Shown here in pieces: positions 1 to 64,000 of a stretch of DNA of 64,000 nt. The notes under the pieces were generated by a model. The model was given only the letters and a program-made list of their open reading frames with translations. It ran no database searches and was not told the origin of the DNA. The position numbers and the translations under genes are program-made. Each line of letters begins with the position of its first letter. The first letter of the stretch is position 1. The DNA is from Octopus sinensis (lineage: Eukaryota): positions 175,584,001 through 175,648,000 of the forward strand of contig NC_042997.1 in NCBI RefSeq assembly GCF_006345805.1, given 5' to 3'.

Positions 1-57
1 GGACATAAACACACCAGCATCAGTTGTCAAGTAATGCTAGGGGGACAAACACACATA

Positions 58-115
<58 letters not shown>

Positions 116-949
116 ACAGGCTTCTTTCAGTTTCCATCTACCAAATCCACTCACAAGGTGTTGGTCGGCCCGAGGCTATAGTAGAAGATACTTGCCCAAC
201 GTGCCACGCAGTGGGACTGAACCCGGAACCATGTGGTTGGTAAACAAGCTACTTACCACACAGCCACTCCTGCACCTATCAATCAATTACTGCCTAAAAT
301 CAATTACTTTTTTTTTGCTGTACTCTATATCTAATATTGAGGGTAAGTCTACTTGAATAATCTTGCTAACTCAAAATAAGGAAACAGTCTTTTAGGAATA
401 GCAGCCAAAATAATCTAAAGCAGTTCAAAATCAGAACAAGTCTTGGGTTACAACCAATAATCTCATTAACCCATTGAGTGAATAGTGCACCATTCTAATG
501 CTTCATTCTTCTAATACCGAAATACTTCAGTTACCACATGAATAATAAAAAAAATTTTTTCAGCATAAAATATGATTAATTTTCATACTTTGATCAGCAT
601 TAGAGAAGCAGCAGTACAGCAGTCACAATTCAAGTTGAAAATACTTCTGGCTTTCTGGAAAAGATATGTGAAAGTATTAAAACATTACAAAAGGGACTAA
701 ATTACTAAAAACTTGATTAAAAATAGATTCAGAGAAGACTAGTAAAGCAGATTTGCCAAAGATTATCATCATAGTTTTAACATCCTCTTTTCCATACTTG
801 CATACATCAGACAGAATTTGTTGGGGCAGATTTTCTGCAGCCAGCTGCCTTTCCTGTTGCCAACTTCATCCGTTACCAAGTAAGGTTATATTTCCCCATG
901 GTCAGACATGTTTATGAGAATATTAAAAATGAATGACACTACTCGTTTA

Positions 950-1292
950 ATGGTGAGTGTGTGTCTGAGTGTGTGTATGTGCGAGTGTGTGTGTGCGAGT
1001 GTGAGTGTGTGCGAGAGTGAGTGTGTGCGAGAGTGAGTGTGTGCGAGAGTGAGTGACTGTGTGTGTGTGTGTGTGTGCGAGTGAGTGACTGTGTGTGTGT
1101 GTGTGTGTGTGCGAGTGAGTGACTGTGTGTGTGTGTGTGTGCGAGTGAGTGACTGTGTGTGTGTGTGTGGTGCGAGTGAGTGACTGTGTGTGTGTGTGCG
1201 AGTGTGTGTGTGTGCGAGTGAGTGACTGTGTGTGTGTGTGCGAGTGAGTGTGTGGTGTGTGCGAGTGAGTGTGTGTGTGTGTGTGCGAGTGA

Positions 1293-1387
<95 letters not shown>

Positions 1388-1900
1388 CGCGAGTAAGTGT
1401 GTGTGCGCGAGTGAGTGTGTGTGTGTGCGCGAGTGAGTGTGTGTGTGTGTGCGCGAGTGAGTGTGTGTGTGTGTGTGAGTGAGTGAGTGTGTGAGTGAGT
1501 GAGTGTGCGAGTGAGTGAGTGTGCGAGTGAGTGAGTGTGCGAGTGTGTGTGTGCGAGTGAGTGAGTGTGAGTGAGTGAGTGAGTGTGTGTGAGTGAGTGA
1601 GTGTGTGTGAGTGAGTGAGTGAGTGAGTGTGTGTGCAAGTGAGTGAGTGTGTGTGCAAGTGAGTGAGTGTGTGTGTGCGCGAGTGAGTGAGTGTGTGTGT
1701 GCGAGTGAGTGAGTGTGTGTGCGAGTGAGTGAGTGTGTGTGTGTGTGCGAGTGAGTGAGTGTGCGCGCGAGTGAGTGTGCGCGCGAGTGAGTGTGTGCGC
1801 GAGTGAGTGTGCGCGAGTGAGTGTGCGCAAGTGAGTGTGCGCGAGTGAGTGTGCGCGAGTGAGTGTGTGCGTGTGAGTGTGTGTGTGTGTGAGTGTGTGC
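950..1900. repeat. Compound (GT)n/GAGT/GCGA microsatellite-like array, about 950 bp
   Basis: Seen directly; it produces the spurious His/Thr-rich ORFs. Confidence 0.97.
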
Positions 1901-2372
1901 ACATGGTGGGTCTCTCAGTTTCCATCAAATAGTCACAAGGCTTAGGTCAGACCTGAATTATAGAAGATAATTGCCTAAAGTGGCACACAGTGAGATGAAA
2001 CTGGAAACCAGGCAATCAGGAAGCAAACTTCTTAACCACAGAACCACATCCGCATTTATTAATTTGATACAACAGAAAAAGACAAAAAAACCCATTAAAA
2101 TAAGCTCAAGTTAATTTTATGAATTACTAAAATCCAAGTAGTGTAGCAATGTATGTGCATAGATATGTACATATACATGTAAGCATGCGCAACTGAAGGA
2201 AATCCGTTTTGCAAACAGTTTGGAACTTGTATGCAAAAAGTTTGCCAGCATAATCAAAAGTGCAGCTCAACACTTTGAAGGCAACAATGTACTCTAAAAT
2301 AGAGGTTTGCAAATTTATATATAAATTATTTTATAAAATTTACCCAAAAAATAAACATTTTAAAATAAGGCT

Positions 2373-2597
2373 TTAACCCTTTTGTTACCGTATTTATTTT
2401 GAGATGTTCTGTGTTTCTTTCAATTACATTAAATATAACATAGAATTTAGTAAAATAACTTAGTTATCATTCAACTAGTGTTAGGAACATAAATTGTGAC
2501 AGGTTTGGGGAAGATTTTTATTCAAAACTTATGAAAATAAGACATTTGTACTTAAAGCAAGTGCCAGTTTCAGGCGGGTTGATAATGAAAGGGTTAA
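2373..2597. mobile_element. piggyBac-like MITE; sister copies at 19561-19788 and 21403-21631 (opposite orientation), related family at 17765-17976 and about 2955-3184
   Basis: TTAA|CCCTTT...AAAGGG|TTAA ends with shared internal sequence. Confidence 0.8.
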
Positions 2598-2609
2598 AAG
2601 AATGCTTAC

Positions 2610-2691
2610 TTTTGCAGCAATAGCTCTCTTGAACCAGTTCTGAATAAAGGTTGCAGCAGCATGGCGTCTTGCAATTGTTTCTTTGAGTTGT
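2610..2691 (-). CDS. ASPM: ASPM exon 18 (IQ motif)
   Basis: [28 protein letters not shown]; phase 2 to 0; donor AAA|GTAAGC. Confidence 0.88.
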
Positions 2692-5600
2692 CTAAAGAAC
2701 AAAAAGAAAAATATGCTTATCTTTCATTTGAAAAAAAAATTTGAGGTTTACATCTTTGGTTTTAATGGAATAGCTTTTCAAACAATTTTGTTTCAGTTTG
2801 TCATCAGGTAAGATTTAGTCCCTTATCTTTATTGCACATAGAGATTTCATACTTTCATCCACTATGTTATGGACAGTATAAAGTAAATGTTTTAAAAGTA
2901 AATGATATCAAATGCTTTTTTCTTTCCTCCTAATTAAATAAATTCAGTATAATAATTCAACTCTTTGGTATTCAAATTACTCTGTCAAATGTAATACATA
3001 TTCATTCACATTAGTTTGAATTAATCATGCATTATCTTGTAGCTTTGAGATTTCAGTGATGCAATTGCTAATGTTTGAATAACACAGTTACGTATAGGTA
3101 GGCAACCAAATTTGGCCAATTTCAACATAAAACAGGTAGAAAATTTGGGACCAGAAAAGGCTGGTTTAAATGCTAAAGGGTTAAACTAAAATCATGTTAA
3201 ATATAACACACTCGAGAGCCAAAATTAAGTGTATCTGAAACACTAAAGCAAGATTTAAAGTACTAATGGTATTTATTCTTTATAAAAATTTATTTTTTAC
3301 ACTTAAATGTTTTATAATGTAATGGTTGAGCAATCTCCTACAGACAAAACCAACGTTAATTTCAAAAGCTTAATTCACTAAAACAGCATCTGGTAGTACA
3401 GATAACAAGACTTAAATTCTATTTCAAAATGCAACTGCTAAAAGAAAAATGTAAAATGAAAATACCTGCGAGATTCCAATATTCGATACCATCTTTGGAT
3501 CTTGATGGCACTAGATCTCTGTGTTAAAAAGCATCTACGTTCCAGCTTCATCCGTACAATTGATTGTAAAAAGACTGTTGAGGTTTTAAGACTACAATAA
3601 TTCTTCCTTTCAATCTCCATTTGAATACAAGCTCGGTACCATTGCTGAATTTTAATTACAGAAGACTTTGTTCTTTTGAAATGTCTTTCTTGAATTGTTC
3701 TTCGTAGGTGAGATTGTATTGTTATTACAGAAGCTCTAACCTTTAAATAATCTTCTCTAGCCAGTTTCATTGCAATGAGAGACTGAAACCACTGTTGAAT
3801 AACTCGGATAGCCACTTGCTTTGATAAGTAGCTTTTTCGTTCTGCTCTCATACTTGAAGTAGCTCTCCACCACTCTTGCAGTTTGACAGCACACTGTTTT
3901 TGTTTATTAAACTTCTTCTGCTCTCTATAGCACCGATATACTGACTGGATCTTTATAACAGCCATTCGATATTCTATGTATCTTTGATGATCACTTCGCA
4001 TTAAAATAACAGCACGATACCAATTCTGAATTTTCAAGGCACTATCTTTAAGTTCAAGAAATTTCTTCTGCTGTTGCCAGCTACGAACATGTGATTGCAT
4101 TTTGATAGTATATGTCTTAAGGGAGAGATAATAGGCTCTATCAGATTTTGCTACTTTACAAGCCCTAAACCAATTTTGCAGTAAAACAACACTTTCTTTT
4201 TGTTTGCAGAATTTTTGTCTTGTTAAGAATTGCCGGACATGTGCTTGAATTGTGGTGACAGCAATTCTTTTTTGCAGAAATTGTTGACGGCAGATTTTCA
4301 TACTTCTCAGAGCTCGAAACCTAGCTTGAAGAATCTTGGTATATTTTTTAAGTTCCAAATAATCCTTATGGCATTGTCTCATTTGACTGATAGATCTGTA
4401 CCATTGTTGAATTACAATAGCAGCATTTTTGCAATTTAAATACTTTTTCTGTTGTTGTTTTGCTCTAACTAAAGCCTGCATTCTAATAATTGTTCTTTTT
4501 TCAGCTTGAAACTTAGTTTTAGCCAAATAAGCACGCCAACGGCACTGAATAATTACAGCAGAGTGGCATTTTAATTGTAACTCTCTTCGAACTTGACTGC
4601 CCCGAAACAAGGCTTGTATCAAGGTAACAAAAGCAATTATATTATTGTATCTTCTTCTGGCAATAAATCCTCGTAGATTGCTTTGGATCTTTATGGCAGC
4701 ATTCTTCTGGGCAATAAAATCATGGCGAACACGTTTCCCAATCAAATAAGCAGACATGTACTGCTGCAGAACACAAGTAGCAGTTTTCAATTTGGAGAAC
4801 TCTTTTTGAGCTACATAACATTTCCATGTGGCCTGTATCAGTTGTGCTGCATTGTTTTGTCTTTTTTCTTCTTGAAGTTGTTTCTCTCGCAATTCCTGAA
4901 GAAACTGCATCCGAAGTTTTCTACTTTCAAGTTTGGATCTGTAGAGTTTCTGAATTAAAATTACAGATGAAAGTAACTTTAAGTATCTGGATTGGCAATA
5001 ATGCTTCCTGAAGCTTGACTGAATAACTACAGCAGCTGCCATTTGATTTTTCAACAATTGGCGCTGCATTACACCACGCCACATAGATTGGATTTGTATA
5101 CAAGCCTGCTTTTCTTTCAAGAATTTGTTCCGTTGTTTTCTGCACAAGATAATACCTTGTACCATCGTTGTATCTGGGTTGTTGACCTGCAGAGGGAACG
5201 ATAGTTTTGACGTTCTTGATGCATTCTTACTGCTGCTTGTAAAACACGGATAGCCTCGAGCTGTTTGTGGTACTTTCTCTGCTGGGAATACATACGGTAA
5301 AAGCTCTGTAGAACTATGACAGCACTTTTCATTCTTTGGTAATCTGAGGCAACACGGTAGCTTTCTTGACGATTCCTGTACCATCTTTGAATTACAATGG
5401 CACACTGTTGTTCAAGAACACCCCTAGACACATCTAAAATGTTTGGTCTTGAATCTCCTGCATCAATCTACAAAAACAAATTTTTGAAAAATTAAAATCA
5501 TTACATGATCCTTTTTTAAATGATTTATAACAGTCATCAATAAGGTTTCTAAGAAAATCTGCATTCTTTATTAAAATTTTCTCTTTCAATTTTTAGCACT

Positions 5601-8600
5601 ATGATATTCAAATTCTTGGAAAAGATATTATGCAGTTTTATTATATCACCAATACAATCTTTAGTGAAACTATTGCCTATGTTTCTGTTAAATGTAGTGT
5701 TTTGCTCAACAAAACACCAATAGCTGTATTGGTAATAAGCTTGGAATCTTTACCATATAATCACTGTAACTTTGAACCTTGGAAATGACCATCATTAAAC
5801 ATCCATGTTCCATGTTAACATGGGTTGGACAATTTGACAGAATCCATCAGGTTCAATATCTGCATCTTGTGGTTTACTTTGGCATGGTTTCTATGGCTGG
5901 ATACTCTTCCTGATGCCAACCACTTTACAATAAGTAATGGGTGCTTTTTTTCAAAGCACTAAGGCCACCATACAGTTTACTAGACTAAGATCCTCTTTAG
6001 CTGAGTAGAGCTTATGCAAGGAGGTGAGTGTTAAAATAGGAGGGAAGTGGCCAAAATAACACAGGTTGCTTCCTGTAAAGGAGCTACAGGGCTACTTGCA
6101 TTATTGAAGAGAGGGTGAGAGCGACTAGGAAGAGTTAAAAGAATAAGGGGTCATAGTGAACCCTTAAGTTATAAGGCAAGTAGGAGTGGAGGCAAGTAGA
6201 AGTGAGTGACAGGAGAACAAAGTGTAGATGAGTAGACAGTGCAAAAGTGTACAAAGAATAAAAGATGGTTAAAGATGGAGAATGGGTGAAGAGCTGAATA
6301 TAATTAACTGTTGAGGGACAAGTAGGGATGGTAGGAAAGAGCAGGTGACAAATGTAGAGATTAGGTAAGATTGAGGGGTGGATGCTGTGAATGGTGACTG
6401 GGAACGTGACCAATGCTGCAAGTTGGGGAGCAAAAGGAGAGTAAGAGATGACTGACAGTAGAGAAAAAGTGGCGATTAGATCATTACTATGTTGGCTTTA
6501 GTTCCACATATCACATGGAAAACAAAAATTCTAAGATTTCATTTGGATATGAAGCAGCAACAAGCTAAAATCCATAATTTATCAAAAGAACATAAAACAA
6601 AACCAGACAGGAGGAAAAAAATAAACTTTAAAAAAACTTAAATGCTATATTTACCTGATTCTGAAGTATCAAACTCTTTTCTTCAAAGTCCATATCAGAA
6701 TGTGGTTGGAGACTTGTATTGATTTTACTGGAGTTCAGCACCTGGGTACCATCAGCACTGTCACTTTCATTACATTCAATCTGTGACAGGTGTTTGCTAT
6801 CATATTTAGAGGAAGAAAGTCTTTCATAATCAACTATTCTGGAATTGTTGGCATCTGTTATAATATTGGCAGTAGAACTAGCAGAGCTGCCTTTCTGATC
6901 ATCACCATTAGAAACCATTGAGAAATCTTGGTCACAATGAGAAAATTCATCCTGAAGATCACAGTGTCCATCAGCAGGACAGTCAGCTGATAGATCATGG
7001 TGACCATCAGTGGAGCCATTTTGTAGACCACGGTCACCGTCAGTGGAGTCATTTAGCAGAAGAACACGGTCACCATCGGCGCAGTCATTTTGCAGAGGAA
7101 CATGGTCACCATCAGCGGAGTCATTTTGCAGAGGAACACAGTTACCGTCGGCAGAGTCACATTGCAGAAGAACACAGTTACCGTCAGCGGAGTCATTTTG
7201 CAAAAGAACACGATTACCATCGGCAGAGTCATTTTGCAAAAGAACACGGTCACCATCAGTGGAGTCATTTTGCAGAACACGGTCACCAACAGTGGAGTCA
7301 TTTTGCAGACGAACACAGTCACCGTCAGCGGAGTCATTTTGCAAAAGAACACGGTCACCGTCAGTGGAGTCATTTCGCAGGACATGGTCACCGACAGCAG
7401 AGTCATTTCGCAGAACATGGTCACCATCAGTGGAGTCATTTTGCAGGACATGGTCACCGACAGCAGAGTCATTTAGCAGGACATGGTCACCGACAGCAGA
7501 GTCATTTCGCAGAACATGGTCACCGACAGCAGAGTCATTTCGCAGAACATGGTCACCGACAGCAGAGTCATTTCGCAGAACATGGTCACCGACAGCAGAG
7601 TCATTTCGCAGAACATGGTCACCGACAGCAGAGTCATTTCGCAGAACATGGTCACCGACAGCAGAGTCATTTCGCAGAACATGGTCACCGACAGCAGAGT
7701 CATTTCGCAGCAGAACATGGTCACCATCAGTGGAGTCATTTTGCAGGACATGGTCACCGACAGCAGAGTCATTTCGCAGGACATGGTCACCGACAGCAGA
7801 GTCATTTCGCAGAACATGGTCACCGACAGCAGAGTCATTTCGCAGAACATGGTCACCGACAGCAGAGTCATTTCGCAGAACATGGTCACCGACAGCAGAG
7901 TCATTTCGCAGAACATGGTCACCGACAGCAGAGTCATTTCGCAGAACATGGTCACCGACAGCAGAGTCATTTCGCAGAACATGGTCACCGACAGCAGAGT
8001 CATTTCGCAGAACATGGTCACCGACAGCAGAGTCATTTCGCAGAACATGGTCACCGACAGCAGAGTCATTTCGCAGAACATGGTCACCGACAGCAGAGTC
8101 ATTTCGCAGAACATGGTCACCGACAGCAGAGTCATTTCGCAGAACATGGTCACCGAAAGCGGAGTCATTTTGCAAAAGAACACGGTTGCCATCAGTGGAG
8201 TCATTTTGCAAAAGAACACGGTCACCGTCAGTGGAGTCATTTTGCAGGACATGGTCACCGACAGCAGAGTCATTTCGCAGAACATGGTCACCGAAAGCGG
8301 AGTCATTTTGCAGAAGAACACGGTTGCCATCAGCGGAGTCATTTTGCAAAAGAACACGGTCACCGTCAGTGGAGTCATTTTGCAGAACATGGTCACCGAC
8401 AGCAGAGTCATTTCTCAGAACATGGTCACCGACAGCAGAGTCATTTCGCAGAACATGGTCACCGACAGCGGAGTCATTTTGCAGAAGAACATGGTTACCA
8501 TCGGTGTAGTCATTTTGCAGAAGAACATGGTCACTGTCAGTGGAGGCAGTTTGCAGAAGAACATGGTCACCATCAGTGGAGTCATTTTGCAGAACACGGT

Positions 8601-11600
8601 TACAGTCAGTGGAGTCATTTTGCAGATCACGGTGACCATCAGTGGAGTCATCTAGCAGATCACGGTGGCTGTTAGTAGAGTCATCTAGCAGACCACGGTG
8701 GCTGTCGGTGGAGTCATTTTGCATGTTATGTTCATGGTAACAGTCAAGGTTATTTTGTAGATCACAGTGACCATCAGTGGGGTCATCTAGCTGACCACAA
8801 TTTTCAGCATAAGCATCTGGCTGATCACAGTGCTTGTTTGTGGTGTCTTTTTTCAAGTCACAATGGACTTTGTTGATTTTTGCTCTCTTCAGAAATTTAC
8901 CAGAATCATCCAGAGTACTAAGATGTTCCAATTCATTCAAAGTCGAAGTCTCTAATCTACTTCTAATCTCAGTTGTGCTGTTTGCTTCACTTTCGTTAAT
9001 GTTAGCTTTATCATTGAGATCTATATTTCTATCTGGTGTACCATCATTCAAGTTCTGATTATGCTCCAAATATTTATTGGGACTACAAACAGATTGTTGT
9101 TTAGAGATTGCTTGCACTCCAATATATTCAGTCACTATCTCATCTCCAGATTTCTCAACACTGCAAATGTTGCTTTGAACACCATTATCAATATCTATAG
9201 TCTGATTTAAGAGACGGGAATGGTGAGGTTTATTGTTATTGTTAATCTCAAAAGTGCCATTAAGGGGATTATTGAAATCTTCATGCTCAAATTCAATAGT
9301 TTGATTCAATTTTGATGTTTTTAAATTGATACATCCCTCTCTGGCATTCCGGTTTTCTTGCTTCTGTTGGCCAAGATCATTTGAATCATTTACTTTACGA
9401 ATGACTAAGTTGAGTGGTGAGTTATTGGTTTCTGCATCTCTTTGATAGTTGTTCCCGTCAGAAACTAAATCCAGACATGAAACTTCTGCTATTGTGTCCA
9501 AATTACACTTTGGCAAGTAACTGTGCTCAGTATTATTGTGTTTCTGATCACACTGGAATGGTGAAAGAGCCAAATTTTTATTTGAGTGTTCTACCAATGA
9601 ACTAGTCTTGTCGTATGATCCAACTTGGGGAGAAAGGACTTGTATTTTATTTATTGTATTACATTGCCATTGGGTTACCACTGCAGATTTACTCTTCATC
9701 TAAACCAAATAAAATTAAAAATAAAGCCAACTATTAGCAAAAGAAATGTTAAAAATATTTATTTGAAAATTTGGAAGGAAAAATTACATGATATACGTTC
9801 ATTCAAGCATAAATACTTACCCTCTGTAGCCTCTGCTTCTTGCGCCAGAGATATTTCCGCCAGGCCATTTGGATAACAATAGCCGCTCTTGCTTCATGTC
9901 TTATTTCAAGTAAACGTATGGCAAGGTAAGTAATATAGGTGATCACTACTTTCTCATCTGGTATAGTATTGGACATGTCCGAGTGACGCAACATAGCTGG
10001 TACACCACCAATAGCACTCACCTAAAATACATAAATACTTATTAAATATAAAATATCTGCAACTTTATGTAGTAACAATATTTTCATTAATCAACACAAT
10101 ATTTTCGTTAAATATTAGCAAAATTTACAAAAAATAATTTCAAACTAACAGTTTCAATCAGTTAACTTGCCTTGCTCTCAAGAGTGAGAGCAGCGTAACT
10201 GCTAAGACAAATTTAATGACAAGCCTTATGTCAAAAGTTACAATCAAATGCTTATTTCAAAATTAAAACCCTTCAAACATAATTTTTAGTGTACCATGAG
10301 AAGAGAATTGTTTCAAGTAGCACTCTCACTCCTACTGTATATTTTGGGACTACTGAACTACAAGTCTCTAAATTGTGATTAGCTGACTTCATGTTAAGCT
10401 TCAACTCAAAATCTCAAGTACCCTACCCCATGTCTTGCCATTTGAACTTGGTCTTTAACTTAGTAAAGGTTATCTGAGTTACATGTAGCCTTACCATAAA
10501 ACCTCAAATAGAAGAAAAAAAAAAGTCACAACTTACTTTTTTAGCAATAAGTTTAAAATTTTCGGCTTCATTAGCTAAAAGAGCTTCATAAATTTTAGGT
10601 TTCCCTGTTTCTGAAACAAATTTTATAAAAACAAATATAATTTCTTTTTGATAAAGTAACTCAGTATACAGAAACAGAAATATTGGTGATGTGTCCAAGT
10701 ACATGAATAAGTAACAGTACAATGCAGTAAACCAAACTTACTAGGGCTAAACCGAGTGCTGAAAGTGAGTTCATCCAAACTCTGATCACTGTCTTGTTGT
10801 TGATTTTCACATTCATTGATGTAAGTTACTGTTGTGTCCCGTTTGATTTCAGACAGTGGCAGCAATCCAGGATAATAATGATGAATTAGATAACACAAAA
10901 CACGTCCATCAGAGAAGGATACTGTAAAATTCTCAATCTGAAATTTGCAAGGAAAGCAAATAAAAAAAAAGTTATAATGAAAGTAAATGAAAAATAGAAT
11001 TAGACTCAAGTATTTCACATATCAGAATGTAAAAGTTACTTTGTTACTCCCGAGAAAAAGATTAGTCTTGTATAACAACTTCTACATAGATGAACTTAAT
11101 CTGCTCAACCATCACAAATACAATTCAAATTGGAACAAGTTTCTACAGAAATTCTATTTTGACAAATTTGTTTATTAAATTAAAATCTAATTTGCTTAAT
11201 CAATTTATCGTTTTCTTTTGACATATGAAATAATTGAAGCAATTGTTCTACAGTATCAAGACAACTACCTACTAGATAATTACCTCCTAATAATTATTAA
11301 ATATTGTAAATATAGTCCACAGATTTCAGTTTTAGTGGCGATATAATATAAATCTTATTGGATAACAGCTAAAACTATTTGGTTTCATAAGAATTTATTA
11401 GCACCCCAATAGTTGCACTTTTAATTTTCTCTTAATTTGGATGACTTACCCAGGGCAAATATCCGAAGGTAATTGTCTTATGGGGGTGGGGACAATTATA
11501 AAAAGATTTTATAACCCTCCGGCCACAATGAAGAACTAACACAATGCAATATCTTAAGGTTTGTTCTCCAGACAATATGATAATTTCACAGTATGAGATG

Positions 11601-12075
11601 GTCACAACCCTTCTCAATTTCAGTCAGTGAGAGTGATGGTTAGCATATCATTCCCTCCACCACACCAATGCTCTTGACAACTGAAATCCAAATGCTATTA
11701 GCTGCTAATGGAGTTTATCATAATAGACTAAGTGCACATGTCTACATCAAGGGGACAACTTCGTTCTTAACACCCTCAGACTACCACTGTATGCTTCTTC
11801 CTCAACCTAAACAATGTTGGTACCAGCAGCCTTAGGCTGGCAGCTCCCATTGCTGCAAAAGCTATCTATATCATGAAGATGTGGCTTCTCAGTTATAGTG
11901 AAAGTAACCATAGGCGTAGGAGTGGCTATGTGGTAAGTAGCTTGTTTACCAACCACATGGTTCTGGGTTCAGTCCCACTGCGTGGCACCTTGGGCAAGTG
12001 TCTTCTACTATAGCCTCGGGTCGACCAAAGCCTTGTGAGTGGATTTGGTAGATGGAAATTGAAAGAAGCCCGTCG

Positions 12076-12158
<83 letters not shown>

Positions 12159-15100
12159 ATGTTTGTGTATCTGTGTTTGTCCCAACATCGCTTGACAACT
12201 GATGGTGGTGTGTTTACGTCCCCATAACATAGCGGTTCGGCTAAAGAGACTGATAGAATAAGTGCTGGGCTTGTGGGGAATAAGTCTTGGGGGGGGGGTC
12301 GATTTGCTGGACTAAAGGCGGTGCTCCAGCATGGCCACAGTCAAATGACTGAAACAAGTAAAAGAATAAAAGAAATACACTCACACAAGTAAATGAAAAG
12401 GAATCTGCTCTAATCGCATGGGAAGTCAATTCAAGCCAAAAACACCAGAGGATAACTTGAATAAAAGCAAATACTGCACAAAAGATGCAAACACCTCTTC
12501 TAATGATGTAATAAAGATAATGCAAAACAGGAATGCAGATAAGATAGGCTCTAATGTACAACAAAAGCAACCCGTCAGATGAAAAGAACTTTGAATAAGT
12601 GATCCAAAACAGAGGGGGTTTTTAAGACCTGGTACACAAGCCTTTAATTACAGAAGCCCAATTAAATTACACTCAGTTCATTTAAAATTGCTGGTGATAA
12701 AAAAAAAGTTACATCTAGCTGCAAGAACCAAATAACCATAACAAAGAGGAGAGTTTACTCTGTTGCTTGTGGTTGTCAGTTACTGAAGGGATAAAAGCGG
12801 CAAAACAGTATCAGAACAAACCTGTCTAACCCATACCAGCATTAAAAAAAGATAAGTAAAAATAAGGATAAGCTTCAATATATGCAGGTTTCAGTGACAG
12901 ATTTGCATTAAAAACACATCACCATTTAACATCTTCTTCTATGCTGGAATGGGTTGAACTACTACTCATCATCATCATCGTATAACATCCGTTTTCAATG
13001 CTGGCATGGGCTGGATGGTTTGACTGGGGACTGGCAAGCCAGGAGGCTGCACCATGGTTTTTACGTGCCACTAGCACAGGAGCCAATCAGGCAGCACTGG
13101 CAATAGCTATGCTCGGATTGTGCCACCGGTATAGGAGCCAGTCACATTTGGATGGTGCTTTTTATGTGCCACCGGCACGGGGAGCCAGTCAGATTGCACT
13201 GGTATCAACCCACATATGAATGGTGCTTATTGCATGCCACTAGCACAGGAGCCAGTCAGGCAGCACAGGCATCAGCCACAGATACAATTTCCATCTTGAT
13301 TTCAATTGGAGATTCTGACTGATTTTCATTTTACTTGACACAAAAGGTCTCCTCAAGCACAGCATGTCACCCAACGATTCAAAGTTACTTTTTAGACTGG
13401 TTATGTGACACTGGTATAGGTTACAACTGTGATCTCACTTTACTTCCCAGGTTTTCTCAATAACAGCACATCTCCAGAGGTCTAGGTCTCGTCATTGCCT
13501 GTGAAGCCCAACATTCAAAGGTCATGCTTCATCACCTTATCCCAGGTCTTTCTGGGTCTCCCTCTTCCACGGGTTCCCTCCACTGTTAGGAAGTGACACT
13601 TCTTCACACAGCTCTCCTCATCCATACGCAGCACATGACCATACCAACGCAGTCATCTCTCTTCTACACCACATCTGATGCTTCTTATGAATCAAAAGCA
13701 GATGATTATGAGACAAGGCAGTGAGCTGGCAGAAACGTTAGCATGCCGGGCAAAATGCGTAGTCGTATTTCGTCTGCCGTTACGTTCTGAGTTCAAATTC
13801 CGCCGAGGTCGGCTTTGCCTTTCATCCTTTTGGGGTCGATAAATTAAGTACCAGTTACGCACTGAGATCGATGTAATCGACTTAATCCGTTTGTCCCCTC
13901 TGTGTTTAGCCCCTTGTGGGCAGTAAAGAAATAGATTATGAGACATTTAGTAATATTGTCTAAATTTTTCCTTATGTAAATCAACAGGAACCTGTCTTTA
14001 TATTACCTGTAAGCCATAATGAGCCGAAACTGCTTGACACCATTCAAAAAGTAGCTGATGTTTCTCATTTTCTGGTTTAAGAAGTCCTTCCACTGAATTA
14101 CGTTTGACTGAAATAATGGTGAAGAATATTTTCATTATTCATTTAAAAGGGAAAAAGACCTGTCTAATATAGTGACAATCAGATTTACTACAATTATAAA
14201 TATAGTTTTATTATAATTACTCTAATTACAAATATACATTGAATATTTGGCTAATTGCAACACCAGTGATTTTTTAAACATTTATTCCTATATCAGTAGA
14301 GGCTAAATTTGTAGCTGCTAGTGAACAATTAATACAATTAAAGTGATTTTATTACATTTTACTAAAGTCCTGGTTAATTTATTTGTGACAAAGTCAGCAC
14401 AGGGTGGATGTTTGTGATATTACCAGGAGAGAGTGGGTACTTGATAGCGGAGGAGTCACAGAATATTCCAAAAAAACATATCCTGGTTCACAGACATTGC
14501 TAATAGAATATGTAAGTAATCTATAAATTTGTAGAAAAAGACCCTTTATGGATACAAATACCAAGTCTATAACAGAATATGGACGTAAAATTTCATTCCA
14601 TAACTGCATGCTTACATACAACAAAGATCCAAATTGCAAACAACAGTGAACTTAACATCTCTAGGCTAAGATTATATTCAAAATAACCCATGTTATTTTG
14701 GCCAAAAAGTTGACATGTTAAAATTTGTCCAGTACGTTTTGGAAATGTTAAAAATGGTTGTCTCCAAAATACTTCAAAAGAAAATTATAGTTTCAAGAGA
14801 CCAAATGTTAGGAAAAATAAAGAGATCAGGTGGCAAGATCAAGTTAAAGTAAATTCAATAGCTTACAAGGATGAGAGATTCATATTTTCTTATAACTGTA
14901 TTTCAGAAGTGCTGATAAATAGTTTTAACCGATACAGCCAATATTCTTACCCAAATTTTGGGATAAAACATTCAAAGCCACTTACTTGAATAATCCTCAA
15001 CACCAGCCAACTTCCTAACAGACCTTTTCTTCTCAAGGCATCTCTTCAAAAAGTGGACTTCATCTCTAAGCTCATTGATATCCAGAAGTATATCAACCTG

Positions 15101-18100
15101 AAAAGAGGGCCAAAATAAAAGTAATCCAAAACAGAAAACAATGATTCATGCAACAATATTGAATAAAGTACAGATTTGTTTTAACATCAATGACAAAAAA
15201 TATATTAAGCTTAAATTTCCGGAGGAAAGGTTTCAAATCATTTATAAACTTAGACAGCTATAACCCTATAATCCACTAAGGATACATCATTGCATACAAA
15301 ATTGTTACAAAATTTCATCTTAACCTGATCATCCCCAGCCTATACAATTTTAGAATTATTTTTTAAAACCATAAACAAGTAACTATATATACATTAATTC
15401 AATTTGAACATTAAAAAAAAACTGTATCCATTACCACCTTCTGCAAGGAAAGGAGATATACACAAAACTGGATTTGCTGATTCTTTGAGATCAAAATGAA
15501 ATACTCAAAGAGGTTCCCAACAGTGGTACTTTTTAAACAAGTTGAGTCATAGATAGATCCCTCAAATGAGATTTAATTATTTCATTTTGAAATTATTTCT
15601 AATTCTAAATACATAACAGAATTACCTGAAAACCAGTCACAATTCTCCAAAGAAGAGTCAATGTTTTTTCTCTGTGTCCATCTACAATATCCTTAGCACA
15701 TATTGAACCTGAAATATCAAATATTTCAGAATTAAAGATTTCTCAAGAATTTATGAAGAATTGGAAACAAGAAAAGGAATGAAATGAAATTAAAGTCTCC
15801 ATTAAAAGATTTCATGTCAATCTACTCAAAGAAAAAATAAAAGCTAAGTTACCTTTAGCAAGGCTTAGGTCCATTCCATTGTTCAATAAAGCTTTCAGCA
15901 CTTTGTTAACATTGTGGATCTTCTGCAGACGACTAATTGCAGGGGCACGAAGGGAGTCGGTGAGTTCCCATTTACCTGTGAGTATTTCTATAACTCGACT
16001 AAACAAAGAAAAAATATTCTGACATTACTGTTTTGTACATCCATCTGCCACATGCCCAAAATAATAATGCTTTATTTTAATATATAATGTATATAATATA
16101 ATGAAATTATTGTATACAGTGCTCAGGTGCACCACAACTTGTCAAAAAGTGCGTATAAAGTATATGCAGTAATGTACAAATGTCTGGAAAGTGAACGGTG
16201 CATGAGTCAGATACATGCTTGTGTGTGTATGGAGGGGAGAAAATCAGGTGTAGTGTTGGCGAATCTCAGAAAGCATGGAAGTTTTGAAGGATGCAGTGCT
16301 CCAACAACTAACAACTGATGCCGGCAGTTTGTTCCATGCTTCAGCAACTCTTAGCATGAAAAAATGTTTCCTAAAGTCATGGGAGCTGTGCTGTTTTCTG
16401 ACTTTGTAAACATGTCCACGGGTGTTAGACGGGTGAAGTTTGAAAAGGCGCTCAGAGTTATTGTTTGTAAGATGGTTAATAGTTTTATGGGTGTCTGCCA
16501 AGTCAGCTGCCAGACATCGGAGTTTCAATGTGTCCATGCCCAGGGAAGTAAGGCGTTCAGAATATGGCAAATGCCTGATGGAGAGTATTCTCTTGGTTGC
16601 ACGTCACTGAACGGCTTCCAGATGATTAATATCCTGGGCAAGATAGTGGTTCCAGACCGGTGATGCAAATTCCAGGTGAGGTCTTACCATAGCTATATAA
16701 AGCCGCAGGGTCAATTATGTAACAGCAAGGTATTTTCAAGCCGACCTATGTCTTATTAAATTTGGTAGACAGAAACTGCAAGATGCTTGTCATGTGTATG
16801 TGAGTGGTGTGGGTGTTCATATTCTACACTTGTAACCACTTGGGTGAAGTGTTGACATTCCTTTTGACATTATGATCAGTCACTGTACACTTGGAGACTT
16901 TTAGAATAAAGTATCCCTTATTTGCGAAGCAGATAAGGGCTGGAAATGAAGATCAACTTATCTGGAAACTTCCATCATAAAAATAACTCCTCATGCAACC
17001 AAAGTTAGCATAGAAAAAATGGATGTTAAATGAACAAGCACATGAAAGGATTCAATTGAAAACTTACCTTAGAAGGGTAAAAATATAAATAACAGTTGAA
17101 CACGGCTTAAATCCATCATAGCCAGTTTCAAATAGGATTGAAAAAAATGGAAGAGTGAGAAGCATAGGATTAGCAGCCCTGCACAATCAGTTCTCTACAC
17201 TGCTGCAGAAATGCCAATAAGAGAACATGAAAACTGGTGCTAGTAAGGCAAGACAGCCCTCAGAGACTACATATGAAGCAATGTAATGGAAGCACAAACT
17301 GGATTTACCTGTAATTTGGCATTATACTATGATGATTGAGAAAGAAAAAAGAGGTTCTAGATCTCAATCCAAAATTAGTTAAAATGCTAAAAACTTTAAA
17401 TGATTTCTCATACTGGAAGGAGATATAACATTATCAATACAGGATTGATAGATACTGATAGAAGTGATGTTAAGCCTCAAAGATTTGAACTTAGAAGAAT
17501 GATAAATCTAAACACTTCAAAAGCATTTTGTTTAAATGTTAACAATTCTGCCAGCTCAATATCTCAACAAAAATAGGTGTAGCTGTGTGGCTAAAAGGTT
17601 CACTTTGCAATGGAGTTTCAGTTTCAATCCTCCTATACAACACCATGGGCAATATCTTTCTTCAGTCGACCAAAGCTTTGTCAATGAAATTGAGTTATAT
17701 GGAAACTGTAAAAACCTGTCAGAGACACCATTCTTATGGTGGTAGGCTTAATTTGATGCTTGGTTTAACCCTTTAGCATTCAGATTATTCTATCTAATGT
17801 AATATTTATCCATATTGCTTTAACCTAATCATGCATTATTTCATAGCTTCAAGATTTCAACGTTATCACCTATTTTTAGAATGACATTATAGGTTGGTGT
17901 GAGATACCAAATCTAGGCAGTTTTAACATAAAATATTATTTGGGCCGGATGTGGCCAGTTTACCCTAAAGGGTTAATATCTCCACCACTACCACCGCCTG
18001 GTCCTAAGGTGTTTAACAAAATCAACTATTGCAAGCATTAGAGCCAGGCCTCCAGCTGGAGAATAATGTTCTGTCCCATGCCTGTACCCTTTTTCCTCTG

Positions 18101-21100
18101 ATCAAGTTAAGAAAAAGAAATAAAGAAAGTCCTTACGTTAGACGAATTCCATCTCGTAGATCAACAGCAAGGTTAGAAACTGCATAATCAAATTCATGCA
18201 AAGGTGTTTGGACATAGCTGACAGTGTATCCAAAATAAGACAGATGGCGAGCAACATCACCTTCACCTTTAAGAAATATCCTTGCTATATTATAGAGAAG
18301 GTCTTTGCTTGCCTGTGAAAATAAGTAAAATACATCAGCTACATTAGTAACATAGAGATAAAATGTTTATATTTTATGCTTGTACAGATATTAAAGTAAC
18401 ATTTTCCCCTCCATTATACAAATATTTTTCTTAACATTTTAACCAAAACAAACTGCAAAGACTAAAGAGACGAACTGAGCAAACCAGTAATGGGATTAAG
18501 ATGTGGAGCTAACCAAATAGTTGGGAGTTGAAATTTTCCAACAAATTTTGTTTTCACTCTTGAACAAACTATAGATGACCATAGGTTTTAATAATTGTTT
18601 AAAAGTTAACAGTAAGAGAATTTAGTTCTAAAAATCCTCACAAGGTCTTGTGGAAAAATACATGTAAAAACAGAAAAGAGTATTCACATTTGTGATAAGA
18701 AATTATAATCTGTTAACAAGAGTCACATAATAATTGAACTATCTGACTCACTGCCAGATCTGACTGGCCTGGTGCAGCCTTCGGGCTTGCCAGACCCCAG
18801 TTGAACCGTCCAACCCATGCTAGCATGGAAAGCGGACGTTAAACGATGATGATGATGATGATGATTCCAGTTAGCCATTTACAATTACATTAATTGTATA
18901 CCCCAAATAAACTGTTTACTATAAAGAGAAACAAAACAACGTGGATAGCTCATTAATACCATTATGGGTCAAAATGTTAGAAAACAATTTCAAACGGTGT
19001 AAATCCTCATCATCATATCATTGTTTAACGTCTGCTTTCCATGCTATCATGGGCTGAACAATTTGACTGAGGACTGGCGAACCAAACAGCTGCACCAGGT
19101 TTCAGTCTTGATATGTCAGAGTTTCTATAGCTGGATGCCCTTCCTAATGCCAACCACTCCGAGAGTGTAGCATAAAAGATATGCTAAAACAATCCTAAAC
19201 ACTGAGACGAAATGTATTGACTGAAAGGGTTTGAACTTGCCTTGATTTCAGCATCTTTGCAGAAAAGACAGGGATCATGTTCTATGAGTCGCTTCCTTTT
19301 AGCATAATCCAGAAAGAAAACCAGAATCAAATACTTTTTCAAGGTATGTTTAGAGAGGGCGTCTTGGTAACCTGACAAAGATGCAAAATGTTAAAACAAT
19401 AGATTTACTTCAAAGAGAATACAGATGTAACAAAATATTGTTTAAATGCTCAAAAGAGTTGAGTAACAGACAGTTCATCTCATTTATGGTATTAGCTAAA
19501 TCTAACACTGTAGTGGTTTCCATAGCAAGAAACAATTCTTTCTTCAGTCCACCCAACCATTTAACCCTTTCCTTACCAACCTGGCTGAAACCGGCTCTGG
19601 CTCTGAGTACAAATGTCTTGTTTTCACAAGTTTTGAATTGAAATCTTCCACTGAACTTAAGTCACAATTTATGTTCCTAACACTAACTGAATGATAACTA
19701 AGTTATTTTACTAAATTCTTTGTTATATTTAAAGTGATTGAAAAAAACTCAGAACATCTCAACATAAATACAGTAATGAAAGAGTTAAAACAGATGCTAT
19801 GAAGAAGCACATCTCACCAGCACAAACACTGTAAATGATCAGTTTGGTTAGCTTGCAGTGCTGTGCTCAAATTTATATTCTATTGATATTGATACTCAAA
19901 TGATATTCTATTTAAGAGAATTTGAACAGTATAGAAATTAGAATAAACTCTCTCCACTACCATTGACACGTCTATAGTAGAAACAAACAAAAAGATTTCC
20001 AAAATAAGACATAGCTGTGTGGTAAGAAGCTTGTTTCCCAACCACATGGTTCTAGGTTCAGTCCCATTGCATGGCACCTTGGGCAAATGTCTTCTAGTAT
20101 AGCCTCAGACCAACCAAAGCCTTGTGAATGGATTTGGTAGATAGAAACTGAAACTAGTCTATCATGTGCGCATGCGTGTGTGTTCATTCTCCACCTCCCA
20201 CTTGACAACCAGTGTTGATGAGTTTATATCCCCATAACTTAGAGGTCTGGCAAGAGAGACCAATAGAATAAGTACTAAGCTTCAAAAAAAAAAAAAAAGT
20301 CCTGGGGTTGATTTGTTTAAAAACTCTTCAAGGTGGTGTCCCCAGCATGGCTGCAGTCAAATGATTGAAATAAGTAAAAGATAAATAAATACTCTTTCTT
20401 AAAAAATTAAAATAGGGTAAACTTTTTCGTACAGAAATGCTAAGAAATGGAAAGAATTAAGGCAAAAATCCGAAGTTAATGTAAAGCTACCTTCTCTGTA
20501 AAGATGTGGCACTGTAGGATGAGCATACCGATTGGCAATGTCAGGGTTTCCAAGTAAGCGAGTAACAATAAACCTTGATATGCCCAAGAAGTCAGTATTG
20601 GAATCAATAAGCAAGATTTCTCCAAACACCATCTGTAATAGATCAAATATCACTAAAACATCAAAAAGATAAAATACACACCAATTAAACTTATGTCAAC
20701 ATGGGTTGAAGAGATCTTAAGTACAGCAACTTCTGGCCTGCATAACTGGACATTAATGTTTCTATAATTATGATTAAAAAAACCCATACTTTGATTTTTT
20801 TTTAAAAACTATAAAATTGGATTTGGTCCTTGGATGTTGCCAGATTTTTTTTTTTTTTAATTTGAAGAGAATGGTATCATCATTGTTTAACATCTGCTTT
20901 CCATGCTAGCATGGGTTGGACAATTTAACTGAGGCCTGGCGAACCAGATGGCTGCACCAGGCTCCAATCTTGATCTGGCAGAGTTTCTACAGCTGGATGC
21001 CTTTCCTAATGCCATTTTTGTATTTAAACGAAATTTAAAATTTCATGGCTGTGTGGTAAGAAGTTTGCTTCCCAACCACATGGTTCTGGGTTCAGTCCTG

Positions 21101-24100
21101 CTTGACACTTTGGGCAAGTGTCTTCTACTACAGCCTCACACTGATCAAAGACTCCTGAGTGGAGTTGATAGACAGAAACTGAAAAAAAAAAAAAACCCAG
21201 TCTCTTGTGTGTCCATCCCACACCACCACATGATAACCACTATTGGTTTGTTTACATCCCCGTAACTTAGTGGTTCAGCAAAACAGACTGAAAAAAAAAG
21301 TACTGGGGTCAGTTCATTCGACTGAACACTCTTGAAGGCAGTGCCCTGCCACAGTCACAGTCTAATGACAAACAAGTAAAAAAAATAATTCTTACATTTT
21401 CTTTAACCCTTTCGTTACCAACCCGGCTGAAACCGGTTCTGGCTCTGTAGTACAAATGTCTTGTTTTCATAAGTTTTTAATTAAAATCTTCCACCAAACC
21501 ATAGTCACAATTTATGTTCCAAACAATAGTTGAATGATAATTAAGTTATTTTACTAAATTCTTTGTTATATTTAAAGTAATTGAAAGAAACACAGAGCAT
21601 CTAAAAAAAAATACAGTAACGAAAGGGTTAAGTGGTAATAATTCTTAAAAATTAGGATGGTGGGGAGGGAAAGGAAATCAGAAGTACCAACCTCTAAACC
21701 AATTCGCAACCACAAGGAATTGTATGAGAGAATCCAGTTCAAGATCATCTGTTTCAAACCGATATCAGCGTGCACAGGACGATCTTTCCTCATGACCAAT
21801 CTCTGACTGTCGATTTCCACCTCAAGTCGCCGGACAACTTTTACTATGTCCTCAGTCTGAAACATTTTACAGGCAAGCTTCCTCAGTCTGTTAAGTCTCT
21901 TGCGTGCAGCATAAGCTTCAAAGCTCAACACCTCTTTGGATGGAGCAAGTCTTGCTTCTTGTTTGGTACTGAACAGTAGTGATTTAGCATCAACTAGAAA
22001 AAATGAATCAAAAACAATGTTTAGAGAGTAAAATATTACAAAATATGTTGATTGGAACTGTACTGGGAAAAAAAATTTTCTTTCTTGTATTGAAATATTA
22101 TTGGTCAGAAGTTCAGAGATTGCTATAACAAACAGCTATGTCTTCAAACTAAGAGCATCACTGCCAACTTTATTTTATCTGTATAGAAAATAAGGCAGCA
22201 GAGTTTGATTTCTACATCATGATTACATATTTGTAACATCCATCTGTAGATGGACTTGTAGTAATAAGCAAGTGTCCAAACTTAAACCTTATCTAATACA
22301 TAATTGTTTTACATCCACTTTCCATGCTGGAATGGGCTGGACAAGATATCACAATCCAAGTCAGTTCTTATTTAGACTTACTGCCCTTCTAGATCAGGCA
22401 AGGGACCACATTTCAATCATACTTATCTGACAATTTTCTGCTATTGGATGCCCTTCCTAACACCAACCAGTTTATAGAGTTTACTAGAAACAATTTATAG
22501 TGAGATTGCCAAAAGGATCCTCACTGCAACATGGCCAACAGGGACTGAGATGACAGTATGGAAGAGGAGAGAAATACTGGAAAGATTAATGAAGAATGAC
22601 TAATTGCAAGTACATGTTTACCGGTAAAAAAGAACTGCTAAACAGTAAGAGAGCATGGCGGGTGCGGCCAGAGAGCTTGGCGGGCGCAGCCAGAGAGCAT
22701 GGCAGGCGCAGCCAGAGAGCATGGGGGGCGCGACCAGAGAGCATGGCATTTTTTTTTTTTTTTAAATAGGTTGACATGTTAGAGTTAATTCTTCAATTTT
22801 TTCTTCGATAGTTCCTTTATATCCTATAACTGAAAATTGCTTCACTTGAACATAGAGCATCAAGTTATCTTCCAAGCTACTCATCTGGTTGACCTGCAGA
22901 AAGTGGACAAATCTCCTTCAAATTAATCACCACTGTCTTACAAATGAAGAACACATTAAATGTAGTTTGAATATAAGATAGGATGATCATAGTTAAATGC
23001 CTTTGATCATAGGTTTGCTCAGTATCAACCTTAAGCTATTCAACAAATTCTGAACAATAAAAGTATTTTAAAAATAAATTAAGAGATCTCACTAAAATCC
23101 TGAACAAAGATCCACAAAAATAAGACCATATTGAATTACCTTTGACACATTTTCTGATTTTGTATTCCTCAACGGGAGTTAAGATGTAGTTGAACCAATG
23201 AGTAAAACTCCATTCTTGTTTCTGCATCCATCTTTCATCATAATAGATATTCTTACTAGCAAATGGCATAGGATGTTTTGGAATAACTGATAAAGAAAAA
23301 AGGAAAATGAAAGAAATCAGTTAAAGACAAATTCTTTTTTAACAGGAACAGAGTTAATTTTTTTTAGCTAGAGAAAGGTGTATGTGAAAATTAATAATGG
23401 AAATTGTAGTTAAGATACCCGTGCCAGTGACACGTAAAAAGCACCATCCGAATGTGGAAGATGCCAGCACCACCTGACTGGCGTCCGTGTCAGTGACACG
23501 TAAAAGCACCAACCGATCGTGGCCGTTTGCCAGTCTCCTCTGGCCCCTGTGCTGGTGGCACGTAAAATGCACCCACTGCACTCACAGAGTGGTTGGTGTT
23601 AGGAAGGGCATCCAGCTGTAGAAACACTGCCAGATCAGACTGGAGCCTGGTGCAGCCTCCTGGCTTCCCAGACCCCGGTCGAACCATCCAACCCATGCCA
23701 GCATGGAAAACAGATGTTAAACGATGATGATGATGACTTGTAGTAATAAGCAAGTGTCCAAACTAAAACCATATCTAATGCATAATTGTTTTACATCCAC
23801 TTTCCATGCTGGCATGGGCTGGACAAGATATCACAATCCAAGTCAATTCTTATTTAGACACTCCTAGATCAGAGTATGTGAAAATTAATCACAGCTTTTA
23901 TTTTAATTCATCTGCTTATAAATTATAGAACCTTGTGGTATTAAAATTGATATACTCATGTATCCTACCCAGCACTGTCACAGAAAGCACTACAGTTTTA
24001 AAAAGTGCAATTTCAAATGAGAAAGTAACAGTTAGTTCATGATACATATGATACATAAAGGCGCAGGAGTGGCTGTGTGGTAAGTAGCTTGCTAACCAAC

Positions 24101-24219
24101 CACATGGTTCCGGGTTCAGTCCCACTGCGTGGCATCTTGGGCAAGTGTCTTCTGCTATAGCCTCAGGCCCACCAAAGCCTTATGAGTGGATTTGGTAGAC
24201 GGAAACTGAAAGAAGCCTG

Positions 24220-24271
<52 letters not shown>

Positions 24272-27200
24272 ATATGTTTGTGTATCTGTGTTTGTCCCTC
24301 TAGCATTGCTTGACAACCGATGCTGGTGTGTTTACGTCCCCATCACTTAGCGGTTCGGCAAAAGAGACTGATAGAATAAGTACTGGGCTTACAAAGAATA
24401 AGTCCCGGGGTCGATTTGCTCGACTAAAGTCGGTGCTCCAGCATGGCTGCAGTCAAATGACTGAAACAAGTAAAAAAAAAAAAAATATGTACGTACGTAT
24501 GCATGCATGCATGCCTGTATGTATGTTGTATGTATTTAGATAAGTGTGTAGACGTGTCTGTACATGTGAACACACCTAAATACTCATGTACATACATAAG
24601 TGCATATGCAGATACGTGCATATGTATGTACATGCATGCGTACATACTACATAGAAAGACACTGAGTTTTAATACCACCAGCAGTAATTTCAATTGGCTT
24701 AGCTGTATGGCAATTTTAAGTTAAAATTCCATTGTCAAAACATTTTTTAATAGGTTTCTGCAAAAATTGTTACAAGTCAATGAAACTTACCAGTTTTTTC
24801 TCTCTTGCCTAAAATCAGTCTGCTCTGGGCCACAGCTGGCTTCTTGGGAGACAAAACCGATCTTCTCTTCATTTCTGTAAAGAAATGGGTGCAATTATTT
24901 ACAGCCATATTATAATAGGAGTTAGATGCGTGGGGTGAGTGGGCTGGAATTGTGGGGATACCATATTGCAGATCTAGCCTCATTGTGCAAAATAAAAAAT
25001 TCAAATGACTAGGGTGAGGCTTCATAGCAAATTACAAAACAATGAAATAAAAGGAAAAATACAATTCTTCTATTTGTTTCAGTAATAGGACTGTGGCCAT
25101 GCTGTTGATTTGTTCAACTAAAACAGTTTAGAGGGTTTAGTCAAGTGGTTCACAACCCTTTTTTGCCAATGAACCCCTTTAATTCCCATTTTGCTCTACT
25201 AGACCCTAATAAGCATTGGAGGTTTAAAAAAAGTCCTCTTATATTTTGATATTAGAATTATAAAAAAAAAAAGTTAAATAATTTGTGTACTGTAGAAGTA
25301 TAACCAGTTATATGCACTAATTTTAACAATTTTATATTCCATTTGTCTCTTTTGCCAAACTGCTAAGTCAAAGGGATGTGAACAAACCAACACTGCTTGT
25401 CAAGAAGTGTGGTGAGCTAACACAGACATGTATATACAAAGGGAATCCATACAGTGTCCATTAACCAAATTCACTCAAAAGGTATAGTCAACCCAGGACT
25501 AAAGTAGAATACATTTGCCCAAGGTGCAACACATGGAACTGAACCAAAACCCATGTGGTTACGAAACAAGTTTCTTAACCACACATCCATGAGTGCACCT
25601 AAACAGAAATCCCATACAAATACAAATTACAAGTTTGTCAAATTACCCAAAATTTAAGCTTAGAAACCCAAAAAATATGAATCTAAGTACTCCAAAAACG
25701 GTTTTGAATATTTCACATGAACAAGCTAATTTTCTGCCAGAGAGACAATTACAAAAATTAAGAAAATGCCATTTAAATCAAACCCCACCACCTCAAGAAA
25801 AAAAGATTTCATCTTCAGACAAAAATATTTCAACTCTGATACTGGTGCCACATTAAAAGCCCCCAGTACACTCTAGAGTCTATGTCTTCCCAATAGCGAC
25901 ATATGATGTGAGACCTGGACACTAAAGAAAGCTGACCAGAAGAGAATTAATGCATTCGAGCTTTGGTGTTGGAGAAGACTTTTACAGATTCCATGGACAG
26001 CGAGGCTCACCAATGGAGAAGTTCTTAAGCAGATCAGGCCGAAAATGTCGCTAGAAGCTAGGATCACCAAGCATAGATTGGCATATTTCGATCATATTAT
26101 GCGGAGAAAATCCCTGGAGAAGGACATCATGCTCGGAATGGTCAGTGGCAAGAGAGGAAGAGGCCGACCAAGAATCCGCTGGCTTGACACCATCAAGAGT
26201 GATACCAGAATGGACATAGCCAATCTGAAAAAAGCAGCCCAGGATAGAACTGACTGGAGGAGACTGATCCAACGAGTAACCGAGAGTCGACTTCGACTGA
26301 GCGGATAGATAGATACACTCTAGAGTGGTTGGCATTAGGAAGGCCATCCAGTCATAGAGACCATGTCTGAACTGACAATGATACCTAGTATGGCCCCCTG
26401 GCCTTACCACCTCCTATCAAACCATCCAACCCACGCATGTAAAATAGATGTATGATGATGAATAACATATAAACTTTTACAAAATGCTAATATAATATGC
26501 AGCACACTCGAAAGAAGCTTACACAACTAAGGTGGTGTAAGAAGGCAGCAAAATGGTATATTGTTAAAGCATCAGAATGCTTTGCAAAATTTGTTCTGAT
26601 TATATTCAGAGTTCAAATCCAAGTCAACTTTGCCTGTCATCCTTTTGGTCGTTCATCATCATCATCGTTTAACATCTGCTTTCCATGCTAGCATGGGTTG
26701 GACGATTTTGACTGAAGGCTGGCGAACCAGATGGCTGCACCAGGCTCCAATCTTGATCTGGCAGAGTTTCTACAGCTGGATGCCTTTCCTAATGCCAACC
26801 ACTCTGAGAGTGTAGTGGGTGCTTTTTACATGCCACCAGCATGGGGACCAGTCAGGCAGTACTGGCAACGATGTCACTCGAATCTTTTTACACATGCCAC
26901 CGGCACAGGTGCCAGTAAGGCGCTCTGGCAACGATCACGCTCGGATGGTGCTCTTAGCACCCTACTAGCACGGGCACAAGTGCCAGTAAGGCAACATTGG
27001 TAACGATCACACTAGAACGGTGCCTTTTATGTGCCACTGGCATGGAAGCTGGTTAGCCGCTCTGTCAATGATCACACTCATATGGTGCTCTTTGCACCCT
27101 GCTAGCACGTATGCCAGTCATCGAATTTGATTTTGATCTGGAATGAAGCATGGATTCTCATAAATTATCTTAGATACCCAACAATATATTAGTTCATTTC

Positions 27201-30200
27201 TGAGCTAAGAAATTATATAACCAGTGGTCTGCTATTGCTAAAAAGGTAGCCATGAACAAAATCAATTAGAACAGAAGCTATTAAAATGTGATAGGCTTTT
27301 AGATGAGATTTTATAAGTAGCTTCTAAAAAATGAATAGAGAGTAGATAGAAACAGAGTTTTATAAGCATATCGCTCACCTATAGATGATTCTTTAGTAAA
27401 TCAATGTAATTGAATACTGTAAACTCAAACCTATTAATCATTAATTACAATGCAAATAGAGACCATTATGTATATGTTGGTTAATATCCTGTTTGACATG
27501 GTCATTACACAACTGTTATTTGGAACTTAACAAAACTGCCATTGAAAAAGATGAAATCTGAACTAATGCCAACATTGGTAGTTGCTAACTAGCCAAAAGA
27601 AAAGCAGTTGTCAAAGAGAGAGACTGCAATTTATTTTGATTGGAAACTAATGATTTCTAATATAAGTACAAGTATAAAAATTTGAGAGGAAACAATTATA
27701 TCAACCCCAATACTTCATTGGTACTTATTTTATGGGTCCCAAAATAATCTAAATGAAAGTGGACTTTGGCAGGATTTGATGTCAGAACATGACCTGCAAC
27801 TAATGCCAATTCATTGAATAATAAACATTTTAAGACAATAATAAAGCTCAGATCTGTGGTAGCATAGAACACTATTAGCTAATATAAATAGGATTAAAAA
27901 ATTATGCAATTAAAAATTTGATTAATTGCCTTTTTAAATTCAGTGTTAAGTTCAACATTCACTTTTGTTGAACTGGTTTACAAGGATATGTTCAAACTGC
28001 TCATTAACACCCAATACTTATCCCGTTACGATCCTGTGGGATGACATCAGCAGCTGGGGAGCTGACTGGAACTTGGGGATGACTGGAAGAGGAAGGGGCA
28101 GGAGTGACACGCGCGCAGGCAGGGGAGCATTGGGCCTTTTCGATCTGGGTAGCCAACAGAGCTGGATGTGAGTGCTTTGTCAAGGTAGGAGAAAAGCAGC
28201 TGCTATTTCGAGCATTCGGGTCAGGCCACATGGAAGGGTGCATTACCGCTGGAGAGTTCTGCATCGACGAAGAGAAGGTAGGTGTCCTTATTTCAAATCT
28301 CTCGCATACACCACAGATCCTACAAGGGAATCTATGTAGTCACACTATCAGCTGGAAATAGCAGTCGAACCATAACCTTCCCACACCATAAAAAAATGAT
28401 GGTCATACTCGTTGGTGTAGTTTCATCATCATCATTTAACATCTGCCTTCCATGCTGGCATGGGTGAGACAGTTTGACAGGAGCTGGCCAGGCAGAAGCC
28501 TGCACCAGACTTCTGTGATTGTTTTGGCATGATTTTTACAGCTGGATGCCCTTCCTAACACCAACTACCCATGGCTATATATATATATAAAGCACCATTC
28601 GAGTGTGATCTTTATCTGCGTTGCCTTACTGGCACTTGTACTGGTGGTATGTGAAAAAACATTCGAGTGAGGTCGTTGCCAGTGCCGCTGGACTGGCTCC
28701 TGTGCAGGTGGCACATAAAAAGAACCATTTGAGCGTGGCCTTTGCTAGTACCGCCTGATTGGCCCTCGTGCCGTAAAAGCACCCACTACACTCTCGGAGT
28801 GGTGGCGTTAGGAAGGGCATCCAGCTGTAGAAACTCTGCCAGATCAGATTGGAGTCTGGTGCAGCCATCTGGTTCGCCTGACCTCAATCAAATCGTCCAA
28901 CCCATGCTAGCATGGAAAGCAGACGTTAAACGATGATGATGATGATTATATATATACATAGGCGTAGAAGTGGCTGTGTGGTAAGTAGCTTGCTTACCAA
29001 CCACATGGTTCCGGGTACAGGCCCACTGCGTGGCACCTTGGGCAAGTGTCTACTATAGCCTCTGGCTGACCAAAGCCTTGTGAGTGGATTTGGTAGACGG
29101 AAACTGAAAGAAACCCGTCGTGTATATATATATATATATATATATACACACGTCTCTTTTGCCGAACCGCTAAGTGACGGGGATGTAAACACACCAGCAT
29201 CGGTTGTCAAGCAATGCTAGGGGGACAAACACAGACACACAAACATACATACATATATATATATATACATATATACGACAGGCTTCTTTCAGTTTCCACC
29301 TACCAAATCCACTCACAAGGCATTGGTCGACCCGGGGCTATAGCAGAAGACACTTGCCCAAGGTGCCATGCAGTGGGACTGAACCCAGAACCATGTGGTT
29401 GTTTAGCAAGCTACTTACCACACAGCCACTCAAAGTACTGAACTCAGTTTTACTAAAACTTTTAAAAAGGTCCCAGGATGGATGTTGTACAATGATTGAA
29501 ACAAGTCGTACTTCTTCCATGCTGGGATGTAGAACAAACAAACAAAAAAATAAGTGTCTGCTTGATCAGAGCTGATCTGAAGTTATATAAGCACATGTGT
29601 GGCTGTGTTAAGATACTCGCTTGCAACCACATGGTCTCAGGTTCAGTCCCACTGCATAACACTTTGGGCAAGTGTCTTCTACTATAGACCTAGACTGACC
29701 AATGCTTTGCGAGTGAATTAGGTATGTGGAAGCCTATCATACACGTGTGTGTGTGTCCTCCAACCACTGCTTGACAACTGGTATTGCTTCATTTATATCC
29801 AACTAACTTAGCAGTTAAGCAAATGAGTAATAGAATAATAATAATGAGTAGTGGGGGTCAATTTGTTTAACCCTTCAGGAGAGCGCTCCAACATGGCCAC
29901 AGTCCAATAACAAAGAGAAAAAAGATATAAAAAAAAGGAAACTCACGAGTTTTCTCCTTTTCACAAGGAGCCTTCTCTGTACTTTGTGTAACTCTTTTAG
30001 CAGTTCTCACTTTAGAACTCAATGATACTCTGTCATTCCTCGGAGTAGCATTGGCTCTGATAACTTTACAGTTCACAGGAACTTTCTGCACAGAAGTTGG
30101 CATCTTCTCCCAACAAAATAGACTCTTTTTCTTCAGTACTCCAGCTTTACAGATAATCTTCGGTTCTTTGATAACATGCGTGGATCTTCTAGAAATAGAT

Positions 30201-33200
30201 GTATCTTCTACTGAAATCATAGGAGTTTGATGAAGATCGTAAATAATTTCTGAATTGGGAGAGGAGTACCTGCTATTCAAGGAGTCTGAAGATAAACCAT
30301 TGTCAGATTTAGGAGATGCTTGTTGTTTTTCAATGAGATTTGATTCAGAGGGGTGTCCAAGCTGAGAAAGCATTTCGAGTTTTGTATTATCTTCTTTATC
30401 TTCCCTTTGGTGCACATCTTGAAAATCACTACCTGGCAACAGTAAGTTTGATCTGTTAGGACAAGCAGAAGTCTGGTGGTGACTTTCAATGGGAGAACTT
30501 GTCAGGAGGAAATTTGTTTGAATAGGGCTCACACTGTTAATGCTGAGGGTTGTATTTTTAACAGAATTATCATAGACATGATAAGGAGGAGATAGTTGTG
30601 GTGGAGAAAAAGAAGTTACCACTGGTAAGGAACCACTTGAAGTGGGAGATTTTTTTAATTTGTTTTTCCAGCTCCGCCTTTTTTGTTTTTTTACCAAATA
30701 AGTTTCCCGACGGGGACTCTGTTTACAAAATGATGGCCCAGTGACTTCATCTGCCATCTGCTTTTGGCGCTTGGTTGTGACATAACTGTGTTGATATTCA
30801 TTTGCATTTTCAGCACTTTCTACAGTTACATTCCTCACACATGTTAATACTTCCACCGCATTGTCAATTTCTATAGTTTTGTTTTCTGGCGAGTCTTCAT
30901 AGGGCACACAGCTAACATTCTTAGAGATGGATGAAATTTCCTGTACTGAACACTCAGTTTTTAATTCCAAATTTGTAGTGACATTCTTACAAGAAACAGA
31001 ATCATTTTTCTTGCAAGAGTAATTCTTGACAGTACACTGATTTGGTGAAATTCTCTTCTTTGTAACCATCTTGGTAGAAACTGGTACTGTATTTTCTCGA
31101 TTGGAAATTGTCTTGCTCTGAGTTCGTTTGGAGGAAACAGTCTTATACTGAATCTCTGTTGAGTTGTAAGACTTTATATTTGTCAAATTTGGTGTATGTA
31201 GAACAGAGAATGGCGTTTTTACACACGACATGATTCCCCTGACCTGAAAGAAAAATGCAGGTTCATTACCTAACAATAACTCAAAACCATGCAACATTAT
31301 ATAGTAGATTACACAAATTACAGTTTATGAAGGTGACAGAGTTTACTAACCAAAAGGTCAACATTCAATAACTTGCTAATGGTGCTATAATTTATCCAGG
31401 GTTCAAGCCTATAGCAGCCAGTGCCTTAGCCTATCAAGAAGTAAATAAATACAGCTGCTTATTCCAAGACTACCAAATAATGAACACTTCAGTAACTAGT
31501 AGTACTGGAGTCAAGTTATTTCTCCATGTTGATAAAGGGTATCTCAAAACCACTTCAGCATAAACTTTAGAAGCAACAGTCACCAGAAATTGAAATTTCC
31601 CCACCAAATCTTGTAGCAGCTCTGCCACATGCAAAGAGACAAGACTTATATTCTTATGGATAAACGAATACACTGCACAGTGTAATATTATAATCAAAAC
31701 AAACAGCAGTAATCACATGGAACAATCTTTTAAGAACCAAAAATCCAACACACTAACTCGAACTGTGGAACTAGCACAATGATTTTATTAAAACCACAGG
31801 AGTTAAACAAAGAGGGGACAATACACGGGGAAAATAGGGGTCGGGGACTAGTTGGATGAGATTACATATAGTGAATAAAAACAATTGCAAATGAAAATGT
31901 AAGAATGAATGAACACGGAATGGGTTTGACCCCACCAACCATATTCCGTTCACTTCGCCCCCCCCCCCCCTCCTCGCTTAATTAGGAATTTACATACCCA
32001 ACAGTCAGACTACTTTCTTCCATTTTTTTGTACTTTTTGATGTCAGGCATTTCTTCTCCAGACATGCTTTCCCTCTTAGGTGATATAAAAAGAGGTTAAC
32101 CAAAGCACACCCGGAGACAAAGGTGCTTGATGCAATACCTCCTCCATGCACCTTCCAAATCACCTCTTTCACAGAATTTCTCTTTTAGAGAAGACGGCAG
32201 AATGATCTTAATAATCAACTCGGCCAACAGTTGTACTCTACCCAGCTGTGATAATACCCATTAGGTAGAAACCCACAGGTCAAAGAGACTCGGATACTGC
32301 ACAATTGCATACAGAACAGTTTTGTTGCTCTGCCTGCAACATGGGCATGTAGGCAAATCCATGACTTCATGCTTCATGAGTTTATCCTGAACTGACAAGG
32401 AACTTCAGAAGCACAGCCAAGGCAGGGGCCCCTGGAAGTTGTCCATAGGTCCTGGGCCGAAAGTGTTTGGCAAGCCAACTTTCCTTGAAACCCAGAGTCT
32501 CCCCCCCAGGCTGCCATCACACTTGCCCTCTACTGCCCATCTATAGTAAGCCGAGATGGTAACCCCTCTGCTGGCATTGCTCATTCAGGAGAGAAGCATG
32601 AGCGCTTGTTGACACTTGATGAAAGTCAGTATGTCAGGAACACTGTAACATGCAAATACTTCATCTAAGAACTTTATAGTTGCCTTAGAGATGGGTTTAT
32701 AGCACCTGCAAACTTCTGGCCACTTAGTGCAGCTATCTACTACAATTGGGTAGTATGCACCGTTTACCAGTCCAGCATAGTCAATGTGTAACCTAGACCA
32801 CGGGTTCTCCAGCTCTGGCCATGATTGATATTTTACTGGTGGGGCTTTGGCTGCAAGTGCACAACCTCAACATGTTCTCACCAAGTTTTTGATATCTCTG
32901 TCCATAGATGGCCAATAGACATAATTCATCATAACCTTCATCCTTGCCATTCCTGGATGTCCGCTGTGAAATTGTTGCAATACACCTTTTGTAATGTAGT
33001 TGGAGCCACCATCAGAATATTGTCGCAAATTGAGAAACTACTGGTATCTGAACTTTTGTTTATGTTTTAAAGCTTCATTTATTTTCATAATCTACTCATC
33101 ACTTACAGCTTTCATTCTTATATCCTGTGCCATCACTGGTAGTTATTGGATAACATTCGTCATAACACTTACTTTCACTTTCTGCCTGCAGGGTGGCTAT

Positions 33201-35517
33201 AACAGTCTCTTCTAGTGGTTCCATAGTTTTTAGAATTAATCACAAAAAAAAAATCCACATGACCGATATTTTTCAATGGGATGTATTGTATTTTGAAATT
33301 ATAATTTAGTAATATTACACCCCAACATTGCAGGCAGTTCACAGTATCAGTCTAACCCCCTTTTTAGACCCATAAATCGAAAGCAAAGGTCTATGATCTG
33401 TTTGCAATAAAAAACTGCTATGCAAAAACCTGTGAAAATTTTTAACTGCAAAAATAATTGCCAGGGCTTCCTTTTCAATTTGATCATATCTCTTTTCTGC
33501 CGCTATTAGCAAGTGCGAAACATGAACCACTGGTTTTGTACTTCCATCTTCATATTTATGAAGCAGAACTGCTCAGAGGCATCACATATCCATTTCAGGA
33601 TTGTAATGTGCTAACAACAGATCTGAGATCAGAATTTTTTTTTAATTCTTCAAAAGTGTTCTGGCATTTAGTAGACCAATTCCACTTTACAAAGAATAAG
33701 TCCTGGGGTCGATTTGCTCGACTAAAGGCGGTGCTCCAGCATGGCCACAGTCAAATGACTAAAACAAGTAAAAGAGTAATCCTTTTTGTAGAGTAGGCCT
33801 CCACAACCATAACACAGATTGGGGCCTGACATTTTTTTTTCCATTGTGCTTCCCAGGATGACATGAATTTTTATAGTCTTTATCTTGTATTTATTTCATG
33901 TTTAAATTTTACCATAGTCTGACATTCTTCTGTGATGGTCTTCTGAGATAGATCCTGATTCATTTGCTCCATTTTCTAGAGAATCCTTATCCAAATTTCT
34001 CTATCTTCAGGTGCTTATAGTCCTTGCACAAAGATAAGTCAAGCCAAGTGAGATTGTAGTCATGGCCTAAGCCAGTGTTGCATAACGGGCCCGTTAAAAG
34101 CACCCTTCAATCCTTGGGCGATATGCTGTGCTTGTGGACACCTGTTGAACTGAGTGAAATTGTTGTCATGGCTAATGCCAGTGCCACATAAAAAACACCG
34201 TTCAAGTGTTGGGCCGCATGGAGGCAGTGACAGGTGACCAAGACTCTTGGTGATATACCATGTTTGTGTTGACCTGTCAAGCCAAGTGAGACCATAGTCG
34301 TGGCCAATGTCAGTATCAGGTCAATGGCACCCGTGCTGGTGGCACGTAAAAAACACCCCTTACACTCTTGAAGTTGGCATGCTTTTGATTATAGTTCAGC
34401 TCACGCAGGGTTGACCAGGAGTCAAACAGTGGTGTAACTTAACAAAAATGAATGTGTCTAAATGTAAAGAACTTCCACTTCTTTTGACTTAGAGGGATGG
34501 TAAAAGTTTATCATTATCATTTAATATCCGTTGTCCATGCTGGCACAGGTTGGACGGTTTGACCAGGTGCTGCACCAGACTCCAGTCTGATTTGACATGG
34601 TTTTCTACAGCTGGATGCCCTTCCTAATGCCAATCATCCAAGAGTCTAATGAGTACTTTTACATGCCACCAGTACAGGTGCCAGTTTGCATGACACCAGT
34701 ATCTGCCATGGCAGATACCAAAAGTCTCGGTCATTGCCTCTGTGAGGCTCAACACTCGACAGGAACTCAGCCACTGACTCCACGAGGCCCTTGCCACTAT
34801 CACCACCTACTAATTTTTTTTGGGGGGGGGGGCGAATTTTCGGAATAAACAAACTACTTGACTTGTTATATATATCATCATCATTTAACGTCTGCCTTCC
34901 ATGCTGGCGTGGGTTGGACGGTTTGAGGGGAGCCAACCAGGTAGAAGATTCCATGGTTTTTATAGTTGGATGCCCTTCCTAACACCAACCACCCCGCAAT
35001 CAATGTTCAAGGTTTCAAAGAATGCAAAACCTGATAAATATTTTCGGGGGTGTGGGGGTGGCAAAAACAAAAGTCTACGGAGAGAAGGGAGATGAACATT
35101 TTTTCAATTCAAATTTTGAGGTAACATTTTGTAGAACCGTAACCTCCAACGTTTAATACGTACACATTTGGGAGGAAAATCTTAGATTTTGACGAACTAG
35201 ATAACTATAGAATTATGTGTGTGAGTATACACACACACACACACACACACATTATATATATATATATGTATATGTATCAAATGAAATAAATGAAAAACAG
35301 GGCGCAAAGGATTTTGCGGTACATATGTTTCGGGCTTTATAGAACAACTTATTCTTACATCAATGCATAATTGATATAACATAATTGATGTTTTGCGTAC
35401 TGCAAAATCCTTTGCGTCCTGTTTTTCATTTATTTCATTTGATACATATATCCTATCACCTATGCCACTAGCTGGCATATACAGGTGCTTACATTTATCA
35501 AGTATTCACCCTGAATT

Positions 35518-35564
<47 letters not shown>

Positions 35565-38500
35565 ACCAAACATGGGTGTTTGATTGAGAAGTTCGCTTCA
35601 CAATCGCATGACTCCATGTTCAGTCCCACTGCACGGCACCCTGTGCAAGTGTCAACTAACTCTGGGCCAAGCAAAACTTTATAAGTAGATTGAAAAAGCC
35701 CATCGTGTGTTCGTAAATCTGCATGTGTGTACATGTGCACGAGTGCATGCGTCAGTGATTGTTTGCACCTTCAGATTGCTTATTAGAAAGTCACGATGCT
35801 CGCGTGGTATTCTTGTCAGTGTTTCTCCAGCCCCTCAAAGTTGCTCCTATTCATATACTGCTGGCTCCGATCAGGAGAGAGTGCACGACATATGCGCAAA
35901 CACGTAGGAGCGAGCATCAGTAGTTCCAACCTTTTCACTAGCAAGGGCCCCTATTATCTTAGTAGGCCACCAGATACAGACTCCAACTTAGGGGTATATA
36001 TTATAGCCATATTATACAATAATTAGGAATAACGCAACGCTTTCTCTATCCTCAAAACTGACATTTGCCGACACCAACCTATACAAAAACCTAGTTATCT
36101 TACTTTTGACATAAAGAGCATTAAACACCTAACACCGTCAGTAAGAAAAGTTAGGTGGAAGTGTGGCTTTATCAAGCTTTAGACAAAATCATTTGCCTTC
36201 CTACTTGCCAAGCAAGTTTGTGACAATGATACGGACGTTAGTTGACTGGTGAAAGGCTCCACCCTCTTTTATATATATTTTTTAAAGTATTCTAAATTGA
36301 TAAAAGAGTACTCTCCCTTGCCTAAAGGTTTAACGGTTTACTTTTGTAATTGCTCATTTGAACCTATCGCATTCTCAAATGGTTGAATATATTTACAGGT
36401 TTTGCAATTTTATAAACAAATTGGTTTCAAATTAAAATAAACTTATGAACTTTCAGAGACTGGAGAAAGAGCAGTTTTTAATTTTGCCACAAGGCCAGCA
36501 ATTTTAAGGGGGAAGGGGTGAATCGATTACATCGATCTCTGTTCAAATGCTACTTTATTTTAACGAGCCCGAAAGGATTAAAAGATGAAGTTGACCTCGG
36601 CAGAATCTGAACCCAGAACATAAAGAGCAGGCTGCTGTGACAGAGAATTTGAAGTAATTAAGAGGAACACAGTTTTAAGACATTAGATAACTGTTCCCCA
36701 GTAAAAGAAAGGATTTAACTAAGCCATCATAAAGGAAGGTTTCCAACAAATAAAGTAATGTTTACAAAAAACTACTATATGAAGTTAGAGTATACAAGAA
36801 ATTCTAAAATATTACATAAACTGTCCAACTACAAATCTTTCAAATTACAAAATCCCAGTTAATATTCAACACCCCAAAAGAAACTAAAAACTAGGCTTTG
36901 TATGCGCTTTCTAGTTTCCAGTGTCCTGTGAAAGTTTATCTGGTTAAGAGCAGGTGTTTTCTCGGGCAGATAGTATTAGTTATTACAACTGACAAACGTA
37001 TCTAATTTCTTCAAACAATCGTTTAAATTCATATCTAGTGAGTCTTTGGCGCATACTTAATCCTTAATACTTCAGTGCGGAGAAAATGAAACTGAATGAG
37101 TTTTCAATAATGAAAGTTGATGCTTATTTGACTCAGTCACTCCATTACAAAGTCTTCCTCCGTAGGTTGTAACTCCAGTTGTATGCAATGCAGGCAAAAT
37201 ATTATAAAACGACCAGTATATTTTTAACTATTTCAGTAAAACCTAAATAGTTTTGCGACAAGTAAGCTCGCTTTTTATGCTGCACTGATTTGCTTCTTGC
37301 AAGATGTAACATGAACACGTCTAATGGTAACTAATCAACGAACTTTATTAATCCTTTTGGACTGTTTCGACAGAGACAAAACACCAGGGCTTTTCGCTAA
37401 AACCCAAGAAGCGGACTAGGCAGAGACAAAAACGCCAGGGCCTTTCGCTAAAACCCAAGAAGCGGACTAGGCAGAGACAAAAACGCCAGGGCCTTTCGCT
37501 AAAACCCAAGAAGCGGACTAGGCAGAGACAAAAACGCCAGGGCCTTTCGCTAAAACCCAAGAAGCGGACTAGGCAGAGACAAAAACGCCAGGGCTTTTCG
37601 CTAAAACCCAAGAAGCGGACTAGGCAGAGACAATAACGCCAGGGCCTTTCGCTAAAACCCAAGAAGCGGACTAGGCAGAGACAAAAACGCCAGGGCCTTT
37701 CGCTAAAACCCAAGAAGCGGACTAGGCAGAGACAAAAACGCCAGGGCTTTTCGCTAAAACCCAAGAAGCGGTCTAGGCAGAGACAAAAAACACCAGGACC
37801 TTTTGCTTACTGCATAGGACTACAGTTATAGTTAACTTGAGCAAACAATTGAAAAAAAAAAAGTTGGGAGTGGGTGTGAAGGGGCTTTACCTTTGCTTGA
37901 TAAACCTATTTTATTATCAGTACTCGCAAAATCTGTTCGGCCTTGCAAAGAATTTCAAAATAGATTAAATTTTAGCAATTTATTTTAATTCAGTATTCTT
38001 CCTCGTAGAAGATATGCAGTAGAAGACTGGTTAAATGGGTAGGGGTGGATGGTTACCAACTAGCGAGCCAGGTGATAATTAAGGTGGGGTTTGAAAATGT
38101 AAATAACGAACACGTAGCTGATGTTGAATCTAAAATTCGACCGAAAGACAAACCAAAGCACTTAGATGCGTCTTTATTTTCGAAGTCTTACACGAGTTAT
38201 TCATTTGCCAACCATGCAAACCAATGTATGCATTCCAAATTAACATTAATTAAAATGGAAATAACTATTCTAAAAACTAATAAGACAAATTTTTGAATAA
38301 CAAAAGAAACTTTCATTATCACAATATGAAAAAAGCAAAAGGGAAAAGCTTACCGCAACTTTTTTCTGTCTAGGAACTACAGCAGTTCCATAGAGGACAG
38401 CTTGTAGCCGATAAGATTCGTCAATAAAGAAAAGAATCATCTGCCGACAGCCCCCTTCACGCTCAGGTGTCCAAGAGATATTCAAAGACAATGTTGATTC

Positions 38501-38788
38501 AGCTGGTACTTCGAAGTCCATTAACTCCATTTCAAAATGTTCGTCATGTGGAAATTTCTCGACGTGAACAAACTGGTCGAATTCATGGGGGTTTGTAACC
38601 AGTAACTTTCGATGTATTGTTTTGCCTACTTTAACTTTGCCGAAGCTAATTGTCGGTTTCTTCGTGAAATGCGTCAATAATAAAGTTTCTTCTCTAGCAA
38701 TATCTGCATTTGCAACAGGAGAATTGTCATTCCAAGACTTCCGAGATTTTCTCCTACGAGGACTGCTAGAAACAGAAGAATCCATCAT
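2610..38788 (-). CDS. ASPM: Abnormal spindle-like microcephaly-associated protein homolog; 18 coding exons in window, 3' end lies beyond the left edge
   Basis: Spliced translation gives an N-terminal ASH domain, the conserved '[34 protein letters not shown]' block, CH1, CH2 and a long IQ array. Splice phases are consistent at all junctions apart from one internal frameshift near 5155. Confidence 0.96.
3466..5467 (-). CDS. ASPM: ASPM exon 17, large IQ-repeat exon (about 25-30 IQ motifs) with an apparent 1-nt frameshift near 5155
   Basis: Repeated IQxxxRxxxxR motifs at about 23-aa spacing run across two overlapping ORFs (5117-5431 and 3438-5405). Acceptor ttgtag|ATT, donor CAG|GTATTT. Confidence 0.92.
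6655..9699 (-). CDS. ASPM: ASPM exon 16 (probable): 1015-codon Asp/Asn/Ser-rich exon with 11/12-aa tandem repeats
   Basis: Acceptor ttggtttag|ATG lies 121 nt after exon 15; donor CAG|GTAAAT. The exon is 3045 nt, stop-free and phase 0 to 0, and includes about 1.2 kb of open non-repetitive sequence. Confidence 0.75.
6990..8780. repeat. Coding minisatellite of 33/36-bp units (about 50), most homogeneous in the centre
   Basis: Unit gcagaacatggtcaccgacagcagagtcatttc encodes [11 protein letters not shown] on the minus strand; 36-bp variants encode [12 protein letters not shown]. Confidence 0.97.
9821..10021 (-). CDS. ASPM: ASPM exon 15 (end of CH2 plus first IQ motif)
   Basis: [38 protein letters not shown]...[12 protein letters not shown]; donor AGG|GTAAGT. 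Confidence 0.95.
10537..10610 (-). CDS. ASPM: ASPM exon 14
   Basis: [25 protein letters not shown]; phase 1 to 0; donor AAA|GTAAGT. Confidence 0.9.
10742..10937 (-). CDS. ASPM: ASPM exon 13 (CH2)
   Basis: [27 protein letters not shown]...; donor CTA|GTAAGT. Confidence 0.95.
11912..12372 (+). mobile_element. tRNA-derived CORE-type SINE with internal (TA)/(TG) tract; other copies at about 1-275(-), 20010-20380, 21045-21385, 24061-24480, 28961-29125, 29151-29431(-), 29598-29920, 55600-56010, 61409-61815
   Basis: A/B-box-like head (tggctgtgtggtaag...ggttcagtccc) and an 'accttgggcaagt' CORE-like block; many near-identical copies within the window. Confidence 0.88.
13716..13935 (+). mobile_element. 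tRNA-derived SINE with Nin/Deu-like central domain; copies at about 50035-50265(-), 50572-50790(-), 51330-51485(-), 52757-52990(-), 53757-54165(+, partial dimer)
   Basis: B-box gagttcaaattcc followed by gcctttcatcctttcggggtcgataaattaagtacc; multiple copies. Confidence 0.82.
14007..14107 (-). CDS. ASPM: ASPM exon 12 (start of CH2)
   Basis: ...[22 protein letters not shown]; phase 1 to 0. Confidence 0.92.
14986..15097 (-). CDS. ASPM: ASPM exon 11
   Basis: [24 protein letters not shown]...; acceptor ttttcag|GTT, donor A|GTAAGT. Confidence 0.9.
15626..15708 (-). CDS. ASPM: ASPM exon 10 (end of CH1)
   Basis: [28 protein letters not shown]; canonical splice sites. Confidence 0.95.
15853..15998 (-). 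CDS. ASPM: ASPM exon 9 (CH1)
   Basis: [37 protein letters not shown]; phase 2 to 1. Confidence 0.95.
16090..16705 (-). mobile_element. CR1/L2-type LINE, 5'-truncated 3' fragment; the same tail recurs at about 40545-40620
   Basis: [22 protein letters not shown]...NTRGHVYKV...[17 protein letters not shown] is a typical CR1-clade ORF2 C-terminus. Confidence 0.85.
18137..18312 (-). CDS. ASPM: ASPM exon 8 (start of CH1)
   Basis: ASKDLL...[46 protein letters not shown]. Read by eye; not in the ORF track. Confidence 0.95.
19241..19371 (-). CDS. ASPM: ASPM exon 7 (ends at a non-canonical GC donor)
   Basis: [25 protein letters not shown]...[12 protein letters not shown]; donor AAG|GCAAGT. Confidence 0.92.
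20491..20632 (-). CDS. ASPM: ASPM exon 6
   Basis: MVFGEI...[27 protein letters not shown]; acceptor tacag|ATG, donor AAG|GTAGCT. Confidence 0.95.
21692..21993 (-). CDS. ASPM: ASPM exon 5
   Basis: ...[24 protein letters not shown]...[25 protein letters not shown]; phase 1 to 0. Confidence 0.95.
22649..22748. repeat. GC-rich 22-bp tandem repeat, about 4.5 copies
   Basis: gagagcatggcgggcgcagcca-like units. Confidence 0.85.
23140..23286 (-). CDS. ASPM: ASPM exon 4
   Basis: [38 protein letters not shown], an ASPM/Asp signature; canonical AG/GT. Confidence 0.95.
24791..24874 (-). CDS. ASPM: ASPM exon 3
   Basis: tttacag|AA ATG... [27 protein letters not shown]; donor CTG|GTAAGT; phase 1 to 1. 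Confidence 0.88.
25885..26315 (+). mobile_element. RTE-clade LINE 3' fragment
   Basis: [25 protein letters not shown] and [23 protein letters not shown]; short (GATA)n tail. Confidence 0.85.
29947..31243 (-). CDS. ASPM: ASPM exon 2 (Ser/Pro-rich low-complexity N-terminal region)
   Basis: Lies within the 476-aa ORF. Acceptor tttcag|GTC, donor CTC|GTGAGT; 1297 nt, phase 0 to 1, matching both neighbours. Confidence 0.88.
32600..33680 (-). mobile_element. Degenerate Ty3/Gypsy pol fragment (RNase H and integrase)
   Basis: [33 protein letters not shown] (RNase H); [10 protein letters not shown]...[12 protein letters not shown] (integrase) near 32720-32800. Confidence 0.85.
37371..37800. repeat. 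51-bp minisatellite, about 8.4 near-identical copies, in ASPM intron 1
   Basis: Unit cagagacaaaaacgccagggcctttcgctaaaacccaagaagcggactagg starts at 37371, 37421, 37472, 37523, 37574, 37625, 37676, 37727 and 37778. Confidence 0.97.
38354..38788 (-). CDS. ASPM: ASPM exon 1 (start codon, ASH domain)
   Basis: MMDSS...[21 protein letters not shown]...LNISWTP...QAVLYGTAV. Donor GCG|GTAAGC; 435 nt, phase 0. Confidence 0.92.
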
Positions 38789-38992
38789 TTTGCCGATTCA
38801 AATAGTTATATGGTAATTCAAATAATTTTTTTTTTATGTATAACAATCAATACTCATTAACAAGGAAAATAAATTGACACGCACTAAAATTAATCCAAAG
38901 TAATTACGGCGAGAATAATACTATATTACTAGGAACAATACTATGCAAGCATGTTTTGCGTAAGGACCATGCTAAATTTATATTTGTTGCCG

Positions 38993-39035
38993 TTTGAATA
39001 ACAATTTTCAAATTACCGCCACAGTAACCAATCAG
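38993..39035 (-). promoter_or_regulatory. ASPM proximal promoter: NF-Y CCAAT box, CDE/CHR tandem and a second inverted CHR
   Basis: AACCAATCAG at 39026-39035. Minus strand TGGCG-GTAA-TTTGAA at 39021-39007. TTTGAA on + at 38993-38998. All lie about 200-250 bp upstream of the ATG. Confidence 0.7.
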
Positions 39036-41769
39036 AAGGAGGCATAGCTTTAAAAACCTGGATTATTCCAAACGAATTATATTAATCCAACGAAATGAAA
39101 ATATTCTTTATATATATTTTTTTCTGGTAAAACGTAAATTGGATCCATAATTTAAGGAATTTATTAAAAGTAAATATTCAAATATTTAATCATTTAGTAT
39201 TTTTAAAGCTGAAAACTGATTAATATATTTTGGATAGATAAATATTAAACAACGAAAATGACCGTTGCCTGCAACTGAAATTTCGTGTTTTTGAACTACT
39301 TATATATTTTGAAAATATAAACAAACCGAATTTAAGTCATCTGCAATAAAAATAAATCAACATTTATTTAGGCAGCAAAACAAAGAAAGAGACTCGTCAG
39401 TAGCTACTGATCACTAATGAACATATTTTAATTGTTTATTTACTGAAAATTTTTTTAAATGATTCATCATTTTATTTGAGATGTTTTAGTAGGCAAATAA
39501 ACAACTCTTTTTTTTTTACGGTTATTTTGTATCTTGTTTTGAATTCACCTTACGCCGAGATCGAATTAGGCTTTCGTATATGCGGGTATGAAAATACTCT
39601 CAATTATTCAGTTAACTATACTTTTAACACTACAAAAGCTGGAAACTAGAATAATGTATCAGAAAAAAGTGAATAACATTCCTAAAATTAAATAGAATTT
39701 CCAGTAATAATCCTGCTCGAAACAGAATTTGCCTCTCACGACACACGAACTAATTTTGATTTAATTTATAAACATATATCTTGTGTCTTGTGAAAAGAAA
39801 CATTTAATAATCTATCCGTTTAATTGCTACCACCGCTTAGTCATGCATACAAAGTGTAGTACACAAGGGTTTGCCAGACGTGTGATGCATCTTATTGTAC
39901 TGGGTAGCAAAATTTGATATAATTACAGTTTGGTGTCTCTGCCCCTTATTTCTTCATAACTTTCTTAATTATGTATATTTTCTCATCCTTTCGGGGTCGA
40001 TAAATTCGATCTAATCGACTGGCCCCCTTCCACAAAATTTCGGGCCTTGTGCCTAGAGTAGAAAAGAATTATGTATATTTTCTGAAGAAATGTTTTTGAA
40101 CGTGTAGATTTATTCAGAATGAAAAGAATATTATTCAAAATATTTTAATAGATTAGAAGAAAGTCTTTCCCTTGTGTCTATCAATTTTATACTGAAATGA
40201 ATAGACGGGTAAAGATCATGGGCAGGTTATGAAACGGAAAGTTATAAATTTCTTTCTGATTTAAAATTAAATTAATTTCATTAAGATTATCGTTATCTGC
40301 GCATTCGAAAACACAGTATGAAGAATCATTTTCCATTTACAGCAAGTCATGGGAAGGAGAGATGTCAGCCAAGAAGTTGAAAAATATTTCATTACTTTTA
40401 AGGGAACGTTTGTGTCACCAACCAAATACATATCAGTGCAGTTTTATGTGATCACAGAGTATGTGTTGAATTCACTATCGCAAAAGTAGTAGTTGATATT
40501 TCATTATTATTATTATTTTATTATTAATGGTAACCTGACCTTCTTTGCTTTTGTTTATACGCACTTTTGACAAGTTGTGGTGCACCTGAGCACTGTATAC
40601 AATAATTTCATTATTATTATTTTTTTTTTTTATATGACACCGCTATCATTTGCCCGGTATGAATACTATAGATTACTAATGAGTTATGCAATCTTTGAAG
40701 GTTTAACAAGGCATTTAAATTCTAAGATTTTCTTTGTAAACCCAGCATTTATTCAGTGTTATTGAACTATACATAAGATGAAGTAACAAAATGTATAAAC
40801 AAATTCTCGTGTTTTGTCTTACTTCCTACATGTATCCTGTGATATACACAACTGTAGAAGCCAACTGAATGAGACTCAAGATTATAATACAACTCCTTTT
40901 CATAGTTTATTTCTCTGGATATATCATCACCACCATCATCATCATTTAACGTCCGCTTTCCATGCTAGCATGGGTTGGACGATTTTGACTGAGGGCCGGC
41001 GAACTAGATGGCTGCACCAGGCTCCAATCTTGATCTGGCAGAGTTTCTACAGCTGGATGCCCTTCCTAAAGCCAACCACTCTGAGAGTGTAGTGAGTGCT
41101 TTTTACGTGCCACCGGCACGGGGGCCAGTCAGTCGGTACTGGCAACGACCTCGCTCGAATCTTTGTACACACGTCACCAACACAGGTACCAGTAAGGCGA
41201 CATTGGTAACGATCACACTCGAATGGTGCCCTTTTACGTGCCACCTGCACAGAAGCCAGTTGGCTGCTCTGGCAACGATCACACTCAGATGGTGCTCTTG
41301 GCACCCTACTAGCATGGGCACAATGCCAGTAAGGCGACGCTGGTAACGATCACACTCGAATGATACCTTTTATGTGCCACTGGCATGGAAGCCGGCTAGC
41401 CGCTCTACCAACGATCACGCTCGTATGGTGCTCTTTGCACCCCGCTAGTACGGATGCCAGTCATCAAATGGATGGTCTTTTCTTATTCAATTAAAATCTG
41501 TATCACAATATACAACTGCAAGAGTTTGAGGACACAGAAACAAACTCCAAAGAAAGTATATTAAACAGAGGATTACATATAGTTAAAAAAGTGCTAAGAC
41601 GAAAATTTGAAACAGCACCAGTTAAAAAAGAATAATTAGACATTAAAGAATATAGCAATAACAACAGAACAGGCTCTTCAGAAACAATGAAAAGAAATTT
41701 TACCAACACTTGAACATTGAAAATAAATATCAGCAGTGACGTGACAAATGCTGAAGCAGCAAGGAACTT

Positions 41770-42030
41770 TTAGTCACATACCTGCAAGATGACACTTGTT
41801 CTTGTGGCAATTGGTGCACTTAGCATAATGCACAAAATGCTGCCCAAGAAGCTGAAGTATAATGGAATTGAGACTCATGTTGTTGACTTGCAGGAAAGTG
41901 CAGTTCTGTATTCTGCAAAAATACCGAGAAAGGTTTTTGAGATTTGAGGAGACTTGTCATCAACAAACCTCAAAAAAAATTTCTGCTGACTGATAAGCAC
42001 GTTCTACTTTCAATTATAATGCAAACGATG
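41770..42030 (+). mobile_element. 3' remnant of a restriction-like-endonuclease (R2/R4/NeSL-type) non-LTR element
   Basis: Translates to ...VAIGALS...LQESAVLYSAKIPRKVFEI*, resembling the 'VIGALG...LQKAALLGTARILRKVL' C-terminus, followed by an (AAT/GAT)n tail. Confidence 0.5.
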
Positions 42031-43589
42031 ATAATAATGATCATCATCATTTAACATCTATATACCATGCTGGTATGGGTTGAACAGTTTGACAAGATTC
42101 CATGCTTTGACAGGGATTTTATGGCTGGATGGCCTTCCTAATACCAATTACTTTACAGCATGGGCGAGCTGCTTTCTTCGTGGCACCTACACTACTGAGG
42201 TCACCAAAAATTACAAAATATCTACCTATAATTATAAGTATATCTTGACTTTTAAGTCACATCCATAAGTTGTATGAACTGAGTAAAATATACTGAGATC
42301 AACAACATAGGAACATGGCCATTGTTTTCATTATTTGCTTTTAAAGACAAGATGAACTCCAAACTGCATTGTTTTTATTTTGCAAAAGTTTAGATTATTG
42401 GAGTTGTCCCTGTTGCTCATGGAATTTCTTTTTAGATTTTAAACATTCCTAGAGGGAGTTTTTGTTGCTGATTTCAAGGACAATAATTGAAGTTTTTCAT
42501 CTCATTACATTACATTTATAAGACTTTACTGTATATGAAGTTAGTTTGCAAAACACTCCTTTAGTGTATTTCCTTAGCCTTAGAGTCTACTGCTAATATA
42601 TATTTCCATTTTACTGATCGCCAAAATACAGAAGATTAATTGTTAGACACATGTACTATTTATTGCATTACCTGAAATTATCAAAGAGATTCTTAACAAA
42701 CTGTTAAGTAGATAAATACATATTTAATGTTTTAAACAGTTGGAGATCAGTAAATGATCACATACCCGTGAGTTTTTGCACAGTCCATCTGCTAATTATG
42801 AACATTATGATTATGTAATTCTGAGCTTCCTGAAACAGCTGTCGAGTTGAAATCTTATGCATTCTCTTCTTAGTATTCTATATTTTTTATGTAAATTTAT
42901 TTATCTATATATAGCTATATAAATGTCTATATGCTTGTACATATGTGTTTATCTTAACATAGCTAGTTATATGCATCCCTATATGTCTTTGTATATACCT
43001 ATGAGTATCTATGTGTATACATTTATATATATATTAAGACTAATCTGCCTTCCTATCTACACAAACACAGACACACCATATGTATGTATGTTTCATGATT
43101 ATATTTTTTTCAAATTGTAGACTACTTTGATCCTAACTGAAACACTGAGAAGAGGCCTTTGGCTCAGGAGAAAGTGTAGTTTTTAAATGTTTACAATTTA
43201 TCTAAGTTTGTGTTAGAGCAAAATTATTGACCATGTCCCAAAATTTGTAGTCTTACTTTACAATTTCTGTAAGTGCAAAGTCCCATAACCTGAGGTAGGC
43301 AAGTTTCTAAATTTATCTCATCAGTGCTGGCACCAGCACCCAATACACTTTGTTAGGTGGTCAGCATTAGGAAGGGTATCCAGCCATAAAAGGCCATGCC
43401 AAAGCAAACATAAGTTCTCTGGTTAGTGTGCTCCTGTCACACTGTCCAACCTATCCCAGCATGGAAAACAGAAATTAAACATGATGATGATGATATATTC
43501 CAGGAGTGACAAATTTGTTGAAACAAAATGTATTTTGTTGGACTAACAATTATGGATTAAAAAATGTGTGTGTTTGTAGGTATGTATGT

Positions 43590-44640
43590 ATACAAGGTGT
43601 TTGGGCTAAATTTGATAGTTTGAATAAAAGGAAAAGAAAACACAATACCCAACCCCTGCAAAAAAAAAAAAAAAGCATTTTTAAAAAATCAAAAAATATC
43701 AATTAGATTATGGCTGGGAGATAATTTACTCAAAGTAGCAGCCTTCAGCTTCCACCACAACCTCAAAATGCCCCCAGAACCTAGCACGTGCAATCCTCAC
43801 TGTGTCCCTGAGATTTTCAAACACCTCTTGATCTTGGCCATCACCTCAGCCTTGAGGTTCCAGGCAAAGTGTTTGGTGTCTTTCTCAACCATTCCCCACA
43901 CATAGTAATCCGAGGCCAGAAATTGGGGCAGGTAAAGCATTAAAAATTCTCTGACTACTTCTGGCTCTTTATGGCAGTATAGTAAGGAGTTGAATCCTGC
44001 TGTCACACATATAGCCTTCCAGCAGCAAACCCCTCCAGCTAGGGATTGACTACAGTCTCCAGCAGCTTCACGTAGCCATATCAATTGAGCCTAAAGCCCT
44101 GTTCATCAGTTGGAAGATTTCCAGTATTCGGACATAGTCAGAGTGCTTGTTGTGCCCCTTCCTACTCACTGTCACCTCATAGTCTCTGTTGCAGCTGTCC
44201 ATGTCGCTTCTTACAGCCTCTAGTGTTTATAGAGAATTGGGCAGCAATCACGATGTCAGCATTTTGATACCTGGCATGAACATGAATCATAATCACTAAC
44301 GTAGCTAGAGTGTGTACTAGGGAGTAACATGAAATCTTTACACCTGCGCAGCCTTTCTGTTTGCCACCCCCAGACCCCACAAAAAACACATATTGCCTAC
44401 AACAGACCCAAAAGTGGTGCCCCTTTAAAAGTGCAGCACGGAGCAGACGCCCACTCCTCCAGCTACGTTAGTGATCATAATGAAACAGGCAACTCTTTTC
44501 CAGTATTCAGATGGCTACCAGTCCTCCGTGTCAGCCTTTTCTCAACTTTAATCTTTATGCTCTCCAACGGTGCAGATTGTTCACCAATACACCAAGTTGT
44601 CCCTTAATAAAGGGCACATAAAAAAGCCTGAAAACTCTGG
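43590..44640 (-). mobile_element. Degenerate Tc1/mariner-superfamily transposon
   Basis: Transposase remnant 'PQFLASDYYVWGMVEKDT' (third-Asp region); begins taCAAGGTGT. Confidence 0.6.
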
Positions 44641-44686
44641 GTAATATATATATATATTGTGAAGCATGACTGTCAACACTACTACA

Positions 44687-44731
44687 TGAACCCGAAGATT
44701 GCAGAATTCAATGCATGAAAGTACTAGTTCA
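44687..44731 (+). ncRNA. Putative minimal type I hammerhead ribozyme, copy 1
   Basis: UGAAC (stem I) - CCGAAGA (core, U4C variant) - U.UGCA gaauucaa UGCA.U (stem II) - GAAA - GUAC - UA^ - GUUCA (stem I'). Confidence 0.65.
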
Positions 44732-45236
44732 ATCAGAATGAATATTTAACATTCTACTATTTCATTTTATTTTATTCAATTATAATATATTATCTTATAA
44801 TATATCATTATAAGATTGTAAATAAAACGTGAAAATCAGACAAGGTTGGAATTCTTTTTATTAATATATTCTTCTATACACAATCACGCAACAATAATTA
44901 AGGTGCTGACAATGATGATGATGACAATTGAAATATAAAAATATAAAAATCTCTGACAAAGGATATTTACAACATTTCTAAAAATAACCCAACAATTGCT
45001 GCTTCGGCCAGGGTCAAGATACAGGACTCTTGACATGTCCAACAAAGCGTGACGCCTAAACCAATCAGCTCAACCAACCAATCAGCTTAAGTAATTGAGT
45101 GATACTACACACTGATTGGTCAGAATACAGTTTGCAAAACCTAGCACTCTGGAGCCTACCCAGCTGTATTTATAGCACAGAATCAATCATCTGCTACAGT
45201 CAAAAATTGTGAAGCATGACTGTCAACACTACTACA

Positions 45237-45281
45237 TGAACCCGAAGATTGCAGAATTCAATGCATGAAAGTACTAGTTCA
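45237..45281 (+). ncRNA. Putative minimal type I hammerhead ribozyme, copy 2 (identical to copy 1)
   Basis: Same sequence, 550 bp downstream. Confidence 0.65.
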
Positions 45282-45769
45282 ATCAGAATGAATAGTTAAC
45301 ATTCTACTATTTCATTTTATTTTATTCAATTATAATATATTATCTTATAATATATCATTATAAGATTGTAAATAAAACGTGAAAATCAGACAAGGTTGGA
45401 ATTCTTTTTATTAATATATTCTTCTATACACAATCACACACACCCATATATATATATATTCTATATATATATATATATATATATACTTTTATAGTGCCAC
45501 ACCCTAGCGGTTGAGGGAACCTGTGGAAGAGGTAGACCCAGGAAGACCTGGGATGAGGTGGTGAAGCATGACCTTCAAACATTAGGCCTCACCAAGGCAA
45601 TGGCAAGTGACTAAGACCTTTGGAAATATGCTGTGCTTGAGAAGACCCAGCAAGCCAAGTGAGACCATAACCTGTGGCCTATGCCAGTGGTGTAACCAGC
45701 CCACTTATGTGAACCTTTCTTTCATTGGACACTAAACTCTGCTTGCAAAGACCTGTTCAAACAAGTGAA

Positions 45770-46240
45770 ATCAAATTCGAGGACTGGCATCCGTGCTAGT
45801 GGAGCGCTAAAAGCACCATCCGAGCAGGATCGTTGCCAGAGCAGCTGACTGGCTTCTGTGCCAGTGACACATAAAAAGCACCATTCGAGCGTGATCGTTA
45901 CCAGCGGCGCCTTACTGGCAATTATGCTGGTGGTACATGAAAAAACATTCGAACAAGGTCGTTGCCAGTGCCGCTGGACTGGCTCCTGTGCAGGTGGCAC
46001 ATAAAAAGCACCATTGGAGCGTGGGCATTGCCAGTACCGCCTGACTGGCCCTCGTGCCGGTGGCACATAAAAGCACCCAACACACTCTGGGAGTAGTTGG
46101 CTTTAGGAAGGGCATCCAGCTGTAGAAACTCTGCCAGATCAGATTGGAGCATGGTGCAGCCATCTATTTCGCCAGTCCTCAGTCAGATCGTCCAACCCAT
46201 GCTAGCATGGACAGCGGACGTTAAATGATGATGATGATGA
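45770..46240 (+). mobile_element. SINE-like family with (ATG)n tail and internal ~55-bp subrepeats; copies at about 12966-13290(-), 23415-23735, 26653-27135(-), 28590-28945, 40925-41465(-), 48637-49070(-), 56985-57158(-), 63697-64000(-)
   Basis: Shared 'aggaagggcatccagctgtagaaac...ccaacccatgctagcatggaaagcggacgttaaacgatgatg' 3' end. Confidence 0.85.
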
Positions 46241-47092
46241 TTCCTGGTTATGCCCCAACCAGGAATGTACAAGTATATATGCTTCTATATTTCTGGTAAA
46301 ACGAGGTAAAAGTAGAACAATTCAATTTCCTTTTTAGGATGTGTTTTGTTTTCCGTAATGAACTACTATTCGATAATGTGTGTGTGTGTGTGTGTGCATG
46401 CGTGTGTGCGCGTGCGTACGTGTATGCTCTCATTTTACCTTGACTTACAACAAATAGAATTGTGCCTCTGTGGCTATATGTAACTTCCTCCTAGTTTACA
46501 AAACTCGCATATAGTAAATTGTAGATGAATGCTAAAAAAATTATCGGGAAAAGGAAAAAACCGGGAAAACCCGTTTTCCCTTAGTGCTTTATGGAAAACA
46601 TCATTTCTATTATTGACAGAATTTCTGGTCAAGGGGGGTAACTCTTCAAGTGACAATCGACTTTTTTTTCTTACTTTCCCTTTCGTTTGTATATACTTAT
46701 GTGCGTGCATGTCGCAAGTCTGCTCTCCAGCCACATGGTTTTGCTTTCACTTCCATTGCTTTGCATCTTGGACAAGTATCTTCTTTTATAGCCTCGAACC
46801 AACCAAAGCTTTGTGAGTGAATTTGGTAAATTGAAAATGAAACAAGCTAATCGCATGTGTGTGTGTGAGGGAAGGATTTTGGACTTTGTTGGTTTGTTAA
46901 AGTATTACTTATAATAACAAAAATCATGATGATATAGATATATGCTCCTCAAACAGTGTGCCACCCCTCTCACAAAACCCCATTACACATACTCCACGCT
47001 CTTTAAACAACTATATCAATGAAGTTGTAACTTGTTAAGGAGAAGGCTTGTTTTATGTATATGAACATAATTTATGGCGATCTTTCGTTTAT

Positions 47093-47508
47093 GGCGATCT
47101 TTCGTCTCTGGTAGACCTTTCCGTCGATTTCCGTAAAAAAATTTTTTTTTTTACATATGGGCTTGCGGGAACTTTTGAAGTAATATACATACATATATAC
47201 AAATACACCGAGTAAAAAATTTCAGTTATCTCTTTCTTTCACACACTCTGTCTCTTCACACACACTAACAGAAGCACTTCACTTACACAACCTACTGTCT
47301 GTCTCCCACACCCCATCAAACACACATACACATGTCCATCAATGCTCCCATGCACGGTAACTTCAAAAGAACTTCCCTCGTCATACAATCGCTTTCTCTT
47401 AGTCTCTTTCGCTCTCATTACTTCAAAAGTTCCCGCAAGCCCATATGTAAAAAAAAAAAATTTTTTACGGAAATCGACGGAAAGGTCTACTAGAGACGAA
47501 AGATTGCC
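47093..47508. mobile_element. MITE/foldback element with about 90-bp TIRs
   Basis: 47093-47184 is the reverse complement of 47417-47508, with 2 substitutions plus homopolymer length differences. Confidence 0.8.
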
Positions 47509-50500
47509 TAATTTATTGCTACAACCCACACTAGTGTGGAAAGCGGACGTTAAATGATGATGATTAATACAGAAAGTGTTAAATGCAATACAAGAGTAGA
47601 GAATATTCAGATGAAACAACATATAGAACAAAAACAGAAAGTCTTTGTTAGAAATTCAACATTCTGGCTAATTTTTACACATCAATATATATTCTTGTGG
47701 CCATGGCTTGTTTTCTTCTTCTGTTGTGCTAGGCTGAATATGTAGTTGTGTAAACATCGATATGTTGAGAGTAAACGCCACCAAAGACTGGAATCACTGT
47801 GAAGCTTCCATGCTCAAATGAGCTATATTTGTAGGTTCTGTTCACAGAAGATTCTAGTCATGCCACCAGGCCATTTCATGAACAACAACCATTAACTGGG
47901 TTAAAATTGAGTTTGTGCACATGATCAACTTGTAGATTCTATATGGAATTGAACCCAACTGCTATAAACACAACAAAAACAAACACATTCACAATAAAAG
48001 CTATGCCACTATATTTACTAAACATCAAGTAAAAGAAATGAAGCAAAAACCTGTATGCAATTACATAGTAATTGATTGATACTTTATTTTATTGACCTCA
48101 GTAGGATGAAAGGCAACATTTACCTTAGCAATATTTGAGTTTGGAGCATAAAGAGGGGAACAAACACCACAATGCATTTTTCTGACCCTCTAATGATTCT
48201 GCCAATCCACATCATCATCACCAACACCATGATCAGAAGAAGAAGAAGAATCTTGTCTACAATAAGCACAAGGCCTGTAATTGGGGCGTGGGGAGCCCCC
48301 ATTACTCAATAGGTGCTTGTTTTATTGACCCTTGAATGATGAAAAGTAAAGTTGGTGATGAAAAGTAAAGTTGGCAAAATTTGAACACAGTGCATCAGAA
48401 AAAATAATTATGAGTGCTATCTGTAATTTTAGCATGAGGCCAAGAATTTTGCGGGAGGAGGAAGTTAATTGCATTGACCCTAGTGCTCAGCTGGTACTTA
48501 TTTTATCGGCCCCAAAAGGATGAAAGGCAAGGTTGACCTTGGCAGAATTTGAACTCAGAACATAAAGCCAGAAATGCTTTTGTATTTTGAAAGTATTTTG
48601 TCTGGCATGCTTACAACTCTGCTGCCTTAATGATAATCATCATCATTTAACGTCCGCTTTCCATGCTAGCATGGGTTGGACGATTTGACTGAGGACTGGT
48701 GAACCAGATGGCTGCGCCAGGCTCTAATCTTGATCTGGCAGAGTTTCTACAGCTGGATGCCCTTCCTAACGCCAACCACTCCGAGAGTGTAGTGGGTGTT
48801 TTTACGTGCCACCGGCACGAGAGCCAGTCAGGCAGTACTGGCAATGGCCACGCTCAAATGGTGTTTTGTACATGCCACCTGCACAGGAGCCAGTATTTTC
48901 ACGTGCCACCGGCACAATTGCCAGTAAGGCGACGCTGGTAACGATCACACTTGAATGGTACTTTTTATGTGCCATCGGTATGGAAGCCAGTTTGCTACTC
49001 TGGTAATGATCACACTCGGATGGTGCTCTTTGCACTCCACTGGTACGGATGCCAGTCATTGAATTTGATTTTGATAATAATAGTCCTTTCTGCTATAGAT
49101 ATAGAGCCTGAAGTTTTGGAAGAAGTGGATAGTTGATTACATCAACCCATTACTCAACTGGTACTCATTTCATCAACCCTTGAGCAGATGAAAGGTAAAG
49201 TGGACCTCGATGGAATTTCAACTCAGAACGTAAAGCTGGAAGAAATGCTGCCAAACATTTTGTCCAGTGTGCTAATGATTGTGCCAGCTCACCATCTTAA
49301 TGATGATGACGACAACAATAACGACGTCAATGACGATGGCATTATATATTATAAAGCAAAAAAAAAAATGTTATCTAAAACCAAGGAGATTTAATTTGTA
49401 AAAGGTGTCTAGTAAAACATAAAAATGCTGGAAGACATGTCAAATAGAGAGGTAAAAGAAGGAAAGAGTGTACATAATACACACACACACATACATACAC
49501 ACATACATGTAAACCATGTATTTGTAAGAATGCATATATGTATGTGGAGTTAGTTTGTGTGTGTATATACAAATGATGCACACACACATGTATATGCATA
49601 TACATACATACACAGATACATGTTTGAAGCTAACTAGTAAACTGGCTGATATGAGAATATGATATTCTATTTTATTTGTAACAATAAGATATATAAAAAA
49701 ACATGTGGCAGGGTGGGGTTATGCATGTGTGTGTGCATGTATGTACACCTATGTATTTAGGGATAGATACATGAATGAATGGATAAATGGATTGGTGTAT
49801 ATGTTTGTGTTTATAATCAGATTAAGATTTCATATACAATGGCCCAGACAACACATGAGTGACAGTTCTGTAAATAATAAGCATCTGCCGCAATATAGCA
49901 TCATTATCTTTAGGGCTTATGGCATATTTTTTGTATCAAACTAAAGCTCAGGTATGAAGGCTTTGTGACATGAATGAATTAATTTTTCCTTGTAAAGACT
50001 CATTCACCAGCACACTATAACCCTTAACCCATATATTTCTTTATTGCCCACAAGGGGCTAAACATAGAGGAGACAAACAAGGACAGACAAAGGGATTAAG
50101 TCGATTACATCAACCCCATTGCGTAACTGGTACTTAATTTATCAACCCCGAAAGGATGAAAGGCAAAGTCGACCTCAGCGGAATTTGAACCCAGAACGTA
50201 ACGGCAGACGAAATACAGCTACGCATTTAGCCCGGCGTGCTAACGTTTCTGCCAGCTCACCACCTTAACCCTTGACCCATAAGCAATGTCAAAGCATCTA
50301 CATGATTATTTGACCTGGTAGAAATATTAGCCAAGTACCCTTCAGACCATTCTTTGTGCATTAAATATTTTAGTTTGGGGTATACAAAGTTTAAGAAAAG
50401 GCAGGATGGTGATGGTATGAACAGCATTGTTTATAGTTCTCCTTTGTCGAGGCTGTCCTGGGGCTAGATAATCACAACAGTCTCTGGCCTGCAGATGCAC

Positions 50501-52063
50501 TATCTCCTCTCTTTATCTATATTGCTACTGCTATAATAGTCTCTGCTACTCTTAATTAGCAAGCTGTATATCTATTTCTCTGCTACCCACAAGGGGCTAA
50601 ATACAGAGAGGACAAACAGATTAAGTCAATTATATTGACCCCAGTGCATAACTGGTACTTATTTAATCACCCCCGAAAGGATGAAAGGCAAAGTCGACCT
50701 CAGCGGAATTTGAACTCAGAACATAAAGACAGACGAAATACCACTAAGCATTTCGCCCGGCATGCTAACGACTCTGCCAGCTCGCCACTTCTACATAGAT
50801 AACCACCCCATTTATCCTCCTCATATTACTAATACTATGTTTCAGCCTCTGCTTCCTCTCACCTTCCATATTGTATTGCATGCCCACTCTTCCCAGATCT
50901 TGCACTAATTGCCATTCCCAAATTTTTCATTTTATCCCCCAGGACATCAACCCTTTGGTATTCTCTCCCTCACCCATCTTTCCTGTGGACGTCAGTTTTG
51001 AGATGTTTAAAACAATATCAATGTTAATATTCTCAGAGGGCCTGCAAATGTCATGAAAACTGCCCACTTCTTTATGTTAGTAATTTTTAGAAAAATGAAC
51101 ATTCTGAATGTAAGTCATGCTGGACCATTTTGACTTTTCATTCCACCCAGATCAATAAAATAAAAAGCACTCTAGACTCATAAAGTTAAGGTGCTGGACT
51201 ATGAATTTATCATGACCATATTGTTAGCAGTACTTTAAACTTCACTGCACCAGAATGCCTCAAACTACTGATTTCAAGTTTTAGGACAAAGCCAGCAATT
51301 TAGTGGGAGGTGGGTATACTGATTACATCCACCCCAGTGCTCAACTGGTACTTATTTTATCAACCCTGAAAAGATGAAAGGCAAAATGGACCTCAGCAGA
51401 ATTTGAACTCAGAACATAAAGACAGACAAAATGCTGTTAAGCATGTTGCCTGGTGTGCTAACGATGCTGCCAGCTCGCTGTCTTAATGCCTCAAAATATT
51501 AATATTTTACAGTGAAACAAATTTACAAAGGGAAAGCAAAGTACAAGCTGTGTTGTGCAAAAAGTTGGATCAACCCAATCAGGTTTGTTCTTATAGCTAA
51601 AGAAATTAAAATAGCAATTTTAGCAAAAATAGAAATTAAACTAACAATTTTATCCATGTTCTGATCTAATGTCAGTCATTATTGTGGGCCATGTTTTTTA
51701 AAATCTCTCTGGAAAGAATAAAGACTTGATTGCAACATTTAGTAAATATGAGAGACAATAAAGACAATATTTCAGTCTCAAAAGCCATTATGTTATAGCT
51801 CTAGGTAAACACTGCTTCAGTTATCCGACTGACAAAATGAGTTTTGTATAACTGACTTCACAGTTGGTTGCTTACCATGGAAAAGCCATCCAATTGTGAA
51901 AAAGCTATTGCTTTGAAGAAAAACGAATAAAAAAGTAAAAATAACATTACCTCACAATAGAAAAAGAAATCAGAAATACAAACAATATTTTGTTTGGAAA
52001 ATTATTGCCAAAGAATTTGAAATATGCCTGTAACATTAAACTTAAACCGTAAAAATATATATA

Positions 52064-53202
52064 CAGGGTGTGGTGAATATATTGTCTTCTAAATTATGAC
52101 AAAATGAAAATAACACTGACATCTCATTTTAACAGATATATTTACCAAAATTACATAGAAGTATCTTGAAATACTAAAGAGTAAATTTATTCAATAAAAT
52201 CGCCATTGGCTTCGACCACAGTCTCCAGACAACTTCAGAGCCTCCTGCAACTCTTCTGGACAGTCTCCTTGTTTAAGTTGGTGAATGCTGCCATAATCCT
52301 TACCTTCAGTTCATCTTTGATGTTACAAGGAGTTTTCTTGGTCTCTCACTCAACTGTGCCCCATACATAATAATCAAAGGGGTTGCAGTCTGGGGAGTTA
52401 GGTGACCAAATGTTAGGGGTGATGTGGTTTCAGAAATTGTCTGACAACCGTGACTGGGTTCTCCTGCTTGTGTGGCATAGTGCAGATTCCTGTTGCCAGA
52501 CATAGGGTCTTCCAGCAGCCACCCTCTTTACCCAGGACAGCACCACCTCCTCAAGGCACTTGATGTAGGCCTCTGTATTGAGTCTGAGGCCGTGTGGGAA
52601 GATGAAAGGAGGCATAACGTCGCCATCACTAGTGATCACTCCAAACACCATGATGTTGACTGGATGTTTGATTTTTATCAATCTTGGTACAGGTTTTGGG
52701 GACATGGCAAGCCAATGGTTGTTGTGTGTTCACCATCTGTTTGTATTGGAGCTTCTTATTTCTTTATTGCCCACAAGAGGCTAAACATAGAGGGGACAAA
52801 CAAGGACAGACAAAGGGCTTAAGTCGATAACATCAACCCCAGTGCGTAACTGGTACTTTATTTATCGACCCTGAAAGGATGAAAGGCAAAGTCGACCTCG
52901 GTGGAATTTGAACTCAGAACGTAACGGCAGACGAATTACTGCTAAGCATTTTGCCCAGTGCGGTAACGATTCTGCCAGTTCGCCGCCTTATTGGAGCTTG
53001 TATTGGAGCTTCTGTCACAAATACCAAGCAGTACAGTATGTTGTTTCCAAATTTTTGATAGAGTGAATTGTATCATGGTACTGTTTTTCTCACAGATGGT
53101 GTCCAACTGACTGTACTGTGTAGTCAACAAAATCAAAAACAAAGAATGTGCATGCACGAAATTTAAAATATAAAATTGCGACAATTTACCCATGACACCC
53201 TG
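52064..53202 (-). mobile_element. Tc1/mariner (maT-like) internally deleted transposon with a nested SINE
   Basis: TIR CAGGGTGT...ACACCCTG with TA TSD. Transposase remnant 'MVFGVITSDG...YVWQQESALCH...SPDCNPFDYYVW'. SINE at about 52757-52990 is flanked by tattggagct duplications. Confidence 0.85.
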
Positions 53203-56200
53203 TACATATTAGTGTGTAATTAGAAGGAATGACTGCTTTTTAAAATATTGCAGAATGTGAATTTTGTTGTTTATTTTATTGTTGTTGTAGTTGTAATGGA
53301 CAGTGTACAAAAACAGCTGGCAAAACCCTTTATCTCTCTTTCCAATTTTCCCCCAATTGTTCCCACCCATAAAGTAAACACACATGTGTGGTTGTACCTG
53401 TGTTATAAGGATTTCAACTGAGTGAGTTCTCAAAATGTGTTCACCATTAGTTATCTAATTCATAAAAAGACATAATATTAATATAAATTTTAGAATATTA
53501 ATTATATTTACATGGAATTACACCTCACTATGTATGTGACATTATTATGATTGCTGTTTGATCCCAAGCCACCCCTGATGGAATAGACCTTTGAACAAAT
53601 GGATTCCAACCATAATAATTTCATCTTAGATTATGTTATCAAATTTGGTCTTCATTTTTTTAAAGCAATAGGGAGTAATTTTAATTGTTTCCTCTAGCAA
53701 CTTCTTTATTACTTCAGTCATGATGATTACACTGTAACAATTTTTTTTTCTTTTGGTCCTGGCAGAAATGTTAGCACGCTGGGCGAAATGTTTAGCGATA
53801 TTTCGTCTGTCGCTACGTTCTGAGTTCAAATTCCGCCAAGGTCAACTTTGCCTTTCATCCTTTCAGGGTCGATCAAATAAGTACCACTTATGCACTGGGG
53901 TCGATGTAATCGACTTAATCCATTTGTCTGTCCTTGTTTGTCCCCTCTGTGTTTAGCCCCTTGTGGGTAGTAAAGAAATAGGTATTTCATCTGTCACTAC
54001 GTTCTGAGTTCATCCGCAGAGGTCGGCTTTGCCTTTCATCCTTTCGGGGTCGATTAAATAAGTACCAGTTATGCACTGGGGTTGATGCAATCGACTTAAT
54101 CCGTTTGCCTGTCCTTGTTTGTCCCCTATGTGTTTAGCCCCTTGTGGGTAGTAAAGAAATAGGTCTTTTGTCTAGAAGTGTTATTTCCTATTTGCTTCTA
54201 TCTAGAAATCAAAGGAAATTACTACTATTCTCTTCAAACTTTGCTTTTGTAACCTGGACATCAATATTTTGAAATTGACCTCTTTTCCATTACATTTCAG
54301 ACAAATTCAGTGTTGAGCTGCTGAAGCAGAAATATCATTATAGCAAATATTCTGCTCAATACCACAAATTTGCTTGTCAGTTGCTTAACCGTAACTAATT
54401 GAGTAATGGGGGAAGCATCATAGCTATGTGTTGAGAGGGATTCTTTGGGATTTAAATGTAACAAAAGTAGTTTTAAGGAAATATAAGCCATTTTTCATAC
54501 TTTCTAGGGGTAAGCAAATAAGAAATAACAGCTGCTACTCAAGGACAAAAATTGTTACACAGTGTTATAATTGGGCAGTGTTGTTGTTGTTGGTGGTGTT
54601 GTCATCGCTGCTGCTGCTGTTGTTGTGGGTGGTGGTGGTGGCGGTGGCAGCGGCGGTGGTGGTGGTGGTGCTGCTGCTGCTTCTGCTGCTGGTATAAGCA
54701 TCATCAGTTATGGCAGGTGTGGATGTAGTGATGGCGGTAACTATGATTATAATGATCATGATAAATATTGTAATATGTCTTAACTCGTTATCTTATCAAA
54801 TACACTTTCATAAATAAAAATTCCAAAAAAAAATCAAAATCAAAGCAAAAAGCATTAGTGTCAAAAACAACAATAGCAAAAATAATGACAGGATTGAGCA
54901 AATTATAAACTGTTGCTCTGGGGTTGCTAACTATCTAATCCCTAGGTTGAAAGATTAGAAGCAACAAAGATTAACATACAAGAGATAGAAATTATAAGTA
55001 CAAAATACAACACACATCTACACGCATAAGCTTCAGAAGGCAATACAATAGTAGTATGTACCTGCTATCAAATGCAACTACCTATTTGTAAACAAGAAAA
55101 CAGGATCTCTCTCTCTCTCTCTCACACACACACACCATTCATTTGAAAATACTAGGCTAGTGATGTTAGTGAAAATAATAGTAAGTTGTTACAGCATTCC
55201 AGACATCCCACTTTATATAAGTGCTAGATTAAACAGTCTCTAAATCCCTCTTATAGAGACCCCCAATGCTCTTTATATAGCATTTTCAGATACAGAATAT
55301 ATACTTTAGCTTGAAAAAAAAATCTGCCTGCTTGTCTTTCAATAAAGGACACACATACTCTACACAGGGCTATATGATTATTTGATCTGCTATAAATTGT
55401 AGCTAAATTTCTTTCAAATAAAATATCACCATTTAAAAAAAACCCCATCGTGTAATAAACTTATGTTCCCTTTTGCCATACTAGCATGGATTACATGAGA
55501 TATCTTAATGCAATATTCTCTAGATTATATTCTTTAAAAAATGTTTGGTTTGCTTGATCAGGGCTAATTTGTGGCTAAACAATTAAAAATAAATAAATGA
55601 AGCGCAGGAGTGGCTGTGTAGTAAGTAGCTTGCTTACCAACCACATGGTTCCGGGTTCAGTCCCACTGCATGGCACCTTGGGCAAGTGTCTTCTACTATA
55701 GCCTTGGGCTGACCAATGCCTTGTGAGTGGATTTGGTAGACGGAAACTGAAAGAAGCCCATCGTATATATGTATATATATATATATGTATGTGTGTGTAT
55801 ATATGTTTGTGTGTCTGTGTTTGTCACCACAACATCACTTGACAACCGATGCTAGTGTGAAAACGTCCCCGTAACTTAGCGGTTCGGCAAAGAGACCAAT
55901 AGAATAAGTACTAGGTTTACAAAGAATAAGTCCCGGGGTCGATTTGCTCGACTAAATGTGGTGCTCCAGCATGGCCGCAGTCAAACGACTGAAACAAGTA
56001 AAAGAGAGTAAAGAGAGGCCAATAATGTATCCCTGTCATATTTGCAACTGATTTTGTATCCACTTTTCACAGACTTATTTGTTGTCATTGCTGTGGAATA
56101 CCACATAGATTCAATAGAAGAATTAATCATGAAGCTTGGAAAACTGGGAACTAGTCAACAACTGAGAAATGGATTAACAGCCTCTTTACTGTCTCTATTT

Positions 56201-56599
56201 CCATATAAAGACTTGCCTACAGTGCTGCAAAATAATTAAATACTGATTAACCATACAGTTATTGCAACACTCACACGTGCAACCTTTATCTAACCATGAT
56301 ACAATTTTTACAGCTGGGAAGACTTAGTTTGCAAAATTTAAGTAATTGGGACATTGATTCATACATAAAAAAGGATTTCAAATATAAATATTTACTTACA
56401 AATATCAATGTGGTTATAGTAAATACAGAGTCTATGCAAAAGAGAGCAAACATTTTAGAAAGCCAATTTATTGCATCATTTACAATTTAATTAGACTTGT
56501 TTTGATGAAAACAATTTCCTCTGCTGCTGGTTCAGTGCTTTCCAATGATTTTTCTAGTTTAGGAATGTGATTTGAAATGGATTTTCAAAAGTAGTATGC

Positions 56600-57900
56600 A
56601 ATTTTTTTTCAGTCTCTTCTGTTGTCTGAAATTGGTGACCTTTCTGGATGGATTTTCAACTTTGGGAAAAAGATCAGGGTAACTGGGGTGGGTGGGGTGC
56701 GGAGGTAGAACGAGTTATTTGTGCCTTCCCAAAATGTCTCAGAGAAGAAGTGACACATGAGAAGGTGCATTGTGTTAGTACTGCATCCAAGTTTTGTTTG
56801 TCCTAGCACAGGCCTCTTCCTTAGCACAACCTCTCTACAATGATTCAGGACACTCAACCAAAACTCTTTATTTATAATTTGAATGCCTGGATCAAAATTA
56901 TGATGAACAACACCCTTCCACTCAAAAAAGGGAGTAACATTACCTTCACATTTGAGCAACTCTGCAATGCTATTCTCCTCCTCATCATCATCATTATCAT
57001 TGTTTAACATCCACTTTCCATGCTAGCATGGGTTGGACGATTTTGACTGAGGGCTGGCGAACCAGATGGCTGCACCAGGCTCCAATCTTGATCTGGCAGA
57101 GTTTCTACAGCTGGATGCCCTTCCTAATGCCAACCACTCCGAGAGTGTAATGGGTGCTGCAGTAATTATGACTCAACCTGCCATTCCAACAACCATTTTG
57201 TTTTGACATAGTAACCATGCACCCAGGTTTTGTCCACCTGTTTCAAAACCTTTTAGAATGATTTCATCAAACAGGTTTCATTAATTTCCATCAAATTGAG
57301 GAATCAAACAGCACCTGACTGACTGTGACTTGGCTCTCATTTAATTCATCTGTCAACAGACATAACAAAAGTTTTGTGACAGTGTAATGCATCTTCAATT
57401 TTTCTTTTAAAATTGTGTGGCACAAATTTTGACAAAGGCTTGCTTCTTCAGAAACCTCATGGACAAACAGGTGGCAATTTTCAAAGATCACTACATGCAC
57501 TTTCACATAATCATCATCTATTGTCATGGAAGACTGACCTGATTTGAAAGCATCATTGGTAGATGTTCTATCCAATTTGAAATACTGGTACTTCTTGTGA
57601 CATTGCATATCACTCAAGCAATCCTCCACACAGAAAATCTCCGTAGTAGTTGTTTACCAATTTGAGACAAAATTTTACACAAAAATGTTGTTCTTCCAAA
57701 TCCTTCATTGTTCAACTTGCAAAAAATCACCAAGTGGACAAAACATATGTTCACTTTACCATGCATTGATTGGTGACCAGCTGTCATTGTTTAATGTAGC
57801 TGTTATTAATTGTAATGAGAGTCAAGGTCACTCATGCACTCATACAAAGTACTGCAGTCAAGAGGAATCTGCACTAGCTACTTGGTGCATTGTTTTAAAG
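56600..57900 (-). mobile_element. Degenerate mariner transposase relic interrupted by a SINE
   Basis: 'FFEWKGVVHH...IINKEFWLSVL..REVVLRKRP' and HTH-region 'VHEVSEEASL...CHTILKEKLKMH'. Confidence 0.7.
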
Positions 57901-59378
57901 CTTCAGTTTCCTTTTGAAGAAACCTTGTAGATGCACAAACAATAAGCTTTTATTTCATTTCCTCTATCCATAAACAATTAAAGTTATCATCTTTGATGGT
58001 GTCTCAAGTTGACCCTACACATAAAGACCCCTTTCGATCATGAATGACCATAGGATTGCACCAAGAAAGTCTCTCTCCAAAGCACAAGTCTGGGCAAGAT
58101 TGTTTGTGGAAGATCAGCAATTGCCCATGAATACCAGCCTTTCCTCTCCATGACACTGATGTTATTGTCCAAGGGAAACATAAAGGCCAATATAGATTGG
58201 CACCGGTGACATCACAACTCATTTCTACAGCTGAGTGACCTGGAGCAATGTGAAATAAAGTGCCTTGCTCAAGAACACAACACACAGCTCAGTCCAGGAA
58301 TTGAACTCACAACCTCACAATTGTAAGCCCAATGCTCTCACCCAGTGGTTCTCAACTAGGGTCTATATGGCCCCTGAGGATCCATATGGCCCCTGAGGAT
58401 CCATATGGCCCTTGAGCATCTATATGGCTCCTACTACTACAAGGGCCACTCTTTCTCTCAACTGAAAAACCACATATCAACTCCACTCAGGTACCTGGCA
58501 CATCTGTCTCTACACTGTGTTTCCCTAAGGTTCTGCACTAAGTACAACTCCCAATCCTTCTATCTCAAAGTTATCCCTTTGGAATTCCTTTCCTGCCCAT
58601 ATTTTCCCTGTAGGTGTCAACTTCTTATGCTCAAGTTAACAGTTGACTGTATTAATCTCGCCAGTCAGTGATGAGTTATGCGCACTGCACCTTCCATGTG
58701 ACTAAACCACGAAACATAATGTCTGTGATGCTTGGCATAAGGAAAGGAAACAGAAAATTAAATGAAATCCTTCGTTTCTGTTTGCAATAGCACTGAAGCA
58801 TAGAGCCGTGACATTGCTTCCAGAATGAGACAAGTCAAGAACATGTCAGCGTGTGTGGTACAGACAGTGGTGGTTGCGGTGGTGGTGGCGGCAGTGGCGG
58901 TGGTGGTGGTGGTGGTGGTGGTGTGTTTAGAAGCCATGCTGACAGAAGTTGATGTTGGATACATTAATGGTGGTAGTAAGGAGCAATGACAGTGGTGATG
59001 GCGATGGTGATGGTGATGATTGTGGTCATGGTGGTGAGAGATCGGTTGTGATGTTAATGATTGTCTTAGTAGTAATGGATAGCCTGAAGGATTATGATGG
59101 TAATGGTAATGTGTGGTTATGATGGTAGATGCAGTAGTGGTGGCAGTGAGAGATCATAGTTGTTGTGATGTTGATGATGGTAATGATGGTAGCGGTTACA
59201 ATGGCAATATTTCTTTTTGAAAATTTCCTTCCCGTGACACTTAAAGCAATTACAAACATTTTGATTAATTAGCGCAATGTCATTTTTTAAGCGATTCATA
59301 ATTTTTTGATAAATTTTGATGAATGCCATAGTCACTACATTAAAGTGTGTAGAATAGTAACTTTAATATTAATATATA

Positions 59379-59699
59379 CAGTGGAACTTTGGTTTATGAA
59401 AACCTCTCGTCATGAATAACTCTGTTTACAAATAAGCTTTTGAATATAAGACATATTGGGTGACAAACAGTGTCTCAAGTAACAAACATTCAAACTGACA
59501 ATGACACATGATGACAAGCTGAGAGAATCGGTTGGAGAGAGTCCATTGTTGTCTAGTTTTTGCTCAGTGCCCATCCTTGCTTGAATTCACAGTATCTTCA
59601 CTTGAATTTCATATGGGAGAAATAGTTTTGGTTTACGAACATTTCAGATGATGAACAACCTTCAGGAACAAACTAAATTCATAAATTGAGGTTCCACTG
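59379..59699. mobile_element. Tigger/pogo-like MITE
   Basis: TA|CAGTGGAAC...GTTCCACTG|TA with about 22-bp imperfect TIRs. Confidence 0.8.
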
Positions 59700-60269
59700 T
59701 AAATATATATATTCATCATCGTCGTCGTCATTATCATCATCATCATCATCATCATCCCACCATTTCATGTCTATCTTCCATGCTGGCATGGGTTGAATGG
59801 TTTGGCAGAATTTAATGAAATGGAGAGTCATATCATTCTCCAATGTCTATATTTTGGCATGCTTTCTCTGGCTGGATTCCCCTTTTTAATGTCAACCCCT
59901 ACACAGAGCATACAGAGAACTCTTTTTGTGGCACCATTGCTAGTGAGGTTGCTGTGTGACTCACAAGAAAAGAAAGCTCCCTTCAACTGAGTAGGAATAT
60001 GGTAGAGAGGGAGGTTTTATGCTAGGTTTTGAGAGGTCAAAGTACGATAGAAGGGACAGGAATGGGGGTGATTTACGCTTCATGCTGCAGAGGAGATACA
60101 TAGCTACCTCTGTTTCACTTTATTATATAAAGATAGTTGGGAATAGTTGGGGTGAAGCTGGAAAGAGAGATAAAGATGGTGGTGACAAGGTGTCAGAGAG
60201 TACCCTCAAGATACAAGAAGGTGAACAGAAGAATCAGGACAGTCTCTCTCCTTGCACCCTCATTAAATA

Positions 60270-61365
60270 CAAGTGAGCCGTCATCCATGCAGACACATTT
60301 TTCTCCTATGACATCACGATTCTCTCTCATGCACTGTCTTGCAACACAAAACACCTCAAGTCTTTGGTCCTCAAGACGCAGAACATTAGCAAATTTTTTC
60401 TTATATGCTTCCCCTCTGGATAAGTAAACCTGTCTCCTAGCTTCCCTTCTGGTAGTCTGATATAATTCCTTACCACCACTGTTCTTCCAATCCTTCCATG
60501 CCTGATTCTTTTCCCTAATGGCCCTGTCAACTACATTGTTCTACCACCAAGTTACCTTGGGTTAAGGGGACATTGCACCATCCACAGATCTGGTCAGTGG
60601 CCCTTAGCAGGTTGTCTTATAGAAACCTCCAGTTGTCTTCCACATCATGAGATGCTATATCCCCTTCTATTTTGTCAAAAGCTTCAAGTAATACATCTCT
60701 AAATCTCTATCCACTTGCAGGATCCTTAAACTTCCAGACCCTTCTCTTCCATGCTGGTCATCTTCTGGGCATCCATTTAGCCCTGATCCTGAAGTTGCTA
60801 ACTACTAATCTATGTTGTGGAGTGCATTATTCACCAGGGAAGATTTTTGGAATTTATAAATAGTCATTTTCCCGTTTCCTGGTGAGGACATAGTCAATTT
60901 GACTTGTGTGTCGACCAGATTGGTAGGTGACTAGGTGACTGGCAGGTTTCCTGAAGTTAGTGCTACAAACCATAAGATCATTTGCATCACAGAACTCCAG
61001 CAGCCTGGTTCCCTCCTCATTGCAGGAACCAAAACCATAGCCTCCATGTATTCCATGGAAGTCCCCTGCATGTTGTCCAACGTGCGATTGAAGTCACCAG
61101 CCACAAAGAGAAGGTCCCTGACATTTGTCGATGAGGTAGTCTGCAAGAGGGTGTCATAAAATCAGTTTTTCTGTCCATCAAGTAGCCCCGCCTGAGGGGT
61201 ATAGGCCAAGATAAAGGTTGCTAACCCATGATGCAGCATTAATCTAATCTCAAGTATTCTATCGCAGACTCTGACTACCTCGATTACCTTATCAACCTAA
61301 TTTCTCCGCAAGAAGTATACCCACACCCCTGACCCTGTCAGTGTTCCCTGCCCAGAAAATCTTTG
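60270..61365 (-). mobile_element. RTE-type LINE, degenerate endonuclease region
   Basis: APE motifs 'GVGILLAEK' and 'LLFVAGDFN'; interrupted at the right by a SINE. Confidence 0.75.
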
Positions 61366-62298
61366 GATCATAATAATGCAATAATATGTAGAATATATGT
61401 AACATATAGGCGCAGGAGTGGCTGTGTGGTAAGTAGTTTGCTAACCAACCACATGGTTCTGGGTTCAGTCCCACTGCGTGGCATCTTGGACAAGTGTCCT
61501 CTACTATAGCCCCGGGCCAACCAATGCCTTGTGAGTGGATTTGGTAGACGGAAACTGAAAGAAGCCTGTCGTATATATGTATATATATATGTATGTGTGT
61601 GTGTGTTTGTGTGTCTGTGTTTGTCCCCCTAGCATTGCTTGACAACCGATGATGGTGTGTTTACGTCCCCGTCACTTAGCGGTTCGGCAAAAGAGACCGA
61701 TAGAATAAGTACTGGGCTTACAAAGAATAAGTCCCGGGTTCGATTTGCTCGACTAAAAGGCAGTGCTCCAGCATGGCTGCAGTCAAATGACTGAAACAAG
61801 TAAAAGAGTAAGAGTAAAGAGTAATATGTAGAATATATGTAACATATACCAGTTGATGCTGATGCACTGAAACAATTGTAGTGATTTGTATTAAATCCAT
61901 TTTGTTGTATTGAAATTCTTTTGTATATACTCTTAAGATACTTGTGGATTTCCACATGTATATCCAGTAGCCAATAACTGAAGAGGAACTTTGGAAAGCA
62001 AGCTATAAGGTTTATTACCCACATATCAAATAGTTGTGTGTGTGTGCATGAATGTATGTGTGTGTGTGAATGTGTGTATATGAATGTGTGTGTGTGTGTG
62101 TGTGTGTAGTCAGTGTATCATATATCCAAAATAGAAGCACTCTATAAAGCATAGAGCAGCAATGTATTTATATGTAGTTAAGTCAATGTCTGGTCATGCT
62201 TCTTTTTGGATGCAAAACCACTGGTCACTCTATGGCCGGAAATAAACTTAACTGCATATAAATATAAATATAAATATAAATATGTATATGTATATATG

Positions 62299-62333
<35 letters not shown>

Positions 62334-62771
62334 TTATATATAGACACACACATACACACACACATATATACAGAAATATGTGTGTATGTATGTATATTAT
62401 AAATGACAGCTTGCTGAAAATTGGGAAAAAAATCACAAAACAGTTGACTTGCTTTTGAATATTGGGTCACTTCACTTAGTCATACACATTCTTTGCCCTT
62501 CCTTCTCATATAGACAGATGTTACTATTGAGCTGACTGCCTACTAGAGGAGGAGGAAGAGGAGGGGTGGTGGTGGTGGTTGTGGTGGTAGTTGGATGGGA
62601 TGCAGAGATGTGTGGTTGTGATGGGGCAGAGTTATGAAAGTGTAGGCAAACAAGCTCTTTCTTACAGACAAAAATATACTTCCTGAAACACTTAGCTGTG
62701 AACCCAACTCACACACTACTGCTTCATTACACATGCACGCACACACACGCACACACACACACACACATTCA

Positions 62772-62821
<50 letters not shown>

Positions 62822-62932
62822 TGTATATATATATATATATAATATATATATATATATAGATAGATAGATAGAGAGAGAGAGATAAAACTTACTTGGAAAA
62901 TAATGTGTGGCATTCAATCATATAATAATATA

Positions 62933-63012
<80 letters not shown>

Positions 63013-63664
63013 GTATACACACACAGAGGACATCATGAAACATGTACAACAAAAAGTTCAAAGTACGAGTACATGGAATATGAACTACTTTTTTGAACAA
63101 CGAAAGACAAAAATGGAAAACAAGGCAAACAACACAAAAAACACAAAAACCACTCTTCATCAGTTGTTGGCTGTTTTTCTACTCTCGTATTTCGAGCATT
63201 TAACAACAAGATATGCTTTCGATAAAACAGTTACTCCTGCAAACCAAATTAAATAAAATTTGGGATTTTGCGGAGGGTCAAAATAGGTAACACAAACAGG
63301 ACAGTGAAAACAAACAAGAAGGGCTGCTAAGCCTAAACGAGGTTGTGGTGGCAAACGCATAAATCAAGCTTGGACAGGAGACAGACAAGAACACGTCTTC
63401 CTTGATCCAGCTTCACTGGAGAGAAAGAAAGAAACACAAATAAGGAGAATAAAGATGGCCGATGATCACATGGGAGTCGCATGAGCAAGGGAGGAAGAGT
63501 GAGGGAGAGAGAGAGTGACAGACAGAGAACTGTTAAGGGGAGAGGAAAAAATTGGAGATAGGATAAGTGAGAAAAAACATGTTCTCGTACTTCGTATTTT
63601 TGTTGTACATGTTTTGTGATGTCCTGTGCCCACATATACATATATATATAGATAGATGTTAGTA

Positions 63665-63698
<34 letters not shown>

Positions 63699-64000
63699 TC
63701 ATCATCATCATCATCATCGTCTAATGTCCGTTTCCCATGCTGGCATGGGTTGGATGGTTTGATTGGGGTGTGGGAAACCAGGAGGCTGCACCAGGCCCCA
63801 ATCTGATCTGGCAGTGTTTCTAATGCTTCTTCCTAACACCAACCACTCTGAGAGTGTAGTGGGTGCTTTTTATGTGCCACTGGCACAGGGGCCAGAGGAG
63901 CTGGCATCGACCACGATCAGATAGTACTTTTTACATGCTACCACGGAAGGCAGTCAAAGCAGCACTGGCATCAGCCATGTTTGAATGGTGCTCTTTACAT

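Follow-up and report, generated by a model that had tools for sequence, protein, structure and literature searches.

ASPM is the main human microcephaly gene and acts in cell division, and there is a long-standing debate on how the number of its IQ motifs relates to brain size and to the function of the spindle. In the 64,000-nt stretch of Octopus sinensis DNA analysed here (the window), the IQ region of ASPM encloses a long open frame rich in acidic repeats. We may ask whether this frame is a spliced exon, what it stands in place of and whether it has any function beyond remaining open.

The spacer exon and its gene

The gene is an ASPM orthologue with a variant architecture, in which the IQ array is interrupted after its first motif (IQ1). 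It lies on the minus strand, starting with a coding exon for the ASH domain (38351..38788; PF15780, E 2.8e-22, above cut-off, and orthologue models) and an exon for the N-terminal unstructured region (29945..31243; orthologue models). These are followed by two CH2 exons (10535..10940, namely 10940-10742 and 10610-10535; PF00307, calponin homology, and spliced contigs), an exon coding for the end of CH2 and IQ1 (9821..10019; domains and spliced contigs), the spacer exon (6655..9699), a large IQ exon (3466..5467; PF00612, orthologue models and contigs) and a further IQ exon (2610..2691; contigs). The final exons fall outside the window, and the C-terminal domain was mapped in octopod models. A query with region 880-1215 retrieved 1,169 proteins and, among the matches listed, the named ones are ASPM. 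Octopod ASPM shares the domain order of ASPM and fly Asp (ASH, two CH domains, IQ array and HEAT-like end), and its CH region is about 50% identical to that of mollusc and vertebrate ASPM.

The spacer exon is a stop-free frame of 3,045 nt (9699-6655, minus strand; 1,015 codons) between an acceptor AG at 9701-9700 and a donor GT at 6654-6653 (borders ...TTTGGTTTAG and GTAAAT). Phase 0 is kept from the upstream exon ending at 9821, through the spacer, to the downstream exon starting at 5467, as the sequence-only reading had described. The open frame of the non-repeat ends of the exon is not due to chance: when the bases of each end were shuffled 5,000 times, no shuffle (0 of 5,000) was free of stops. 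The same reading had placed the exon between CH2 and the IQ array; it does lie there within ASPM, but after the first IQ motif and not directly after CH2. The residue at which the octopod intron follows IQ1 matches short genomic ORFs of other animals. A Pfam search of the spacer exon gave a single match, below cut-off; Pfam locates the ASH, CH and IQ domains in the flanking exons.

Both joints of the exon are present in assembled contigs from runs presumed to be RNA on the strength of their removed GT-AG introns. Spliced contigs carry 9821>9699 in four of four runs (four studies) and 6655>5467 in four of four runs (three studies), making five studies for the two ends together; transcripts thus include the spacer exon and do not always join 9821 directly to 5467. 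One contig of 4,841 nt (X13), with identical length and depth in the analyses of either joint, starts at 9438, crosses an array that is shortened but in frame, and continues into the IQ exons. Its array measures 417 nt, compared with 1,734 nt in the window, which is probably a short-read collapse and therefore cannot serve as an allele length. A processed pseudogene as the source of these contigs was ruled out, the genome holding only one copy of the exon. An error close by could suggest that the frame is a repeat within an intron or an artefact of the assembly: one base is missing from the window at 5157 and is carried by the contigs of all four runs, likely an assembly error. Given the splicing seen at either end (five studies in all), three independent genomes and a single genomic copy, the chance of such an artefact is next to nil. 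The reading is refuted in all but the precise number of repeat units, which this nearby error may have put off.

The frame is also open in three other octopod gene models, with neither stops nor frameshifts: the spacer measures 904 aa in O. vulgaris, 500 aa in O. bimaculoides and 764 aa in Argonauta (CAI9716381.1-383.1, XP_052827235.1 and GAB1599350.1). None of 116 other ASPMs contains it. The proposed lineage restriction holds against these 116, with the segment common to Octopus and Argonauta. No ASPM of squid, cuttlefish or Nautilus was found among the best 120 of the 1,169 matches, nor among 65 listed; P0029 groups with bivalves (quick tree only). A search for distant relatives of the first 330 residues returned octopods only, and an atlas search gave no usable match. 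The spacer is thus already present, unremarked, in public gene models, as a variant of a known protein; a literature search covering few subscription journals listed no description of it.

The sequence-only reading had further supposed that the symmetric exon could be skipped to give a canonical isoform. Phase 0/0 would permit a cassette exon left out in some tissues, as happens with exon 18 of human ASPM, whose isoform 2 lacks it (PMC10436222). Both are very large internal exons of the IQ region; however, human exon 18 codes for IQ motifs and is skipped, whereas the octopod exon has no scoring IQ motif and no skipping was seen. In an O. bimaculoides UniRef model (P0008), IQ1 is spliced to an AG that lies in frame 63 nt into the next exon, and this junction, at window position 5404, yields normal IQ spacing. 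Yet P0008 also lacks several IQ stretches present in every other model and looks like a weak prediction, and all three O. vulgaris isoform models contain the spacer exon. The skipping junction 9821>5467 was absent from the assembled contigs, which drop rare forms; no loose end at 9821 occurred in any of the four runs and, among the matches listed, contigs continued unbroken across 5467 in all four. Tissue-dependent skipping appears improbable to us, and the best reading is that the exon is constitutive.

Probable replacement of IQ motifs, and the acidic repeat array

Compared with ASPM and fly Asp, octopod ASPM has an acidic segment of 500-1,015 aa after IQ1 and 33-34 IQ motifs against about 57. 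The three octopods have 34, 34 and 33 motifs, compared with a median of 57 in 26 lophotrochozoans, whereas the span from CH2 to HEAT remains similar (1,777, 1,395 and 1,650, compared with a lophotrochozoan median of 1,524). The array does not run uninterrupted after CH2: IQ-free gaps of 947, 543 and 803 aa follow IQ1, while no gap anywhere in the 116 other proteins is longer than 366 aa. From these counts the spacer, previously described as an addition between CH2 and the IQ array, seems to have taken the place of about 25 IQ motifs rather than to have been inserted, although which motifs were lost cannot be fixed because the array is repetitive. The claim that the spacer opens with a degenerate IQ segment gains support: in residues 1-12 of the exon (9664..9699, minus strand) a glutamine stands at +27 from IQ1, in register with the IQ2 of other animals, a spacing shared by 110 of 116 outgroup ASPMs. 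This remnant has no I/L-Q-x-x-W/F-R core and scores from -5.0 to -2.0, compared with an IQ threshold of 8. The N-terminal unstructured region is also shorter in octopods (about 460 aa, compared with a median of 1,124 in 31 lophotrochozoans); an origin of the spacer from a moved piece of this region was rejected, as no similarity was found (the best E was 0.5 with BLAST and 0.23 with a profile).

The central part of the exon (6992..8666, minus strand) is a coding minisatellite with about 50 units, each 33 or 36 nt long and coding for 11 or 12 aa, in agreement with the number of repeats first proposed. TRF puts the copy number of the 33-nt unit at 49.3 over 6992-8666 and our script counts 50 units, 23 of which are one and the same 11-residue sequence. 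The spacings between unit markers (33 nt 33 times, 36 nt 12 times and 72 nt twice) are all multiples of three, and a few degenerate units lie beyond either end. Coding VNTRs are known in mucin-like or other disordered linkers, with which the octopod array shares in-frame units and a copy number that differs between close relatives; unlike the mucin-like cases, it sits in a spindle protein and is acidic and histidine-containing rather than Pro/Thr-rich. The dominant unit differs between Octopus and Argonauta and the unit number is 50 and 40 in close relatives, whereas a D-S-T-D-G-type core and the acidity are kept in all species compared. The O. bimaculoides spacer has about 400-500 residues fewer than that of the vulgaris group, which argues that its length matters little.

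The acidic and probably disordered character already proposed is borne out by composition (D+E 18%, net charge -108). FoldIndex is negative in nine of ten spacer windows, residues 1-100 being borderline at +0.04; a single-sequence fold (pLDDT 30) was uninformative and is weak as evidence of disorder. The protein tail has a net charge of +54 to +110 in octopods, compared with +235 to +363 in five chosen molluscs.

Conserved blocks and candidate regulatory sites

Conservation is concentrated at the start of the exon, with 95 of 190 residues identical to Argonauta in the first part and 26 of 110 thereafter. The best-conserved block, residues 62-75 (9475..9516, minus strand; 13 of 14 identical to Argonauta), contains, at residues 67-72 (9501-9484, minus strand), a match to LxxIxE, the docking consensus of PP2A-B56. 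This candidate docking site is present in all three species and followed shortly downstream by an acidic residue in two of them. The block is the top 14-mer of the comparison (permutation p 0.008 over 300 aa, 0.048 over the first 190), for a window picked after the alignment had been seen and a comparison of two independent lineages, and L..I.E appears in 6-9% of shuffles of the spacer exon. Residues 94-100 (9400..9420, minus strand), S-P-L-N-L-V-I, are identical in the three species and form a candidate CDK site. Three L-N-x-T-hydrophobic motifs at residues 131, 146 and 164 (9190..9309, minus strand), two of which are kept in Argonauta, are candidate Plk1 sites.

The genome contains two multi-exon B56 loci, and the spacer motif is predicted to dock PP2A-B56. 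Fly Asp binds B56 via an LxxIxE at residues 350-356 (PMC12701367), and the octopod motif shares its consensus and may share its disordered setting within this protein family. The position differs: N-terminal in the fly, C-terminal for the human match (3266-3271), whereas the octopod motif falls in the new exon that follows IQ1. At the position of the human match octopods lack the final E, whereas 52 of 105 mapped outgroups fit.

All this could nevertheless amount to a constitutive but neutral linker, tolerated while it degenerates and inflated by slippage of its minisatellite; selection would then act on the reading frame alone and the motif match would be fortuitous. The variation in exon length (500-1,015 aa) and in unit number even between close relatives, together with a dominant unit that changes by genus, would be expected of such a linker, and 24 IQ motifs suffice for fly Asp (PMC10047693). 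Contig variants point the same way: amino-acid-changing and silent ones stand at 6:2 in the unique ends, compared with 12:12 in the IQ exon, which we read, on small numbers, as near-neutral drift. Against this, the 50% identity of the first 190 residues to Argonauta comes in blocks and is little below the value for the N-terminal unstructured region (57.5%), and no species has lost the acidity or the D-S-T-D-G-type core. We regard the neutral linker as a substantial possibility, though not a probable one.

A candidate hinge and the question of brain size

The functional reading is that the spacer is spliced in, acidic, predicted to be disordered, likely descended from the IQ2 exon, situated where about 25 IQ motifs are missing and likely a phospho-regulated hinge; we judge its chances to be about even. 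The conserved acceptor and in-register glutamine would mark descent from the ancestral IQ2 exon. The first 190 or so residues would be moderately constrained and carry working sites, the LxxIxE docking PP2A-B56 close to CDK- and Plk1-type sites. The 11-aa array would be a coding minisatellite older than the split between Octopus and Argonauta, expanded separately in each and selected mainly for frame, perhaps for acidity, and not for length. The whole likely acts as a flexible hinge, with the head that binds microtubules on one side and the tail that binds calmodulin on the other. As an acidic tether instead of a basic IQ stretch, it would loosen head-tail coupling and could damp binding along the microtubule lattice. 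Since octopod ASPM lies on a long branch (quick tree) and has changed elsewhere too, the spacer may also be one sign of relaxed constraint.

The sequence-only reading implied a link with large brains, which finds no support here. In favour of such a link, ASPM affects brain size and the segment is confined to octopods within the set of homologues compared; as this set includes no ASPM from squid, cuttlefish or Nautilus, however, the distribution gives no ground for connecting the segment with brain size. In flies, brain size is rescued by an N-terminal piece of Asp from which the IQ half is missing (PMC4674283), and an LxxIxE mutant does not cause microcephaly (PMC12701367). That the spacer arose as an adaptation to the large brain of cephalopods is very doubtful indeed.

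More tentatively, and in our view rather unlikely, octopod ASPM may have been rebuilt, the proximal half of its calmodulin-binding rod giving way to a long acidic tether with a newly gained PP2A-B56 site while the S-P-x-x-F repeats and the C-terminal LxxIxE were lost. These repeats are presumably the katanin-binding motif of ASPM. If this reading were true, the neural progenitors of the largest-brained invertebrates would use a differently regulated spindle-pole protein, and evolution would have produced the phosphatase site three times, each time in a different position. In octopods a large brain goes together with an ASPM that has about 40% fewer IQ motifs than that of other molluscs, and a probably disordered acidic spacer instead. 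Nature thus provides a test of two points, namely whether the IQ region has to form an unbroken rod and whether docking of B56 is important whatever its position.

The spacer exon and its host gene

The ASPM spacer exon occupies 9699–6655 on the minus strand, where 3045 nt are read without a stop into 1015 residues, with an AG in front and a GT behind; the adjoining exons, one ending at 9821 and the other beginning at 5467, are both in phase 0. It is a real feature, as the sequence-only reading had it, and the genome contains a single copy. Neither of its non-repeat ends stayed stop-free on shuffling (0/5000 for each). The coding minisatellite within it (the array, 6992–8666) comprises 50 units by our own count, with unit markers spaced by only 33, 36 or 72 nt, and TRF returned a 33-nt unit in 49.3 copies, in keeping with the roughly 50 repeats first noted. 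Because ASH, CH and IQ domains follow in order on the flanking exons, we assign the host gene to ASPM; it is an ordinary orthologue, and the exon is already in public models. No description of the exon was found among the papers listed on ASPM in octopus, in cephalopods or on its domain evolution, subscription papers and supplements lying outside this scope. The first 330 residues are 99% identical to O. vulgaris records, which assigns the source animal to an Octopus of the vulgaris group.

Other features of the locus were recorded. At 5157, the large IQ exon is one base short and shifts frame relative to O. vulgaris ASPM; the base is present in four of four runs, and its absence is likely to be an assembly error that would disrupt automatic annotation. 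A candidate exon of 66 nt, bounded by AG and GT (approximately 589–654, minus strand), matches a Cys-rich stretch of the O. bimaculoides and Argonauta models, is not in the O. vulgaris model P0002 and is possibly a small cassette exon. Introns carry a degenerate GT/CA microsatellite of about 950 nt (953–1899), which yields long spurious Thr-His frames, and a minisatellite (37371–37807; 51-nt unit, 8.6 copies, 96% match). Related tandem units of 65–71 nt upstream of the gene (41189–41442, 45809–46077 and 48935–49056) are probably a dispersed repeat family, and the short frames at 16244–16603, 25907–26308 and 60193–60540 presumably resemble the ends of LINE reverse-transcriptase elements.

Inclusion in transcripts

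We listed 24 runs, none recorded as RNA; 20 held at least half of the words and seven were examined for spliced contigs. In four of four runs (sequencing studies P1–P4), contigs carry the 9821–9699 joint and lack the GT–AG intron, and three of these runs also join further upstream exons; the complete loose-end table of the four runs has no loose end at 9821, and the 121-nt intron is retained in one 151-nt contig of depth 2. Among the joints listed, 6655–5467 is likewise found in four of four runs (studies P1, P4 and P6), in an analysis with 29 further joint rows and 265 further loose-end rows. One contig of run X13, equated between the two joint analyses by length and depth, extends from 9438 via a shortened array into the IQ exons; its array measures 417 nt versus 1734 nt in the window, a difference divisible by 3. 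Both predicted junctions are thus present and the exon is included in transcripts, which contradicts constant splicing of 9821 directly to 5467. Rare skipping is possible, since contigs prove presence and not absence.

An in-frame AG lies 63 nt inside the IQ exon (5404–5406) and is the acceptor in one O. bimaculoides model; it was not found as an acceptor among the 6655–5467-side joints listed. Intronic repeats at 2981–3185 and 5878–5929 are matched by hundreds of unrelated transcript contigs.

Distribution and probable replacement of IQ motifs

Gene models carry the exon in O. vulgaris (three models, 904 aa), O. bimaculoides (one, 500 aa) and Argonauta hians (one, 764 aa); it is open in all three species, with neither the stops nor the frameshifts that would have spoken against it. 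The O. bimaculoides model P0008, with an AG at 5405, lacks both the exon and several IQ stretches, and we weigh it as a weak prediction. The IQ-free gap directly after IQ1 is 947, 543 and 803 aa in octopods, and at most 366 aa in the 116 non-octopods among the best 120 of 1169 CH-region matches. The claim of lineage specificity thus holds as a putative restriction to octopods among the homologues seen, with no squid, cuttlefish or Nautilus ASPM among the listed matches of the CH-region and further homologue searches to set its extent beyond them.

A profile built from the IQs of molluscs, brachiopods and nemerteans served to count IQ motifs between CH2 and the C-terminal domain. The count is 34, 34 and 33 in octopods, versus a median of 57 (16–71) in 26 lophotrochozoans, the two lowest of which appear partial; five rows were omitted (four without a mapped C-terminal domain and one unnamed). 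The corresponding span is 1777, 1395 and 1650 aa, versus a median of 1524 aa (391–1768; n = 26). The segment described as an insertion of about 1000 aa is therefore present but, with fewer IQs in a similar span, reads as a replacement rather than an addition. Its IQ-like start also stood up: the first Q lies 27 residues past the beginning of IQ1, a spacing shared by 110 of 116 outgroups, and we infer from it that the exon descends from one that opened with IQ2. The IQ array aligns in many registers, so that the identity of the lost IQs is not fixable. The spacer is acidic, and the net charge of the IQ region is +54 to +110 in octopods versus +235 to +363 in five molluscs. Elsewhere, IQ number is given as 24 in fly, 60 in mouse and 81 in human (in part of PMC10047693), and a human exon-18 isoform is mentioned in PMC10436222.

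Constraint, candidate B56 docking and spindle poles

Identity to Argonauta is 84% for ASH, 57.5% for the N-terminal unstructured region, 92% for CH and 67% for IQ, with 43% at the exon start and 32% at the exon end; matches number 95 in the first 190 residues of the exon and 26 in the next 110. The arrays of the species share the 11-aa period and a D-S-T-D-G-type core, with different dominant units, and unit number is 50 in the window versus 40 in O. vulgaris. Variants in RNA contigs (six changing and two silent in the unique ends, versus 12 and 12 in the IQ exon) argue for weak constraint overall, and neutral tolerance of the exon is a possible, if rather doubtful, explanation. Of the three L-N-x-T-hydrophobic motifs, two are conserved as well, as is an S-P block; we take these as candidate Plk1 sites and a candidate CDK site, respectively. 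The top 14-mer has 13 identical residues (permutation p of 0.008 or 0.048 for a window picked post hoc) and includes LxxIxE, the PP2A-B56 docking consensus, common to all three species; shuffled exons give such a match in 6–9%. FoldIndex is negative in nine of ten windows, and a single-sequence fold has a pLDDT of 30, which is weak evidence alone.

The N-terminal unstructured region (29945–31243) is much shorter in octopods than in other molluscs. Its S-P-x-x-F-hydrophobic repeat, presumably katanin-binding, is absent from all four octopod models and present in 27 of 31 other lophotrochozoans and in 77 of 116 outgroups.

We hold it evenly balanced whether the exon is a disordered hinge, which would link the microtubule-binding head to the calmodulin-binding tail, carrying a candidate site for B56 docking close to its start together with a minisatellite that would tolerate length change. 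In fly, LxxIxE at 350–356 contributes to the binding of ASPM (Asp) to the B56 subunit Wdb, and mutating it weakens pole cohesion but causes no microcephaly; in human, the match is at 3266–3271 (sections of PMC12701367). At the position of this human C-terminal motif, 52 of 105 mapped outgroups fit LxxIxE and octopods do not, a loss that may mean little because the position lies in a probably folded domain. In the N-terminal region, L..I.E was found in no octopod and in 10 of 107 outgroups. Genome G000 has two multi-exon B56 loci (contigs C3 and C20) and matches with internal stops (L003, L006, L009, L013 and L014) on small contigs (C8901, C8694, C9495 and C9004), possibly pseudogenes or foreign contigs.

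ASPM is described as up-regulated in testis in a portion of PMC6341066. Fly brain size, according to passages of PMC4674283, is rescued by an N-terminal part of Asp that lacks the IQ half, whereas pole focusing is not; this speaks against the implied link to a large brain, and on this basis a change in the spacer region would be more likely to act on spindle poles than to alter brain size.
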